Notes under the pieces: generated by a model | The model's database searches: none | What the model saw: only the letters and a program-made list of their open reading frames with translations | Told to the model about the DNA's origin: nothing | In this document: piece after piece, positions 1-64,000 of the stretch | How positions within the stretch are numbered: the first letter of the stretch is position 1 | Layout of the letters: each line of letters begins with the position of its first letter | Position numbers and translations under genes: made by a program | Source: an uncultured delta proteobacterium | GTDB lineage: Bacteria > Desulfobacterota > Syntrophia > Syntrophales > UBA2185 | Length of the DNA: 64,000 nucleotides | Assembly: GCA_963729715.1 (NCBI GenBank) | Contig: CAVSPA010000005.1 | Location: 64,001 to 128,000 of the forward strand | Direction: 5' to 3'

Positions 1-72
1 GAAAACTAAGACCAACTTCACAATGGGCAAACATCTTAAACCGGCTAAAAAAATTGGGTGGGTCGCCGGTTA

Positions 73-546
73 TTACTGAAGTCCTTTAACTGCGCCGGGG
101 AAACAGCATTCCCACTTTGGCTGGCCATCTTCTTCATTACGAAGTTTCATTGTCATATTGCCCTTGCTGATTTCTGTAGCTATGATAGAGGAACCAAATT
201 TCTTGCCTCTGACCATAACGCTGTCACCGGCCATAAATTTAATCTTCTGATTTTCAATGAACCACTTGGGTCCCATATAAACAGTATAAGCATTACCCTG
301 GTCTGTCTTGAACTTCATCTCCAGACCACCTTTCACTCCGGCCATCTTCCCCATTGCGACTACTTTGCCGGATTCAACCACGATAGCCTCGGTTCCTGTA
401 AAGCCTGATTCGGCTGTAACAGTTCCGGGAAGCCCAATAGTCCATGCACCCCTTGATACGCTAGGTGATTTCTGAGCAAATGCCACTGGGACAAACATCA
501 TACTAATTGCAACAACTACGACAATCCCTATTGCCAATCTCCGCAT
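73..546 (-). CDS. Exported OB-fold-like hypothetical protein
   Basis: ATG at 546 after AAGGAGG; signal-peptide-like N-terminus (MRRLAIGIVVVVAISMMFVPVAFA); VYMGPKWF...GDSVMVRG...LRNEEDGQPKW pattern recalls small exported OB-fold proteins. Confidence 0.6.
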   Translation of the reverse strand: MRRLAIGIVVVVAISMMFVPVAFAQKSPSVSRGAWTIGLPGTVTAESGFTGTEAIVVESGKVVAMGKMAGVKGGLEMKFKTDQGNAYTVYMGPKWFIENQKIKFMAGDSVMVRGKKFGSSIIATEISKGNMTMKLRNEEDGQPKWECCFPGAVKGLQ

Positions 547-1067
547 AGCTTCCTCCTTAAGATAGTTAAATAAATTGTTTGGACCCACCCTCTTTTTTTG
601 AGCTTAATGCTTTTATCTACAGAAGATTTACCCTGCTGTCAATAAACGGTTTGCTTGAGGTTCATGATAAAATGATATCTTGAAGCGTATATTAATGCAT
701 AAATTACGTATTTCAATAGTGGTTTAATAGACGTATAGTAGTAGGCTAATACTACCATGGTGGAGACGCAGAAATACACCCGCAATTCTGTCCGAAATAG
801 CCCCCATGAGTCGTGCCATTATATGTTTATTGCTTGCCGCCTTTTCTTCCCACTCAAGTCAGAGGTAAAGAACCCCGTGCTTCCGCACGGGGTATCCAGG
901 GTTTGATTTTCATGAAATCTTGATTAGCCGCAGGTACGTGCGTACTTAAGGCTGCAGGGATTTTTCTGTTGCATCCTTGCAAATTAAATTTGTATAGAAG
1001 GCAGAAACCTTCAATCGAGTATATGCCGCGTGAGGAAAAGAAATGGTGAAGTCGTTGATTAGCCTGG

Positions 1068-1775
1068 ATGGGAGAGATGATGGATAAGAGACCATCAATC
1101 ATAGGGAGGATGTTCGATAGAATTGCGCCTACCTACGATCTGCTCAACACGATTCTGTCTTTATCTCTTGATAAAGCATGGAGAAGGACGGCCATAAATC
1201 TCCTGGAGATCCGTGCCGGTGACACAGTTCTCGATATAGCGACCGGCACCGGTGACCTCGCCCTTCCCGCCTCTGCTGGCGGCGTAAACGTCATAGGCAT
1301 CGACCTCTCCAAGCAAATGCTCCTGCGTGCCCTTGGGAAGGCCGATCGGCAGGACCTGCGTACACGCTACTCCGTGGTGCGGGGTGATGCCCTTTCCATG
1401 CCCTTCCGCAACGAGACATTTAACTCGGCCATGGTGGCTTTCGGTATAAGGAACATGAATAATCTGGAGGCTTTCTTCGCGGAGATACACCGGGTATTGT
1501 GTATCACCGGCCGTTTTTCCGTACTCGAGTTTTCCCTGCCGGAAAGTTCGCTCTTCAGATGGATATATGGGGCTTACCTGACATATGCGGTGCCCATAAT
1601 AGGCGGTCTGATTTCCGGCGACTATGATGCCTACCGGTATCTGCGGGACTCAGTGAGGGGGTTCCCTGTTCCTAAGGCACTGGAGGACATGATTAAAGGG
1701 CAAGGTTTCCGAGTTGTCCGCTCAAGGTCCGTCTTCGGGGGCATATCCCATCTTTACCTGATAGAAAAGCAATGA
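1068..1775 (+). CDS. ubiE: UbiE/MenG family demethylmenaquinone methyltransferase
   Basis: MFDRIAPTYDLLN, VLDIATGTGD SAM motif, AFGIRN, AYRYLRDSV; exact start among several Met uncertain. Confidence 0.9.
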   Translation: MGEMMDKRPSIIGRMFDRIAPTYDLLNTILSLSLDKAWRRTAINLLEIRAGDTVLDIATGTGDLALPASAGGVNVIGIDLSKQMLLRALGKADRQDLRTRYSVVRGDALSMPFRNETFNSAMVAFGIRNMNNLEAFFAEIHRVLCITGRFSVLEFSLPESSLFRWIYGAYLTYAVPIIGGLISGDYDAYRYLRDSVRGFPVPKALEDMIKGQGFRVVRSRSVFGGISHLYLIEKQ

Positions 1776-1805
1776 TGAATTGTCGGAATTGTGGGCAAGC
1801 TTACG

Positions 1806-4154
1806 TCATTTCTCAAGGGCAAGCTTTAAGACCTCAAGCATATCATCTACGAAGTAAAGTTGCATATCCTTCTGGACTTTCGGGGGGATGTCCACCAGAT
1901 CCTTTTTGTTCCACTTGGGCAGGATTATTGTTTTGATGCCGGCACGATGAGCAGCCAATGCCTTTTCTTTAATGCCGCCGACAGGGAGTACCAGTCCCCG
2001 TAAGGTAATCTCGCCAGTCATGGCAAGGTCTTTCTTGACTGTCTTCCCGGTTAAAAGCGAGGCCAGTGCCGTAAGCATGGTAACGCCTGCAGACGGTCCA
2101 TCCTTCGGAATTGCTCCGGCGGGTACATGAATATGAATATCATTCTCTTCAAAAAAATCTACTGATATACCCAGATCGCTTGCATTGGCGCGAATGAAAC
2201 TCAAGGCGGCCGTGGCTGACTCCTTCATGACCTCTCCTAGTTGACCGGTTAATGTCAGACCCTTCTTCCCTTTCATGGCCGTTGCTTCGATAAAGAGAAT
2301 ATCGCCGCCTGTTGGCGTCCATGCAAGGCCTGTCGCCACGCCGGGTTTCGACGTCCGCGCGCTGACTTCGGACATGATGCGTACGGGGCCCAGATACTTG
2401 TGCAAATCCTTAACGGAGATGGATGCCTTTTTAAGTTCCCCTCCGGCCACCATGCTTGCTATCCCCCGGCATATCGTACCGATCTCCCTTTCAAGATTCC
2501 TCAGTCCAGCCTCCCGCGTATATCCTGTTATTATGAGCGTTATGGCACTCCTTGTAAAGCTGATCTGCTGCTGGGAAATACCATTGGCAGCTGTCTGCCT
2601 GGGGATAAGATAGCGCTCGGCAATTTTTACTTTCTCGTCAAGCGTATATCCAGGAAGTTCGATAACCTCCATCCTGTCACGCAGGGGAGGAGGGATCGTA
2701 TCGAGGATGTTGGCAGTGGTTATGAATATGACGTGGGAAAGATCAAAGGGCACATCCAGGTAGTGATCCATGAAGGAATAATTCTGCTCCGGATCGAGTA
2801 CTTCGAGAAGGGCCGACGATGGATCTCCCCGGAAATCACTGCCTACCTTGTCTATTTCATCGAGTACAAATACGGGGTTATTTGATTCGGCCCGCCTTAT
2901 GCCTTGGATAATACGGCCGGGAAGGGCTCCCACATATGTCCTGCGGTGTCCGCGGATTTCCGCTTCATCCCGCACACCCCCGAGAGCAATACGGACAAAC
3001 TTGCGACCCAGGGCATGGGCTATGGAAAGTGCGAGTGACGTCTTGCCTGTGCCGGGAGGCCCCACAAAACAGAGGATAGGTCCTTTGGAATCTGGTTTGA
3101 GTTTGCGTACGGCAAGATACTCTATGATGCGCTTCTTAGCCTTATCCAGGCCGAAGTGATCGTCATCCAGAATTTTTCTGGCCTTCTTGATATCGAGGTT
3201 GTCCTCCGTGCTTTCATTCCACGGGAGTGCGGTTATCCAGTCGAGATAGGTCAATGCAACAGTATACTCGGCTGAAGATGGATGCATGCGCGAGAGTCTT
3301 TCAAGCTCCCGCTCGGCCTCTTTCTTCGCTTCTGCAGGAAGATTTTTTTTCTCAATCTTGGCCCGGTATTCTGCGACTTCAACATTTGTTTCATCTGTCT
3401 CGCCCAATTCCTGCTTTATCGCCTTGAGCTGCTGACGGAGATAGTATTCGCGCTGACTCTTGTCAATATCGTCTTTCACCTGAGACTGAATTTTGTTGCC
3501 CAGTTCCAGAACTTCCAACTGGTGGCTTATGAGCCTCGTAACTTCCTTCAGGCGCTCTTTAACATCGAGTATTTCCAGAATTTTCTGCTTTTCGGCAGGC
3601 ACGGAATTTACGATTGAGGCAATCACGTCGGCAAGCACACTTGGAGAAGTGATCGCCTTGGCCATGGCGCCAAACTCCTGAGGCAGAACGGGTGACAATT
3701 TAACCATCCTGTCAAACAACCCGTTAAGATTTGCCATAAGCGCCTCTATCTCGATATCCTTTTCGACCTCATCTGCAACTACTTCCACCCGGGCCCGCAT
3801 GTAAGGCTTGCCGTCCACAAATTCCGTGATCTTAAATCTGCTCACGCCCTGCACGAGAAGGGTCGCCCCATTCTCGCCCGTTTTTGCCATCTTCACGATC
3901 ACAACACTTGTCCCTATTGTGTAAAGATCCTCGGCCTGGTTCTTGATCTCCGCCGGTGCTTTCTTGGACATGACGAGTCCCACGATACGGTCTGCAGCCA
4001 TTGCCTCATCAACGAGCGTCATAGTCTGCTCGCCAAATACCTCCAGCGGAAACACCATATTCGGGAATACGACGACACTGAATAACGGCACGAGCGGTAA
4101 AATGTCCGGTATCTTGAGAACTTTTAATTCATCAGTTGATTTTTCTTCTGCCAT
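1806..4154 (-). CDS. lon: ATP-dependent Lon protease
   Basis: LON N-domain, GPPGTGKT Walker [15 protein letters not shown] catalytic Ser motif; ATG at 4154 with GGAGG RBS. Confidence 0.97.
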
Positions 4155-4213
4155 GGAAACCTCCAAACTGAATTCCTTATTGACCCGTCCAACACGAATT
4201 ATTCCCCGTCTTA

Positions 4214-4657
4214 TCAGTCTCCCTGAATAGGTATTTTGAGAACTCTGTTGAGAGGCAGTTTTGCCATGCGTATCTGAAGAAGCCCGTCTGCGTACGTCGC
4301 TGTGATTGATTCGGTATCGATGGGCAGCGGCAGGGAAAGATTTCTTTCAAAGTAACCGTACGTTATTTCTGCAAGATGATATCTCGTGTTTCGCCCGACC
4401 GGCGTTTCCCTCTTCCCATAGATTCTCAGTACCCTGCGATGAACCTCCACATATAGATCCTCTGTCTTCACACCGGCAATATCTGTAACTATCATGATCT
4501 CATCAGGTGATTCATATATATCCACCTGCGGCCGCCAGACATTTTCGAAAACCGTAAAAGTCGAATTGATCAGAGAAAAAACCTCATCGATGCTCTTTCT
4601 TAATTCTGAACTGATATCTACGATGTCGTCCGTAAATCTTACTTTTATGAAACTCAT
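4214..4657 (-). CDS. Hsp20/alpha-crystallin small heat-shock protein
   Basis: [34 protein letters not shown]; directly upstream of lon. Confidence 0.9.
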
Positions 4658-4888
4658 CTCCGTCTCCTTGCGGTCGTAGGTAAGAGAAATCATCTGGTTT
4701 TAAAATTAGCATTGATAAATATAGTTTGTAAAGACATTCTGTGCCGGGCTCTCCATAATTGTTTTTCTTCATTTTTCCCCGGCACCGTGCTATACAGCCC
4801 CGATCCGATAATCCATCTATTATTTGGAACGATGTAACAAGTCCAATAATATTCCCTGTGATCAAACAAAAACTTTTCGAGGTTTCTT

Positions 4889-5443
4889 ATGCTTCTCAAA
4901 CCCTGGACAATTATTTCAAGCCATGTTGACAAATCCTACCGGCTTTTCAACCTGCGACGTGATAGCGCCCGTTCTCCGCGTACAGGCGAAACGCACGATT
5001 TTTATATTCTCGAGTCGCCATCTTGGGTAAATATTATTCCCCTTACACCTGCGAAGGAGGTTGTATTGATCCGACAGTATCGTTTTGGCATTCGGGATAT
5101 GACCCTGGAAATCCCTGGCGGACTCATGGAACCGTCGGACTCACCGGAAGAAGCTGCACTGCGCGAACTGAGGGAAGAAACAGGCTACCGGGGAGAAAAA
5201 CTGATTCCCCTCGGGACAGTACATCCAAACCCCGCCATTCAGAACAATCTCTGCTATACTTTCCTTGCCGCAGATGTCTTTTCCGTAGGACAGCTGCTTC
5301 AGGATGATCGGGAGGACATAGAAGTGGTCCTCCAGCCGCTTTCAGAAATTCCCCGTCTAATCCGAGAGGGGACAATTTCTCATGCGCTGGTTATCGCGGC
5401 ATTTTACCGCTTCTACATGGAGTACAGGCCAGACATGAAATGA
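4889..5443 (+). CDS. NUDIX hydrolase (ADP-ribose pyrophosphatase-like)
   Basis: Nudix box EIPGGLMEPSDSPEEAALRELREETGY; RQYR motif. Confidence 0.9.
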   Translation: MLLKPWTIISSHVDKSYRLFNLRRDSARSPRTGETHDFYILESPSWVNIIPLTPAKEVVLIRQYRFGIRDMTLEIPGGLMEPSDSPEEAALRELREETGYRGEKLIPLGTVHPNPAIQNNLCYTFLAADVFSVGQLLQDDREDIEVVLQPLSEIPRLIREGTISHALVIAAFYRFYMEYRPDMK

Positions 5444-5457
5444 TTAAGAGGATAGGC

Positions 5458-5668
5458 ATGAACGATGTGCTAAAAAATCGTATCCGGGCGGCGCGTGGTG
5501 AAATCCCACCTGATCTGGTGTTAAAAGACGGCAAGGTGACCAATGTATTTACTTGCGAGGCCGTCGAAACAGATATGGACATCTCAACCCGTCATTCCTG
5601 AATTGAAGATCACGGATAGGGGGCTGGTGGACGTAGAGGAATTCAAACACGTGCCTCTATTTGTATGA
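5458..5668 (+). pseudogene. ade: Adenine deaminase relic: N- and C-termini joined out of frame, middle deleted
   Basis: 5458-5601 reads MNDVLKNRIRAARGEIPPDLVLKDGKVTNVFTCE (Ade N-terminus); 5588-5668 in another frame reads PVIPELKITDRGLVDVEEFKHVPLFV* (Ade C-terminus). Confidence 0.8.
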
Positions 5669-5707
5669 GATATACCCACCGCCCTGCAACCGAAGTTACC
5701 TGCTGGT

Positions 5708-7309
5708 CTAAATATCTTTGATGTCTTTCGTAAATTTCAATCGCCCTTCTTTGATCATGGCCTCCTTGTTTTTCATGATCCACGAAACGGTGACTTCGCT
5801 TTTTTTCATCCTGAGGAGCTGAGCCCCTATGGCTGCCTTCTTCGCTTCAAAGTCCTTGAGATCAAGCTTACCTCTTTCCTTGAACTTCACTATTACAACG
5901 TTTCCGTTGATGTCATAGACAGTGTCCGGATAAGGGTTCTTTTCAGAAAGCTGAAAGAGAGCAATACTCATGTCCCGAGAGAAGCCGACTTTCGGCATTG
6001 CGGAACTAGGCATAAATAGTCCCGTTTCTTCAACCTTCAGGCCCTTTTCCTGGGCGATCTTTGTGAGCACCTCTCCCTTCTTAAGGTGGTCAAGGATATC
6101 GATCGCGTCCTTCTTACACATGCGAGCGGACTCTTCTTCCAGGTATTGCTTCTCGACCTCCTTCTCGATTTCATTGAAAGCTGGGACATGGGCGGGTCTT
6201 CTATCAATAAGTTTGAGAACGTAACATGCCTTATCATCCGAGACTACGGTACTTATCTCATTTTTTTGAAGGCCGAAGGCTACTCTTGCAAAGTCCTGAA
6301 CCTGCCGGAATTCTTGGGGGGGATTTTTTGCACTGAAAAAATTTGTGCTGTTGACCTTGAATCCATTCTTCCCTGCGAATTCGTCAAAGTTTTCTTTTTG
6401 ATAAATTTCATCGTGGGCCTTCTTGGCTTCCAGGGAAGCCACGCGCATGCCATGGACTTGCTTCAATGCATCAACAATACCACTCTTGACTTCTGCAAAA
6501 GCAGCGACTGCGCCTCCCTTTTTCATAAACTTATCCTTGTTGCGGTTATAGTAATCGGTCGCTTCCGCATCAGATACCGTCACAGAGGACATAAAGTTCC
6601 GGCCTGGAAATGAGATGTATTTGATCTCTATCTCATCCGGAACGCTGAAGGCATTTTCATGTTCCTTCATATACGTCTCCAGATCGGCACGGCGAGAGCT
6701 GATCTTCTGCCTGTAACTCTTCGCTGAAAGGCTGAGATATTGTACATTAATCTTTTCATTCTGAAGCCGGTAAAGATCAAACACTTCTTTCTCTGAAACC
6801 TTGACAGCGCTCTGGATAATGTCTTCCAGTTTTACCGTTGTTATCAACATTCTTTGACTGTCTTCAAAATCGGTCGCCGTCATCTTGTTCTGGCGCAGGA
6901 GCTGATTATAGATCCTTTCGTCAAATACGCCGTCCCTTTGAAAAGCAGGAGTGGAGAGGATTGATCCCTTAATTTCTTCCTCCGAAACCTCTATGCCTAA
7001 GTCCTTAGCCTTTTGAAGGATAACGGCTTGATTAATGATGCTGTCATATGCCTGCTGCTTAAGATTCAGGCCCTTTAAAATATCATCCGTAAGCGCTCCT
7101 TTGTATTGCTCTCTGTAGGCATCAAGAAGCTTTTGGTAATTCTTATGAAATTCTGCATAGGGGATGACCCTGCCGTCGATCATGGCGATGGCTTCCGCCT
7201 TTTGCCTCCAACGGGTGGAGCCGAAATAAAAGATGAAGACAATAATAACCATTCCCAGTAGAATTTTCACGAGCCAGTTCTTGGCATGTTTCCGCATTAG
7301 ATCAAGCAT
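5708..7309 (-). CDS. ppiD: PpiD/SurA N-terminal-domain periplasmic chaperone
   Basis: MLDLMRKHAKNW plus one TM helix, SurA_N region, PAFQRDGVFD motif. Confidence 0.85.
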   Translation of the reverse strand: MLDLMRKHAKNWLVKILLGMVIIVFIFYFGSTRWRQKAEAIAMIDGRVIPYAEFHKNYQKLLDAYREQYKGALTDDILKGLNLKQQAYDSIINQAVILQKAKDLGIEVSEEEIKGSILSTPAFQRDGVFDERIYNQLLRQNKMTATDFEDSQRMLITTVKLEDIIQSAVKVSEKEVFDLYRLQNEKINVQYLSLSAKSYRQKISSRRADLETYMKEHENAFSVPDEIEIKYISFPGRNFMSSVTVSDAEATDYYNRNKDKFMKKGGAVAAFAEVKSGIVDALKQVHGMRVASLEAKKAHDEIYQKENFDEFAGKNGFKVNSTNFFSAKNPPQEFRQVQDFARVAFGLQKNEISTVVSDDKACYVLKLIDRRPAHVPAFNEIEKEVEKQYLEEESARMCKKDAIDILDHLKKGEVLTKIAQEKGLKVEETGLFMPSSAMPKVGFSRDMSIALFQLSEKNPYPDTVYDINGNVVIVKFKERGKLDLKDFEAKKAAIGAQLLRMKKSEVTVSWIMKNKEAMIKEGRLKFTKDIKDI

Positions 7310-7448
7310 TGCTTATTTCCTTATTTGTGATATTAGGCACAAATCTGTATTACAGCCGTTCGCAAAATGCAATACATTTTTAAAAAGTCGTTGATTAGGA
7401 AAGCGAAATACTGTATAGGAAGGTGTTTCGTGATAGGGTCGCGCATAA

Positions 7449-8516
<1,068 letters not shown>

Positions 8517-8688
8517 TTCCACACCTTTCGGAATATTCTAATTTTCAAATAGGACCAGGACAGATTATCATTTTGTGTCCGAAAGATGAAATCTATCACG
8601 ATTCCCGAAATATAAGTTGCCTCCGTTGCAGGGCCGGTTCGAGGGACAATTTCCCCGTCGTTGCCGCCCATATTTTTGCTGTAGAAAT

Positions 8689-9537
8689 ATGTTGCTTCCC
8701 AAGAAACATCAGCCGCTCATAATAGCATGCCTCCTGGTAGTTATCTCTCTCATCATATTATCTTACAGCGTGAAACAGCCGACGAGTGTCGGTTTTTTCA
8801 GGGAACTGATCCTGGAAACTGCCGCTCCATTAGCCGGTATGATAACCGTCTCTTTCAAGGATATTGCAGGCGTCTGGAAGAGGTATATACTTCTTGTGGG
8901 ACTGGAAGATGAAAACGGACGCCTGAAAAGGGATAACGCATTATTGATACAAGAAATAAATCGATACCGGGAAGGCTACCTCGAGAATATACGCTTGCAA
9001 AAACTCCTTTCCCTTAAAGAGAGGACCAATCATCATACGATAGCTGCGACGGTCATCGGCAAAGACCAGACCTCGATAGTCAAGACGATTTTGATTAACA
9101 AGGGAACGTCACATGGCTTGAGGCTCGATCTGCCGGTCATCGCTGACCAGGGGGTTGTCGGGAGGATTGTTGAGACGTCCGCCCATGTGTCGAGGGTCCT
9201 GCTTCTCATAGACGAAAATAGCAATAGCGATGCTCTTATTCAAGAAAGCAGGATACAGGGAATTCTTCAAGGGGCCGCTTCCCTTGGATGTTCTCTTAAA
9301 TACGTCCCGAAAACGGAAACTGTAAGCGTCGGAAATATAGTAGTTACTTCCGGGCTGTCCGGTCTCTTTCCCAAGGGCTTGCTCCTCGGCGTCGTGAAAA
9401 ACGTGGAGAAGACGGACAGCGGATTATTTCAGCAGATTGCTGTCGCTCCCTTCGTTGATTTTTCGAAGCTTGAAGAAGTGATGGTAATTGTGCTGGATAA
9501 AACTGATAATATAGGAAGAACCCGTAAACTGAATTAA
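8689..9537 (+). CDS. mreC: Rod shape-determining protein MreC
   Basis: TM helix, coiled coil, INKGTSHG, GVVGRI, TSGLSGLFPKG; ATG at 8689 chosen over upstream TTG. Confidence 0.95.
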   Translation: MLLPKKHQPLIIACLLVVISLIILSYSVKQPTSVGFFRELILETAAPLAGMITVSFKDIAGVWKRYILLVGLEDENGRLKRDNALLIQEINRYREGYLENIRLQKLLSLKERTNHHTIAATVIGKDQTSIVKTILINKGTSHGLRLDLPVIADQGVVGRIVETSAHVSRVLLLIDENSNSDALIQESRIQGILQGAASLGCSLKYVPKTETVSVGNIVVTSGLSGLFPKGLLLGVVKNVEKTDSGLFQQIAVAPFVDFSKLEEVMVIVLDKTDNIGRTRKLN

Positions 9538-9590
9538 GAAGGGCGTCTCCGTGTCCTGACTTTCTGCGGATGCCCCATAGGTAATAAGAA

Positions 9591-10103
9591 GTGACCTATT
9601 ATATATCATTGCCTTTTTTTTCTTTGGCGCTCATAGTTTCGCAGATGATGATTGAGGATATTGTCTTCTCCGGGAAAATAGCTGTGGAACTGTCCTTGAT
9701 AGTGGTAATATATGCAGGCTTCCGATTCGATGTGCTGAGAGGGGGAATTCTGAGCTTTATCCTTGGATTCATACGTGACTGCTTAACATGCCCGCTTTCC
9801 GGACTTTATACTCTCATATATGTGCTTGTATTTTTGATTTCAAAGCTCGCTTCTCTCAGGATATCGCCGGGACAGCCATTCTTGATTGCGAGTTTGACAC
9901 TTGTATGTGCGCTTTTTGAAGGCATGATAATCATTTTATTTCACCCGTTGTTATATGGGGGCGGCATTTCCACCCATGCAATTTTAGCTTATTTACCACA
10001 GATATTAATTGTCAGCGTCCTTAGCCCTGTTTTGTTTAGGGCCTTCCATTGGACTGAGGCGGCATTGAATGGCAGAGAATCACAGCCGGTTAAGCGGACA
10101 TGA
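9591..10103 (+). CDS. mreD: Rod shape-determining protein MreD
   Basis: Hydrophobic 170 aa between mreC and mrdA; GFIRD motif. Confidence 0.85.
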   Translation: MTYYISLPFFSLALIVSQMMIEDIVFSGKIAVELSLIVVIYAGFRFDVLRGGILSFILGFIRDCLTCPLSGLYTLIYVLVFLISKLASLRISPGQPFLIASLTLVCALFEGMIIILFHPLLYGGGISTHAILAYLPQILIVSVLSPVLFRAFHWTEAALNGRESQPVKRT

Positions 10104-11970
10104 ACCCGGCGATTTCAGAAAAAAGTTCAAGGTAACATTCGCTATTGTGTCTATCATGTTAGCGATCCTGACAATGAGGATGTGGCATCTTCAGGTAATC
10201 AGGGGAGATGAACTGACACAGAGATCGGAAAACAATAGCGTACGCTTGCGGAAAATTAAGCCCCTGAGGGGCGTGATCCTGGACACCAATGGTCAGGTTC
10301 TGGTCGATAATCAGCCATCATTTGACATCATTTTTGTGCCTAACCGCAACCGGAATATCGATGAGGCCGCATATAGGTTAAGGCAATTATTTGCTCAAAG
10401 ATCCCTCACGCTTTCGGCAGACCTGCCTGCCTTGGGGAAGAGAGGCTGGTTTCCGCCTGTCAAACTTGAGAAAAACATTTCAATGGAAAAACTTGCCATC
10501 GTGGAAACGCATGCCTCTGATTTGCCGGGCATAACCATTGATGTGGTGCCTATCAGACAATATTTAAATGGAGAAATGGTAGCCCATATAATAGGTTATA
10601 CTGGTGAGGTCAGCCGGGAGGAGTTGCAAAAGGACATGTCGGGTGATTTCAGTGTGGGTGATATTACGGGCAAAGACGGCTTGGAGAAACAGTTGGATCA
10701 GTATCTTAAGGGCAAGAGCGGAGCGGAGCAGGTCGAGGTGAATGTAATGGGCAAAGAGGTCAAAGTAATCGGCAAGATTGAACCTGTTTCCGGATATAAT
10801 GTTATTCTTACCATTGATGCCCAGCTGCAGAAGGTGGCCTGGGAGGCCCTTCAAGATAGAGCCGGATCGGTTGTTGTCATTGATCCCCGTGATGGCGCTG
10901 TCCTTGCACTTGCAAGCTCGCCGGCTTTTGATCCAAACCTATTCAACGGAGGAATCTCGGCGGAAGATTGGGACGATCTCTCGAATGATTCATCACACCC
11001 CATGGGAAACAGGGCCATCGCCGGTCAATATCCTCCCGGATCCACGTACAAGCTCATTGTGGCGGCCGCAGCCCTGGAAGAGGGATTGATCACACCGGAT
11101 ACAACGTTCAACTGCAACGGATCATTTCAGTTCGGCAACAGAACATACAAGTGCTGGCAGAAGCACGGGCACGGTAGGGTCAATCTGCATCGCGCCATCG
11201 TCGAATCCTGCGACGTATATTTCTACAATGTGGGCAAGCTTGTCGGCGTTGACAAACTGGCCGAATATGCCCGCAGATTCGGATTGGGCCAGCCAACAGG
11301 AATTGATCTTCCCCGGGAGAAGAGCGGCCTCATCCCGACCAAACAGTGGAAACAGCAGAGATTCAAAGAAACATGGCAGCTGGGCGAAACTATATCGATC
11401 TCCATCGGGCAAGGCTTTAATCTTGTGACGCCAATTCAATTGGTGAACGCCTATGCTTCATTAGCCAATGGAGGAACTATCTACCAGCCTCGGCTTGTAA
11501 AGCGCATCGAAACTGCCGATGGCCGGGTACTAAAGGCATTTGAACCTCAGCAAAAAGGCAGTATAGGCCTGAGCGAGAAGAACATTGAGATTTTGAAGTA
11601 CGGTCTATGGGGTGTGGTGAATGAAGGAGGGGGAACGGGTCACGCCCTGAAGAGAAGGGAAGAGGACGTCTCTGGAAAAACAGGCACCGCCCAGGTTGTA
11701 AGCATGCCGGATAATGAAAAAGGGCACAGGCGGAAATTCATTGCTTCTAAACACGGTGATCACGCTCTTTTTGTGTGCTACGCACCTTATAAGAATCCGG
11801 AAATAGCTATCGCCGTCATCATGGAGCATGCCGGCCATGGAGGCTCCGCAGCCGCTCCCATAGCAAGAAAGATAATCGATGCCTACTTTGAGCGTAAGAA
11901 TTCCGCAAATAAGAAGAGCCAGCCGCCGCTGACCATCAGCCAGAAATCGCAGGCAGGTGACAGCCGATGA
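10069..11970 (+). CDS. mrdA: Penicillin-binding protein 2
   Basis: PGSTYK (SxxK), SCD (SxD/N), KTGT motifs. Confidence 0.96.
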   Translation: MAENHSRLSGHEPGDFRKKFKVTFAIVSIMLAILTMRMWHLQVIRGDELTQRSENNSVRLRKIKPLRGVILDTNGQVLVDNQPSFDIIFVPNRNRNIDEAAYRLRQLFAQRSLTLSADLPALGKRGWFPPVKLEKNISMEKLAIVETHASDLPGITIDVVPIRQYLNGEMVAHIIGYTGEVSREELQKDMSGDFSVGDITGKDGLEKQLDQYLKGKSGAEQVEVNVMGKEVKVIGKIEPVSGYNVILTIDAQLQKVAWEALQDRAGSVVVIDPRDGAVLALASSPAFDPNLFNGGISAEDWDDLSNDSSHPMGNRAIAGQYPPGSTYKLIVAAAALEEGLITPDTTFNCNGSFQFGNRTYKCWQKHGHGRVNLHRAIVESCDVYFYNVGKLVGVDKLAEYARRFGLGQPTGIDLPREKSGLIPTKQWKQQRFKETWQLGETISISIGQGFNLVTPIQLVNAYASLANGGTIYQPRLVKRIETADGRVLKAFEPQQKGSIGLSEKNIEILKYGLWGVVNEGGGTGHALKRREEDVSGKTGTAQVVSMPDNEKGHRRKFIASKHGDHALFVCYAPYKNPEIAIAVIMEHAGHGGSAAAPIARKIIDAYFERKNSANKKSQPPLTISQKSQAGDSR

Positions 11971-13076
11971 AAATCGATCGCCGGCTACTTTTCAATTTTG
12001 ATTGGACGCTGCTCTTTCTCATACTGGCGATCAGTGTGGTCGGTCTCTTGAATATCTACAGCGCCGGCTACAGCCTGGACAATTTCAGGCAGGAGACCCT
12101 TTATCTAAAACAAGCGCAATGGATCTTCATCGGCCTGGTACTAATGGGGGTCATCATATGCTTTGATTACAGATTCATCTGTCGGTTTGCCTATGTAATC
12201 TATGCCGCTTCTGTTCTGCTGCTTGTCCTGGTATCGCTGTACGGATATGCCACCCACGGTTCTCAGCGGTGGATCATCTTGGGAGGATTTTTCTTCCAGC
12301 CCTCAGAGCTGGTAAAGCTCTCGATTATTATCGCCCTAGCAAAATATTTCGATGACCATATCATAGAAGGACGCTACAAGTTAAGAGAGCTCTATATACC
12401 GTTTCTTATCGTGGTGGTCCCGTTTCTCTTTATCTTGAAGCAGCCTGATCTCGGCACCGCTTTGATCCTTATGTTCCTTATACTGTCGATAACTTTTTTC
12501 ATCGGTATAGAGTGGAAATCACTGCTCTTAGCCTGCACCGGGGGGATAATGCTGATACCGATGTCGTGGCTGTTTCTGAGGGATTACCAGAAGGAAAGGG
12601 TCATGACATTTTTCAATCCGGAGAATGATCCCCTGGGATCGGGTTATCATATTCTTCAATCCATAATTGCCGTCGGTTCAGGAGGTATTTTCGGTAAAGG
12701 CTACCTGAAGGGAACCCAGACGCAGTTGAAATTCTTGCCGGTACAGCAGACTGATTTTGTGTTCTCCGTTTTTGCGGAGGAGTGGGGCTTTATCGGAGGA
12801 GTTGTCCTTGTCGCCATGTTTCTCATACTCATACTGTGGTGTCTGAAAATTGCCTTGCATTCGCGGGATCTCTTGGGAATGTTAATGTCGTTCGGCATAA
12901 CAATGCTTGTCTTCTGGGAGGTATTCATCAATATCGGGATGGTGTTGGGCATGCTTCCCGTTGTCGGCATCCCGCTGCCTTTCTTAAGTTATGGAGGTTC
13001 GTCGATGGTTGTTCTCATGGCGGCCATGGGCTTGTTGTTAAATGTCAGCATGAGAAGGTTTATCCTCTATCCGTAA
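11967..13076 (+). CDS. rodA: Rod shape-determining protein RodA
   Basis: QPSELVK, QPDLGT, TDFVFS, PLPFLSYGGSS SEDS motifs. Confidence 0.96.
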   Translation: MKIDRRLLFNFDWTLLFLILAISVVGLLNIYSAGYSLDNFRQETLYLKQAQWIFIGLVLMGVIICFDYRFICRFAYVIYAASVLLLVLVSLYGYATHGSQRWIILGGFFFQPSELVKLSIIIALAKYFDDHIIEGRYKLRELYIPFLIVVVPFLFILKQPDLGTALILMFLILSITFFIGIEWKSLLLACTGGIMLIPMSWLFLRDYQKERVMTFFNPENDPLGSGYHILQSIIAVGSGGIFGKGYLKGTQTQLKFLPVQQTDFVFSVFAEEWGFIGGVVLVAMFLILILWCLKIALHSRDLLGMLMSFGITMLVFWEVFINIGMVLGMLPVVGIPLPFLSYGGSSMVVLMAAMGLLLNVSMRRFILYP

Positions 13077-13167
13077 TATGTATGGGAGAGTAAGATTTAT
13101 TTGTCATTGGTTTTGATGTCATTGAAGTCATCAGGACACGAAGGTGCCAAAGACTGGGGGCAGGTCG

Positions 13168-13569
13168 ATGTTCAGCAAAAAGAAGAAAGATGAAGAAATC
13201 AAGGCCTTTCTTGGAAAAGGCGCAGAATTTACGGGAAAACTGATATTCAATGGAGCTGTCCGCATAGACGGTGATTTCAACGGCGAGATATTTGGGGAGG
13301 GAACCTTGGTCGTAGGTGATGGCGCTCACGTAGAAGCGGATATAAATGTCGCAAGCATCATAATCAGCGGCGATGTCCATGGCCAGATTGAATGCAAGGA
13401 AAGGATTGAAATCTATCCTCCAGGAAAAGTCCTTGGGAATGTAAAAGCGCCGCGATTTATAATGAGGGAAGGCGCCGTCTTCGAAGGAACGTCGAGAATG
13501 GAGAGCAGCAGCAAGTTGGAAAAACACAAAGTCAACAGCAAATCCAAAGCATTAAATGCGGAAGAGTGA
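13168..13569 (+). CDS. Bactofilin (polymer-forming cytoskeletal protein)
   Basis: FLGKGAEFTGKL, VRIDGDFNGEI, GAVFEG beta-helix repeats. Confidence 0.9.
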   Translation: MFSKKKKDEEIKAFLGKGAEFTGKLIFNGAVRIDGDFNGEIFGEGTLVVGDGAHVEADINVASIIISGDVHGQIECKERIEIYPPGKVLGNVKAPRFIMREGAVFEGTSRMESSSKLEKHKVNSKSKALNAEE

Positions 13570-13851
13570 CATCCCGGCGGGACAAAACCGCATTCACCCA
13601 AAAAGTGCTTGACATTAACGCACGGTTGTGATTAGAAGACCGCGATTTTTACACGCATCTTTGGGGGTTCTTGAGGTTACTCGTGTACTCAGTTCATATC
13701 GCTTTATTTCAGGAAACATTTCTCAAAAAAAGAACCGTCATAAGCTTTTTAGGATCGAAAAAAGGCTAAACTGAAAAAGCCGAGTGGCAGGAGTCTATCC
13801 TTTCACGGGTTTTCTGAACTTCAAAGCAATCTTTTAGTGTGAGGCAGAACA

Positions 13852-14280
13852 GTGATCAAAATAGATTATACAATGTTAATCCAAATGGTCAATTTTCTTC
13901 TCTTGATTGTCATCCTGAATCAACTCCTCTATAAGCCGATCTTGGGCATAATTGACAGAAGAAAGAAACAAGCACAGGATACTGAAGAAGAGATAAAGCG
14001 CCTCAATCAATCAGTCGAGGAGAGAATCGCGGCGTACGAGGAGAAGCTTCGCCAGGCAAAGACGGACGCTTTGGAGAAAAAGACCGAGATCATCAAGGAA
14101 GGGGCCGAGCAGGCAAAGGGCCTCATCGAGGCCGCAAGAAGCGAGATCCCGGGGATGATGGAACAGTTTCACGGTGAGATGAACAGGGAAGTCTCCGAAG
14201 CCAGAAGCATTCTTACCGGTCAGTCGCAGAAAATATCAGTTGAGATTGCCGAGAAATTGTTGGGAAGGAGTCCCCGATGA
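13852..14280 (+). CDS. atpF: ATP synthase F0 subunit b'
   Basis: QMVNFLLLIVILNQLLYKPI then coiled coil; first gene of atp cluster. Confidence 0.9.
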   Translation: MIKIDYTMLIQMVNFLLLIVILNQLLYKPILGIIDRRKKQAQDTEEEIKRLNQSVEERIAAYEEKLRQAKTDALEKKTEIIKEGAEQAKGLIEAARSEIPGMMEQFHGEMNREVSEARSILTGQSQKISVEIAEKLLGRSPR

Positions 14281-14888
14281 TAAAATGGTTTTCGGAGGAT
14301 CTGCTTAGTCGATCTTATTTACGCTATTTTCTTTTATCAATCCTGGCCCTTATTCTCACCTCTACCGTCGCATATGCCTCGGAAGGTGGAGGTCATGAAG
14401 ACACTGTGAAGCTCTGGATTGATTTCGCCTGGAGGATATTTGACTTTACTATTCTGATTGGGTTCCTTTACTGGGCTGCTGCAAAAAAAATCAAGGAGTT
14501 TTTCTTCGACAGGCGAGACAACATCAAGGCCACCATCGAAGAAAAAATAACTGAAAAGGATGAGACGGAGAAGAAATTCAGGGAATACTCCTTGAGGCTT
14601 GACAAGGCCACTGAGGAAATAAAGGGCATCTTCGAGATGATAAAGGCCCAGGGATTGACAGAAAAAGAAAAGATAATCGAAGACGCCAAGAAGGCAGCCG
14701 CGAAGATGATAGAAGATACACAGGCGAGAATGGAACAGGAACTTAAGGCTGCCAGAAACCAGTTGCGGTCGGAAGCCGCGGAGCTGTCCGTGGCAATGGC
14801 AGAAGAGCTTCTGAAGAAGAATATAAACCAGGGGCTTCACGAAAACATGGTGAAAGACTATCTCGATAAGGTGGTGAAAAAACATTGA
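14277..14888 (+). CDS. atpF: ATP synthase F0 subunit b
   Basis: AYASEGGGH leader, DFAWRIFDF TM region, coiled coil. Confidence 0.9.
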   Translation: MIKWFSEDLLSRSYLRYFLLSILALILTSTVAYASEGGGHEDTVKLWIDFAWRIFDFTILIGFLYWAAAKKIKEFFFDRRDNIKATIEEKITEKDETEKKFREYSLRLDKATEEIKGIFEMIKAQGLTEKEKIIEDAKKAAAKMIEDTQARMEQELKAARNQLRSEAAELSVAMAEELLKKNINQGLHENMVKDYLDKVVKKH

Positions 14889-15430
14889 GCAGCAGCAATA
14901 TCGCAAAGCGTTATGCACGGGCGTTTTTTGACATAGCCAGGGAAGATGGGCTTTATGAAAAGTACTACGGCGAATTGACGCTTTTTTCTTCCGTTGTCAA
15001 AGAGAATAAGGATTTGCGGGAATTATTGTTGAACCCTATATTCGATCATGCAGAAAAAAGAGCCGTTGTGGATTCGCTTCTCGCTAAGATAAATATATCC
15101 GTCATAACGGCAAATTTCCTGAAGCTCCTCGTGGACAAGCGAAGAATAGGCATTCTTCCCGATATAGAAAGCTGTTACCGGAAATTTATGGACGATGCCC
15201 TGAAAACAATCAGGGTTGATGTCAAGACCGCCTTCCCTTTATCTACTGAACTTTCCGAAAAGCTGCAGAAGCGCATGGAGGAAATAACGGGTAGAAAAGT
15301 GGAAATGGCTGTTTCAGAAGATGCATCATTGTTGGGTGGCATAGTCGTAGGCGTAGGGGATACGATGTACGATGGCAGCATTAAAACTCAACTGCACAAT
15401 ATCAGGAATCTCTTAGGGGAGGAAATATAG
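14885..15430 (+). CDS. atpH: ATP synthase F1 subunit delta
   Basis: IAKRYARA, LLGGIVVGVGDTMYDGSIK. Confidence 0.95.
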   Translation: MSSSNIAKRYARAFFDIAREDGLYEKYYGELTLFSSVVKENKDLRELLLNPIFDHAEKRAVVDSLLAKINISVITANFLKLLVDKRRIGILPDIESCYRKFMDDALKTIRVDVKTAFPLSTELSEKLQKRMEEITGRKVEMAVSEDASLLGGIVVGVGDTMYDGSIKTQLHNIRNLLGEEI

Positions 15431-15433
15431 AGC

Positions 15434-16948
15434 ATGGAGAAAATCAGGGCAGAAGAAATAAGCGACATCATCTCCAAACAGATCAGAGACTATGAAAAGA
15501 AACTGGACGTAAGCGAAGTTGGAACTGTCCTGTCTGTGGGAGACGGTATTGCCAGGGTTTACGGCGTGGAAAATGCGATGGCCATGGAATTGCTGGAGTT
15601 CCCGGGAGGGATACTCGGTATGGTCCTCAACCTGGAAACCGACAACGTCGGTGTCGCCATCCTGGGAGAGGTCACCCATATTAAAGAAGGGGATATTGTA
15701 AAGAGAACGGGCAGGATCGCCCAGGTTCCCGTGGGAGAGGCGGTGCTCGGCCGGGTAATTGATGGCACCGGTGCGCCGATTGACGGCAAAGGTCCCATTG
15801 AGGCTACCGAGTTCCGCAGGATAGAGATGATCGCTCCCGGCGTCGTGCAGCGCCAGCCCGTCAACACGCCTATGTATACCGGCATCAAGGCTATCGATGC
15901 CATGACGCCCATCGGAAGGGGTCAAAGAGAGCTTATCATCGGCGACAGGCAGATCGGAAAAACCGCGATCTGCGTGGACTCCATCATCAGGCAGAAGGAT
16001 ACCGGCGTTAAGTGCATTTATGTCGCCATCGGCCAGAAGAAATCCACAGTGGCCCAGGTGGTGGAAAACCTTCGCAAGAACGGTGCCATGTCCTATACCT
16101 GTGTCATCGCGGCATGCGCCAGCGATCCGGCGACCCTGCAATACATCGCAGCCTATTCCGGTTGCAGCATCGGCGAATATTTCCGGGACAGGAAACAGGA
16201 TGCACTGATCATCTACGATGATCTCTCCAAACAGGCTGTCGCTTACCGCCAGATATCGCTGCTTCTGAGAAGACCCCCAGGACGTGAAGCCTTCCCGGGA
16301 GATATTTTCTATAACCACTCCCGTCTGCTGGAACGCGCCGCCCGTGTGAGCGAAGATCTCGGCGGCGGATCCCTTACGGCCCTGCCCATAATTGAGACCC
16401 AGGCAGGCGACGTCTCTGCGTATATTCCGACAAACGTTATTTCCATCACAGATGGTCAGGTGTATCTCGAACCGAGCCTATTCTTTTCCGGTATCAGACC
16501 TGCAATCAACGTCGGTCTGTCAGTTTCGCGAGTCGGTGGCGCAGCGCAGGTCAAGGCCATGAAACAGGTTGCAGGGAGGCTGAAACTCGAGCTCGCCCAG
16601 TATCGTGAACTGGCGGCCTTTGCCCAGTTCGGTAGTGACCTCGATAAGGCAACGCAGGCGCAGCTCGAACGAGGCGTGCGTCTGGTGGAGATATTGAAGC
16701 AGCCCCAGTTCCAACCCAGGACGCTGTCGCAGCAGGTTGCCATCCTTTTTGCAGGCACCAGGGGCTTTCTGGACAAATACCCGGTCGACAAACTGAAGGA
16801 ATACGAGCCTCAGCTCCTGAGCTTCATCGCCAGTAAATACCCCGAAGTCAACCGGGAGGTTGAAGAGAAAAGGGAGATCAGTGCAGACCTCGAGAAGAAG
16901 ATGAAAGACGTATTGACGGAGTTTGAAACTGTTTTTGTCACGGCGTAG
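15434..16948 (+). CDS. atpA: ATP synthase F1 subunit alpha
   Basis: [29 protein letters not shown]. Confidence 0.99.
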
Positions 16949-17002
16949 AAAATCGGAAGACATCTCAGGAAATAGAACACGTAAAGGGAAAAGGGAGCGT
17001 TA

Positions 17003-17878
17003 ATGGCTTCATTAAAGGATATCAGAAGAAAGATTGTCGCGGTTTCCAAAACGAAGCAGATCACCAGAGCCATGAATATGGTGGCTGCCTCGAAACTGAA
17101 AGCCGCCCAGTTGAGGATGGAGAATTTTCGTCCTTATGCATTGAGGTTCATGGATGTGCTCACCAGCCTGGCACTTCGTGTAGACCCTGAAACCCACCCC
17201 CTGCTCGCTGTCAGGGATCCGAAGAGAATAAGGGTTATCATCATGACCTCTGACAGAGGCTTGTGCGGCGGTTTCAATACGAACTTGATCAAGGCCGCGG
17301 AAAGATTCGTCCGGGAGAAGACCGGCGAAGGCAAAGAGGTGCAATTGATTGCCGTCGGAAGGAAAGGGAGAGATTATTTCCGAAAAAAAGTGAAGCTCGC
17401 TAAAGATTGGTCTGACGTCTTTGGCAAATTCGATATAACCCTCGCCGTAAAAATTTCCGACGAAATCATTCCCCCCTTCATGCAGGCAGAATATGACGAA
17501 CTGTATGTCATATACAACGAATTTAGGAACATTGCCATACAGAGGCCTGCGGTCGTGAGGCTATTTCCCTTGCCCCCCATCGGAAAAGATGAAGATACGG
17601 AGCCTAACGCGAGAATCGATTACATTTATGAACCCTCGGATGAAATCCTGCTCGGGAAGCTCCTTCCCATGTACGTTCATGTTCTGATCTTCCGGGCGCT
17701 CCTCGAAACATCCGCCGGCGAGAACGGCGCACGGATGGTCGCGATGGACAACGCAACAAAGAATTGCGAGGAGATGATCCAAAACCTTACGTTGAGAATG
17801 AATAAAGCGAGACAGGCAACCATTACGGCCGAATTGATGGATATTGTCGGCGGTACGGAAGCCCTGTCGAAGAGCTGA
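17003..17878 (+). CDS. atpG: ATP synthase F1 subunit gamma
   Basis: QITRAMNMVAASK, SDRGLCGGFN, ARQATITAEL. Confidence 0.98.
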   Translation: MASLKDIRRKIVAVSKTKQITRAMNMVAASKLKAAQLRMENFRPYALRFMDVLTSLALRVDPETHPLLAVRDPKRIRVIIMTSDRGLCGGFNTNLIKAAERFVREKTGEGKEVQLIAVGRKGRDYFRKKVKLAKDWSDVFGKFDITLAVKISDEIIPPFMQAEYDELYVIYNEFRNIAIQRPAVVRLFPLPPIGKDEDTEPNARIDYIYEPSDEILLGKLLPMYVHVLIFRALLETSAGENGARMVAMDNATKNCEEMIQNLTLRMNKARQATITAELMDIVGGTEALSKS

Positions 17879-17895
17879 TAAATTAGCCATCATAG

Positions 17896-19317
<1,422 letters not shown>

Positions 19318-19336
19318 TGAGGCCGGAGGATTGCAC

Positions 19337-19747
19337 ATGGCTGACGAATTGATGTTGGAAATTGTTACCCCCGAAAAAATGGCCTTCAGCGGCAAGATAG
19401 AAGAAGTGACGATACCGGGTTCCGAGGGTGAGTTCGGTGTGCTCCGGGGCCATGCGGCGCTCCTGACTTCGATCGATGTCGGTGAATTGAATTTCACGAA
19501 AGACGGCAAGAAGACATACTACGCCGTTAATACCGGCTATACCGAAGTCACCACAGGCAAAGTTACGATCCTCGCGGAAACTGCGGAAAGGGCGGACCTC
19601 ATCGACAAAGAACGGGCAAAAAAGGCAAAAGACACGGCGGAAGCAAAGTTGTCCAAGATGGCCAAGGAAGATGTGGAATACGAACTGATGAGAGCAGCCC
19701 TGGCTAGGGCGATTACAAGGATCAGCGTGGCCGATAAGCACGCTTAG
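19337..19747 (+). CDS. atpC: ATP synthase F1 subunit epsilon
   Basis: [19 protein letters not shown] at 19337 after GGAGG. Confidence 0.96.
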
Positions 19748-19767
19748 TGCGCAAATAGATACAAATG

Positions 19768-19807
19768 AAGAAAGCCAGAAGTTGAGATTTGAACTTCTGG
19801 CTTTCTT
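19768..19807. terminator. Bidirectional intrinsic terminator between convergent atpC and greA
   Basis: AAGAAAGCCAGAAGTT-gagatttg-AACTTCTGGCTTTCTT perfect 16-bp inverted repeat. Confidence 0.85.
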
Positions 19808-19828
19808 GTTCTGAGAATTCCTGCTCCA

Positions 19829-20311
19829 TTATTTTTTCCCCACAACACAGATATCCGCTATCTCAAATTCGCGTGTACCTCCCGGCGTCTTGACGCTGAC
19901 TTCGTCACCCGCACTCTTCCCGATCAGCGCCTTGCCTATAGGTGAGGTCACGGAAATTTTATTCTCTTTGAGATCTGACTCGAAGGGGCCTACAAGCTGA
20001 TAGGTTATGCGGCTCCCCGTATTCGTGTCCTCCAAAGTGACAATCGATCCAAAAACAATCTTGTCTGTCGTTAAACCATCGAGGCTCACAACATATGATG
20101 TGGCGAGATTATTTTCGAGCTCCGCAATCCTGCCCTGCAAAAAAGACTGCCTTTCCTTGGCCGCGGCAAATTCCGCATTCTCCGTTATGTCTCCGTGCGC
20201 CCTAGCCACTTCGATGTCCCGGATATTTTCAGGCAGCGAAACTGTCTTTATATATTCCAGTTCCTTCTTCAATTTTTCGTATCCCGCTTTTGTAATAGGC
20301 ATTTTTGCCAT
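19829..20311 (-). CDS. greA: Transcription elongation factor GreA
   Basis: ARAHGDITENAEF, ISVTSPIGKALIGK. Confidence 0.96.
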   Translation of the reverse strand: MAKMPITKAGYEKLKKELEYIKTVSLPENIRDIEVARAHGDITENAEFAAAKERQSFLQGRIAELENNLATSYVVSLDGLTTDKIVFGSIVTLEDTNTGSRITYQLVGPFESDLKENKISVTSPIGKALIGKSAGDEVSVKTPGGTREFEIADICVVGKK

Positions 20312-20517
20312 ATATTCTCCCTGCCTTGCGCACTTGTATTTGCCAGGATCATAAATCTTAAAAACAGAGGTTGACTTCTAATAGAGAAATAGACAGCTGT
20401 CAAGAAAGATTTACCATGCCCTACCCGGGGGCTGGGGGTCTTGCTATGTCTCCACAAGTATGCTAAAAGGAGCATTCTTTAAGTAGATGCAGAAGTCCAC
20501 AGGCGAATAACATATCC

Positions 20518-21513
20518 ATGATTGATAGCTATAACAGAGAGATTAATTATCTCAGAGTTTCCATCACCGACAGATGCAACCTTCGTTGCAGCTATTGCAT
20601 GCCCAAGGAGGGCGTTTCCCTCATCGGACATGACGACATCCTGAGATACGAAGAAATACTGCGGATCGTCCGCATAGCAGCAGGCATAGGTATCAGCAAA
20701 GTCAGGATAACAGGAGGTGAGCCTCTGGTCAGGCGCGGCGCCTGCGATTTTATCGCCGAGGTCGCGTCCACTGACGGTCTCAATGACATCAGCCTCACAA
20801 CGAACGGAATACTCCTGGCGGACTTTGCGGCAAAACTTTTTGCCGCGGGCGTGAAAAGAATTAACATCAGTCTTGATTCCCTCAATGCCGAAAAGTATGC
20901 CCAAATTACCAGGGGTGGAGACCTCAGTACCGTGCTGGCGGGAATCGATGCGGTTCATAGGATCGGTTTTTCCCCTATCAAGATCAACATCGTGGCAATG
21001 AAGGGATTTAATGAAGATGAGATAATGGATTTCGCCGAACTCAGCCTTCGCAAACCTTACCAGGTCAGGTTCATTGAACTCATGGACGTGGGCCGCCCTG
21101 CCCTCGATCACGGCAGCCGCTATCTTTCCAACACTATTGTCAGGGAATTAATCAACAGGCATTATCTCCTCGAACGGGCCAACGGCACAAGAACCAAAAT
21201 GGATGGGCCTGCAGAGATGTTCAGGATCTCAGGCGGCGCCGGAGAAATCGGTTTCATAAGCCCTTTGAGTCAGCAATTCTGTGATTCATGCAACCGCCTG
21301 AGGCTCACTGCGAACGGCCACCTCCGCGCGTGCCTGCTCTCGGACGAAGACGTCGATCTGAGGGGCCCGCTGCGCAGCGGCTGCAGCGATGCGAATCTGT
21401 CGGAGCTCATCAAGGGGGCTATCGCGAAAAAACCCGTACAACATGCCCTTGCCTGTGATGAAGGCCACCATATAAAGAAGTGTATGAAAGACATGTCTTC
21501 CATAGGCGGTTGA
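20518..21513 (+). CDS. moaA: GTP 3',8-cyclase MoaA
   Basis: CNLRCSYC radical SAM motif, FCDSCNRLR, C-terminal IGG. Confidence 0.97.
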   Translation: MIDSYNREINYLRVSITDRCNLRCSYCMPKEGVSLIGHDDILRYEEILRIVRIAAGIGISKVRITGGEPLVRRGACDFIAEVASTDGLNDISLTTNGILLADFAAKLFAAGVKRINISLDSLNAEKYAQITRGGDLSTVLAGIDAVHRIGFSPIKINIVAMKGFNEDEIMDFAELSLRKPYQVRFIELMDVGRPALDHGSRYLSNTIVRELINRHYLLERANGTRTKMDGPAEMFRISGGAGEIGFISPLSQQFCDSCNRLRLTANGHLRACLLSDEDVDLRGPLRSGCSDANLSELIKGAIAKKPVQHALACDEGHHIKKCMKDMSSIGG

Positions 21514-21571
21514 CATGCAATGCAGGCAATGAAAGACACCTGCGTGAGAAGATAGAGACTGCCTCCTGACC

Positions 21572-21823
21572 CTATCGCGTCTCCCAGTCAATATCCCCGT
21601 CGTCGTAAGTCCGCGCCAGGATTTCCCGGGCCTTCTCCATATCCTTTGCGAGAACCAGAATATCCACTTTACCGAGACCATCGATCGTTATCGCGTAGAT
21701 CGGTCCTACTGCTTCGTATTTCAATTTTGCAGGTATGCCTTCCGTCGTGAGTCTCCCCAAGACAATATTGGCATTCGTCATTCCCGACGCGGTACAGGCC
21801 ACTTCCCATTTTTCCTCATCCAT
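21572..21823 (-). CDS. DUF2007-like small protein
   Basis: ANIVLGRLTTEGIP...GKVDILV...EKAREIL pattern. Confidence 0.7.
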   Translation of the reverse strand: MDEEKWEVACTASGMTNANIVLGRLTTEGIPAKLKYEAVGPIYAITIDGLGKVDILVLAKDMEKAREILARTYDDGDIDWETR

Positions 21824-21990
21824 AGAACCGTTCCTCACTCCCCGGCAATGACATCAGGCGCAGAATTTTGGGACTTATACTGCCAACATGCTATTTTTAT
21901 TGCAAAAAATACCAACCTGCTGACTGTCACTTATCTTATACCATATCCGCCTCCTGCAAGAAAGCGTCATTTCGGGAATTGACTGTCAAA

Positions 21991-22037
21991 ATACTATATA
22001 TTGTAGGCTAAAAATTTTAGGATACATTTAGTTGTAT
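21991..22037. promoter_or_regulatory. Tandem NrdR-box-like palindromes upstream of smc
   Basis: ATACTATATATTGTAG (21991-22006) and ATACATTTAGTTGTAT (22022-22037), 31 bp start-to-start. Confidence 0.5.
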
Positions 22038-22043
22038 TTTTTC

Positions 22044-22072
22044 TTTACAAGGACTATTTCTTCTGTTATTAT
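22044..22072 (+). promoter_or_regulatory. Putative sigma70 promoter of smc
   Basis: TTTACA-N17-TATTAT with extended TG. Confidence 0.5.
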
Positions 22073-22163
22073 TCGGTAAATCCGCTGAGGGTTGGCTCAA
22101 TTGACCCTGGGTGAGTGGATGGTTGGAAGAGTTTTCGTTGTAATCTCAACAGGAAAGAAGAAA

Positions 22164-25100
22164 ATGAGGCTGAAGAGACTTGAGATAGCCGGCTTTAAAT
22201 CCTTCCGGGATAAGGTCGTCCTCGACTTTTCGAAAGGGATCTCCGCAGTAGTCGGTCCCAATGGATGTGGGAAGAGCAATATCGTAGATGCCATCCGCTG
22301 GGCAATGGGTGAACAGCGTATAAAGAGCCTGCGTGGAAAAAAGATGGATGACGTCATTTTCCACGGCGCTGAGAATGCGGCCCCCATCGGCATGAGCGAA
22401 GTATCGATGATCCTCGACAGCAACGGGCGGCAATTCCCCGGGGAATATGCGGAATGCAGCGAGGTCATGATTTCGCGGCGGCTCTTCAGGGACGGCGAAA
22501 GCGAATACGCCATCAACAAGGTGCCCTGCCGGCTTATCGATGTCAGAGACTTCCTCATGGGTACGGGGCTCGGCGTCAGAACCTACTCCCTCGTTGAGCA
22601 GAACAGCGTTGCCAATCTTGTGGAAGCAAAACCCGAAGACAGAAGACAGTTCATCGAAGACGCTGCAGGTATATCGAAATATAAGGTCAGAAAAGAATCG
22701 GCCATGCGGAAGATGGAGGCGACAAAGCAGAACATCCTCCGCTTGAATGATATCATCAGAGAGGTAAAATCACAGCTCAATGCCGTATCGCGGCAGGCCA
22801 AAAGGGCGGAGCAGTACAAGGCTCTGAAGAAGGAAGTGAAAGAGGCCGAACTCGTCCTAGCCCTCCACACATACACGGATCTATCCGGACAGAAGGAAAC
22901 CCTCGGGCAAACGCGCGACTCCCTTAGCAAGAGGGATATGGAATTAACGACCAGCCTGAAAGAACTCGAAGCCTCAATCGAAGGCTTGAAGGCAGAGGTG
23001 CTGGAAAACGAAGCCTCCGTTTCTGAACACCAGGAAAAACTCTATGACATAAGAAACTCGATCAACATAAAGGAACAGGGGATCGAACATCTTAAAGGCA
23101 AAATAAAAGACATCGCCTCGCAGAAACAGAAAAACACGGCCGAGCTGGAGATGCTCCGCACAAGAGCGAAAAATCTGGCCGACGAAGTGGAAACCATCGC
23201 CATAATGGCGGATGAATCCGGCGTGGAGATTGAGAAGGTAAGAGACAATGTCCTCCAAAACCAGGCCAGCCTTGAAGAACTCAAGGCGGCCGCGAAATCG
23301 CTTACCGCGGAACTCGAAGAAAAGAAGATCGAGTTCTTCGAGTTAGCCACGGAAAAGGCGAAAGCGAAAAACACCCTTGTCGGCATCGGGAAGGGTATAG
23401 AAGATATCCGGAAGAGAAAAGAGAGGGACGTCCGAGAAGCAGACGAAAACAGGGAAAGGCTTGCGGAGACCCACCGGAATCTTGATTCCCTGATTGCGGC
23501 CCTAAATACTGATGAGGGCACGCTGGCAAATCTCACGGATAGCGCGGGCATGACTTCCGATGAACTTGAGCGGGCGAAGAATGATCTGCAACTGATCGAC
23601 GAGCGCATCTCGGAGATGAAGGATGAAGCGGGCATGAAATCATCGCGGCTTGCCTCCTTGATAGAGTTGCAGGAAAGCTACGCTTGGTGTTCTGACGGAA
23701 CGAAATCGATAATGCAGGCAAAGAAGGTTGCGAGCCCCGACATGCTGCCCGGCGAGACCTGCCTAGGACTCGTTGCTGACGTTCTGGATGTGCCCCGTGA
23801 ATATGAAACGGCGGTTGAATCCGTCCTGGGGGACAAGCTCCAGTACATGGTGGTCAGAAGTCAGAGAGACGGGATGCTGGCCATCGACTATCTGAAAAGC
23901 TCGTCTTCAGGAAGGGGAACCTTCGTCCCCCTCGAAGTCAGACATCATAATTACGGCTCTTCGGCGGAGTATCTCAAGGATGCGGTGAAACTGATCGACG
24001 TAGTCAATGTTCATCAGGGCTTCGAGAAAATAGCCGACTACCTCTTGGGAGATGTTCTTTTGATACCGAACCTCAACAACGGCGTCTCCCTCTGGGAACG
24101 AAACGGTTTCAGAGGCACCTTCGTTACATCGGAAGGCGACATCATAAATCCGCAGGGAGTGCTGACGGGGGGAAGCAAAACGAACGGCGATAAGAGCCTG
24201 CTTAAGACCAAGCGTGAGATCGCCGAACTGGAAGGAGATGTAGATCGTTTAAATATCTCCCTTGCGGAGGACATTGAAAAGAAGAAGGACGCGATATCTC
24301 TCATCTTGCAATGGGAAGAAGAGCTGGTCCAGCTGCGGTCGGAAATCCGCGATCTGGAACTACTGGTCAACGGCAAGCAGAAAGACCTCGAGAGATTTGA
24401 GGCCGAGATAAGAGGTATCGAACAGAGAATAAAAGTCCTCGATTTCAATTGTGATAATCATCAGGCGGAAGAAGCGGCCGCCCTCGAAGAATGCGCCGCT
24501 ATAGAGAAGCGCATCATTTCCTCCGAAGCCCAGGAAGACACGATGAACACCGCCATGTCCGCCCTCCAGGAGAAGTTGGCAACGCTGAAGACGAAGGTGG
24601 AAGAGCGGGAAGAACATCTCACAGGGGAAAAGATCCAACTCGCGTCTCTCGAAGAAAAGAGAAACGCGGACCTCAAAACCATTGAGAGGTTGGAGGCCGA
24701 CAGTGCGGGCACGTCCCGTGAAATAGATATCAGGACCACGGAGCTTGTGCAGAGTGACCGGGAGATTGAAGATGTGACCGAGCAAATCTCAACGGAACAG
24801 GGTCTGCTCGAACGCCTGTACTCGGAGCATGAGAGCGTCGAAGGCACACTCACGGAGATGAGGCTCTCACAGCAGGAACGGGAAACACTGTTGAGAAACA
24901 GGGACACGGACCTCAGGGAGGTCAAGAAGACCCATGACCAGGTCGTAAAGGAAATGAATGAACTGGAGATAGCTTACCGCGAGCTCACCTTTCAGTCGGA
25001 CAGCTTGCGCCAAGGCATTCAGGAAAAATACTACGTCGATCTCCAAACTCTCGTCCCCGAATTTCAGCGGCTCGATGAACCGGTTCTCGAAGAGCTGACC

Positions 25101-25730
25101 GCCAAGCTGAATAAGGACAGGCAGTTTGTGGAAAACTTCGGCGAAGTGAATCTGCTCGCGCTTAACGAATTTGAGGAACTCAAAGTGCGCTACGAATTCC
25201 TCACAACCCAGGTCGGTGATTTGAACGCCTCGCTTGATTCTCTCCAGGCGACCATTACGAAAATAAACATTGAATCGCGAAAGCGTTTCGCAGAGACCTT
25301 TGAAGCGGTCAACGAGTGTTTCAAGGAAATATTTGCGAGGATATTCCCGGGCGGCAAAGGTGAACTGAAGCTGACGGAGGCTGAAGACATACTGGAGACA
25401 GGCGTGGACATCGATATCGTCATTCCCGGAAAACGCGCGCAGAGTGTCAGCCTGCTTTCTGGTGGAGAAAAATCGCTCGCCGCCATAGCCCTGATTTTCG
25501 CCATTCTCATGTACCGACCTGTTCCGTTCCTGGTCCTGGATGAGGTGGACGCAGCGCTTGACGATGCGAATATAAGCCTGTTTAACAATCTCGTGAAAGA
25601 CATCTCGTCAAACTCCCAGATAATCATGGTCACCCATAACAAGAAGTCCATGGAGGTCGCGGAATATCTGTTCGGCATCACAATGCAGAAGCAGGGTATT
25701 TCCACCATGGTGTCCGTAGCCCTGAACTAA
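22164..25730 (+). CDS. smc: Chromosome segregation protein SMC
   Basis: MRLKRLEIAGFKSF, GPNGCGKSN, hinge, LSGGEK, LDEVDAALD. Confidence 0.97.
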   Translation: MRLKRLEIAGFKSFRDKVVLDFSKGISAVVGPNGCGKSNIVDAIRWAMGEQRIKSLRGKKMDDVIFHGAENAAPIGMSEVSMILDSNGRQFPGEYAECSEVMISRRLFRDGESEYAINKVPCRLIDVRDFLMGTGLGVRTYSLVEQNSVANLVEAKPEDRRQFIEDAAGISKYKVRKESAMRKMEATKQNILRLNDIIREVKSQLNAVSRQAKRAEQYKALKKEVKEAELVLALHTYTDLSGQKETLGQTRDSLSKRDMELTTSLKELEASIEGLKAEVLENEASVSEHQEKLYDIRNSINIKEQGIEHLKGKIKDIASQKQKNTAELEMLRTRAKNLADEVETIAIMADESGVEIEKVRDNVLQNQASLEELKAAAKSLTAELEEKKIEFFELATEKAKAKNTLVGIGKGIEDIRKRKERDVREADENRERLAETHRNLDSLIAALNTDEGTLANLTDSAGMTSDELERAKNDLQLIDERISEMKDEAGMKSSRLASLIELQESYAWCSDGTKSIMQAKKVASPDMLPGETCLGLVADVLDVPREYETAVESVLGDKLQYMVVRSQRDGMLAIDYLKSSSSGRGTFVPLEVRHHNYGSSAEYLKDAVKLIDVVNVHQGFEKIADYLLGDVLLIPNLNNGVSLWERNGFRGTFVTSEGDIINPQGVLTGGSKTNGDKSLLKTKREIAELEGDVDRLNISLAEDIEKKKDAISLILQWEEELVQLRSEIRDLELLVNGKQKDLERFEAEIRGIEQRIKVLDFNCDNHQAEEAAALEECAAIEKRIISSEAQEDTMNTAMSALQEKLATLKTKVEEREEHLTGEKIQLASLEEKRNADLKTIERLEADSAGTSREIDIRTTELVQSDREIEDVTEQISTEQGLLERLYSEHESVEGTLTEMRLSQQERETLLRNRDTDLREVKKTHDQVVKEMNELEIAYRELTFQSDSLRQGIQEKYYVDLQTLVPEFQRLDEPVLEELTAKLNKDRQFVENFGEVNLLALNEFEELKVRYEFLTTQVGDLNASLDSLQATITKINIESRKRFAETFEAVNECFKEIFARIFPGGKGELKLTEAEDILETGVDIDIVIPGKRAQSVSLLSGGEKSLAAIALIFAILMYRPVPFLVLDEVDAALDDANISLFNNLVKDISSNSQIIMVTHNKKSMEVAEYLFGITMQKQGISTMVSVALN

Positions 25731-26156
25731 ACCGTGTAAAATGCCAATAGAGTTTGTCACTTGCTAATAGAGTGTGTCACTGAATGACAAAATGCCCTTA
25801 AGTGACAAACTCTTTTTATCAATAATGCGATATCAAGAAAATAGTCACTTTGCCAAAAGTTCTTGCTATTCCCTCAATAGCAAGAACTTCATTCATTGAG
25901 CTTTCCCTCATCGTAAAGGAAAGTTAGTGGCAATACATCAACCTAATCACCATTAGATTTTACTGGAAAATATGAGTTTGTCTGATCGACAAATTGCTTC
26001 TTTTAGTTAATTAATCAGCGATGAAGATAGATATGCATATAGCAAATACTAATATACATAACTGCTAATCGGCTTAATCTATTGAATACAGCATGAAATG
26101 TGGAAATGCGTGACGATTGCCCGAAATGTCGCATGGGCTCGCTTCATCAGCAGTCG

Positions 26157-26588
26157 CTATTCCTTTTTACCAGCGACCTCCTTATAACTTTTTACGAGCC
26201 GGGTAGCTATCACACCTGCCAGTCGCTTCATGATAATCAGGCTTTCAGCAGGATGCCTCTGGAATACCCGCATCAGCCGCTCTGCGTCAATTTTTAGTAC
26301 CTTGCTTTCTTTCACGCATTCCGCTGCGGCCGTGTACTCATTAGGTTCTACAAGCGACGACCAGCCGAACACCGACCCCGTCTTGACCATGGGGAAGGAG
26401 AAGTCCTTTTGCCCTCGAATGATCAGATTGATCTCTCCTTCTTCAAGGATATACAGAAAATCCGCAACATCACCTTCTCGAAAAACCACATATCCTGCCG
26501 GGTAACTCTCCTGAGTGACGAGTTCAGATATTTCACCAATCATGTGTGAAGGGATTCCCTGGAAGAGCTCCACCTCCTGGATAAACAT
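26157..26588 (-). CDS. Stand-alone cyclic-nucleotide-binding (Crp N-terminal) domain protein
   Basis: ELFQGI, VVFREGDVADFLYILEEG, FGWSSL, YTAAAEC; no HTH; ATG at 26588 after GGAGG. Confidence 0.85.
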   Translation of the reverse strand: MFIQEVELFQGIPSHMIGEISELVTQESYPAGYVVFREGDVADFLYILEEGEINLIIRGQKDFSFPMVKTGSVFGWSSLVEPNEYTAAAECVKESKVLKIDAERLMRVFQRHPAESLIIMKRLAGVIATRLVKSYKEVAGKKE

Positions 26589-26621
26589 ATCAGTCACCTC
26601 CTCTATGAATCTTCTTCTTGC

Positions 26622-27107
26622 TCAATCTTCGCTCAAAACAGAGAGTCCTCGCTCACCAATCAGAATAATCTCGGTGTGGGTCAGACGGGTGGCTACTACC
26701 CTTGCTGTCGCTTGCATGAAATTATATCCTAATGTGGCATCTTCATTTAGCAGCTCCCTGAGCGTAGCTCCATCGAAGACGATGGCTTTCGAATCATCGA
26801 TGCATCGGGCGCCAAGGGTGTACACGTAAGGTTCAATAACAGTTGACCATCCCATGGCATCTCCCTTTGTAACTATGTCCACGGTGACCTGCATAGGTGG
26901 TCTGGCAGTACCCATGTAAGTATCCATGCCCAGAACTACCTTTCCCCCTTCCAACAGGTAGAGGTTTTGTGCCGGGTCTCCCTTTTTCCACAACTGAGAA
27001 CCTGCCCTGTAAGATTCTTCAGTAGCTATATCCGCCAGTTTCTTGATTTGCTCGTCACTGAAGCCATGAAAAAATTTGAATCCTTTTAAGATATTTACCG
27101 AAACCAT
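26622..27107 (-). CDS. Stand-alone cyclic-nucleotide-binding domain protein
   Basis: FFHGFS, KGDPAQNLYLLEGG, MGWST, YTLGARC; no HTH. Confidence 0.85.
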   Translation of the reverse strand: MVSVNILKGFKFFHGFSDEQIKKLADIATEESYRAGSQLWKKGDPAQNLYLLEGGKVVLGMDTYMGTARPPMQVTVDIVTKGDAMGWSTVIEPYVYTLGARCIDDSKAIVFDGATLRELLNEDATLGYNFMQATARVVATRLTHTEIILIGERGLSVLSED

Positions 27108-27152
27108 GGATTGTCACCTCCTTTCTGGGAAGAAGAACTCTGTGATTCCAGA

Positions 27153-27590
27153 TCAATCTTTTGTTTCGAATCCCACGGCGGTGAAATAGATTGCGCGATC
27201 GAAAAACAGGACGGACCGATTGATGAGATCTATTGCCTGGTGAAGATCCAGAGCTGTATCCAAGAGACCTGCGGAACGCACGAGCAGCCAAATGTGGCGT
27301 CTCGTGATGATGAGCGCCTGAATGACTTCCGACAAGGCGAATCCCTCCTGGCGCCGCTGCTTGCCAAGGGCTATGTAAATTTTTTCAATCTCTTTTTTGG
27401 TAGTTTCATTAGACATCCATTTGTCAAACTGGCTGTAAACACGGAAAGCTCTCTGATAGAGTTGCTTTTCATCATAGGTCTGATAGGTCTTGGTTCCGAG
27501 ATGTTCCTTTACATCCTTCAGCCAGCGTTTTGTCAACATGTCGGCATTGTGTTCAACAAGCTCCACCAATTTTCTGGATAGCACTTTCAT
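27153..27590 (-). CDS. All-helical protein, RsbRD-N / histidine-kinase N-terminal-like
   Basis: LVELVEHNADMLTKRWL...LGKQRRQEGFALSEV...FFDRAIY pattern; good RBS. Confidence 0.6.
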   Translation of the reverse strand: MKVLSRKLVELVEHNADMLTKRWLKDVKEHLGTKTYQTYDEKQLYQRAFRVYSQFDKWMSNETTKKEIEKIYIALGKQRRQEGFALSEVIQALIITRRHIWLLVRSAGLLDTALDLHQAIDLINRSVLFFDRAIYFTAVGFETKD

Positions 27591-27690
27591 AGTCTCCCTC
27601 CTTCAATAGAAAGTATAGCGTTTCCTGAGGTTAAGTGCTGGAACACGAAAAGAATTTCAACCCTGATCCACTAATGTTAACCTTAAAAAC

Positions 27691-27706
27691 TGCAATACTG
27701 ATGCCA
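27691..27706 (-). promoter_or_regulatory. Sigma54 (-24/-12) promoter
   Basis: Minus strand TGGCATCAGTATTGCA: GG-N10-GC, about 100 bp upstream of the 27590 start. Confidence 0.75.
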
Positions 27707-27769
27707 TATACTTTTCTTAAATCATTCTAATGATATATGATGTCTGCGGAACATCTTTGCCTGCATCTA

Positions 27770-27806
27770 GGGGTAACATTACCCCCACCTGGGGGTTTTA
27801 TTCCCC
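27770..27806. promoter_or_regulatory. Tandem palindromic sites, putative enhancer for a sigma54 activator
   Basis: GGGGTAA-CA-TTACCCC (27770-27785) and GGGGGTTTTATTCCCC (27791-27806), upstream of the sigma54 box across an AT-rich spacer. Confidence 0.55.
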
Positions 27807-28349
27807 GTAAGAAACAGTGTCTTGACGCTTATTTGTTAAGCTGAAGCCAGTAGCGACGTATGGCCAACCAAAGTTCCAGAACTTATGTCAGGAAGCCTTA
27901 TATACTGGAGAAGGTTGGTCTGGCAGTAAGGAAAAGACTTGACAAAAGATAAGTCAAAAATATTTCCAACAGTACAAATGGAAATCATTGATTCTGAATG
28001 ATAACGCAGTGCACAAGGTGTTAGCGATAATCCAGACTAGTCCTAATTGGACACTCACTATCAAGTTACATAGAGGTTAGGTCGCACAAATAATGCCAAT
28101 AGAAATTCTCACTAATGCTAACTTACCAATAGAGTGACAATTTCTATTAGCATTTCGCGTCGGCTAAGATATTGATTTCACATAGCCGAGAGTGACACAG
28201 TCTATTGGCAGTTGGCAACCGCGCTTAAGCATTCCATCCTTTACATCTCAGAATAAAAATTGTTATACATTAACCATGTCTTTTCTTCTCGCCCCCTTTG
28301 CGGCGGACGAAATGAGGTACTTTTCAGAATTTTAAAAGCGGATGGATAA

Positions 28350-29294
28350 ATGGGAAGCGATACGGAAAGCAAAGGCTTTTTTGAAAGACTGAAGGCAGGC
28401 CTTGCCCGGACAAGAAACGCCTTCATCAAAAATATTGATGATATTATCCTCGGAGAAAGGGTCATCAGCCAGAAGCTCTTTGACGAGCTCGAGGAAACGC
28501 TTATCATGGCTGATGTCGGCCCTGTTTTCACGTACGAGCTCATCGAAAAAATGAAAGAACAGGCCAAGAGAAACGAGCTCGGAGACGCGGAGCTACTCAG
28601 GAAGGTGCTCCGCGATACGATCACAGATACGCTGAAAAGAAATGAGGCACCTCTTCAAAATCCGAAGAATGAACTTTTTACCATCATGGTGGTGGGCGTC
28701 AACGGCACAGGCAAGACCACGACAATCGGAAAACTCGCAAACGCCTTGAAAAAAGATGGGGCGTCCCCCATGCTCGTCGCAGCTGACACCTTCAGGGCCG
28801 CCGCTATCGAACAGCTTGAGGTCTGGAGCCGGAGGGTGGATGCGCCTCTCATCAAGCAGAAGACCGGCGCTGATCCTTCCGCCGTTGTCTTCGATGCCAT
28901 TGTCGCGGCCAAGGCCCGGAAAGCCGACGCCGTTATCATCGACACCGCAGGCAGGCTTCACACCAAGGTCAATCTGATGGAAGAGCTCAAGAAGATGAAG
29001 CGCATTATAGAAAGGGAGCTGCCGAACGCCCCGCACGAGATCCTTCTTGTCCTTGATGCCACGACGGGGCAGAATGCCATCGTCCAGGCAAAGATGTTCA
29101 ACGACGAAATCGGCGTGACGGGAATTATATTAACCAAACTCGACGGAACTGCGAAGGGCGGCGTGATTATAGGGATTGCCAGGGAGCTTAACATTCCCGT
29201 CCGGTATATCGGTATCGGAGAGAGGCTCGATGACCTGAAACCCTTCAAGAGCGCGGAATTCACGGACGCCCTCTTCGAACAGGACGCCCGGTAA
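28350..29294 (+). CDS. ftsY: Signal recognition particle receptor FtsY
   Basis: GVNGTGKTTT, DTFRAAA, DTAGR, TKLDGTAKGG. Confidence 0.98.
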   Translation: MGSDTESKGFFERLKAGLARTRNAFIKNIDDIILGERVISQKLFDELEETLIMADVGPVFTYELIEKMKEQAKRNELGDAELLRKVLRDTITDTLKRNEAPLQNPKNELFTIMVVGVNGTGKTTTIGKLANALKKDGASPMLVAADTFRAAAIEQLEVWSRRVDAPLIKQKTGADPSAVVFDAIVAAKARKADAVIIDTAGRLHTKVNLMEELKKMKRIIERELPNAPHEILLVLDATTGQNAIVQAKMFNDEIGVTGIILTKLDGTAKGGVIIGIARELNIPVRYIGIGERLDDLKPFKSAEFTDALFEQDAR

Positions 29295-29303
29295 TCCGTC
29301 CTT

Positions 29304-29362
29304 GCAGGACTAAAGTCCTGCACTACATTTATAGTGTTTACGTAGTCCAGACCTTCAGATCT
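29304..29362. repeat. REP-like GTAG palindrome pair
   Basis: GCAGGACTAAAGTCCTGC-ACTAC, then GTAGT-CCAGACCTTCAGATCT in opposite orientation. Confidence 0.35.
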
Positions 29363-29396
29363 ACCATGTCAGGACTTGGACTAAAAAAGCTTCTGT

Positions 29397-30041
29397 ATGG
29401 GAAAGATATTCGCGATAGGAGATGTCCACGGCTGCATCTCCCAGCTTGATGAACTGATGGCGCAGTTCGATATCGATGCAGTGGAAGACACACTCGTCTT
29501 CGTCGGTGATTATATAGACCGCGGCCCTGATTCGAAGGGGGTCATCGATGCTATTCTCGATATCAGAAAAAACATCGGTAACGTCGTCTGCCTCTCGGGC
29601 AATCACGAAGATATGTTTCTCAACTATTGTCTTGACCGCAGGAATGAAGGCCTCTGCATGTCCAACGGGGGCATGCGCTCGTTGGCGTCGTACGGCTTTT
29701 CCCGGGAAGGTACGGAGGAATTAATCTTGCCGGAAACCCACAGAGAGTTCTTCAACAGCCTCCGCACATATTATGAAACAGACGATTATATATTCGTCCA
29801 CGCCGGTCTCAGACCCGGCGTCCCACTTGATCGGCAGAACCGCGAGGACCTTTTGTGGATACGGTTCGAGTTTATCAACTCTCCGTACGATTTCGGCAAG
29901 ACCGTCATTTACGGACATACGCCCGTCTCTTTCAATAAGCCTTTCATCGACAAGAATAAGATCAACATCGATACGGGCGCCGTTTACGGCGGCAAGCTTA
30001 CGTGCATTGAACTCCCCGATATGAAAATACATCAGGTTTGA
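29397..30041 (+). CDS. Ser/Thr protein phosphatase family metallophosphoesterase
   Basis: GDVHG, GDYIDRG, GNHE, VHAG, GHTP, IDTG. Confidence 0.92.
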   Translation: MGKIFAIGDVHGCISQLDELMAQFDIDAVEDTLVFVGDYIDRGPDSKGVIDAILDIRKNIGNVVCLSGNHEDMFLNYCLDRRNEGLCMSNGGMRSLASYGFSREGTEELILPETHREFFNSLRTYYETDDYIFVHAGLRPGVPLDRQNREDLLWIRFEFINSPYDFGKTVIYGHTPVSFNKPFIDKNKINIDTGAVYGGKLTCIELPDMKIHQV

Positions 30042-30046
30042 CTTTC

Positions 30047-30937
30047 ATGAAAATTATCGAATGCGTTCCCAATATCAGTGAAGGCTGCGACAGGAAAAAG
30101 ATAGATAGCATCGCAGCGGCGTTCTCCACGGTCGAGGGCGTGAGACTCCTTAACGTGTGCGTCGATCAAGACCACAACCGCACAGTCCTTACCTTCATCG
30201 GTGAACCGGAGGATATATTGAAAGGAGCCGCCGCCGCCTGCGAGAAGGCCCTCGATCTCATCGACATGCGCAAACACAAAGGCGTGCACCCGCGGATCGG
30301 CGCCGTCGATGTGGTTCCCTTCGTCCCTCTGAAAGGCGCGACGATGAAAGACGCCGTTGACCTCGCGCACAGATTCGGCCACGCATTGGGAGAGAAGCGC
30401 AGGATCCCCGTCTACTTTTACGGTGCGGCGGCACTTGATCCGAAAAGAAGAGAATTAGCAGACTTAAGAAGAGGCGAATACGAGGCTTTGAAAACTAGGT
30501 TTGCCGACCCCCTGTGGATGCCGGATGCCGGCCCGGCCCGCTTCGATCCGCAGAGCGGCGCAGTTGCCTGCGGGGCGCGGGAGCCGCTCATCGCCTACAA
30601 TATCAATCTCGCCACAGACAATCTCCAGGTGGCAAAGGACATCGCTTGTTCCATCAGGCAATCGAGCGGCGGGCTGCAATACGTGAAGGCCATCGGCGTT
30701 CCCCTCGCGAGCAGGAATATCGTTCAGGTATCGATGAACCTCACCAATTATAAAGTGACGCCGCCGCGGAAGGTTTTTGATGTTGTGAAAGAGAAGGCCG
30801 CAGCATGCGACGTTTCCATCATCGAGTCGGAGCTGATCGGCCTCATCCCCGAAGAGGCGCTCGAAGGCATCTCCGCCGAATATCTACAGCTCTCTAATTT
30901 CTGCGCCGAATGCATCATCGAGACCCACCTGCAGTAG
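30047..30937 (+). CDS. ftcD: Glutamate formimidoyltransferase
   Basis: IIECVPNISEG, DHNRTV, HPRIGAVDVVPF, QVSMNL, SELIGLIP. Confidence 0.93.
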   Translation: MKIIECVPNISEGCDRKKIDSIAAAFSTVEGVRLLNVCVDQDHNRTVLTFIGEPEDILKGAAAACEKALDLIDMRKHKGVHPRIGAVDVVPFVPLKGATMKDAVDLAHRFGHALGEKRRIPVYFYGAAALDPKRRELADLRRGEYEALKTRFADPLWMPDAGPARFDPQSGAVACGAREPLIAYNINLATDNLQVAKDIACSIRQSSGGLQYVKAIGVPLASRNIVQVSMNLTNYKVTPPRKVFDVVKEKAAACDVSIIESELIGLIPEEALEGISAEYLQLSNFCAECIIETHLQ

Positions 30938-30983
30938 CAGTAAGGGTTCTTTCACGCTGACGCAGATCAACTTCTGTCGTTGA

Positions 30984-31289
30984 TCACTTTTTGGGAAGCT
31001 TGGCCGCGAGAACATCCATATTTTCAATAACGGGCGGCTGCGCCAAAAGCTCGGAGGCTTTGGCTATCAATGCTGCCGCGACCCGACCGCCAAGGTGGGC
31101 CAGCCGGCCCTCTTCATCGGGAAAGGCATCAAAGATGGCAAACGTTGACGGCCCCGGGCGTGTAGAGAACCATGCCACAGTTGCGGGCTCCTCCAGGACT
31201 ATCGGCAGGGCTCCACACAAGAGATTTTCCACTTCCTTCTCTTTACCGGGCTTTGCCTCCAGACGTACAAACAGTGCTTTGTGAACCAT
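30984..31289 (-). CDS. Antibiotic biosynthesis monooxygenase (ABM) family protein
   Basis: MVHKALFVRLEAKPGKE...EEPATVAWF...FDAFPDEEGRLAHL; own RBS GGAGGTG; frame stays open upstream to 31553. Confidence 0.8.
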   Translation of the reverse strand: MVHKALFVRLEAKPGKEKEVENLLCGALPIVLEEPATVAWFSTRPGPSTFAIFDAFPDEEGRLAHLGGRVAAALIAKASELLAQPPVIENMDVLAAKLPKK

Positions 31290-31834
31290 GTTCCACCTCC
31301 TTTTTAGTAAAAAAGGCCGGCCGCGGGTACCGTGGACGTTTCTCTTCTCCACGAGCGCTTCTTCAATTGGCGGCGCTTCCGTGAATTCGTCGGCTGCCTG
31401 CAGCGGCTCCTCATTTTCGTAATCGCCGAGCTTCCAAATCATCGCGTCAAGGTCTTTGTCGCACTTCCTTTCCTCACCGCTATCGAACTCCTGTATCTGA
31501 TCGTCGAGAAGCTTATCCAGCGGTTTCAACTTGTCAACATCCTTGCATTCCATGCCCTCCTCCTTTGATATGGCAGGCGGCGCTCAATGGTTTGGGAGAC
31601 ACCGCTCATGGGAAGAAGATGTATGAATCCGACACTGAGAGCAATGATAGAAGATTGTAAGCCGATTGGTGGGTATGACTAACTGTCGCAGCGGTGTACG
31701 GCAGGCTTGTTCTCGGTATTAGCCCCTTTTACGAAAAGGGGAAATGTGGCGCAGCAATATTCCCACCTCACAACACAACGATTGACACTCTTAGCGGAAT
31801 TATGTTAAAGCCCTTCATCTGAAAGCTAAGCTGT

Positions 31835-31911
31835 GCCCCCGTAGCTCAGGCGGATAGAGCAACGGATTCCTAATCCGTGTGCCGCGTGTTCGAGTCACGC
31901 CGGGGGCACCA
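31835..31911 (+). tRNA. tRNA-Arg(CCT)
   Basis: Acceptor GCCCCCG/CGGGGGC-ACCA, D arm TAGCTCAG..GATAGAGC, anticodon arm ACGGA-TTCCTAA-TCCGT, TTCGAGT loop. Confidence 0.97.
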
Positions 31912-31925
31912 ATAATATCGAGTAG

Positions 31926-33125
31926 TTAGTTGATATTCCCCGACCCCAGATTATCAGTAGGTGTCCATATAGGTGTCTTGTCGCGAGATTGCACAAGCTT
32001 TTTTATGTCTTCTTCAGTATCTATATTGTAGCGTAGAAAGGTGCTCGTCGTTGTATGTCCACTGGCTGCCATGATCCTGGCGAAATCATGCCCTTGCATC
32101 CGCCAGTTTGTGATACACATATGCCTGAAGTCGTGAATCCACAGGTCGGAGATCTTGGCGGCGCGACAGGCGGTTCTGAATGATCTTGTTATTCGCTTTA
32201 GAGGCTTACCATTGTACGTGAAAACATATTCACTCTCGGCTGTTCCTCTCATATCTTTTAGCATGCCAAGAATATATGGGTGTATGGGAACGTCGCGCGG
32301 TTTCGTGGTTTTTGTATCTTGCGCCCTTAGATGTATCAGTCCCCTTTCTAGGTCGACCCTATCCCATGTCAGTCTCATTAGCTCACTGAGGCGCATTGCA
32401 GTATAGAACGCTGTGACAATAACTTGCCACGCATGTGGAGGAAGATTGGAAAAAAGCCTATTCAGTTCGTCTGCAGTAAGGCACCTCTTCCGGACATTAT
32501 CTTCTTCAAGAGGTTTGACTTTTCTCAATGATTGTATAGCAATATTTTTTTCGTCTGCTGCCATATTCAATATCCTTTTCAAGCAGGCTACCTCTCGGTT
32601 AACGGTTGCTGGACGTGTTGTCTGTTTGTTTTTCTTCCATGCCGGGTGTGACATTTCCTTCAATCGCCGGATTCGATACGTCTTGACCGTGTCGGCAGTA
32701 ATCTCGCTTATTCTCTTCTGACTGAAAAATCTTTTCAAGTGTCGAATGGATAGTTCGTCTCTATTACAAGATCTCTTCTCCTTTACAGTTTCGAGATTGA
32801 TATACCAATCAGCAAGATGGTCAAAAACTGGATCTTTCACCTTGTTTATGTACCTTCCTTCAGTGCGTAACGATATCACTTCTCGGAACCGGTGTTCCGC
32901 AGCTGCTCGATTCGGACCTATTCTTTCACGTTTACGCCGGTAATTGTTATTGTAGTACTCGATCCAATATGTGAGCTTCCCGCTCTTGTATGGATAGCCA
33001 CAGCCGCCACATTTTTTCCGCGGGACTAATCTGAAACTTTGCTTGCCCGCGACATCAACATCTTTCTTCTTTTCTGTTTCACCATAACGTGCGCGGCATT
33101 TCGGACATTCAATCAGTATTGCCAT
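31926..33125 (-). CDS. Tyrosine recombinase/integrase with N-terminal Zn-ribbon
   Basis: TAMRLSE (R), TK (K), IHDFRH (HxxR), SGH, FLRY (Y); N-terminal CPKC...CGGC. Confidence 0.95.
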   Translation of the reverse strand: MAILIECPKCRARYGETEKKKDVDVAGKQSFRLVPRKKCGGCGYPYKSGKLTYWIEYYNNNYRRKRERIGPNRAAAEHRFREVISLRTEGRYINKVKDPVFDHLADWYINLETVKEKRSCNRDELSIRHLKRFFSQKRISEITADTVKTYRIRRLKEMSHPAWKKNKQTTRPATVNREVACLKRILNMAADEKNIAIQSLRKVKPLEEDNVRKRCLTADELNRLFSNLPPHAWQVIVTAFYTAMRLSELMRLTWDRVDLERGLIHLRAQDTKTTKPRDVPIHPYILGMLKDMRGTAESEYVFTYNGKPLKRITRSFRTACRAAKISDLWIHDFRHMCITNWRMQGHDFARIMAASGHTTTSTFLRYNIDTEEDIKKLVQSRDKTPIWTPTDNLGSGNIN

Positions 33126-33137
33126 AGTAAGCCTCTT

Positions 33138-33947
33138 TCAGGAACCAGGTGACCTCCTGCTATTTATGAACTTCAAAACTGCCTCGTGACCGACTCTCTC
33201 TTCGCGCATTGCCTTTATGACAATCAGATCCAATTCGGACAGCGTATTACGTAATATATTCCGTTGGGCAATCAGCTGCCTTGCTTCATCATATGTCAAA
33301 TCTTTGTTCACTTCCTTGAAATCCATGTCCTCTTCTGTAAATAACGGCGCAATGTCCTTCCTTGAAACAGCATCCCAGTTTCGTATCCTATCAAAAAGCC
33401 TCTTTGTCACTTCTTTCTGGGCGATGGAAAACACACATTTTGATTTCAGTATATAAAAAATAAGTGCGGGAAAAGACACCGCCAGATTGATCAGGTCCTT
33501 TTCCTTTTTCCCCCTGATCAAGAAAATATTGTCCCGGTCATCCCTGAAAGCCAACGCGAAAATCCATGGCAAACCGATTTTCCTGTAAATTTTACTGAGC
33601 ATTTCCGCAGGCGCGACAAGGCAAATCAGGTCTATCTTCAAACTGAAATCGGCGACAAGGTACAGAGGATCAAGGAGGGATTTGAATATCCCGCCTTGCT
33701 GCGCAAACATCTTTATAAGGCCACCGCTTTTGAAAGGATACTGAGACCTGCCGGAGATGTATTCCGGATCCAGGCATATTGTTGCTCCCATCTTCAGCAA
33801 GGCTTCTTTCGAAAGGCTTGCCTGTCCCTTTTCATATTTCTGCAGCGATGGTTGAGCTATCCCAGCTGCGGAAGAAACCTCGACTTGAGTCCGGCCCATC
33901 GATTCCCTAACAAATTTGAATAGTTCGTTCAAAGCTAGATTGTGCAT
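33138..33947 (-). CDS. XRE-family HTH regulator with unknown C-terminal domain
   Basis: RESMGRTQVEVSSAAGIAQPSLQKYEKG HTH. Confidence 0.8.
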   Translation of the reverse strand: MHNLALNELFKFVRESMGRTQVEVSSAAGIAQPSLQKYEKGQASLSKEALLKMGATICLDPEYISGRSQYPFKSGGLIKMFAQQGGIFKSLLDPLYLVADFSLKIDLICLVAPAEMLSKIYRKIGLPWIFALAFRDDRDNIFLIRGKKEKDLINLAVSFPALIFYILKSKCVFSIAQKEVTKRLFDRIRNWDAVSRKDIAPLFTEEDMDFKEVNKDLTYDEARQLIAQRNILRNTLSELDLIVIKAMREERVGHEAVLKFINSRRSPGS

Positions 33948-33966
33948 AAAAATTATAACTTTTCCC

Positions 33967-33994
33967 TTGACATAATCATATTAATGTATATTAT
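33967..33994 (+). promoter_or_regulatory. Putative sigma70 promoter in the divergent repressor/xis switch region
   Basis: TTGACA-N16-TATTAT in a very AT-rich intergenic region. Confidence 0.5.
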
Positions 33995-34102
33995 TGCTAA
34001 TATAAAGCCAGTAATATAGATAAGCTGCTATATAATTATCATACTCTAACAGGATTAGTCAAACAAAAAATGTCAGGCATAAAAAAAGGGAGATAAGAAA
34101 AG

Positions 34103-34315
34103 ATGGAGACAAAGGAGGAACATAACAAGATGAGAATCCAACTACTTACTGTACCGGAATCGGCTGATGTATTGAGAGTGAAGACGGTTACGATGCGGCA
34201 ATGGATAGCACAGGGCCGCCTTCAGGTCGTGCGCCTTGGCCGTCGTGTCCTTGTGGAGCGGGAGGTTTTGGAGCAATTCGTAGCGAGGTCACGCTGCCCG
34301 GGGCAGGAGGTCTAG
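34103..34315 (+). CDS. Excisionase-like HTH_17 DNA-binding protein
   Basis: LLTVPESADVLRVKTVTMRQWIAQGRLQVVRLGRRVLV. Confidence 0.88.
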   Translation: METKEEHNKMRIQLLTVPESADVLRVKTVTMRQWIAQGRLQVVRLGRRVLVEREVLEQFVARSRCPGQEV

Positions 34316-34316
34316 A

Positions 34317-35420
34317 ATGGGAGATTATGTAAAGAAAGATGCCCCGGGGCAACCTGGCACGGAAGACACCCAGGGCACTTCGCGACTCGGAGAAAACCCC
34401 GAGGAACGCTTAAAGGATAAGCCGGAACCGGAAAAAAATCAAGCGATCAGTTACGGACAGGCGATCGATATTATACGGGCCATGTCGGGACAGCAAAGCG
34501 TCATCACGTGCCAGAGGGTTTTCCTGCATTTGGTGGGAGGTGATTTCCCTGCGGCGGTATTGCTATCGCAGCTCGTCTTCTGGACCGGGCGAGGTGCGGA
34601 CCCTGACGGCTTTATCTGGAAGACTTATCAGGACCTGGAGGATGAAATCGGATTAACGAAATATCAGGCCATGAGAGCCAGGAATGTATTGGAAAGAATG
34701 CAAGTACTTGAAACAAAGGTGAAGAAGGCACTCGGAAGCCCGACAGTACACTATAAGGTCCTTCAGGATAATCTATTGAAATTAATGGTTAGTTCAGTTT
34801 CTTCACTATCGAAAGTTAAGAAACTGAACAATCGAAAGTCAAGAAACCAAACTAACGAAAGTGAAGAAACCAAACGAACCATAACAGACATAACAACAGA
34901 CACCACACAGACAACGACGACAGACGGCACGTCGTCATTATTCAACTGCTCTGAAGGGAAGAAATTTTTCACGCCGCTTCGAGGATGCGAAGCGGACAAA
35001 ATCATCGACGATGTCATTTCTATGGAGTATGCGGGGAAGGCGAAAAACGTGAGGGCCCTCAGGCAGCACTTGAGGAAGTTAGTCGCCATTGGGAAGCTTG
35101 AAATCCCCGAGGGGTGGAATGAGTTGTTAGAGAGAAAAAAGACCGCAGTTGAGAGGAAGGCCGCAAACAAGACGTCTCGCGGGCTAGAGGCTGACGCAGA
35201 AGAAGTGGCCAGGGAGGCCATAAAGGAGTTTGGTGTCTTGCTGGCCGACCGGCAAGTCGGATACATAGACCGTGCCCGGGAGGCGAGCCGGGGAATGATT
35301 CAATCCCCCATGGTTCTGAAGATCACTGCTGCGCAGTTGTGGGCCTCTGAGCAGCGCAAATGTACACTGCCGAGCGACGAATATGACAATGATAGTTTGA
35401 ATCCAATGTCAGCGACCTAA
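34317..35420 (+). CDS. Phage replication-initiator-like winged-helix protein
   Basis: AAVLLSQLVFW...DGFIWKTYQDLEDEIGL...PTVHY N-domain, then low-complexity linker ending TITDITTDTT. Confidence 0.65.
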   Translation: MGDYVKKDAPGQPGTEDTQGTSRLGENPEERLKDKPEPEKNQAISYGQAIDIIRAMSGQQSVITCQRVFLHLVGGDFPAAVLLSQLVFWTGRGADPDGFIWKTYQDLEDEIGLTKYQAMRARNVLERMQVLETKVKKALGSPTVHYKVLQDNLLKLMVSSVSSLSKVKKLNNRKSRNQTNESEETKRTITDITTDTTQTTTTDGTSSLFNCSEGKKFFTPLRGCEADKIIDDVISMEYAGKAKNVRALRQHLRKLVAIGKLEIPEGWNELLERKKTAVERKAANKTSRGLEADAEEVAREAIKEFGVLLADRQVGYIDRAREASRGMIQSPMVLKITAAQLWASEQRKCTLPSDEYDNDSLNPMSAT

Positions 35421-35668
35421 CCTTCCCGCCGCGAAATCCGCCAGCATTGAAGGTCCTGTCCTTGTTAACCATAAGATCGTAAGGGCTCACGAAAAGGCCG
35501 TGACGTCTACACTGAAGCACAATGAGTTACATTGTAGACTAATAGCTTACAGTATCATGCAGACTGTCGGGACTGGAAAATTGTTTGTGCTCAAATTTTA
35601 ACACGATTTTTCGCGTGATCAGGACAATTATTATTCTCACTGCCAACGGAATCAACCAGAGTGGAAAC

Positions 35669-36052
35669 ATGAAAAAAACAACACCCAAAAAGACAGTGCA
35701 TGCCTGGTGCCATTACTGTGTCCAGAGCAAGCGGGATAAGGATGTCCGGGACTGCGCAGGACATATTGTCTTTGTGACGGGGAAGCCTTGTCCGTTTTAT
35801 CAGTACAGGTTGGGTCACAGAAGACCCCGTGTCAAAGTCCTCCGCCAATATTGCCTGGAGTGCATGGGGGGGCGGAAAGATTTCGTGCGAGAGTGTAAGT
35901 CTGATGACTGCATGATCCACCGATATCGCCTTGGGAAAAACCCGGCGAGGGTGGGAATAGGAAATAGCAAGGTAGCTGAGTTGAGGTTTCAGCTCACAGA
36001 ATCATTTTTTTTACAGTCCGTTGGCAGGAATAACATAGAAAAGGAGGCATAG
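35669..36052 (+). CDS. Cys-rich protein with two tandem putative Zn-binding repeats
   Basis: CHYC...VRDC...CPFYQYRLG and CLEC...VREC...CMIHRYRLG. Confidence 0.65.
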   Translation: MKKTTPKKTVHAWCHYCVQSKRDKDVRDCAGHIVFVTGKPCPFYQYRLGHRRPRVKVLRQYCLECMGGRKDFVRECKSDDCMIHRYRLGKNPARVGIGNSKVAELRFQLTESFFLQSVGRNNIEKEA

Positions 36053-36054
36053 GT

Positions 36055-36495
36055 ATGGTTCAGGTGGATATCGAAAGCAAGATGGAATACATAAATCAAC
36101 TTCTCCAAGGGCTGCCGGCAGAATACAAGCTGAGGACCATCCAGGGGATTTTGTATGATTTGAGAAATGACAAACAGCTCTTTGATGCCCTGGCACAGAT
36201 AGTCAAAGACATCCAGAAGGGTAATTTCACCGAAAAGGAAAAGTATCAAAACAAATTTGGCCGGGCCATCAAGTGGGCGGAAAGCCGGCTGCGGAACGAA
36301 AAGGACCCAGAAAAGTTAAGGAAACTTACAGCCAGACGCCTTGCCGCTGAGTACTCAGCGAGAACTGGATGGGCTCAAAACCTGCTGTACAAACTCATGA
36401 AGAAGGTGAAGCAGAAGGAATGCATGCGCCGCCTGCGGGAACGACGAAAAACCGAGGGAACGAAAGAAGAAGGAATAGTCAATGAGCACGGATAA
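36055..36495 (+). CDS. Hypothetical basic helical protein
   Basis: 146-aa ORF with AGGAGG RBS, tightly packed in the operon. Confidence 0.6.
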   Translation: MVQVDIESKMEYINQLLQGLPAEYKLRTIQGILYDLRNDKQLFDALAQIVKDIQKGNFTEKEKYQNKFGRAIKWAESRLRNEKDPEKLRKLTARRLAAEYSARTGWAQNLLYKLMKKVKQKECMRRLRERRKTEGTKEEGIVNEHG

Positions 36496-37066
36496 AGAAT
36501 ATAAACTTCCTGCTGTATTTGTGCCGCTGTATAGCAAGTATATGAAACCGTACGGTTGTCGTTTCGTGGATCCCGGGGTTTTCCCCGCTTTGTGTGATCT
36601 GCTGGATCTGCTTGCCAACGAGGGCAACTGCCCGTCCGTAGTTCTTAAAAAGTATGCTAACGACGTAGCAAAAGCCTTGAGTACGGTCACGCTGTTACAG
36701 CACTCAATCAATGTCACGGAGAATTTAGCAACTCAATACAGGAGGTATTATCACCATGATCTCGACTTCAGATTTTGCGTCCCGCTGATTCTATTTGCAG
36801 GCCTGGGCCACGACCTTGGGAAAATACCCAAATATGTAACATCATGGCAGAGCAGGTTCCGGCACCCCGAGGTAAGCGCTGATATCATCTTAAACATGTT
36901 GGATAAATACAATGCCGACCCGCCATGGAAATTGATGCTTCTGAGGGCTATCAGGCATCATCACGCCCCGATCGGGGATGACAGGCTGACTGCATGGCTA
37001 TGTAAAGCCGACCGAGAGGCCCGTCAAGACGAACTTTGGAAAGCAACAGGAAGTGGTTCAATATGA
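36482..37066 (+). CDS. HD-domain protein (short paralogue)
   Basis: QHSINV, GHDLGK, HPEVSA, AIRHHH, KADREAR. Confidence 0.8.
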   Translation: MSTDKEYKLPAVFVPLYSKYMKPYGCRFVDPGVFPALCDLLDLLANEGNCPSVVLKKYANDVAKALSTVTLLQHSINVTENLATQYRRYYHHDLDFRFCVPLILFAGLGHDLGKIPKYVTSWQSRFRHPEVSADIILNMLDKYNADPPWKLMLLRAIRHHHAPIGDDRLTAWLCKADREARQDELWKATGSGSI

Positions 37067-38265
37067 GATACAAAGAAGATGAAGTGATAATAAAATCCGG
37101 CGGAGTCAAAATAGGGGACTTTGAGTATTACCCCACGAACTCGCTGCACCGGTCTTTGTGGGAATCTTATATAAAAGTGTATATCCAATACTTCAATGGC
37201 AGCGGGACATTCCGTCCGCTCTGTGCGCTTCTGGACATCCTGGCGAAAGAGGGTGATTACCCGTCTGCCAGGGTTGGGGAAGCAACCATGAGCGGGAAAA
37301 CGGCTGAGCGCCTGGCAAGGGTTAGCCTCAACTCACATGCGGTACGGGTCGCACGAAATATGATTAAGATCCACGGGGAATATACAGCCAATCGAGGTTA
37401 TGATCTTGAGTACAGAGCCGGAATCCCACTCAATATCATTGCTGGCCTCGCCCACGATATTGGGAAGCTGCCGCGGTACAATGAGAACCGTGGTATCGAG
37501 GACCGTAACCGTTATCAGCATGCGGATACAAGCGCCAACGCACTTGTAGAAATATTCAAAAAAACTAACACTCCCGTCGAGTGGCTGGAAAATACCAAAA
37601 TATTGGAGGCCATCCGCCTGCATCATGGAGGCATAATAGAGGATGAAAAAATAGTGAACTGTTTAAGACAGGCGGATATCAGGGCCCGCGGCAGCGAGCT
37701 AGAAAAGGATCTAAACACAACAGAGGAATACGGGCCCTACGTTCTATTACCTTGCTCCAAGTGGCTTCAGGGTCAGGACCTGATCGATAAGATAGAGAGA
37801 TGGGTTAACATCATGGATTACAGCGGCAAAAAAACAAAGAATGGCAAGTCTAAAATCCATGCGTTCTCCCGGGGGGATATGGTGTATGTCTATCCTTATT
37901 CCCTCTATAAAATGGCAAAGCAAGTGTACAAAGAAAAATGGACGCTAGCTGACTTCCTGTTTGAGTACAAAAACGGCTACGCCACCTGGGAGGCAACAAA
38001 GGAAATTATCAAGGTTTTGCATGAGAGAAAGTTGCTGAGTCCTGATTACGATCTGGAGAAGTATCCCTTTGGCAGACCATACGTCTTACGCTCCTCGCTG
38101 GATCCTCACAGAACCTATACACCTCTGTTGGTTCCAATCCCCGTAATGCATTTCAAGACCCAGCCTGAAATATTCTGGCGTAGACGGCAGGGGTGGATCA
38201 GGACGATCCACTGGATGAAACCGCGGTATGGGAAGAATGAGGATCATTGGTCTGATGATTGGTGA
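37063..38265 (+). CDS. HD-domain protein (long paralogue), possibly MOBH-type relaxase-like
   Basis: SHAVRV, AHDIGK, HADTSA, AIRLHH, QADIRAR; ATGA overlap with the previous gene; relaxase role is inference. Confidence 0.7.
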   Translation: MRYKEDEVIIKSGGVKIGDFEYYPTNSLHRSLWESYIKVYIQYFNGSGTFRPLCALLDILAKEGDYPSARVGEATMSGKTAERLARVSLNSHAVRVARNMIKIHGEYTANRGYDLEYRAGIPLNIIAGLAHDIGKLPRYNENRGIEDRNRYQHADTSANALVEIFKKTNTPVEWLENTKILEAIRLHHGGIIEDEKIVNCLRQADIRARGSELEKDLNTTEEYGPYVLLPCSKWLQGQDLIDKIERWVNIMDYSGKKTKNGKSKIHAFSRGDMVYVYPYSLYKMAKQVYKEKWTLADFLFEYKNGYATWEATKEIIKVLHERKLLSPDYDLEKYPFGRPYVLRSSLDPHRTYTPLLVPIPVMHFKTQPEIFWRRRQGWIRTIHWMKPRYGKNEDHWSDDW

Positions 38266-38282
38266 CCTCTCCCACAAAGATG

Positions 38283-38316
38283 AAAGCCTGGAATGAAATT
38301 TCCTCCAGGCTTTTTT
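38283..38316 (+). terminator. Intrinsic terminator
   Basis: AAAGCCTGGA...TCCAGGCTTTTTT just after the HD operon. Confidence 0.8.
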
Positions 38317-38720
38317 GCCCCGCTGCGTTACTTCCCGGATACAATTTTTACAACTTTTCCCCGTTATTTTTACTCACACAAGTGAGTTATACGTCACCAA
38401 CTTCTGCCTTGAAACAGAGAAATAGTGATATAAATGTGAATGCTACTACTATTATATAATATAAATTTCCGAATTTACGTGATACTGAATAATTACAAAG
38501 ACTTATGAAATTTAGCGGGTTCTTCTTGCCGGACATGTGAAATAGTGGTGAATAGGTATACTATATATAATAATAATATATAATTCAAACTTCCGTCAGG
38601 CAGGGTTCCAGGGTTTCACTTGCGTGACCGCACAGCTCGATTTTAGGCTCTGCGCATGATTCCTACTTCAACAGTTCAAGGTCAAAAAGTGTCATAGGAT
38701 CTTGAAGGCGAGAGCGTAAC

Positions 38721-38861
38721 TCGCTGCAGGTTCTTGGCAGCGGGTGGAGCTCTCATAGAGGATTCAATACGAACGAAGGTCGCTGCAGGTTCTTGGCAGC
38801 GGGTGGAGCTCTCATAGAGGATTCAATACGAACGAAGGTCGCTGCAGGTTCTAAGCAGCGG
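38721..38861. repeat. 59-bp tandem repeat (2 exact copies plus a partial third) with a hairpin in each unit
   Basis: Units start at 38721, 38780, 38839; each opens with CGCTGC-aggttct(tg/aa)-GCAGCG. Confidence 0.92.
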
Positions 38862-39359
38862 ACGAAGTGAAGGATTGCGAAGCAAAGAAGATTCAGGCGA
38901 ACACATATAATAATAAATTTTCTTATAGCGTCACAGTCTATCCATGACTACAGCACAAGCCATGCTCATTCGGGGTACATTCAGTGCACAAACAAATCAT
39001 AATTGCCTCACGAATGCCGCTGATCAGTTCGCAGATTCCCTCAACTAATTTCAATATCATCATAAATATTTCTTATCTCCAAATTTCGCTTTTTGTCACT
39101 TTCTCTCCTCATTCACACCAATTTAGAAAGTAGTATGTTCGCTCATACAAGCTTCCGGAATTTTATTCTGGAATGTATGTGTACTGGTATCGGTCACGGA
39201 AGTCACAGGAAACTATATTTGAGAATCAGGACAATGATGCGAGAAACAGAAATTTTTTAGATAATGTATGAAGTATTAAAAATATTTTCTTAAAAATCAA
39301 CATGCCCCGCGAGGGCACCACGAAGGCATGAAAATAAGTTGTTTATAGCTCTTTGACAT

Positions 39360-39505
39360 TATATCCTTTCTTCAAAAGGAAGAGGGTCGTCGATATTTTG
39401 GTGGTCATACCCCGAGTAGTAATCTGACCCGGGCAGATTAAAAGAACCACGGATTGTTACCCCTTTGGGAGTACGCGTATTAAATTTTTCATCGATAATC
39501 TGCCC
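39360..39505 (+). ncRNA. Candidate IS110 bridge/seek RNA
   Basis: Structured 5' non-coding end with stem-loops; contains CGTATTAA matching the element right end and CATACCCCG resembling the left end. Confidence 0.5.
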
Positions 39506-39528
39506 CCTTTTTTAAAGAGAAAGGAGAC

Positions 39529-40773
39529 ATGATTATGGGAGCCATTATTGAGAGATGCTGCGGTATCGATGTCCACAAGAAGAACATCGTTGTTTGCCTG
39601 GCGGTGGGCAAACCCCATGAGAAACCGAAGACAACCATCAAGACCTTTTCCACCATGACCCGTGATCTTCTGGCCTGTCGAGACTGGCTGGTATCAGAAG
39701 GTTGCACCCATGCGGTTGTGGAAAGCACCGGGGTTTACTGGAAGCCGGTATTCAACATTCTGGAGGACAGCATGGAGGTCATTCTGGCCAATGCCAGAGA
39801 TGTGAAAAATGTTCCCGGACGGAAGACCGACGTAAGGGATTGCGAATGGCTTGCCCAACTCCTTCGTCACGGCCTGGTCAAGGCGAGCTTTATTCCTCCC
39901 AAGCCGATCCGGGAGTTAAGAGACCTCACGCGCTACCGTGAGAAACTTACCCAGAAGCGTTCTTCTGAGATCAACCGCCTCCAGAAGTTTCTGGAGGATG
40001 CCAATATCAAGCTTTCTTCAGTGGCAACGGACATCAACGGGGTATCTGCCCGGAACATGATCCATCATCTGATCGAGGATGATATGAGCACTCAGGAAAT
40101 GGCTGATCTCGCCAGAGGGCGTCTCAGGAACAAGATCGAGGATCTGGAAAAATCCTTGGAGGGTTACTTTTCGGATCATCATCGTATCATCCTGAAACTG
40201 ACGCTTCAGATGATTGCCTCGTATGACGAGGCCATCGAGAAGCTGAACGATGAAATAGAGAAGAGGATGGAATCTTTCCAGGAGGAAGCTGAAGGTCTCC
40301 AGACCATTCCAGGTGTAAAAAAAAAGTTCGCTGAGCGGATCATCGCCGAGATCGGAATCGATATGTCACGCTTCCCATCAGATGCCCACCTCTCCTCCTG
40401 GGCGGGAGCCAGTCCGGGCAACAATGAAAGCGCGGGAAAACGAAGAAGCGGCAAAGTGACACAGGGGAACAAATGGCTCAAAAGCGCCTTGGTGGAAGCT
40501 GGATGGGCAGCGTCCAAAACAAAAAACACCTACTTGAGCGCCAGGTACCGTCGCCTGGCGGCAAGAAGGGGGAAGAAACGGGCAGCCCTTGCTGTCGGCC
40601 ACACCATCTTAGTTATGGCTTACCATATTATCAAAGAGCATCGCACTTACAATGAACTTGGTGCTGATTATTTCGACAAGTTAAATGAACAACATCTTGT
40701 CAGACGTTTAACATCAAGGATCACTGCCTTAGGCTATGAGGTCAAAGTAGAAAAACTGCCTGAAGCGGCTTGA
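39529..40773 (+). CDS. IS110-family transposase (DEDD RuvC + Tnp20)
   Basis: GIDVHKK, VESTGVYW, KTDVRD, TIPGV, NESAGK. Confidence 0.97.
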   Translation: MIMGAIIERCCGIDVHKKNIVVCLAVGKPHEKPKTTIKTFSTMTRDLLACRDWLVSEGCTHAVVESTGVYWKPVFNILEDSMEVILANARDVKNVPGRKTDVRDCEWLAQLLRHGLVKASFIPPKPIRELRDLTRYREKLTQKRSSEINRLQKFLEDANIKLSSVATDINGVSARNMIHHLIEDDMSTQEMADLARGRLRNKIEDLEKSLEGYFSDHHRIILKLTLQMIASYDEAIEKLNDEIEKRMESFQEEAEGLQTIPGVKKKFAERIIAEIGIDMSRFPSDAHLSSWAGASPGNNESAGKRRSGKVTQGNKWLKSALVEAGWAASKTKNTYLSARYRRLAARRGKKRAALAVGHTILVMAYHIIKEHRTYNELGADYFDKLNEQHLVRRLTSRITALGYEVKVEKLPEAA

Positions 40774-40982
40774 TGCACAGTTTTATTTTCGTATTAATAT
40801 TCGACAGTTTATTAGAAGCTGGTAAAGTTACTCTTTTTATTATTTTGAATCCACGAAAAGGACTTGACTGATTGTATGTTTAGATATATTTTTGCATAAA
40901 TTTCAAGCGGATATTGAGGATAATAGCAAGCAAGCTTGTTCTTCACATTATTTGAGAGGGACAGATAAACTGATTTCTCGAC

Positions 40983-41014
40983 ACCCCGTTTCTCAAAAGT
41001 GAACGGGGTTTTTT
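40983..41014 (+). terminator. Intrinsic terminator
   Basis: ACCCCGTT...AACGGGGT followed by T-run. Confidence 0.75.
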
Positions 41015-41021
41015 ATTTTTA

Positions 41022-41249
41022 TTGCTTCTGACAAAAATGCTCACAAAAGTTGCCATTAAAGAGGAACTTTACGACCAGTTCTGGCCGGGAGAAATGAATT
41101 ACGACGGGAACAACAAGCCGTATGCGCGGCAGATCTCCGATCACAAACGCAAGATCATCGCCCAAATCGAGAACGGAATTGCCGGCGACAAAGATAAGGT
41201 GCTTACCGCGGCGCGCATCAATGCTTGTAAAGCCAAATTGCCGTATTAG
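41022..41249 (+). pseudogene. Possible fragment of a winged-helix (OmpR C-terminal-like) protein
   Basis: VAIKEELYDQFW...QISDHKRKIIAQI resembles a wHTH; no clear RBS, TTG start inside terminator tail. Confidence 0.3.
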
Positions 41250-41331
41250 ACCACATTGTTATCGGACAAGACGGCTTCCTGAGTATGCGACGCAGCCATC
41301 CGGAATCATTCATTTGAGGGAATAATCTTCG

Positions 41332-43965
41332 ATGAAAAAACTTACTCTTGCCAAACTTGAACATCACCTATTCGCTGCTGCAGACATCCTGCGGGGGAAA
41401 ATGGATGCCTCTGAGTATAAAGAATATATCTTCGGAATACTTTTCCTGAAGCGCTGCTCTGATGTGTTTCAGGAGGAGTACGAAAGAATAATCAAGGCAA
41501 ACCTTGAAAAAGGTCGCCCGGAGGAAGAAGCGATCAAACGGGCCGACGATCCTGCCCGCTACACCAATTTCTATGTCCCGAAAGAATCGAGATGGCAGAC
41601 CCTCCAGCACGCCCACCGAAATATCGGCGATGAACTGAACAAAGCGCTAATGGGTCTTGAACACGTAAACCAGGGCCTCGACGGCGTCCTTGCCCATATA
41701 GATTTCACAAAAAAAGTGGGAAAAACGAAGATCCCCGACCAGAAGCTCCAGGATTTAATCGTCCATTTCAATAAGTACCGCCTGAGAAATGAGGACTTCG
41801 AGTTTCCCGACCTCCTTGGCGCCGCCTATGAGTATCTCATTGGAGAATTTGCCGATTCCGCCGGCAAGAAAGGCGGCGAGTTCTATACCCCCAGAGATGT
41901 GGTGCGCCTCATGGTCAGAATTATCAAGCCTCAGGAAGCCATGCGGATCTACGATCCCTGCGTGGGCTCAGGCGGCATGCTGATCCTGTCAAAGCAGTAT
42001 GTGGAGGAATACGGCGGCAATCCCTCCAACGTCTCTCTTTACGGCCAGGACAACAACGGTGGCGTCTGGGCCATCTGCAAGATGAACATGATTCTCCACG
42101 GCATACCTGATGCGAACATACAGAACGAAGACGTCCTGATGAATCCCCTCCATCTGGACGCCGGAGAGCTGATGCGCTTCGACCGGGTCATCACCAATCC
42201 CCCTTTCAGCCAGAATTATTCAAAGGAGGGGATGAAATTTCCCGAGCGCTTTCCCTATGGTTTCTGTCCCGAAACTGGCAAAAAGTCGGACTTGATGTTC
42301 TTTCAGCATATGCTGGCCGTTTTGAGACCCGGCGGTATGATGGCAACGGTCATGCCCCACGGCGTCCTCTTCAGAGGCGGTGAAGAAAAGAAGATTCGGA
42401 CAAAGATCCTTGAAGCCGATATCCTCGAAGCGGTCATCAGTCTTCCGCCCAATCTTTTTTATGGAACTGGCATTCCAGCCTGTATCATGATTTGCAGAGC
42501 AAAAGGGGCAAAGGCGGAAGCGAGAAAGGGGAAAATTCTCTTTATCAATGCAGATGGGGAGTACTACTCCGGCCGTGCCCAGAATTATCTCCGCCCGGAG
42601 CACATTGAAAAGATCGTCGCTGCTTTCGACGCCTTCAATGATATACCCGGATATGCAACTGTTGTTGAAATAAGTGACGTCGAAGCCAACGAATGGAACC
42701 TGAACATCCGCCGTTATGCAGACAACGCACCGCCGCCAGAGCTCCATGATGTGCGGGCGCACCTTGACGGAGGTATACCGCAACGTGAGGTAGAAGATAA
42801 AAGAGACCTCTTCGCCGCCCATGGATTAGCGCCCTCCGTGGTCTTCGTCGAGCGGGATAAGGACTATTTCGACTTCGATCCCACCATCGCCAAGCGCGCC
42901 GCTATCAAGAAAAAAATAGAGGATGACGACGCCCTAAAAAAAAGGGAGACAGAAATTTTCACGACCTTTGACAGGTGGTGGGGAGAACATATTCACATCC
43001 TGCAAAACCTTCCCGCTACGGCAAATGTTATGAAAGCGCGGTCGGCCCTTCTTTCTGCATTTGGCAAAACCTTAACGCCCGTCGGTCTCCTCGACAACTT
43101 CAAGGTTTCCGGTGTCATTGCCTCCTGGTGGAACGAGGTTCTGTATGACCTCAAATCCCTGGTTGCCCAAGGATTCGGCGGGCTTCTTGACGGCTGGATC
43201 GATACCATCGAAGACGCCATGGAGGATAGAAAAGGAAACAATTTCGAACCAGGAGAAGATCCCCTCGTTGTAAGGCTTGTTCCTGAATATCTGGAAGAAC
43301 TTGTAAACGCGAGGCAGGAGATCGTCCGTCTCGAACAGGAGAAAGAAGCCTTTGAGGCACAGGAAAACGAGGAATACGAAGGCGAGGATGAAGGCGATGA
43401 AGGTGACAGACCCAATTACGCCCAAGAGTTGAAAAAGCAGATTGCTGACCTCAAAAACATCATCAAAGAAGACAAAGGAAAGATCAAGATTCTAACAGGG
43501 GCAAAAAAGACGAAAGGCTCTATAAAATTCTATGAGGAAATGGGCGCCGATACGGGTCCGCTACAAGCACATTTAAGAGAGTTATTGGCAAAGATCGCGC
43601 CTGCTGAAGAAAGTATCAGGAAATTGGAAGAGCAACTGGCCCCATACAATGACATCCTCGAAAAACTGAAAGAATCAAAGAAGCAATTGAAGACTCTGCA
43701 ACGGCGGTTCATCGAGCAACTGCGTGAGGCACGTGATACAATGACTGATGACGACTGCGCGGCGCTGGTGCTCAAAATCCTGAAAGGAAAACTTTCAGGG
43801 CATCTTGAAGCCTATGTCGCTGCTCACAGACAGGAGGTCGTTGCCGCGTTTGAAAATTGGTGGGATAAGTACAAAGTTACGTTAAACGAGATAAAAACAA
43901 ACAAAAAGTTTATAGAATCTAGTCTGTCAAAGATGATGCTGAGCTTGGGTTATATCAATGAATGA
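41332..43965 (+). CDS. hsdM: Type I R-M methyltransferase subunit with long C-terminal extension
   Basis: [34 protein letters not shown]; about 400 extra aa. Confidence 0.95.
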
Positions 43966-45235
43966 TAATTGGACCGAAGAACAACTTGGTAAAAATGCCT
44001 ATATAAAAGGGCGTATCGGATGGAGGGGGCTTAAGGCCAGTGAATATAAAAACGATGGACCATTTTTGATTGCAGGAAATCACATTAAAAACGGCCGTGT
44101 TGATTGGTCACTTTGCGACCACATTAATATACATCGTTATAATGAATCATGGGAAATTGCTCTTCAAGAAAAGGATATCATTCTGACGAAAGATGGTACG
44201 ATAGGTCGAATAGCAATAATTGACACCCTGCCAGGGCCATCAACCATCAACAGCACAATGATGCTCATACGAGTCAGGCCACCTTTGATAGCGGAATTCA
44301 TATATCATTATCTGAACAGTGCTTCGTTCCAAAAGATAGTCGAGGATAGAGTATCTGGGAGCTCAATACCTCACATTTTTCAGCAGGACATGAAAAGGTT
44401 GAAAACACCTGTTCCTTCTGAGATTGAACAACGCCAAATAGCCACTTTTCTTGACACCACTAACAAGGCGATTCAGAGGACTGAGCAGCTTATCGTAAAA
44501 CTGAAATCCATCAAGCAAGGATTGCTCCATGACCTCCTCACCCGCGGTCTCGATGAAAATGGCCAACTCCGCAACCCCATTGCCCATCCGGAACAGTTCA
44601 AGGATTCACAGCTCGGCAAAATACCAAATGAATGGGAAGTATACCCTATCAACGAGATTGGCAAGATTGTGGCCGGAACTACACCATCGCGAGTTGTTCC
44701 ATCCTATTGGGGCGGGATAATACCCTGGATAACGCCAACTGACATGTCCAAGCTAAGGACCGACTACATATCAAGTGGACAGGATTGGCTTACACAGAAG
44801 GGTTTAGACAGTTGTTCTGCATATCTTCTGCCTGTTGGCTCTATCGTTGTCACAACAAGAGCGACCCTCGGCTTAGCTGCCATTACTCAACGAGAGCTTG
44901 CTACAAATCAGGGCTTCAAAAATATCATCATAAAGGATGGCTGGGATAATAGGTTTGTTTGTTACAAGATTCAAGCTTTGTCCAACGAGATGGTGAGGAG
45001 AGCTTCAGGCACTACATTCATGGAAATCTCTGGAACTCAATTTTCTCTTCTTGAAATAGCTGCACCGGCCCCAGGGTCCAATGAACAGGATATGATTGCA
45101 AGCGCGATCGCTGCTCATAACCAGAGAATTACAACAGCGCAAATCTATTTAGAAAAGCTAACAGCAATCAAAAAAGGCCTCATGCACGACCTCTTAACCG
45201 GAAAGGTTAGGGTGAATATTAACAAAGAGGAATAG
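43958..45235 (+). CDS. hsdS: Type I R-M specificity subunit
   Basis: Two TRDs; conserved EQRQIA...[12 protein letters not shown] and EQDMIA...[15 protein letters not shown]. Confidence 0.95.
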
Positions 45236-45239
45236 AAAA

Positions 45240-47183
45240 ATGAAGATATCCACCATTCTTGACCAGATTGATCTTGGAACGATTGCGCTTCCCCATTTCC
45301 AGCGTGGTTTTGTCTGGAATCGTGATCAGGTTAAAGGACTCATCAATTCACTCTACAAGAGATTCCCTATCGGAAGCCTCCTCATCTGGGTCACACCTTC
45401 GGAGGGTGCGCCCACGCGTGGCGAAGGGCCGGTATCGCCGGGGGTTGTTAATCTTTTACTGGATGGACAACAGAGAATAACCTCTCTTTATGGCATCGTT
45501 CGCGGGAAGCCTCCAATGTTTTTTGAGGGCGATGAAAAGGTATTCACAGGACTCTATTTTCATATAGAGGACCAGGTCTTTGAGTTTTACATGCCCATGA
45601 AGATGAAGGACGATCCTCTCTGGGTCAATGTGACGCAGCTTGTGCAAAAAGGTGCTGCCACAGTCTTCGGCTCATTAATGACAAAATTGGAAACTGAAGA
45701 CAAAAGGACTCAGTGTCTTGCCCGTCTCAATGCTATCGACCAAATCAAAGAGATTGAACTATACGATGAAAAAATCACAGGACAGGATATGTCTATTGAC
45801 ATTGTTGTTGATATTTTCAACCGGATAAACTCCGGTGGCACAAAACTCTCAAAGGGTGACCTTGCCCTGGCAAAGATATGCGCCACATGGCCCGAGGCGA
45901 GGACTGAAATGAGAAAGAAGCTTAAAAAGTGGAAAAATGTGGACTTTCAATTCACCCTCGAATGGCTGCTGAGAAATGTAACGACTTTACTTACCGGCGA
46001 GGCCTATTTCTCGAGCTTAAAAGATGTTGATACGCATACTTTCAAAAATGGGCTCATCGAGGCGGAAAAAAGGATTGACGCTCTTCTGAACCTGATTTCA
46101 TCACGCCTGGGGCTTGACCATGACAGAGTGCTCGGCGGTCGGGGCGCCATACCCCTCATAACACGGTATCTCTCCCAGCATGGCGACAAACACCCGGATC
46201 ATATCGAGAGGGATAAGCTCCTCTACTGGTATGTTCATACGTTCTTATGGGGCAGATATGCAGGATCAACCGAGAGTGTGCTTGCCCAGGATTTGACATT
46301 CATAGAAAAAAAGGATGGTGCATTGGATCGTTTAATCGACAGCCTGCGCAAAATAAGAGGAGACCTCACGATTAAAGAACAGGATGTGAGCGGATGGAGT
46401 ACCGGTGCGCGGTTCTATCCGCTGCTGTATCTTTTAACGCGGGTCGGCGGCGCCAGGGACTGGGGCAGCGGCGTCGAGCTATCCGGGTTCATGCTTGGCA
46501 AATTAAGCGCCCTTCAGGTTCATCACATTTTTCCCAAGGCCGTTCTCTACGAAAATAAGTTCGACCGATCAGAGGTGAATGCCGTTGCGAATTTTACATT
46601 TCAGACACAGGAAACAAACCTCTGGATTGGAAAGAAACTTCCTGAAAAATACTTTAGGGACATCGAAGAGAAGCACCCTGGCACCCTGCAAACGCACTGG
46701 ATACCGATGGATAAAGACCTGTGGACGGTGGATGGATATCGTGACTTTCTGAAAGAACGAAGAAAGCTCATCGCGCAGGCGGCAAACAACTTCCTGGAGA
46801 GTCTTCTCCACGGAAAGATACCTGAATCGAAGATTGTGGAAGATATAATGCTCAGAAAAGCTGTGGCTGTTCCTGTAAAACTGATTACCGATGAGGAAGA
46901 AGACTTGCTTTTGGAGTGTGCAGTATGGGTAGAAAAACAGGGGTTACCCTCGGCAGAAATCGAATACGAGTTGTGTGATGATACAGGCAACCTGCTCGCT
47001 GTTCTGGACCTTGCGTGGCCGGAGGGTATGCAGCCGGGTCTCAGCAAACCCGTTGCTCTCCTTTTTAATGGCGGGAGAGATGTTGAGCAGATACTAAACC
47101 AGAAGGGATACATCTATTTCACTTCAGCCGATGAGTTGAAGGAATATGTACAAGGTGAGATTCTCAAAGGAGAGAATGCTTAA
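45240..47183 (+). CDS. DUF262 (GmrSD-like, ParB/Srx fold) protein with HNH-like and extra C-terminal domain
   Basis: FQRGFVW, LLDGQQRITS, FNRINSGG, VHHIFPK...VANF. Confidence 0.88.
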   Translation: MKISTILDQIDLGTIALPHFQRGFVWNRDQVKGLINSLYKRFPIGSLLIWVTPSEGAPTRGEGPVSPGVVNLLLDGQQRITSLYGIVRGKPPMFFEGDEKVFTGLYFHIEDQVFEFYMPMKMKDDPLWVNVTQLVQKGAATVFGSLMTKLETEDKRTQCLARLNAIDQIKEIELYDEKITGQDMSIDIVVDIFNRINSGGTKLSKGDLALAKICATWPEARTEMRKKLKKWKNVDFQFTLEWLLRNVTTLLTGEAYFSSLKDVDTHTFKNGLIEAEKRIDALLNLISSRLGLDHDRVLGGRGAIPLITRYLSQHGDKHPDHIERDKLLYWYVHTFLWGRYAGSTESVLAQDLTFIEKKDGALDRLIDSLRKIRGDLTIKEQDVSGWSTGARFYPLLYLLTRVGGARDWGSGVELSGFMLGKLSALQVHHIFPKAVLYENKFDRSEVNAVANFTFQTQETNLWIGKKLPEKYFRDIEEKHPGTLQTHWIPMDKDLWTVDGYRDFLKERRKLIAQAANNFLESLLHGKIPESKIVEDIMLRKAVAVPVKLITDEEEDLLLECAVWVEKQGLPSAEIEYELCDDTGNLLAVLDLAWPEGMQPGLSKPVALLFNGGRDVEQILNQKGYIYFTSADELKEYVQGEILKGENA

Positions 47184-47215
47184 TGCAAATAAATTGCTAA
47201 ACTGAAGAGGCATGG

Positions 47216-50200
47216 ATGTCTTTACCTGATGAAAAAACCTATGTGGAAATCCCTTTTATCAAGCAGCTAAAAGGGATGGGATGGCAGCACATCGAAGGCG
47301 ATATTGATGTGCCCTATCTAACAGAGAGGGAAAGTTTCCGCGACGTTTTACTGACTGACAGACTCCGGCAGGCGTTAAGGAACATAAACCTCACTGAAAA
47401 GGGCGAACCCTGGCTCGATGACCATCGCATCAACCAGGCCATCAGCAGACTGGAGCGGATCAGTTCCCCGAAACTCATGGAGGCCAATAAAGAGGCTTCT
47501 GAATATATTCTTCGGGGTGTTGAGGTCGATGGGCATCCCGTGTTGCACGGAGGTAAAGACAAGACAGTCAGCCTCATTGATTTTGATCATCCCGACCGGA
47601 ACGATTTCCTTGCAATCAATCAATTCCGCGTTGATCTGCCTGGTGGAAAGACCTTTATTACCCCCGATATGGTGCTTTTCGTCAATGGCATCCCCCTCGT
47701 CGTTATTGAATGCAAAAGCCCGAAACTCACTAACCCTATGGAAGAGGGCATCAATCAGCTCCTCAGATATTCCAATCAGCGACAGGCCGTGGAGGAAGAG
47801 GAAGGGTGTGAAAGACTCTTTTATTTCAACCAATTCCTCGTCAGCACTTACCGACAGGAAGCCCGTGCTGCTACAGTAGGGGCAGGTTATGAGCACTACA
47901 TGGAGTGGAAGGATACGAGCCCTCTTCCTATGAGTGTTGTAGCGAAGGAATTGGGGAAAAAGGAGCTGAACAGTCAGGACGTGCTCATAGCCGGGATGCT
48001 CCGGAGAACGCATCTTCTCGATATCGTCAGAAACTTTATTCTCTTTGACGAAAGAGACGGCAAACAGGTGAAGATGCTCTGCCGGTATCCGCAGTTCCGG
48101 GCAGCGCAAAGGGCGATCGAGCGCTTGAGGACGGGCAAAACGAGAAAAGAAGACGGTGATGCGGACCAGCGCGGCGGCATCATCTGGCATACCCAGGGCT
48201 CCGGGAAGAGCTACACGATGGTGTTCCTCGTCCGGAAGATGAGAACCCTCGATGACCTGAAAGACTTCAAGGTCGTTATCGTTACGGACAGGGTTCAACT
48301 TGAAGGTCAGTTAAAGGGGAGCGCGGCCCTTGCCGGTGAGACGGTTTATCATGCCGACAGCAAAGACAGGCTTGCAGCGTTGATGCGGGATACAAGCTCC
48401 AACATCGTCTTCACGATGGTGCAGAAATACCAGGACCGTGAGACGCCCGTGTCCGAGGACTATGAAGTCCCGGAATATGAAATGCTCAAGGCGGCCGCGT
48501 CAGAAGAGAAAAAGAGCGAATACAAACTTCCCCCCAAACCGATTATATTCCCCATCTGGAACGCTTCGGAGAAAATTCTGATTCTCACCGACGAGGCACA
48601 CAGATCGCATACGAGCATGCTGCATGCGAACATGATGCGGGCGCTTCCCAATGCAGTAAATATTGGATTCACGGGAACACCGATTATCGCGGGTAAAGGA
48701 AAGAAGACTTACGAAATCTTCGGCGATTACATTGATCGCTACACGATTGAAGAGTCACAGCGGGACGGGGCGACTGTCAAAATCCTGTATGAAGGACGGA
48801 AGGTTAATGCCAAGGTCGAAGACGGGAGAACGCTCGACCAGTTCTTTGATGATATGTTCCGGTCGAAGACCGAAGAAGAAAGAGAGGCCATAAGACGAAG
48901 ATATGGCAATGTGGAGAATATTCTTGAGTCGCTGAATCTTGTCCAGGCGAAGGCGGAGGATATGCTTCTCCATTACGCAGCAAACACTCTGCCCAGCGGT
49001 TTTAAGGCCCAGGTGGTCGCGGTGAGCCGAAAAGCCGCCATCCGCTACTATGAAGCTTTTTCCAAGGCAAAGGAAAAGCTTTTGAAGAGGATCGAAATCC
49101 TTGATCCGAGGCTGTTTCGCCTTTCCGAGGATGAACAGAAAAACCTCGACGAAGAGACACGCTTTCTGATGATTGCCGCAAAGCAGAAAGATATTCTTCA
49201 AAAACTTGAATTTGCCGCGATTATTTCCGGCGACCATAACGACCCGCCCCACTACAAACAGCATACGGACAAGAGCACACATGAGGTCCTTGTCGGAAAG
49301 AATGGGAGATTCAAGAAATCCTTCAAAGAAGACACGCTTGCCGTCATTATTATAAAGAGCATGCTGCTTGTCGGGTTTGACGCCCCCGTTGAACAGGTCA
49401 TGTATCTTGACCGCTTCATGGAAGGCCACGAACTCCTTCAGGCGATTGCCCGGGTAAATCGCTGCCGCAATGGAAAGACGCATGGTCTCGTGGTGGATTA
49501 CTATGGGGTAGGCGCCCGTCTTACGGAAGCCCTCGCCATGTACGCACAGGAGGACATCAAGGGTGCGCTTATCAATGTCAAAGACGAACTCCCAAAGCTT
49601 GAAGATCGCCACCGGAGGGTGTTGGAGCTGTTTCATAGCCGTGATATTGAGGATCTCACAGATGTGGAGGCCTGCGTTAACCTGTTGCGGGATGTGGAGA
49701 TCAGAGCCGAATTTATTCGGTGTGTTGGTGACTTTGCCGAGAGCATGGATGTGATCATGCCACGCCCCGAGGCCCTTCCCTATGTCTATGATTTGAAACT
49801 CCTCGGATTCATCAACAAGACCGCTGCCAACCGGTACCGCGATTCACAACTCAATATTGCCGGGGTGGGCGACAAGGTAAAAAAACTGCTCGATGAACAC
49901 ATTGTGGCACAGGGGGTTGATCCGAAAGTTCCGCCCATATCCATCTTCGATGAAAACTTTGAGAAACAGGTTGATGCGCTGAAGTCCAGGAAGTCCCAAG
50001 CGTTGGAGATGGAACATGCGGCAAGGTTCCATATTCAGAAACATTATAACGAAGACCCTGCATTGTACAAGAAACTAAGCGAAAGGCTCAAAGAGATTCT
50101 GGATGCCTTCGGAGAAAACTGGGATGCCCTCGTAGAAGAATTGAGGAAATTTATCAGAGAAACCAGGGCGGGGCGAAAAGAGGATGAAACAGGTTTGGAT

Positions 50201-50494
50201 CCCAAAACCCAGGCGCCGTTCTTGGGCATCCTGGTCGATGAATATGGAAAGCCAGCGGCGGATAAGAAAATGAAGGAATTCTGCGAAGCCGTCATCGAAA
50301 TCGTGGAACATGTAAAGCAGGAGATTGGCCTCCAGGATTTCTGGCGTCGGAAACACGCGCAGAATCTTTTGAGAACATGGATCATCAACGAGATAGACGA
50401 CAGAAATATCGTTCCTTATGAAAAAATCCACCGTATTGCGGATCGATTTATCGAACTTGCGAAAACGTTGCATCTGCGTTTGGTAAAGTCATGA
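47216..50494 (+). CDS. hsdR: Type I R-M restriction subunit
   Basis: PDMVLFVNGIPLVVIECK nuclease, HTQGSGKS, DEAHR, FTGTP, QAIARVNR. Confidence 0.96.
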   Translation: MSLPDEKTYVEIPFIKQLKGMGWQHIEGDIDVPYLTERESFRDVLLTDRLRQALRNINLTEKGEPWLDDHRINQAISRLERISSPKLMEANKEASEYILRGVEVDGHPVLHGGKDKTVSLIDFDHPDRNDFLAINQFRVDLPGGKTFITPDMVLFVNGIPLVVIECKSPKLTNPMEEGINQLLRYSNQRQAVEEEEGCERLFYFNQFLVSTYRQEARAATVGAGYEHYMEWKDTSPLPMSVVAKELGKKELNSQDVLIAGMLRRTHLLDIVRNFILFDERDGKQVKMLCRYPQFRAAQRAIERLRTGKTRKEDGDADQRGGIIWHTQGSGKSYTMVFLVRKMRTLDDLKDFKVVIVTDRVQLEGQLKGSAALAGETVYHADSKDRLAALMRDTSSNIVFTMVQKYQDRETPVSEDYEVPEYEMLKAAASEEKKSEYKLPPKPIIFPIWNASEKILILTDEAHRSHTSMLHANMMRALPNAVNIGFTGTPIIAGKGKKTYEIFGDYIDRYTIEESQRDGATVKILYEGRKVNAKVEDGRTLDQFFDDMFRSKTEEEREAIRRRYGNVENILESLNLVQAKAEDMLLHYAANTLPSGFKAQVVAVSRKAAIRYYEAFSKAKEKLLKRIEILDPRLFRLSEDEQKNLDEETRFLMIAAKQKDILQKLEFAAIISGDHNDPPHYKQHTDKSTHEVLVGKNGRFKKSFKEDTLAVIIIKSMLLVGFDAPVEQVMYLDRFMEGHELLQAIARVNRCRNGKTHGLVVDYYGVGARLTEALAMYAQEDIKGALINVKDELPKLEDRHRRVLELFHSRDIEDLTDVEACVNLLRDVEIRAEFIRCVGDFAESMDVIMPRPEALPYVYDLKLLGFINKTAANRYRDSQLNIAGVGDKVKKLLDEHIVAQGVDPKVPPISIFDENFEKQVDALKSRKSQALEMEHAARFHIQKHYNEDPALYKKLSERLKEILDAFGENWDALVEELRKFIRETRAGRKEDETGLDPKTQAPFLGILVDEYGKPAADKKMKEFCEAVIEIVEHVKQEIGLQDFWRRKHAQNLLRTWIINEIDDRNIVPYEKIHRIADRFIELAKTLHLRLVKS

Positions 50495-51216
50495 GAAATA
50501 AATTTACAACTGAGGGCATAGAGTATTCTATAAAAAGAACCGGAAGAACATCCTTGGGAATCTCGGTCGAACGGGATGGGACCGTTATTGTAACTGCGCC
50601 CCAAGATGCGGATTCAGCGGCGATAACAAAATTTGTTTCCAGCAAACGTCTATGGATTCATCAGAAACTTGCCTATAAAATCCAAACGAACAAGGAAAAA
50701 ATTCATCGTGATTTCGTCAACGGGCAAGGGTTCTTGTACCTCGGAAAAAGTTATCGACTGAAGTTGATGAAAAATGGCGATGGCAGGGATTCTGTCAAAA
50801 AATCGGACGGATCACATCTTTTGCGTTTCAACCATGGCCATTTTGAACTTCCAGAGAACGAGCAGGCACGTGCGCGCGAACACTTTATTAAATGGTATAA
50901 AAAGCAGACTGAACAGCAAATGAGACTTAGAATCCTCCGCTATGACAAGCGGGTTGGAGCTGAGGTGCAATGCATCCGGGTCTTGGATCTGGGCAATCGA
51001 TGGGCGTCATGCGGGGATAAGGGCACTTTGAATTTCAACTGGCGCACCGTTATGGCCCCCGTCTGGGTTTTCGATTATATCCTGGTTCACGAGATGGCGC
51101 ACATGCTTCAGAAAGGCCATACGAAGGATTTCTGGCGTCTTGTATCGCGGGTGATCCCCGATTACGAGGAGCACAAAGCCTGGCTGCAGGAACACGGCGT
51201 GGAGATGGATATTTGA
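50491..51216 (+). CDS. M48/YgjP (DUF45) zinc metallopeptidase-like protein
   Basis: RWASC, DYILVHEMAH, HTKDFW; ATGA overlap with hsdR. Confidence 0.9.
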   Translation: MRNKFTTEGIEYSIKRTGRTSLGISVERDGTVIVTAPQDADSAAITKFVSSKRLWIHQKLAYKIQTNKEKIHRDFVNGQGFLYLGKSYRLKLMKNGDGRDSVKKSDGSHLLRFNHGHFELPENEQARAREHFIKWYKKQTEQQMRLRILRYDKRVGAEVQCIRVLDLGNRWASCGDKGTLNFNWRTVMAPVWVFDYILVHEMAHMLQKGHTKDFWRLVSRVIPDYEEHKAWLQEHGVEMDI

Positions 51217-51349
51217 TCTGTGTGATTCTGTCGAAAGAGACATTGCTTAAGCGATGAGCGTGGTCGATCACGTTAGATTAGGTTCCAATAGTATATTAGA
51301 GATGACAGAAAAAGGAGATTTAATTGTCTTAGAAAATAATATTATATAG

Positions 51350-54300
51350 GTGCAATGGATGGCTACAAAATATAAAGGTGGCGACGAGGTTCAGTGCATA
51401 AGCGATCCATCGTTAATAGGCACTGTCGTTCAAATTCGTGAGCTACATAACGATATCCAGTACTATCTCGTCAACTTCGGCCCCGCTGGACGAACGGTCA
51501 AGCCGGAAGTTGACCTACGGCCGTTTGTTCCTGATCCCACTCCGTATGATAACCTTGTCAGGGGGAATATCGATTCCTACCAGGAATTTCAAAGGCTAAT
51601 CACCTACCAAAGGATCATACGGAGCCAGCCTCTCGATAATAATATCTATGCCTTTAATGCGTCACGGACAAGATTCTTCCCCTATCAATTCAAGCCACTT
51701 TTAAAATTTCTTGCTTCACCCAGACATAGACTATTGATTGCCGATGAAGTTGGTCTTGGAAAAACAATCGAGGCCGGATTGATATTGACCGAACTTCGCG
51801 CACGCCGTGATGTGCAAAGAACTTTGATAGTATGTCCGGCAAATCTTACCGAAAAGTGGCAAATCGAACTCAAGAGACGCTTCGGTGAGAAATTCACTAT
51901 TTTAAATGCAAGACAATTCTTAAAGTTTATTGACGATTACGAACGAAGACCCGATGAAGAGAATTTAAATGGAATAATTTCTTTAGAATCCATTCGCAAG
52001 CAGACAATCTTTGATCGTCTGGAAGAAGTAGCCCCAAGTTTTGATTTCGTGGCCATTGATGAAGCACATCACATGAGGAACTTACAAACAAAACTGCGTA
52101 AAGTGGGCGTGTTGCTCAGTCGTAGCAGCGATGCGCTTCTAATGTTGACTGCAACACCTGTTCATTTGGGCAATGAAAATCTCTTCAGCCTTTTAAATAT
52201 TCTTGACGATGATGAATTTCCGGACTTTTTGACTGTGGAGAATAGAATACGCCATAATGAACCGATTGTAAAAACCCAGTTTTGTTTGGGCAGTATTCCT
52301 CCGAATGTGGAAGAAGCTATACGGTTAATAGAGTCAACAGGACAGTCTGAATGGATCAGAACCAATCCTCTCCGCAAAGAGATACTGGAATCATTGGCAC
52401 AATTGAGGTTAGCGCTCTCGGACAAAATTCAATCCAGGCAACTTGTTTTAAAAATGCAGCGGGATATTGCAGATTTAAATTTAATCGGTCATATTTTCAG
52501 TCGAACGCGGAAAAGGGATGTACAAGTACATTTCCCGTTGAGAAGGGCGTTCCCAATCCGCTTGAAATTCACTGAACTGGAAAAGCAGTTTTACGATACT
52601 GTAACAACCTATGTTCGTATGCACTCAGAACGTAATGTCGCAAATCCACAAATTCTAAGGTGGTTACTTAATATGCCGCAACGACGCATGGCGTCTTCTA
52701 TCCCAGCTATGGTTGAATTTTATCGGCAAAAATTTCTATCCGTCAGCCAAGATGTGTCGGAAGATAGTCCTTTTTCTGAGGATGATTTAAACAGTCAGTT
52801 GTTGCCGGAAGGTCGCTTTAAGGACGTAGAAACAACTTTAAGACTACTTGTGCAAAACTGGCCGGAAGAAGGGCAGGATACAAAATATGAGAAATTCATC
52901 GAAATATTGCGCGTAATGAAAAGGGAAGAACAATCGCTCAAAGTAATGGTTTTTGCTTTCTTTAAGGATACCTTAGGATATCTGAAGAAGCGGCTCACTG
53001 TTGATGGATTCAAGTGCGTCTTAATTAGCGGTGACGTTCCTCCAAATGAACGCACGAAATTGGTGGATACCTTCAGAGAGAAAAAAGACTTGGAGGTGTT
53101 GCTTTCTTCAAGAGTAGGTAGCGAAGGATTGGATTTTCAGTTCTGTGACACGCTTTTCAATTATGATCTTCCCTGGAACCCCATGGAGGTTGAGCAACGG
53201 ATCGGCCGCCTCGACAGAATCGGACAAGAATCCCCAACAATCAGAATATTTAATTTTTGGATCGAAGGAACTATCGAGGAGCGGATTCTTGGAAGGCTGT
53301 ATGAGAGGATTAATATCTTTGAGAAGTCGATAGGGGAGTTGGAATTAATACTTGGAAAGGAGGTCAGTAACATTGAGAAAGAGCTATTAATCAAGAAACT
53401 CACAGCTGAGGAAGAAGAGAAGATTATAGAAAATAAATTCAAAGTAATTGAAACGAGAATGCATCAACTGAAAACATTAGAAACGGAGGCCGCACAGTTT
53501 ATTGGAACAGATCAATATTTCGATGAAGAAGTGAAGAGGATCAGACTCCACAGACGGTATATCACGAGCGAACAGATGTACCGGTTCATCCTTGATTATC
53601 TCAAAACAAATTGTCCGCGGACACGCTTAGAGTATGATCAATCAAGTAATCGAGGCTCAATCTTTCCCGACAACAACTTGCAGTCAACATTGCTTAAATA
53701 TGCAGGGGCTTCCTCTGCAACCCGTTATATAAGTTCGCCTCATGATGGCGTACCGATTACTTTTGATTCACAGATCGCCTTTGATTTACCGAATGTTGAT
53801 TTTATCAATGTCTTGCACCCCATTACCCAGGCGATCGTCCGGAATTACGAAGATGCAGGAGGACTTCAATCCAACGTGCATCATGTGGTTCTGAATACAG
53901 ATGCATTGCTTAAAGGATTCTATCTATATTTCATTTTCAAACTTAAGGTCAAAGCAGCGCGAAGCAATAATACAATAGAGATGATTATTTTGGATAAAGA
54001 TCTTAAAGTTGCATGTACTGATGATGATGCCGAAATTATCCTCGGGGATATGGTAGAAAGAGGCTTCGATGCCAAACAATCATGCGAGGTTAAGCCAGAT
54101 ATTTTAGATCAAGCGTACAAAGATGCAAAATCTATTTTTCACGAACGTGTTGAAAAAATACGCAAGGATGCAGAAAGAAACAATGATGCCTTCTTAAATC
54201 TTAGGTTGGAGAGCCTTCAATCATCATACGGGAAGAGTATAAAAATGAGGTCTGATCTATTACAGCAAGCCAACGTGAAGAAGAGTCATGCACGGTATAT

Positions 54301-54430
54301 CAGGATGTTGGAGGGAACTATCAGAAGACTGGAAGCAGAAGTGGAGGCCAAGAAACGTAAACTCGAAGAGAATAGAACCGTAGGAGTTTCCTATGACGAA
54401 ATTGCTGCAGGAATTCTCGAAGTGGCTTAA
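51350..54430 (+). CDS. SNF2-family (RapA/DrmD-like) helicase/ATPase
   Basis: LIADEVGLGKT, DEAHH, LTATP, GSEGLDFQ, EQRIGRLDRIGQ; alternative ATG at 51359. Confidence 0.93.
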   Translation: MQWMATKYKGGDEVQCISDPSLIGTVVQIRELHNDIQYYLVNFGPAGRTVKPEVDLRPFVPDPTPYDNLVRGNIDSYQEFQRLITYQRIIRSQPLDNNIYAFNASRTRFFPYQFKPLLKFLASPRHRLLIADEVGLGKTIEAGLILTELRARRDVQRTLIVCPANLTEKWQIELKRRFGEKFTILNARQFLKFIDDYERRPDEENLNGIISLESIRKQTIFDRLEEVAPSFDFVAIDEAHHMRNLQTKLRKVGVLLSRSSDALLMLTATPVHLGNENLFSLLNILDDDEFPDFLTVENRIRHNEPIVKTQFCLGSIPPNVEEAIRLIESTGQSEWIRTNPLRKEILESLAQLRLALSDKIQSRQLVLKMQRDIADLNLIGHIFSRTRKRDVQVHFPLRRAFPIRLKFTELEKQFYDTVTTYVRMHSERNVANPQILRWLLNMPQRRMASSIPAMVEFYRQKFLSVSQDVSEDSPFSEDDLNSQLLPEGRFKDVETTLRLLVQNWPEEGQDTKYEKFIEILRVMKREEQSLKVMVFAFFKDTLGYLKKRLTVDGFKCVLISGDVPPNERTKLVDTFREKKDLEVLLSSRVGSEGLDFQFCDTLFNYDLPWNPMEVEQRIGRLDRIGQESPTIRIFNFWIEGTIEERILGRLYERINIFEKSIGELELILGKEVSNIEKELLIKKLTAEEEEKIIENKFKVIETRMHQLKTLETEAAQFIGTDQYFDEEVKRIRLHRRYITSEQMYRFILDYLKTNCPRTRLEYDQSSNRGSIFPDNNLQSTLLKYAGASSATRYISSPHDGVPITFDSQIAFDLPNVDFINVLHPITQAIVRNYEDAGGLQSNVHHVVLNTDALLKGFYLYFIFKLKVKAARSNNTIEMIILDKDLKVACTDDDAEIILGDMVERGFDAKQSCEVKPDILDQAYKDAKSIFHERVEKIRKDAERNNDAFLNLRLESLQSSYGKSIKMRSDLLQQANVKKSHARYIRMLEGTIRRLEAEVEAKKRKLEENRTVGVSYDEIAAGILEVA

Positions 54431-55889
54431 AAAAGTAACAGGCTATGAAGAAAGCACAGGAGAACTTGGATCTGATCCAAAAGCGGAAGTGCAACTGGCA
54501 CAACCTATAAAGACAGAAGCCAGATCACCACTCATTCAAAAAAAGAGAGGAAAAGTCAACATCCAGGTAGGGCTTGATTTTGGCACTAGTGCGACTAAAA
54601 TTATGTATTCCCAACTGGGGCGGCGTGGTACCAAGATTGTAAGATTCAATCATTCACTACCAAATTATCCATCGTTTTGTCTCCCTTCTGTTGCCGCAAT
54701 CAATGACCAAGGCTGTCTTATTCTTGGGATTGAAGCCGCAAATTATCTCCTTAACAAAGAGTGGGATATTGGTTTTCAAAGGTTCAAGGTCATCGTCGCC
54801 GGTAACCATGACCATAACTTCCTTGACCGTGTTTCGAGTGAGAAATTTTATGAATACAGGCAGGCACACAGACTGGATGAAACTTTTACAGCAGAGAGAT
54901 TAACGGCACTTTATCTGGCCGACGTCATGAAAAAGACGAGAAATATTATCAGCGATTATCCTGAATATAGGGATATGGAAATTGACATGGCCTTTAATAT
55001 CTGCATACCCATTGATCACATACAAAATAGCCTGGTCAAATCAGAATTTGAGAAAATATTTCTCTGGGCTGAAAATATTGAGGGCCTTGGAGGGGCAGAA
55101 GATGCTGAATTTGATATTATTGAAGCATCATACCAACTTGAGAATAAACCCCTTGAAAACGAAAGGCGCGTCCATTCTGTTCCCGAAGCTGTGGCCTCTT
55201 TCGCCTCGTATCTTATTTCGTTGCGGCGGCAAGAGGGACTTCACGCGGTGATTGATATGGGTGCAGGAACAACGGACATATCGATTTGCAATCTCAAGGA
55301 TCCATATAATGAATCTATGAGTTATTGGTACGCGGCGCGCAATATTCCTTACGGAACGATAGGGATAGAGCGTTTTATTGCCGGTCAATTAAAAAAAGAA
55401 AAATCGGAATGCACTTGTCATAAAATTTTTAATTGTTTGAACAATATGTCAGGGAATTATAATGAGATGCAGAAAGAAATGGCGAGGAAGCTAAAGCAAT
55501 TCAAAGATTCAAAGGAATATGTCAAAACATGGGGAATGGCATATGGGCATTTGGCAGGGACAAGTCTATGGGAAAAAGTTGAGGTTTTTTTAAGTGGTGG
55601 CGGTGCTTATTTACCGGCTGCGAGGGATATATTTTCAGAACCATGGATTAAATTAACGGAAGGACAATCTGATAGGAAAGTTAAATATAACGTCAGTCCT
55701 CTACCAACCCCAGATGATTTCAATGATGCCGCAACCGGTGCTCCCTTTGGAAGAATGGCAGTAGCCTATGGTCTGACAAGACCGATTCCCGTACTGAGCG
55801 AATATGTTCTTCCAAATGATTCACCTGATCATACGCCAGTCAGGATCAGGAAAGTGCTACCTGATAGAGATGATCTTTATCCGAAATAA
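54393..55889 (+). CDS. Actin/Hsp70-fold ATPase without a DnaK substrate-binding domain
   Basis: VGLDFGTS, VPEAVA, VIDMGAGTTD, FLSGGGA, AVAYGL. Confidence 0.85.
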   Translation: MTKLLQEFSKWLKKVTGYEESTGELGSDPKAEVQLAQPIKTEARSPLIQKKRGKVNIQVGLDFGTSATKIMYSQLGRRGTKIVRFNHSLPNYPSFCLPSVAAINDQGCLILGIEAANYLLNKEWDIGFQRFKVIVAGNHDHNFLDRVSSEKFYEYRQAHRLDETFTAERLTALYLADVMKKTRNIISDYPEYRDMEIDMAFNICIPIDHIQNSLVKSEFEKIFLWAENIEGLGGAEDAEFDIIEASYQLENKPLENERRVHSVPEAVASFASYLISLRRQEGLHAVIDMGAGTTDISICNLKDPYNESMSYWYAARNIPYGTIGIERFIAGQLKKEKSECTCHKIFNCLNNMSGNYNEMQKEMARKLKQFKDSKEYVKTWGMAYGHLAGTSLWEKVEVFLSGGGAYLPAARDIFSEPWIKLTEGQSDRKVKYNVSPLPTPDDFNDAATGAPFGRMAVAYGLTRPIPVLSEYVLPNDSPDHTPVRIRKVLPDRDDLYPK

Positions 55890-56220
55890 AGGGTCTGCAA
55901 AATGAGACTTGGTGATGTCGTCAATTACTGGCGCATTTCATTTTTCCTTTGATCACTCCGCGTATAGCGGAGGGAAAGCTGCTACACAAGCGCATCTGCC
56001 ACGAATCGCTACTTCAATAATGGATATCCTCTTGGTAGAATCAAGGGTGTTGATAAATAGGCGTAACACACACAATCAAATATCCATGAAAAACGAATAT
56101 CTTTAAGAAAATGCATATTCTCTTAAATATATCATTTTAGGCCTTTAGAATATTGTTTCTTGGTGTAATCCGCAACCAAGGTATTCCAGCTCGCCTGATG
56201 AACTTAAAGGGAAGACATAA

Positions 56221-58050
56221 ATGAACGTGCTTAATCGTATCTTCTCTCGCATACTTGCAATAGTATCACGTGAAAAAGCCGAATCCACTGCAATCATAAA
56301 GTATCCATCTAAGGAACAACTAAAGACTAGGAATCATGAAATCGACGATAAAGATACCATAAAGGTGGCAAGTGCTCGCATTGTGTCAATGCCATTTCTG
56401 CCGTACGGCAGGAGAGATGATAAACAGTGCGACCATTCCAAGGAATATTGGAAGGCATACAACCAAGGATATTCATATTATAACCGTGGGTGGTATTCCA
56501 ATGCTAAAGAGATCTTGTTGACCATCTACAATGAAAATCATTCGTCAGGAGCATACTATACTCATCTTCTCAGGACATATAGAAAGCTTTCCTCGAAATA
56601 TATCGAGAAGAAGAAGTATAAGGAAGCTCTTTCGGCAATGGACGAGATGTTCTCTAAATGCCCAAACACAACAACAACGGACATTAGGAGCTACAATAAA
56701 ATCGTTGATATACTTAACGAAAAAGATAGCGGTGCTGGACTCTCGAAGAAAGAAATAGTTAAAGATACTAAACCTGATTGTATTATCGAGTCACAGTTTA
56801 TATCATTAGTTCAGACGGAGAAGAAACCGAAAGGATTCAAATCGTCACAAACTTCCGGTGATGATATTCTAAGGCTCCAAAATAGATCGCATCTGTTACC
56901 AACAAATCTTCCTCATATCAATTTTTCAAGAGGATCTATTGAGTACTTAAGTGCCTCCTCAATCCCATTTATCAGTGACGATTTGTACAGATTTAATGAA
57001 GCGCCTGATCGTAGTTGCTTTGTAAGCGCGACAAGAGACCTCTCGATTAAACTTTATGACTGGGATCTAATTTTGCAGAAGAGTTTCGATGCACGAACAT
57101 ATTGTAATGCACACTATAGCCTGAGAGACTTATCTATATCGCCCGATCTTTCACTTGTAGCATTTGTGTCGGAATCAAGGGCGTTTGTCTTGGATCACGA
57201 TTTCAGAGTAATTTCCAGATTAGGAACGCTCCCGAAAGAAGGATGGAAAAGAATAAGCAAGAATAAACCTAATGTCGAAGAGATCTTTTCTCGCCACTTA
57301 CGGATACTTGGAATCACTCAATCGAATCCCACTACCAATGAAATAAAATCGGCGTACCGAAGACTGGCTTTTGTATACCATCCAGATAAGAACCCTGATG
57401 GACCAAAGGCCACTGAGAGGTTCCAAGAGATAACTGCAGCCTATGAAGTTTTGACCAATGAAGATGCTAGGCGTGCTTTCGCGGGGTTGGATGATGAGGA
57501 AGAGTGGATACAAGTGCTCGATACCTTGAAGTTCGAGGCAGGTGGTGTGACATTTTCAGTAGAAATTTCTCTTGGCGGTGATGGTCGGGATTGGATTTAC
57601 GCTCTGGGGTTCACACCGGACTCAAAGCGGCTTTATCTCGGTTGCTACTCTGGGAAGGTGTACAGAGTGAGTCTTGATGGATGTGCAGATATAATCTATA
57701 CAATTCCGGAAGATAAAGAAAGTATCTACGGCGCAAGTAATCCGATTGATATGATCTTTCACGACAATGGATGTCTCTATATTGCTACTCATTGGTACCT
57801 CTATATTCTGAGAGGTGACGATGTCGTCGCATGCATGCAACGTCAAAGAGGAACGTACAAATGGTTCAAGGGGGGGTTCCTTTTTTATCAGGGTAATGCT
57901 TTGAATATTTTGTCCCCTAATGGTGAAAGCTTTGGAACTATTCAGTTCAAGAATAACATAAGAAACATAGCGTCCACGGATGATCTTCTCCTGGTGGAGA
58001 CCGGACTGAAATCTTTTTTGTTCCAAATGCATAAGATCGTTACACAGTAG
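56221..58050 (+). CDS. TPR-like + beta-propeller-like protein with internal DnaJ (J) domain
   Basis: ILGI...EIKSAYRRLAFVYHPDKNP...ERFQEITAAYEVL J domain; WD-like strands (LSISPD, LGFTPDS) on both sides. Confidence 0.85.
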   Translation: MNVLNRIFSRILAIVSREKAESTAIIKYPSKEQLKTRNHEIDDKDTIKVASARIVSMPFLPYGRRDDKQCDHSKEYWKAYNQGYSYYNRGWYSNAKEILLTIYNENHSSGAYYTHLLRTYRKLSSKYIEKKKYKEALSAMDEMFSKCPNTTTTDIRSYNKIVDILNEKDSGAGLSKKEIVKDTKPDCIIESQFISLVQTEKKPKGFKSSQTSGDDILRLQNRSHLLPTNLPHINFSRGSIEYLSASSIPFISDDLYRFNEAPDRSCFVSATRDLSIKLYDWDLILQKSFDARTYCNAHYSLRDLSISPDLSLVAFVSESRAFVLDHDFRVISRLGTLPKEGWKRISKNKPNVEEIFSRHLRILGITQSNPTTNEIKSAYRRLAFVYHPDKNPDGPKATERFQEITAAYEVLTNEDARRAFAGLDDEEEWIQVLDTLKFEAGGVTFSVEISLGGDGRDWIYALGFTPDSKRLYLGCYSGKVYRVSLDGCADIIYTIPEDKESIYGASNPIDMIFHDNGCLYIATHWYLYILRGDDVVACMQRQRGTYKWFKGGFLFYQGNALNILSPNGESFGTIQFKNNIRNIASTDDLLLVETGLKSFLFQMHKIVTQ

Positions 58051-59016
58051 CAGTGAAAAAGGCGTTAGCCAAAACAAGATATTTACATATGATACACAAT
58101 GCGTCTTCTTTTTCATGTCTAGGGAGGTGTTCTGAATGAAGATCAAGTCTTTAAGAATTAGGAATTTTAAAACGTTTGACGCTGAAGGCATTTCATTAAC
58201 TCTTATGGATTTAACAACATTTGTTGGAGAAAATAGCACCGGAAAATCGAACATCCTCGAGGCTCTCGATTTATTTTTTAATTTTAGCTCGACGAAAGTC
58301 TCAAAAGAATCATTTCACCATGATGACAATACGAAAGAAATATCAATCGAAATTGAATTTGGAGCGCTATCTGATCTGGAGAAAAAGAGATTCAAAATCC
58401 ATCTTAATGAAAAAAAAGAATTGGAAATAAAACAGATAATAAAATTGAGTTCTGAGGGAGCGGATGAGGATGATTCCAAGATAAAATATCAGGAGAGCAA
58501 GCATGGAACGAGATGGGAAGCAAACTCAGAATGGGCTAGATTAAGCCCAAAGCCGCCAAAGAAGACGGATATCAAATCTTGGTGGAAACAGGATTTGAAA
58601 ATAGGAGATTTTGATTTCAAAAGCCTATTTGAAAGAAAGGAAGGTGACCCTGATCCAGGAATCTACCAGGAAAAGCTTGAACAACTATGGGATGAGCATT
58701 TCGATAATATCCCGAAGCAAAAGAAAACCGAAGATGAAAAAGTTCTTGGCTGGAAAAATATATTGAAAGGGAATCTTCCAAAATATTTTTTTATCCCCGC
58801 AGTAAAGGATGTAAATGAGGACCTGAAAGTACTCAAAACCAATCCATTTGGAGAAATAATAGCTTGGCTCACTCAAAATATCACTGCTGAGATAGAAAAA
58901 GATTTTAAAACAAAAACTGAAGGAATTTTTAACGATGTGATGAAAACAGTTGATAAAGTGTCAGCGGTCGGATTAAAACCAGCCAGGGGGGGTCGGTTTA
59001 AACCCAGCCAGTTTTG

Positions 59017-59796
59017 TTATGAGTTTTCTTTACCATTTTCGCCTTGTGGATTGCAATCTTTGTTGCGCAGCCGGTAGCTTTTACCGACAATCTGAATAAT
59101 GTCGGCACGGCTGAGAAACCGGTCGAGAATAGCCGTGGCCGTGGGAACATCGCCGATCAGTTTTCCCCATTCATCCAGGGGTCGGTTGGAGGTCATGATC
59201 GTTGATCGTAATTCATACCGGCGCATGATGATCTCGAACAAGTACTCGCCAGCCTGCTTCGGCAGTTTTTTGAGTCCCATATCGTCGATGATGAGCAGGT
59301 CAGGCTTGAGATACTTGCGCAAGACCTTGGCACTCTCGTTCAACGCCTCGGCCTGATTCAGGTCACCCACGGTGTCAAAAATGGAACGGTACAGAACCAT
59401 ATATCCCATCTTTGCCGCCTGATGGCCTATGGCCTGGGCAAGGTGGGATTTACCGACCCCTGGAGGACCAGTGAACAGGATGTCCCTTTGTTCCCGGATA
59501 AACCGGCACGTGGCAAGCTCCATGATCTGCCTGCGTATTATGGACCGGTTGAAGGAGAAGTCGAAGTCCTCGATACTTCTTAACTCACGGAACTTCGAGG
59601 CGATCACCCTGCGTGCAATGGCCCTGTCCTCCCGGATGGCGATCTCATCGTTGACGATCAGTTCCAGGAACTCGGCGCAGCTGAGTTGATTGCCCGCCGC
59701 TTCCTGCAGTCGCACTTCCAGTGTGGACAGAAGTCCGGAGAGTTTAAGACGTTTCAGAGCGGATTTAAGTTGTGGATTCATCTTCATTCCTTTCAT
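59017..59796 (-). CDS. istB: IS21 helper ATPase IstB
   Basis: FDFSFN, GPPGVGKS, LLIIDDMG, TSNR, AILDR. Confidence 0.96.
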   Translation of the reverse strand: MKGMKMNPQLKSALKRLKLSGLLSTLEVRLQEAAGNQLSCAEFLELIVNDEIAIREDRAIARRVIASKFRELRSIEDFDFSFNRSIIRRQIMELATCRFIREQRDILFTGPPGVGKSHLAQAIGHQAAKMGYMVLYRSIFDTVGDLNQAEALNESAKVLRKYLKPDLLIIDDMGLKKLPKQAGEYLFEIIMRRYELRSTIMTSNRPLDEWGKLIGDVPTATAILDRFLSRADIIQIVGKSYRLRNKDCNPQGENGKENS

Positions 59797-61366
59797 CGAT
59801 GGCTTTGAACGATACGGTCATAAAATGCTGATACTCCGTCAAGGGGCGGATGATCTCGTGTTCTTCTGCGAAATCGGGTTCTGTCTGATCCGTGCGCTTG
59901 ATCAGTTCGCGCAACGGGCGAAGCCGGAACATGTGGGCGGAAAGAGCGGTCTTGCTGGCTCGATTGATGGCCGGGGCCGGATATTTCTTTGCCAGACCGA
60001 CAAAGCCCAGCAACACCCGGACTCCTTCGATTCCGCGTTCTTTGAGCATGGCCCTGGCCCATTCGGCTGCATGATAGCCGATCCGGCTCGCCCGGGATAA
60101 CAGGTGCTCCACGCCACGCTCTACAGCCGATATCTTCTCGTCGGCGAGATGTACACGGCTGGTGTTGAACCGACCCGGAGCGACCCTGGAATGCACCGCG
60201 ATCTGCTCGAACCGCCCGTTGAACACCCGAACCAAACGGGAGTCCCAGCGGACCCATACTTCCCGGCCCAGGTACTCCGGCGGGACAGAGTAATAACCTT
60301 TGGCCACTTCCACATGGCCGTCACGATGTACCTGGCGCTTGCCCTCGTGGTAAAAGGGAAAGGGCTCCAAGGGTAGCGGCTGCAACGCAGCCTGCTCCTC
60401 TTTGAACATCCGGCGAACCTGTTTCTTCGTCGTGCCGTGGATCCGGGTGTCCGCCACGTTCGTCTCCCACTCGGCAAGGAAGCTCTTCTCTTCAGCCAGA
60501 GAAGAAAATATTCTGCCTTTGAGGGCGTTGTTCTTTACATATTTGATCCCGCTCTCGATCTTGCCCTTGTGCCGTGGCGTATATGGTTTTGTGGGAAGAA
60601 TGACGCATCCATAATATCTGGCAAACTCCACCACTTTCGGGTTGAGATCGGGATCGAACCAGTCGGCGTTCTTCACCGCGGCCTTCAGATTATCGATCAC
60701 CATGGTTTTCGTGACCCCTCCAAAATGCCGGAAGGCGTTCTCTATGGCGCGGATGAAATCCTCCGTGGTTTGTCTGAAGACCGGCTCAGAGTAGCTCTTG
60801 CGGGAGTGGGAAAGCGTAACGCGAAGCACGTGGGATCGGCGCTTCTTCCCCCCCTCGATGATCCATGCACCTGAGCCGAAATCAACCTGGACCTCGGCAC
60901 CGGGATCCGATTCCATGCGGCGGAAAGGTAAGGGTGTAGATGCGCCGAGCTTTTGTACAAACCGTTTGACCGATGAGTACGAGCCTGTGAAACCGTGTTC
61001 GGAAGTTACGTCCTGGAGGATACGCTGGGCGGACAGGCCTTGTTCCAGCTTGGCCTTGACGACATCTCGGAACGACTCACACTCGCTGGGTCTGCCAGGA
61101 GACCGCCCCGAAGACGGGAAGAACAGATTCGCAAGTAATCCCCCCTCGGACCCGGCGGTCGAAATGGCTGGGTTTGGCATGTCTGGACAACCAGAGCCGG
61201 GGGCCACAATGGCGGGTTTTGACTCCCGATTACGCCGTAACCTGTCATAACGGGCAACCGTCTCCCGGTCCACACCCAACTCGCGGGCAATGCGCCGGTG
61301 CGGCCATTTCTTTTCAAGTAAGCCTATGATTGCGTGTATTTTAGCCATTTTCAGTATGTTTGCCAT
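59765..61366 (-). CDS. istA: IS21 transposase IstA
   Basis: HTH RRIARELGVDRETV, QVDFG, IDNLK, KGKIES; ATG at 61366 after AGGAGG. Confidence 0.96.
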   Translation of the reverse strand: MANILKMAKIHAIIGLLEKKWPHRRIARELGVDRETVARYDRLRRNRESKPAIVAPGSGCPDMPNPAISTAGSEGGLLANLFFPSSGRSPGRPSECESFRDVVKAKLEQGLSAQRILQDVTSEHGFTGSYSSVKRFVQKLGASTPLPFRRMESDPGAEVQVDFGSGAWIIEGGKKRRSHVLRVTLSHSRKSYSEPVFRQTTEDFIRAIENAFRHFGGVTKTMVIDNLKAAVKNADWFDPDLNPKVVEFARYYGCVILPTKPYTPRHKGKIESGIKYVKNNALKGRIFSSLAEEKSFLAEWETNVADTRIHGTTKKQVRRMFKEEQAALQPLPLEPFPFYHEGKRQVHRDGHVEVAKGYYSVPPEYLGREVWVRWDSRLVRVFNGRFEQIAVHSRVAPGRFNTSRVHLADEKISAVERGVEHLLSRASRIGYHAAEWARAMLKERGIEGVRVLLGFVGLAKKYPAPAINRASKTALSAHMFRLRPLRELIKRTDQTEPDFAEEHEIIRPLTEYQHFMTVSFKAIDERNEDESTT

Positions 61367-62796
61367 GTACACCTCCTTCTTAAGGAGGCATACAATATTC
61401 GCAACATCCTTTAAATGGCTGGGTTTGATTCGACCCTAAGTGGCTGGTTTTGACCGACCGCTAACAATAAAGATATTAATGGTAAATCGAAGATTGCTTT
61501 TTTAAATGAACAATTAAATGCTAATCTTGGGGTTAATTTGGAATGCAAGCTGGAATTGAAATTTGGTATACCCCTGATGTCAGAAATTATTTTCCCCTCT
61601 CCTCAGTTATATGCTGACGACGGTTATTATTCGTTAGTTGATTTAAAAGGAAATGGTCTTCAGAGGTTATGCATTATTTCTCTTTTAAGGACATATAATG
61701 ATATAAAGAGACGTACAGAAAATGTAGAACGTAACGTTATAATTGGGATCGAAGAACCAGAAATATATTTACACCCACCGGTTAAGAGAGCAACTTACAA
61801 ATTATTGCGATCATTATCTCAAAGAAGAGATCAGATTATTTATTCAACTCACGACAGTTATTTTGTGTCTGTGGAACATTTTGATGAGTTAAGACTATTT
61901 AAGAAATTGAAAGTGGAAAAGCCAGTAACAAAAATTTATGAATTTGGTATTGATGAATTGGTTAAGTACTATGAAACATGCCATAAGAAAACCGTGGACG
62001 AAAAGAGTCTGAGACACAGATTTGCTCACATCTGCGATGAAACAAAAAATGAAGGCTTTTTTGCTAATAAAATAGTTTTGATTGAAGGTGATACGGAAAA
62101 ATATGCCTTACCAATTTATTTTAATCATGCTGGCTTTGATGTAGATAATGAAAGAGTAGCGATAATATCAGCAGGATCTGTCGATAATATCAGTTACTTA
62201 TATGCTATTTTTAATGAATTCCATGTGCCTTGCTTCGTAATATTTGATGGGGATAAACCAAAAATTGACTTTGAGGAATTAAAGAAAAAGGAAAACGAAA
62301 AAAAGCGAGAGGAGATATTAGGAAAGAGTCGGAGGAATAAGGAGTTATTAGGATTTGTGGGCGAAACATTTGATGAAAAAACTGAATACCTTTTCCCTCC
62401 AACTACGATAAAAGAAAAATATGCTGTTTGGGAAAAAGATTTTGAGGAAACCTTTCACAGGTCTGTCGATATTTATGAGAACATAAAAGGCGAAGCGACT
62501 AAATTATACGGAACGACGAGCAAGCCTCTGGCGGGCAGGTATTTTGCATCCGAATTAGTGGCAAAATATCCAGGTAAGATAAGTCCATATGTAAATGAAT
62601 TAATCAAAAATATAAAATCATGTATATGGACTAATTCATGCCTTATGAAATAAAGAACGGCTCGGTTGTAATATCGTAATTAGTGCGTCTATCTTTTCTA
62701 GGCTGCGTACGTATAGTAGTATTTAGAGTAGTTGTGACGTTCTTTTCTTATGGAATAAAATCAAATGGTGAAGGTTGTGCCTAAGAGGAGGAACTG

Positions 62797-64000
62797 ATGA
62801 AATTCATTCATGCCGCGGATATCCACCTCGATAGCCCACTGATCGGGCTCCAGAAATACGATGGAGCTCCAGTTGAGGAGATTAGGATTGCATCCAGACG
62901 GGCGTTCCAAAACCTCGTGGAACTTGCAGTGTCAGAGAAAGCCTATTTCATCCTGATTGCAGGCGACCTGTATGACGGTGATTGGAAGGATTACAACACG
63001 GGCCTTTTTCTCTCGTCGCAGATGTCCAGGCTACGAGAGGAGGGTATTAAAGTCTTCATAATCGCTGGGAATCATGATGCTGCAAGCCAAATCACAAAGC
63101 ATCTCAGGATGCCTGATAACGTAAAAAACCTATCAGTCAAAAGCACCGAAACAGTGATACTTGATGAACTGGGTGTAGCAATCCATGGCCGGGGATATTA
63201 TGCCCGCGCGATCATCGAGGATTTGGTCGCTGGATATCCTCAAGCGTTGCCGCACTATCTCAACATCGGCTTACTCCACACAAGTCTAGATGGTCGTGAA
63301 GGCCACGAACCCTATGCCCCCACAACAATCCAGAGTCTTCTGTCGAAAGGTTATGACTACTGGGCACTTGGGCATGTACATAAACGCGAAGTCGTCTGTA
63401 AGGAACCCTGGGTCATATTCCCTGGGAATATTCAAGGACGCCACGTAAGAGAGGTAGGGCCAAAGGGTTGTACGCTCGTTTCCGTAGATGATGCTCACAT
63501 TGCTTGTACCGAACACAGGGATCTCGATGTTATGCGTTGGATAGTCATCTTCATGGATGCAAGACAAATATCTAGCGTAGAAGACCTCAGAGAACAGGTC
63601 TCTGATAATCTGACCCGAGCAATTATGGAAAACCATGGGATTCCATTGGCCATGCGTCTTGAGATCACAGGCCCATCGAAGGTACACCGTGAACTGTTGG
63701 CTGACCCCGATCACTGGAAGAATGAAATCAGGGCTGTTGCAACAGATGTTAGCGGTGGTACTATATGGATTGAGAAAATCAGGGTCAATACAAGCGATAT
63801 GCTCGATTTCGATAGCATTGCAGCAAAGAGTGATGCAATCGGGGAACTGATGAAATCTATGGATGACCTGTCAAACAATGATAGTCTCTTGCAAGCAGCG
63901 GTTGAAACATTGAAAGACCTTAACCAGCGATTACCGCATGAATTGAAGACGGGTGACGATGCCCTCAATCTGGAAGACCCAGCAATCATTAAAAATTCAG
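62797..64000 (+). CDS. Mre11/SbcD-like (YhaO) DNA repair exonuclease, runs off the window end
   Basis: Absent from the ORF track; MKFIHAADIHLDSP, AGDLYD, GNHD, LLHT, ALGHVH; GAGGAGG RBS. Confidence 0.92.
   Translation, partial: MKFIHAADIHLDSPLIGLQKYDGAPVEEIRIASRRAFQNLVELAVSEKAYFILIAGDLYDGDWKDYNTGLFLSSQMSRLREEGIKVFIIAGNHDAASQITKHLRMPDNVKNLSVKSTETVILDELGVAIHGRGYYARAIIEDLVAGYPQALPHYLNIGLLHTSLDGREGHEPYAPTTIQSLLSKGYDYWALGHVHKREVVCKEPWVIFPGNIQGRHVREVGPKGCTLVSVDDAHIACTEHRDLDVMRWIVIFMDARQISSVEDLREQVSDNLTRAIMENHGIPLAMRLEITGPSKVHRELLADPDHWKNEIRAVATDVSGGTIWIEKIRVNTSDMLDFDSIAAKSDAIGELMKSMDDLSNNDSLLQAAVETLKDLNQRLPHELKTGDDALNLEDPAIIKNS

Follow-up and report, generated by a model that had tools for sequence, protein, structure and literature searches.

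A transposase-free cassette behind smc in an uncultured Syntrophales bacterium, with asymmetric ends that recur at smc and ssb in relatives

It appears somewhat probable that the 2.5-kb cassette lying behind smc in the window (the whole 64,000-nucleotide stretch of DNA analyzed here) was inserted by a DDE transposase acting in trans, and that it was steered there, in the manner of Tn7, by a selector reading the conserved coding end of smc. That the cassette is mobile we infer from its ends, its target duplication and the occupied and empty sites in relatives. It spans 25735-28217 (2483 bp) with TG..CA termini, and the terminal 27-mers agree at 22 of 27 positions. The smc stop codon TAA ends at 25730 and is directly abutted by the left ACCG, which recurs exactly outside the right end. 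Termini, match and duplication had been described in the first-pass annotation, a reading of the letters alone, and were borne out; the additional motif copies it had listed are present within 1-2 bases of the positions given. The 20-bp motif occurs six times inside the cassette (A1-A3 and B1-B3). The features are as follows.

22092..25730, + strand: smc, the host target gene, as the listed ORF (likely true start near 22167); its 3' end is the presumed anchor
25731..25734, + strand: left target duplication ACCG, exact
25735..26114, + strand: target-proximal (A) end module, about 380 bp, with the TG terminus and close-packed sites; 80% over 385 columns to L092
25742..25761, + strand: site A1, 20 bp, starting 7 bp inside the terminus; predicted transposase site
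25762..25781, + strand: site A2, 20 bp, abutting A1
25801..25820, - strand: site A3, inverted and degenerate
25852..25901, no strand assigned: strong hairpin, a possible terminator between smc and the convergent cargo
26123..28001, - strand: cargo block, 1.88 kb; 87.8% over 1894 columns to the end-less locus L006 (genome G008)
26157..26597, - strand: stand-alone cNMP-binding domain protein, 146 aa (PF00027, E 2e-15)
26622..27107, - strand: stand-alone cNMP-binding domain protein, 161 aa (PF00027, E 5e-10)
27153..27590, - strand: RsbRD_N/HisK_N-like sensor-type protein, 145 aa (PF14361, E 5e-5, at the cut-off)
28018..28217, - strand: target-distal (B) end module, 200 bp; 85.5% over 200 bp to L029 (genome G003), 83% to L088 and L091
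28094..28113, + strand: site B3, inverted relative to B1 and B2
28133..28152, - strand: site B2, 58 bp from B1
28165..28177, - strand: perfect IHF consensus between B1 and B2, positions 41-53 from the terminus, predicted to be bound (consensus from the accessible text of PMC10201428)
28191..28217, - strand: site B1 (28191-28210) with the TG terminus (28211-28217)
28218..28221, + strand: right target duplication ACCG, exact
28350..29294, + strand: ftsY, host gene, directly after smc in empty relatives

The motif is not a chance repeat: the left 27-mer occurs at a level of at least 22/27 in just four places, itself included, on both strands of the 3.76-Mb genome, and the core motif was found in 6 of 339 genomes, all of the same family (a reversed control pattern gave one match). 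A public 151-bp contig, which may come from the source sample, crosses the left junction with 0 differences, and in a public run a contig of depth 67 reads across the site. A circle junction was not seen in the contigs of four runs, where coverage is thin. The hairpin at 25852-25901 has 14-bp perfect arms (25857-25870 and 25876-25889) and a z score of -5.9 (0 of 200 shuffles). A promoter and terminator scan gave matches at chance level.

Pfam searches agree with the first reading that the cassette holds three signalling-type genes and no transposase; five short frames in the non-coding parts had no Pfam match and the cassette had no Rfam match. The build is modular. The A module is common to L092, an element with other cargo, and the B module to elements in G003, L088 and L091 (83-86%), again with other cargo. 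The three genes of the cassette occur without ends elsewhere in five relatives, and loci L006-L010 contain no motif. Cargo differs between elements at smc (G008 has a PAS histidine kinase there). WD40-caspase, Dam methylase with an ATPase, DUF4124/Lcl proteins and DHDPS are further cargo at this site, and the 17-kb insert of G015 appears from its ORFs to hold metabolic genes only. Cargo is presumably exchanged between the constant end modules. Apart from the 2.5-kb cassette the inserts measure 3.3 to about 20 kb.

In a DNA-level search across 61 genomes, smc and ftsY were neighbours in most relatives, and the smc-ftsY junction was read in 18 of 21 family relatives. In eleven of the 18 nothing is inserted and the site is present once. 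Five carry ends of the same family (G003, G008, G019, G021 and, in degenerate form, G015), and G005 and G017 carry unrelated direct-repeat inserts without the motif. Metagenome loci L092, L098 and L101 add three more smc-side ends. The terminus lies 4 bp past the smc stop codon in six of eight measured ends and 5 bp past it in two. In G007, an assembly with 9% contamination, the junction is empty, and a far end lies in front of a second ftsY on a different contig. Records with the motif beside smc or ftsY are labelled Syntrophales or delta proteobacterium. The first-pass annotation had proposed a non-autonomous mobile cassette, which is upheld by the 11 of 18 empty sites, the other cargo and the genes without ends elsewhere. 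It had suggested a search for the empty site between smc and ftsY, which was found in those 11 relatives, and a comparison of the ends with the genome and its relatives, which yielded other cargo and no autonomous istAB element. It had also named three observations that would speak against its reading. The same genes were not found at smc without the repeats and the empty site is not absent; the third, that the motif never lies beside a transposase, holds so far.

Duplication letters differ between elements. ACCG flanks the cassette and ACGC the element in G008, each on a single contig; CCTG flanks L098/L091, two contigs of one metagenome whose pairing is presumed. Different letters, each matched on both sides, indicate separate insertions, and one ancestral event cannot easily yield them. 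On an smc tree of 22 rows and a short 450 columns, from which L101 was omitted for its partial smc, occupancy takes four changes, and the starred or strong branches force only two.

The motif also lies on a second contig of the source genome (C12), 24 bp upstream of ssb. The far end there is beside thiC, about 20 kb from the ssb end, and the DNA between the two ends includes a type II secretion cluster among other genes; in most relatives thiC directly neighbours ssb. A ends were found at ssb in 6 of 21 readable loci (the source genome, G003, G004, G006, G019 and the second ssb of G001), and the ssb-thiC island of the source genome and G006 was inherited from their common ancestor. Two genomes of another family in the same phylum (G510 and G613) have tandem sites before ssb, and no far end was found in the DNA fetched for them. 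From the ssb ATG the A end is 21-24 bp away in one of the two families and 14-17 bp away in the second, whereas its distance to the conserved ssb NK codons is 27-32 bp in both. The constant NK distance suggests that the ssb coding sequence serves as the targeting anchor. Site and orientation are fixed in 8/8 smc-side and 8/8 ssb-side ends, every family-level motif match that was opened sits at smc or ssb, and L088 and G003 have stacked ends separated by 4 bp.

A single old insertion at each site, no longer mobile, with recombined cargo and loss in the empty lineages, would account for the island inherited jointly by the source genome and G006, for the decayed or single ends in G015, G019, G021, G510 and G613 and for the failure to find a helper; the repeats could likewise be regulator boxes. 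We consider either version very unlikely, because the differing two-sided duplications, the 4- versus 5-bp offsets, the stacked ends, the clean single-copy empty sites among close kin and the occurrence at two loci in two families argue for repeated insertion.

The C12 island (G000:C12 about 5980-25878, loci L001 and L002, between thiC and ssb, same end family) also carries DUF2844/DUF3443, PagL-like, RCC1-repeat and PIN genes and has an internal degenerate end near 23095. It appears to part ssb from its likely native promoter, and the end may supply a new one. Positions 1-8200 of C12 and about 500-8700 of C15 hold one and the same sequence, inverted relative to each other (through assembly overlap or a duplication), so the thiC-side end was counted once. 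G510 (L256:9960-10240) has three tandem sites before ssb, and after them come a tRNA-like 3' fragment and a large island of defence type.

The two ends of these elements are built differently. In 16 of 16 gene-adjacent ends a site begins 7 bp inside a TG-type terminus and the close-packed end faces the target gene; abutting copies of the site, with a 20-bp period, are frequent. In the far ends a spacer separates site 1 from site 2, which lies at 58-59 bp, and site 3 is inverted. The spacer contains an IHF consensus (position 41-42) that is perfect in 7 of 10 far ends and has 7-8 of 9 letters in the others, a count that overstates independence because the far ends are related by descent (three of the seven perfect ones, on the thiC side, are one inherited island end). 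The background is 96 consensus matches per genome strand. The fixed columns of the consensus are conserved in 8-10 of 10 far ends and the neighbouring columns in 4-8 of 10. The left ends of I-F CAST show the same arrangement together with IHF dependence (PMC10201428, accessible text). The targeting of two genes, the fixed orientation, the stacking and the asymmetric ends with their IHF consensus had all been missed in the first reading.

The duplications are exact and 4 bp long in four cases. G003 has a 5-bp duplication with a mismatch and, at its stack, an imperfect pair. The ssb island is flanked by 6 bp in G006 and by 6 bp with one mismatch in the source genome, and L090 has an 18-bp spacer. 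An integrative element moved by a tyrosine recombinase was considered, in which the repeats would be arm-type sites beside an IHF site. The attachment site of phage lambda has that layout, an IHF site with repeated sites. The direct-repeat inserts at the same smc end in G005 and G017 and two tyrosine recombinase genes 1.5 kb inside the G003 element also fit, but those inserts lack the motif and the recombinase pair is present in one element only. A constant core at both junctions, which such an enzyme should leave, is absent, and the repeat letters change with the target. With conserved TG..CA termini that lie exactly 7 bp beyond the first site, the changing letters indicate a staggered cut and not a fixed core, and a tyrosine-recombinase element is scarcely likely.

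The preferred reading, insertion by a transposase in trans, calls for a helper elsewhere. TniQ was found neither in the source genome nor in any of 17 family relatives; in the order it was found in 1 of 191 genomes, with an unrelated end, a match indicating that the search is functional. In an earlier TniQ search of the source genome and five relatives there was no match, and the controls were likewise blank. The Mu/TnsB C-terminal domain PF09299 was detected in 0 of 21 family relatives, and its match in the source genome belongs to a Mu-like prophage remnant that lacks the motif. Across family and order, PF09299 was present in 36 of 339 genomes at 41 places. Those inspected (20 long regions and eight 3-kb loci) are mostly Mu-like prophages with a few Tn7-like or ExeA-type elements; among the matches listed there was no full-score motif and none at smc or ssb. 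A scan of Mu-like prophages of the order gave no site of comparable score among the matches listed. TniB profile matches proved to be ExeA or other ATPases and were rejected as helpers. A simple finder detected no CRISPR array in the source genome, and nothing longer than 18 nt there matched the target regions; cas genes and spacers were not found there either. The genomes are incomplete MAGs, so a helper may lie elsewhere.

The IS21 family has non-autonomous derivatives, and 4-bp as well as variable duplications are known for it. The cassette could derive from IS21, with ends for IstA/IstB in a family that gained a target preference through its own selector or a host factor. Such duplications fit this origin, IS21 is abundant (five types in the source genome), and an istA fragment lies about 500 bp inside one far end, at L090. 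TG..CA termini and repeated sites are IS21 features in the accessible text of PMC10122671. The mostly 4-bp duplication is compatible with an IS21-like transposase. However, no istAB with cassette-type ends was found in the seven IS21 types inspected (five in the source genome, one near thiC in G003 and a parB-istA-istB type matching L090), whose ends are all unrelated. The IS21 repeats described in the accessible sources are paired at both ends with a 23-bp period and are not asymmetric with an IHF spacer. We therefore rate an IS21 origin as rather unlikely. The L090 istA fragment was rejected as a helper remnant, as the matching parB-istA-istB type (80-83% aa) has unrelated ends. The proposal that the cassette is an IS21 whose istAB was replaced by cargo is unsupported, and its IS21-like size, once taken as a clue, is incidental given the size range of the other inserts. 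The judgment that the neighbouring IS21 (58958) is not the parent holds, its ends being different.

Phage Mu has three sites per end, one of them inverted, and a bending-protein spacer in one end, and it inserts nearly at random with a 5-bp duplication. The cassette resembles Mu ends and mini-Mu in the site and spacer arrangement and differs in targeting and duplication. It resembles Tn7 in that a conserved gene fixes the spot and orientation, the close-packed end faces the target, cargo is variable and islands are built; the ends are also asymmetric, with repeated predicted transposase sites behind a short terminal sequence. Unlike Tn7, with its 5-bp duplications, these elements have mostly 4-bp ones (range 4-6), no tnsABC or tniQ in any copy or host searched, targets at the smc 3' end and the ssb 5' side, and termini that are often TG rather than TGT. 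The stacked copies in L088 and G003 are hard to reconcile with Tn7 target immunity. In the accessible text of PMC11406308, Tn7 and all related elements make 5-bp duplications. A type I-F3 CAST (Tn6677; PMC10201428, in part) similarly has, at just one of its ends, an IHF consensus lying between the first two sites; unlike for the CAST, no cas genes, array or spacer were found in the source genome, and the duplication length differs. IS21 shares a short 4-5 bp duplication, and it shares the TG..CA termini and repeated sub-terminal sites (PMC10122671, accessible portion; IS5376 of this family makes 5 bp in the same text). IS21 elements show little target specificity. They differ, in the portions of PMC10122671 and PMC10293859 available, in the strict two-site targeting, the end asymmetry and the 20-bp period seen here.

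In the favored mechanism, the 20-bp repeats would bind a transposase of the TnsB/MuA/IstA class, and IHF would bend the far end and join its first two sites. A selector (a TnsD/TniQ-like protein or a guide) would bind the last smc codons or the first ssb codons and place the cut 4-5 bp past the stop codon of smc or, at ssb, 27-32 bp from the NK codons, which would leave both reading frames intact. A staggered cut, mostly of 4 bp, would give the duplication. The helper would sit on an element that these genomes lack or that failed to assemble in them. The working is Tn7-like but the 5-bp rule fails, and the targeting is unmatched in IS21, so the elements were filed as neither. They may, tentatively, represent an undescribed DDE transposon family of Desulfobacterota with a 4-bp stagger, IHF-organised asymmetric ends and selectors for the smc 3' and ssb 5' ends, although we hold this to be doubtful.

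Non-autonomous transposon derivatives and gene-end attachment sites are already known. Sites at glmS, parE, nrdB and comM are described for Tn7 and Tn7-like elements (accessible text of PMC11014353, PMC10293859 and PMC11406308). In the accessible parts of the open literature searched, neither smc nor ssb was found as a target, nor the combination of a 4-bp duplication, an IHF end and strict targeting; smc as a target is absent from the main text, as available, of PMC10293859, PMC11406308, PMC8649781 and a 2025 archaeal preprint. Tn7 and CAST tools derive from site-directed transposons, and new target selectors are actively sought. The cassettes define two attachment sites, a full end anatomy and a duplication length, and so offer precise bait in the hunt for a helper; the ends already carry cargo of up to about 20 kb. 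Without a helper the cassette system is an orphan footprint. An IstA/IstB-like helper would make this the first lineage of IS21 to possess a target selector. The cassettes also illustrate how signalling genes, toxin-antitoxin pairs and an entire type II secretion cluster are acquired by syntrophic bacteria at two safe sites.

A pattern scan of the genome contig collection gave 9 stretches, and metagenomes gave 29, of which about 11 are real ends and the rest single coding matches. Scans of viral contigs gave 1, 0 and 0 matches, the one being a lone coding-region match. In a phylum sample 18 of 251 genomes had the pattern, with controls at a similar rate and only G510 real; in the class of G510 it was found in 0 of 61. 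Blastn against plasmids and phages gave no match, and no end-like sequence was found in the 120 bp after dnaB of the source genome.

Several other mobile elements were seen. The smc-end inserts in G005 (L027:1130-2060) and G017 (L030:1343-2800) are of a different kind, with direct repeats of the smc 3' end, and that of G005 encodes a nucleotidyltransferase-HEPN type pair; they indicate that insertions reach the smc junction, a hotspot, by more than one mechanism. Within an smc-site element, the cargo at L104:11524-13297 encloses a tyrosine recombinase gene pair that is probably a mobile element in its own right. An IS21-type element in G079 (L282:665-4275; also L281 and L283) has an extra upstream ParB-HTH gene (PF17762) and an ORF before istA-istB; the ends of the three are ordinary IS21-like. 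Mu-like prophages are frequent in the order, and a remnant at G000:C4 about 404000-415700 (L168) has repressor, transposase, ATPase and a few structural genes. The window itself contains an integrase-led island at 31926-62653 with type I restriction-modification genes and a helicase, in which an ATPase gene is broken by an IS21 at 58958-61500 and an IS110-like transposase lies at 39529.

What the first reader, a model, noticed from the sequence alone, without database searches (positions are those of the whole stretch)
39299..40797. IS110 with a readable candidate bridge RNA whose loops echo the element ends
Seen: about 200 nt of 5' non-coding sequence with stems CCTTTCTTC/GGAAGAGG, GTGGT..AATCTG/CAGATT..ACCAC and GGATTGTT..GATAATCT. 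CGTATTAA (39476-39483) equals the right end (40790-40797). CATACCCCG (39406-39414) matches CATGCCCCG (39301-39309) at 8/9. GTCGATATT is near-complementary to the right flank AATATTCGAC. A short sub-terminal IR is also present. Known: IS110/IS1111 recombinases use a non-coding RNA that pairs with donor and target. Inference: AA core, circle junction CGTATT-AA-CATGCC, empty site AAAATC-AA-TATTCG. Sub-terminal IRs together with an upstream RNA would be a mixed architecture. Short matches can arise by chance.
Basis: partly seen in the sequence, partly recalled or inferred. Interest (0 to 1): 0.7.

Follow-up and report, generated by a model that had tools for sequence, protein, structure and literature searches.

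The report
Jumping gene with reversed RNA guides
This is a real RNA-guided jumping gene of a known family, but its guide RNA is arranged back to front compared with the textbook case and appears to aim it at the ends of its own relatives.

Summary
Real IS110 element (414-aa DEDD recombinase) with an upstream bridge RNA. The element spans 39295-40797 and the left AA core is at 39295-96, not 39299; this comes from sister copies and empty paralogous sites. The proposed stems fail covariation, and the CATACCCCG match is chance.

The supported fold has a target loop (39385-39429) and a donor loop (39431-39505). Across relatives, guides track DNA strongly: donor guide vs right end 4.97/5 (null 2.24); left target guide vs left flank 4.50/5 (null 1.72). 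The target guides run right-then-left, the IS1111 order, although the RNA lies upstream. A 21-member subclade has moved the same RNA downstream and kept that order.

The left target guide (GTAGT-AA) equals the right end of sibling elements, and an identical second copy sits exactly there. The window copy itself lies in a sibling's target that mismatches its own guide.

Verdict: new variant of a known kind; nearest named relative found is ISArsp3 (46.6%). This scan noted reversed guide order once before on other DNA. Circle formation and expression were not shown.

The parts
39295..40797 (+). IS110 element, core to core (1503 bp)
   Evidence: Identical over 39295-40800 to the copy on C7, with different flanks; paralogous empty sites fix the junction register for the C4 sibling and the C3 mini
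39295..39296 (+). Left AA core (AAT is duplicated here; relatives show a 2-nt AA/AG core)
39301..39330 (+). Left-end palindrome CATGCC..GGCATG with inner GCCC-N5-GGGC
   Evidence: Seen in sequence; shared by all 6 left ends found in the genome
39330..39337 (+). Left sub-terminal inverted repeat GAAAATAA, about 31 bp inside the core
   Evidence: 8-bp perfect match here; mode 6 bp in 65 of 96 loci; distance 28-34 bp in most loci
39339..39367 (+). Possible internal promoter (TTGTTT, 17 nt, TATCCT); inference only
   Evidence: Read by eye; the consensus scan found no site at its threshold
39385..39429 (+). Target-binding loop: stem 39385-89/39425-29 with an inner hairpin
39390..39397 (+). Right target guide TCGATATT, first in the RNA; complements the right flank
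   Evidence: Exact match to the C7 right flank; 3.25/5 vs 2.13 across 69 classes
39416..39422 (+). Left target guide GTAGT + core AA, second in the RNA; equals the right end of the C4/L002 siblings and of the C7 mini
39423..39424 (+). TC dinucleotide matching the element's own left-end start (handshake-like)
   Evidence: 1.81/2 vs null 1.00, 84 classes
39431..39505 (+). Donor-binding loop: 10-bp stem 39431-40/39496-505, inner hairpin 39456-74
   Evidence: All 10 stem pairs show two-sided changes
39477..39483 (+). Left donor guide GTATT + core AA
39529..40773 (+). IS110 recombinase, 414 aa; D14, E65, D101, D104, S301
   Evidence: PF01548 + PF02371; NF033542; residue conservation
40783..40797 (+). 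Right end: sub-terminal IR TTATTTTC, left-donor sequence GTATT, AA core

Best explanation
An apparently intact IS110-family bridge recombinase element. The left non-coding end is transcribed into an RNA with two internal loops. The donor loop reads the element's right end (GTATT-AA). The target loop reads the target with the right-flank guide first and the left-flank guide second. This is the IS621 geometry with the DNA read in the opposite direction: a handshake-like dinucleotide follows the second guide and matches the other side of the donor. The element is inferred to circularise at the AA core and to insert at NNGTAGT-AA-TATCGA-like sites. In this genome such a site is made by the right junction of a sibling IS or a 76-bp mini, so the element stacks behind its kin, as the C7 copy does. 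The window copy sits in a sibling's target (TTAAA-AA). It most likely got there with the sibling's target loop acting in trans, or by insertion behind a host that was later lost. Shown: boundaries, fold, guide-DNA covariation, guide order, the C7 junction. Inferred: expression, circle, strand order, route into the window site.
For: Boundaries. Fold: 93.8% of cells paired, 19 of 27 pairs with two-sided change, 0/500 shuffles reach it, slid controls 29-46%; RNAalifold independently recovers three of the four helices. Covariation: left target guide 56 of 84 classes perfect; donor guide 67 of 69; the two IS621-order controls are at null (z -0.9 and 0.7). Kin targeting: the C7 copy is inserted at a mini's GTAGT-AA end with an 8/8 right-guide match. 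15 of 125 distinct left junctions carry the right-end TTTTC motif in register (background 0.18% per position); 5 of these have a mini or a transposase end directly upstream. In IS621 the two loops of one complex come from two RNA molecules (PMC11208158, passages).
Against: The window copy matches its own left guide at only 2/5. No right-donor guide signal was found (1.52/4 vs null 1.59). The single-sequence fold is not better than shuffles (z -0.72). No circle junction of the full element was seen in 4 runs of contigs. All targets lean towards a TATTTYC upstream motif, so the TTTTC count overstates kin targeting. Identity of a left guide with some donor guide is only weakly enriched (10 of 86 vs 4.9+-2.1). 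Permutations do not fully remove relatedness. The C7 region lies beside a 500-nt homopolymer that is probably an assembly artefact.
Confidence: 0.82

Rival explanations
1. The bridge RNA and reversed order are real, but kin targeting is incidental. The enzyme prefers a TATTTYC-like motif upstream of any target, and left guides drift or are copied from donor guides, so some land on relatives' ends without being a strategy.
For: T/C bias at -12..-6 in all 125 junctions; L081 has the same guide pair but a left flank without TTTTC; the left guide equals the element's own donor guide in 2 of 99 classes and 4/5 in 8 more; only one in-register example in this genome.
Against: Five loci with a demonstrable relative directly upstream and a 4-5/5 guide match; the GTAGT/GTATT guide pair is kept in L081 at 87% DNA identity; L084 carries GTAGT yet sits in the target of L087, whose donor is GTAGT.
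Confidence: 0.3
2. The window copy reached its site by half-match or off-target insertion using only the right guide, with no help from a sibling.
For: Its right flank matches the right guide with one bulge; half-match insertion is reported for IS621 (10.64898/2026.08.31.748434, first of six parts read).
Against: Its left flank matches the left guide of the resident sibling C4 5/5. Three GTATT-ended minis (own C3, L194, L195) also sit in TTAAA-AA sites. Chance half-matching does not predict either.
Confidence: 0.2
3. One reading: ends at 39299/40797, donor junction CGTATT-AA-CATGCC, CATACCCCG as the right donor guide.
For: 8/9 match in this element and in L084.
Against: Copies share TCAA upstream of CATG and diverge only beyond 39295; no covariation; stems fail.
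Confidence: 0.02

Closest known systems
ISArsp3 (ISfinder name as used in the PLSDB annotation, Arthrobacter sp. FB24 plasmid, L191)
   Same: 46.6% protein identity; hit by this clade's RNA profile upstream of the gene (E 5e-6); by eye the same layout, with an AG core and a donor guide equal to its right end
   Different: It appears only in supplementary tables of PMC11208160 and PMC11187229; I found no description of its RNA
IS621 / IS622 (ISCro4) bridge RNA systems (PMC11208160, PMC11208158)
   Same: DEDD + serine recombinase, upstream RNA, target loop then donor loop, 2-nt core, handshake dinucleotide after the second guide
   Different: IS621 has the left guide first; a 328-aa protein only weakly similar (E 4.5e-10); a 2-3-bp sub-terminal IR; a junction promoter; and a right-donor guide, which is not detectable here
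IS1111-group seekRNA elements ISEc11, ISPa11, ISKpn4 (PMC11187229)
   Same: Top-strand (right) match 5' of bottom-strand match; sub-terminal IRs
   Different: Their RNA is downstream and their proteins are 330-350 aa; here the RNA is upstream, the protein is 414 aa and the left IR lies about 31 bp inside
ISPpu9 (PMC12288879 / 10.1101/2025.01.17.633520)
   Same: AG core, 43-bp left box with a GCCC-N4-GGGC palindrome, 16-bp right box, non-autonomous modules chained at the right end, strong internal promoter
   Different: Not compared by sequence here. Its chained module carries a regulatory sRNA and it targets REP repeats. Guide order is not stated in the passages read
IS4321/IS5075 and ISEc21 (target other mobile elements)
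   Same: RNA-guided targeting of another mobile element (IS4321: reference title only; ISEc21: passage)
   Different: They hit unrelated transposons (Tn21 IRs, IS3 coding sequence), not their own family's right junction

Membership tests
IS110 family (bridge recombinases, broad) | RuvC-like DEDD domain plus Tnp domain with catalytic serine | tested here: met
   D14/E65/D101/D104 in 121-122 of 122 and S301 in 118 of 122 aligned proteins
IS110 family (bridge recombinases, broad) | Non-coding RNA with loops that pair with target and donor | tested here: met
   Computational only:
IS110 family (bridge recombinases, broad) | Scarless recombination at a short shared core, no terminal IRs | tested here: met
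   Filled vs empty paralogous sites for the C4 sibling and the C3 mini
IS110 family (bridge recombinases, broad) | Circular intermediate; RNA bound by the protein | not testable with these tools
   Only assembled contigs were available; no full-element junction seen
IS110 group (IS621/ISEc21 type) | RNA upstream of the gene | tested here: met
   Window and 129 of 163 loci upstream only
IS110 group (IS621/ISEc21 type) | Bottom-strand (left) target guide 5' of top-strand (right) guide | tested here: not met
   Order is reversed; controls for the IS621 order are at null
IS110 group (IS621/ISEc21 type) | Sub-terminal IR absent or 2-3 bp | tested here: not met
   8 bp here; 6 bp or more in 91 of 96 loci
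IS1111 group | Top-strand match 5' of bottom-strand match | tested here: met
IS1111 group | RNA downstream of the gene | tested here: not met
   Upstream here; downstream in 25 of 163 loci
IS1111 group | Sub-terminal IRs of 7-17 bp close to both ends | tested here: inconclusive
   8 bp here but mode 6 bp; the left copy is 28-34 bp inside the core
IS1111 group | Transposase of 330-350 aa in the IS1111 clade | tested here: not met
   414 aa against the range in PMC11187229; no tree with IS1111 references was run

The most novel reading that the evidence does not exclude
A widespread 410-aa IS110 clade whose guide polarity is fixed by the enzyme lineage and not by where the RNA lies. Its members repeatedly reprogram their left target guide onto the right junction of close kin, so elements and minis stack in chains. 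RNA-only minis with variable guides and co-resident siblings supply target loops in trans, which makes a natural guide-swapping ecology among IS110s.
Probability: 0.45. Interest if true: 0.75.

Novelty: new variant of a known kind. Interest (0 to 1): 0.55.

Why it matters
The published rule ties guide order to group: IS110 upstream and left guide first, IS1111 downstream and right guide first. This clade breaks that coupling, and it shows the RNA moving between ends within about 55% protein identity with its order kept. That is a small-scale instance of the translocation proposed between the two groups. Anyone reprogramming these orthologues with IS621 rules would edit the wrong loop strand. 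Kin-end targeting would explain IS110 chains and attached modules, and the three co-resident guide sets in one genome give a direct test of whether target loops are swapped in nature.

Tried and rejected
Rfam: two chance hits only. Single-sequence fold: not significant. A 3-nt AAT core: fits this element, but relatives share only AA/AG. A regex parser failed on many loci and was replaced by HMM columns (156 rows; 123 loci had a parsed left end and 114 a right end; duplicate L083 dropped; one locus kept per guide class). Right-donor guide: no signal. A vestigial ribosome site behind the downstream RNAs as proof of direction: 1 of 25, rejected. Internal promoter: none at the scan's threshold, and my loose motif count had no control. 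Reads: contigs only, no piece spans the element, no full-element circle junction, and the RNA-run contig is a 92% sibling and does not show transcription. In one search the 'mini upstream' flags of L016 and L091 are mis-anchored and were not counted; L094's low score is a register error (4/5). L130's downstream hit is probably a neighbour's RNA (it also has an upstream hit). ISPpu9 was not compared by sequence.

Full report
OBSERVATION. ORF 39529-40773 is a 414-aa IS110 recombinase (PF01548 + PF02371; NF033542) with D14, E65, D101, D104 and S301 conserved among 122 aligned relatives. It lies in an island that starts at tRNA-Arg 31835-31911 with an integrase and carries a type I restriction-modification operon.

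BOUNDARIES. The genome holds a second copy on C7, identical over 39295-40800, a 91% sibling on C4 with a frameshift, and 76-bp minis made of the two ends only. Left flanks diverge upstream of 39295, not 39299. Paralogous empty sites exist for the C4 sibling (C2:19448, C5:148188) and for the C3 mini (C3:6643), and they join the flanks at the same register. AAT is duplicated here, but relatives share only AA or AG, so the core is AA 39295-96 / 40796-97.

RNA. I took the 80 best of 298 genome loci and the 80 best of 574 metagenome loci, plus the three own copies. An RNA profile hit upstream of the gene only in 129 of 163, downstream only in 25, on both sides in 1 and nowhere in 8. On 38 of these sequences my two-loop fold pairs in 93.8% of cells, with two-sided changes at 19 of 27 pairs and 0/500 shuffles reaching it. 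RNAalifold recovers the target stem, its inner hairpin and the donor stem, but not the donor's inner hairpin. A single-sequence fold is unremarkable and Rfam has no model.

GUIDES (one locus per guide class, 2000 permutations; the DNA ends were anchored on motifs outside the guides). Second strand of the target loop vs left flank: 4.50/5, 56 of 84 perfect, null 1.72. Second strand of the donor loop vs right end: 4.97/5, 67 of 69, null 2.24. First strand of the target loop vs complement of the right flank: 3.25/5, null 2.13 (best of three registers in both). The two bases after the left target guide match the element's own left-end start (1.81/2, null 1.00; the register was fixed with the guide). 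Controls for the IS621 order are at null. No right-donor guide was detected. CATACCCCG does not track the left end. Relatedness is not fully removed, but the guides change among close kin.

WHAT IS UNUSUAL. (1) Order. PMC11187229 (passages; Results parts 1 and 4) states that IS1111 RNAs carry the top-strand match first and that the IS110-type ISEc21 is reversed. Here an upstream RNA has the IS1111 order, with a 6-8-bp sub-terminal IR whose left copy lies 28-34 bp inside. In IS621 the handshake bases follow the second guide (PMC11208158, passages). Here they do too but match the other side of the donor, so I infer the same geometry with the DNA reversed.

(2) Relocation. 21 of the 22 downstream-RNA proteins among 122 form one clade (FastTree support 1.0). 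It is nested among upstream-RNA elements when rooted on a 30%-identical paralogue (inner nodes weak), and it keeps the same order.

(3) Kin targeting. The left guide GTAGT-AA is the right end of C4, L002 and the C7 mini, and the C7 copy sits at that mini's end with an exact right-guide match. One public contig also joins a mini's interior to a left end; this may be the same sample, and a mini circle would look the same. Among relatives, 15 of 125 distinct left junctions carry the right-end TTTTC in register, and 5 have a mini or a transposase end directly upstream (C7, L012, L013, L094, L132). Against this, all targets lean to a similar upstream motif, and left guides identical to some donor guide are only modestly enriched.

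(4) The window copy is one of 9 loci whose left flank matches its guide at 3/5 or less (one of the 9 is a parse error). Its flank is the C4 sibling's target. L084 repeats the pattern with L087, and GTATT-ended minis also occupy TTAAA-AA sites. I favour trans use of the sibling's RNA, then loss of a former host, then half-match insertion.

MECHANISM. Transcription of the left end, possibly from an internal promoter (inference; one search found none), gives the RNA. The recombinase circularises the element at AA and inserts it where the two target guides match, which in this genome is a relative's right junction. Structure, guide identity, order and junctions are shown from sequence. Expression, the circle and the strand order are inferred from IS621, ISEc21 and ISPpu9.

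PRIOR ART. Bridge RNAs, exceptions in RNA position (PMC11187229) and chained non-autonomous modules (ISPpu9; preprint passages and discussion, journal passages) are known. ISArsp3, 46.6% identical, has the same layout. Four paper searches and the passages read gave no description of an upstream RNA with right-first order, nor of guides aimed at kin ends. Also seen: PMC11208160 (abstract, passages, section 12, supplement search); PMC13626964, PMC13604230, 10.1101/2025.05.14.653916 and 10.64898/2026.08.14.744561 (passages); 10.1101/2025.10.25.684509 (first of five parts, passages); 10.64898/2026.08.31.748434 (first of six parts); 10.64898/2026.10.21.760802 (passages, section 8). [quoted passage not shown] S12 of the last preprint could already show this order.

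VERDICT. A true IS110 bridge-RNA element with corrected anatomy, neither a textbook IS110-group nor an IS1111-group member: a new variant of a known kind, interest 0.55.

Noticed in passing
G000 C9:4933-5213, C4:527242-527519, C4:647003-647280 (L204, L211, L216): Three copies of a ~275-bp RNA-only mini element (left end + bridge RNA + right end, no transposase) of the downstream-RNA type, 97-98% identical but with three different right guides and two different left guides; near-full-length matches in 3 of 150 other genomes searched. Possible mobile guide cassettes.
   Followed up: partly
G000 C3:39340-39419, C7:315861 (minus); L193-L195, L197: About 76-bp minis consisting of the two element ends only, at TTAAA-AA sites, in this and three other genomes of the genus.
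   Followed up: partly
L188:1322-1603, L173, L094: Head-to-tail chains of minis with different right ends, and an IS-mini-IS chain.
   Followed up: partly
window 39254-39281 and 16 other places in G000: The sibling's target lies in a palindrome of type TTTTAAGA-N12-TCTTAAAA (17 hits allowing one mismatch per arm, clustered on C2, C3, C4, C5). It could be a recombinase site or operator of the islands; the dif-like look is recalled, not tested.
   Followed up: no
G000 C3:100910, 322496, 324342, 326748, 381616; C4:691645; C5:601911: A second IS110 (about 435 aa, 30% identical), 7 copies with three adjacent on C3; its upstream RNA is not hit by this clade's profile.
   Followed up: no
G000 C7:315900-316420: A 500-nt homopolymer between two copies of the mini's flank, next to a tRNA-like gene; probably an assembly artefact.
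   Followed up: no
window 31835-56000: Island at tRNA-Arg with integrase, HTH regulator, two HD-domain genes, a type I R-M operon with an inserted GmrSD-N gene, and an SNF2 helicase.
   Followed up: no
L084, L087 left flank: These relatives target a short palindromic repeat; L084's left-end start fits L087's handshake bases rather than its own, hinting at a lost host.
   Followed up: partly

What the first reader, a model, noticed from the sequence alone, without database searches (positions are those of the whole stretch)
51350..58050. Candidate undescribed defence system: SNF2 helicase + Hsp70/actin-fold ATPase + J-domain propeller protein
Seen: inside a defence island, a 1026-aa SNF2 ATPase overlaps by 38 bp a 498-aa protein that has all five actin/Hsp70 nucleotide-binding motifs but no DnaK substrate-binding domain. 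After a 331-bp gap comes a 609-aa protein with an intact HPD J domain. The last two both start with amphipathic-looking helices (MTKLLQEFSKWLKKV, MNVLNRIFSRILAIV). Known: J domains stimulate Hsp70 ATPases through HPD, and SNF2 ATPases occur in DISARM and some BREX types, whose other genes are absent here. Inference: a chaperone-like switch in which the TPR/propeller senses a phage protein, the J domain fires the dedicated ATPase, and this controls the translocase or the adjacent nucleases. I recognise no named system with this composition.
Basis: partly seen in the sequence, partly recalled or inferred. Interest (0 to 1): 0.88.

Follow-up and report, generated by a model that had tools for sequence, protein, structure and literature searches.

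The report
SNF2 motor with Hsp70-like ATPase partner
Two of the three flagged genes, a DNA-motor protein and a stripped-down Hsp70-type ATPase, travel together as a fixed pair in many bacteria and are a credible but untested anti-phage module, while the third gene, a J-domain protein, looks like an unrelated neighbour.

Summary
All three genes are real. The three-gene system is not supported; the unit is a two-gene pair: a RapA/DrmD-like SNF2 ATPase plus an Hsp70 nucleotide-binding-domain protein with no substrate-binding domain (Z 26 to BiP, catalytic residues invariant). Of 76 loci with the Hsp70-like gene, 68 have the SNF2 adjacent, in either order; the other 8 are cut off by contig ends. 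None of the 76 has a J domain. Four distant relatives of the J protein lie elsewhere, and the ATPase lacks the residues on which J domains dock. The paired SNF2s form one clade, and their nearest relatives in my sample pair instead with a sacsin/Hsp90-like (Tiamat-like) ATPase. Neighbours hit defence models at 47 of 112 versus 4 of 29 in a control. Best model: the Hsp70-like protein, with a variable N-terminal sensor, is an ATP switch that gates a DNA translocase against phage or plasmids. Function and binding are untested. I found no name for the pair in PADLOC, NCBIfam, Pfam or my paper searches. This scan has reported the same pair at least ten times on other DNA.

The parts
51350..54430 (+). 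RapA/DrmD-like SNF2 ATPase (core gene 1); probable start ATG 51359; Walker A GLGKT 135-139, DEAH 237-240, motif VI QRIGRLDR 616-623, RapA-like C-terminal region
   Evidence: PADLOC DrmD PDLC02623, 540 bits full length; below DrmD and RapA cut-offs; RapA is the closest solved sequence
54393..55889 (+). Hsp70-type nucleotide-binding-domain ATPase without substrate-binding domain (core gene 2); amphipathic N-terminal helix, disordered linker to about residue 50, core 54-470, conserved Pro-rich C-terminal tail
55890..56220 (.). 331-bp intergenic gap separating the pair from the J gene; no promoter or terminator signal above chance
   Evidence: 19 promoter-like versus 17.3 expected; 4 terminator-like versus 4.8 expected
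56221..58050 (+). Class C J-domain protein: helical repeats plus WD40-like propeller with an inserted HPD J domain; independent island cargo, not part of the pair
58136..62653 (+). OLD-family ATPase-TOPRIM nuclease gene, in two pieces (58136-58958 and about 61467-62653) because of an IS21 insertion
58959..61466 (-). IS21-family element (istA, istB) with terminal inverted repeats and a 6-bp target duplication
41332..51216 (+). Type I R-M operon (hsdM, hsdS, GmrSD-like, hsdR, YgjP) directly upstream; higher GC (0.44-0.50) than the pair (0.42)
31864..33125 (.). Left end of the integrative element: 48-bp repeat at the tRNA-Arg(CCT) 3' end and a tyrosine integrase; the second copy of the repeat lies 54.5 kb away, beyond the window

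Best explanation
The SNF2 gene and the Hsp70-like gene form a two-gene mobile module, most likely for defence against phages or plasmids; the J-domain gene is a separate passenger on the same island and probably works with the host's DnaK. SHOWN: strict linkage in both gene orders; a dedicated SNF2 clade; intact ATPase motifs in both proteins; highly variable N-termini on the Hsp70-like protein (19-436 residues before the core: amphipathic helix, cold-shock domain, WD40 propeller); defence-rich neighbourhoods; stand-alone copies on plasmids. INFERRED: (1) the two proteins bind; (2) the variable N-terminus senses infection or tethers the complex (here to the membrane), and the Hsp70-type ATP cycle, with the conserved C-terminal tail standing in for the Hsp70 linker, is the switch; (3) the switch releases or loads the SNF2 motor on double-stranded DNA; (4) no nuclease was detected in either protein, so the motor acts as RapA does, displacing RNA polymerase or other complexes from invader DNA or stalling the cell, or it feeds whichever nuclease the island provides. 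Odds: functional pair about 0.93; defence role about 0.65; this switch mechanism in detail about 0.35.
For: 68 of 76 ATPase loci have an adjacent same-strand SNF2 (61 upstream, 7 downstream); the 8 exceptions are at contig ends or on short contigs. Reverse test: the four best SNF2 matches among 401 genomes (897-1398 bits) all have the ATPase next door. Paired SNF2s are monophyletic, 41 of 41, support 0.94. Pairwise identities of the two genes correlate, Spearman 0.85, permutation maximum 0.24; this shows co-inheritance only. Catalytic residues match DnaK K70, E171, D194 and T199. Neighbours: 47 of 112 hit PADLOC at 1e-12 versus 4 of 29 non-island genes of the window; by my tally 35 of 49 loci have such a neighbour, of many unrelated types (R-M I, II, III, BREX, Gabija, Azaca, Hma, AbiE, Druantia- and ARMADA-like, CRISPR). 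Stand-alone plasmid copies. Related SNF2s are essential in tested systems: ArmA (PMC12458937) and IetH (PMC13069673). The nearest SNF2 relatives in my sample pair with a Tiamat-like Hsp90-type ATPase.
Against: No experiment on the pair. No fusion found (weak evidence). No recognisable effector domain in either protein. 14 of 49 loci had no defence-model neighbour among the genes scanned. Island location also fits any mobile cargo. The control set is small (29 genes from one genome). Several loci are near-duplicates, so 76 overstates independence, and the profiles used for scoring were partly built from the same loci. The family is rare: 4 of 401 genomes in this phylum.
Confidence: 0.6

Rival explanations
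1. One reading: a three-gene chaperone switch in which the TPR/propeller senses a phage protein and its J domain fires the dedicated Hsp70-like ATPase.
For: Adjacent, same strand, similar GC (0.41-0.42); intact HPD; both proteins start with amphipathic helices. The contexts of the closest J homologues (P0121 92%, P0122 67%) could not be fetched, so a local trio in very close relatives is not excluded.
Against: 0 of 76 ATPase loci have a J domain (the same profile finds the window's J gene and two other J proteins in this genome). Other genes occupy the downstream slot in close relatives: GmrSD in L002, ADP-ribosylglycohydrolase in L004. J relatives stand alone on three repABC plasmids and in G067. 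J-docking determinants are missing. The genome has a canonical DnaK.
Confidence: 0.05
2. The pair is an accessory booster that works only with a host R-M, BREX or ARMADA-like system, for example by clearing or remodelling DNA for its nuclease.
For: It sits at the tail of R-M operons here and in L001, L030 and L046, and inside methylase + YprA helicase + UvrD arrays in L042, L049, L054 and L063. It has no effector domain of its own.
Against: Partners differ in every lineage; stand-alone copies exist on plasmids L092 and L094.
Confidence: 0.2
3. Not defence: a mobile-element or stress function, such as RNA polymerase recycling, DNA repair or nucleoid remodelling on foreign DNA.
For: RapA is the closest solved relative. 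Some loci are flanked by housekeeping genes (L017, L029, L036).
Against: Threefold excess of defence-model neighbours; patchy distribution; rapidly swapped N-terminal domains.
Confidence: 0.12
4. The actin-fold protein is a filament-forming scaffold or effector (ParM/MreB-like) rather than a monomeric switch.
For: Actin superfamily fold, MreB Z 22.3 and BeeR Z 23.1; the membrane-type N-terminal helix recalls MreB and FtsA (recalled).
Against: Hsp70 domains score higher (Z 24-26); the Hsp70-type lysine K132 is invariant.
Confidence: 0.08

Closest known systems
DrmD (DISARM class 1), BrxHII (BREX type 3), ArmA (ARMADA), IetH (IetHAS): RapA-like SNF2 defence helicases
   Same: Same SNF2 kind and size; full-length match to PADLOC DrmD model PDLC02623 (540 bits here, over 1000 bits in distant members). 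ArmA and IetH need their Walker motifs for protection (passages of PMC12458937 and PMC13069673).
   Different: Below the NCBIfam DrmD cut-off (354 versus 610); no DrmA/B/C, PglX, YprA or IetAS genes here. The constant partner is an Hsp70-type ATPase that the searched main texts of these papers do not mention.
SNF2 + Tiamat-like (sacsin/Hsp90-type GHL ATPase) neighbourhoods (bioRxiv 10.64898/2026.09.30.754977, section 23 read)
   Same: The nearest SNF2 relatives in my sample, same gene order and tight coupling, with a chaperone-derived ATPase as partner.
   Different: The partner fold is actin/Hsp70, not GHL. No PD-(D/E)xK, HNH or Swt1-HEPN domain was detected in the window's pair, whereas L099 of the sacsin clade carries an N-terminal Swt1 HEPN.
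DnaK/Hsp70 chaperones; Hsp70-like CnuD of CoCoNuT type III
   Same: Nucleotide-binding-domain fold and catalytic residues. CoCoNuT shows Hsp70-like domains recruited to defence (PMC11090510, passages).
   Different: No substrate-binding domain, a deletion in subdomain IIB relative to DnaK, no J-docking arginine, no McrB GTPase; CnuD motifs are described as degenerate, these are invariant.
PADLOC candidate PDC-M61 (protein B)
   Same: Weak match around the DxGxGT motif (31 bits, 64 of 588 positions), recurring in 11 of the relatives scanned.
   Different: No full-length match in any member; no PDC-M61A among the listed SNF2 hits. The composition of PDC-M61 could not be read (not in the main text of 10.1101/2024.01.29.577857; supplements closed).
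Class C J-domain proteins (for the 609-aa gene)
   Same: Internal J domain with HPD.
   Different: The J domain is inserted into a propeller. Small family (15 full-length clusters; one 51-member Atlas cluster at TM 0.61), seen on plasmids and islands.

Membership tests
DISARM class 1 | DrmD above the curated cut-off | tested here: not met
   NF038317 353.8 bits versus 610
DISARM class 1 | DrmA, DrmB, DrmC and DrmMI in the operon | tested here: not met
   genes 41332-63999 scanned; none is a Drm partner
ARMADA I/II | YprA helicase and PglX-like methylase with the SNF2 (plus UvrD in type II) | tested here: not met
   absent in the window; present around the pair only in L042, L049, L054, L063
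BREX type 3 | BrxHII with BrxC, PglZ and a methylase | tested here: not met
   partial BrxH hits only; no BrxC or PglZ in the scanned genes
RapA | NCBIfam RapA cut-off | tested here: not met
   258 versus 576 bits
Tiamat / Tiamat-like | GHL (sacsin) ATPase | tested here: not met
   partner has the actin/Hsp70 fold; no TmtA hit
PDC-M61 | full-length match to PDC-M61A and B | tested here: inconclusive
   short motif match to B only; SNF2 list shown to 25 of 45 rows
Hsp70 (DnaK-type) | nucleotide-binding domain with catalytic K70, E171, D194, T199 | tested here: met
   K132, E265, D288, T293
Hsp70 (DnaK-type) | substrate-binding domain | tested here: not met
   protein ends about 35 residues after the last core helix; model shows none
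Hsp70 (DnaK-type) | J-domain docking site (R167 and contacts in the substrate-binding domain) | tested here: not met
   R167 column is Phe 59%, Arg 2%; P419 and D477 lie in the missing domain
Hsp70 (DnaK-type) | ATP hydrolysis | not testable with these tools
   needs an assay
Class C J-domain protein | J domain with HPD outside the class A/B architecture | tested here: met
   0 of 16 family members hit a Shango model at E 0.1; J-less relatives were not collected
Anti-phage defence system (any) | mutation-sensitive protection | not testable with these tools
   context only

The most novel reading that the evidence does not exclude
One lineage of RapA-like SNF2 motors is run by an exchangeable chaperone-derived ATPase switch: an Hsp70 nucleotide-binding domain in this branch, a sacsin/Hsp90 ATPase in the neighbouring branch. 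The Hsp70 branch would be an autonomous, nuclease-free immune module that senses infection through swappable N-terminal domains and strips proteins from DNA. It would be a bacterial, convergent counterpart of eukaryotic remodellers (SWI/SNF, INO80), in which actin-fold subunits regulate a SNF2 motor.
Probability: 0.3. Interest if true: 0.82.

Novelty: new variant of a known kind. Interest (0 to 1): 0.55.

Why it matters
The pair is a compact, clonable two-gene candidate from a large unannotated family (1912 representatives at 50% identity with E below 1e-10) that no library searched here names. If it protects against phage, it would show how RapA-like SNF2 motors, essential but unexplained in DISARM, BREX, ARMADA and IetHAS, are switched on, in a system with only one partner. 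It would also be a case of an Hsp70 ATPase working without substrate domain or J protein. The negative result matters too: experiments should target two genes, not three.

Tried and rejected
Complex prediction of SNF2 residues 500-1026 with ATPase residues 48-498: no verdict (score 0.00, mark 0.32); only the C-terminal half of the SNF2 was sent, and this counts neither way. Search for SNF2-ATPase fusions among longer proteins: none (weak). Sequence search of the PDB with the ATPase: nothing significant. ATPase profile A1 in viral contigs: none; one copy was later found through the SNF2 (L114). J family in viral contigs and phage records: none; full-length query against plasmids none at 1e-20, C-terminal part three records. 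Promoter and terminator scan: at chance level. Viral fold library: only generic Hsp70 and actin matches. Atlas on homologue P0068: unnamed clusters, one with HSP70 on 12% of members. Eight weak loci (L057, L066, L067, L069, L071, L072, L074, L075; under 80 bits) were dropped before the count of 76; L067 is a true member cut at the contig end. The first tree held a long-branch helicase (L004, Azaca-like) inside the clade; it and 12 near-duplicates were removed. A possible relic of the DnaK linker in the C-terminal tail (DxTP at a similar spacing) was considered; the profile alignment did not place it there, so it is not claimed. Paper searches that found no description of the pair. Subscription journals and bioRxiv supplements were not searchable; large candidate tables in supplements (PADLOC candidates, ARMADA, domain-centric screens) were not read and could list it.
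Full report
Observation. The SNF2 has intact motifs and is RapA-like: RapA is the closest solved sequence, PADLOC's DrmD model PDLC02623 matches end to end at 540 bits, and NCBIfam DrmD and RapA scores are below cut-off. The 498-aa protein has almost no library annotation (weak FtsA and PDC-M61B hits). Its model (pLDDT 88) matches Hsp70 nucleotide-binding domains best (BiP Z 26.4; MreB 22.3). Alignment to the genome's own DnaK maps invariant K132, E265 and D288 and near-invariant T293 onto the DnaK catalytic residues. The 609-aa protein is helical repeats plus a WD40-like propeller with an HPD J domain inserted. All lie in a 54.5-kb element bounded by a 48-bp repeat at tRNA-Arg, with an integrase, a type I R-M operon, GmrSD, an OLD nuclease split by IS21 and an Mre11-like gene.

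Co-occurrence. I collected 84 loci for the ATPase and kept 76 scoring at least 80 bits. In 68 the SNF2 is adjacent on the same strand, 61 upstream and 7 downstream. Of the other 8, five begin at the contig edge and three have under 450 bases on one side. No locus has a J domain or a J-family gene: 0 of 76, 0 of 36 with at least 2.3 kb downstream, while the same profile finds three J proteins in the window's genome. Genomes G272, G265 and G401 carry the pair but only generic J domains. Among 401 genomes of the phylum the J family was found only here and, broken, in G067, which had no ATPase match. Three plasmid relatives with HPD sit among repABC, toxin-antitoxin and relaxase genes with neither core gene within the stretch fetched. 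Limits: the contexts of the 15 full-length J homologues could not be fetched; several loci are near-duplicates; the profiles were partly built from these loci.

Why the J model also fails mechanistically. In DnaK the HPD motif contacts R167, the linker and the substrate-binding domain (P419, D477) (PMC8215388, passages). The ATPase has Phe or His at the R167 column (Arg in 2% of 149 sequences) and no substrate-binding domain. The host has a normal DnaK, the default partner of such a J protein (inference).

Reverse test. With a SNF2 profile, 18 of 401 genomes matched. The top four (897-1398 bits) all have the ATPase next door; in G327 it is split in two ORFs. The next 11 (590-637 bits) do not: nine are followed by a sacsin-domain, Tiamat-like ATPase, one by a fragment of it, one by a type IIG R-M gene. 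Of 29 viral-collection loci, one had the Hsp70-like partner and eight the sacsin partner. Of nine plasmid records, four had the former, three the latter, and two were not fetched. In a tree of 70 SNF2s the 41 Hsp70-paired ones are monophyletic (support 0.94), next to the sacsin-paired ones (joint node only 0.64; L143 falls between them; the outgroup was whatever the profile retrieved). The Tiamat preprint lists Swi/Snf helicases among Tiamat neighbours (section 23 read), so that branch is partly catalogued; its text has no Hsp70 mention.

Context. 47 of 112 neighbour proteins hit PADLOC models at 1e-12, against 4 of 29 non-island genes of this window. The systems are of many kinds and none is constant. 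In four loci the pair sits within a methylase, RecD-like, YprA-helicase and UvrD array that resembles ARMADA II; this may be why a PADLOC DrmD model fits the family so well (inference). On two cyanobacterial plasmids the pair stands alone, once just after a CRISPR-cas cluster. The ATPase N-terminus ranges from 19 to 436 residues and includes cold-shock and WD40 domains, the pattern expected of a swappable sensor (inference).

Mechanism. Most likely the ATPase is a nucleotide switch bound to the SNF2, gating its loading or activity on double-stranded DNA in response to infection. The output is displacement of RNA polymerase or replication proteins, or hand-over to a co-resident nuclease. Precedent: Hsp70- and Hsp90-like NTPases are proposed as switches in other conflict systems (10.64898/2026.10.19.760177, passage); IetH, a DrmD-like SNF2, is needed for protection and restrains toxicity (PMC13069673, passages); the C-terminal region of RapA and BrxHII is described as a degenerate nuclease fold (PMC12839542, passages). 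That actin-fold subunits regulate eukaryotic SNF2 remodellers is recalled; such complexes appear only as titles. Binding, ATPase activity and protection are all untested.

Literature seen. Search listings only. Term-search passages: 10.1101/2024.04.30.591980, PMC11090510, PMC12458937 (plus outline and abstract), PMC3710099, 10.64898/2026.09.30.754977 (plus section 23), 10.1101/2025.09.30.679545, PMC12839542, PMC13069673, PMC8215388, 10.1101/2024.01.29.577857 (no term found), 10.64898/2026.10.19.760177. No supplements were read. None of these passages describes the pair.

Earlier scan notes. The pair was reported at least ten times on other genomes, the sacsin pair at least eight times, and a J-in-propeller protein once. 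They agree with what I found before consulting them but are not independent evidence. What this locus adds is the negative test of a J-domain partner and the link between the Hsp70-paired and sacsin-paired SNF2 branches.

Verdict. Observation confirmed; three-gene system not supported; two-gene module real, unnamed in what I searched, probably defensive. New variant of a known kind, interest 0.55.

Noticed in passing
window 58136-62653: OLD-family nuclease gene interrupted by a single-copy IS21 (58959-61466) with a 6-bp target duplication; the two pieces are in one frame, so the insertion looks recent.
   Followed up: yes
window 31835-33125 and G000:C5:150328-150375: 54.5-kb integrative element at tRNA-Arg(CCT) with a 48-bp direct repeat and a tyrosine integrase.
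   Followed up: partly
window 56221-58050; L151, L152, L153, L083: J domain inserted into a beta-propeller: a small mobile family, also in a Peribacter record and on Rhodobacterales repABC plasmids near replication, toxin-antitoxin and relaxase genes. It may recruit host DnaK for the element; worth its own study.
   Followed up: partly
L099-L107, L110, L115-L120, L122, L127, L143, L145, L147, L150: SNF2 (about 1200 aa in many, Swt1-HEPN at the N-terminus of L099) coupled to a sacsin/Tiamat-like ATPase; more common than the Hsp70 pair in this phylum (about 11 versus 4 of 401 genomes).
   Followed up: partly
L042, L049, L054, L063 (also L030, L043, L044, L053, L021): The pair, often with a RecD-like PDC-S68 gene, sits inside ARMADA II-like arrays; PDC-S68 is within two genes of the ATPase in seven loci.
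   Followed up: partly
L017:470-2710; P0265, P0266, P0268: Hsp70-like ATPases fused to N-terminal WD40 propellers; L058 has a cold-shock domain; L029, L031, L032, L036 have about 400-residue unannotated N-termini and reversed gene order.
   Followed up: no
window 62797-63999 and G000:C5:128056-131559: Mre11-like phosphoesterase followed by a 1167-aa ORF that begins like an SMC/Rad50-type ATPase, just downstream on the island.
   Followed up: no
window 35585-38265: Two HD-domain genes and two small unannotated genes near the island's left end.
   Followed up: no
window 39529-40773: IS110 transposase with an identical copy on contig C7 and a 91% copy on C4.
   Followed up: no
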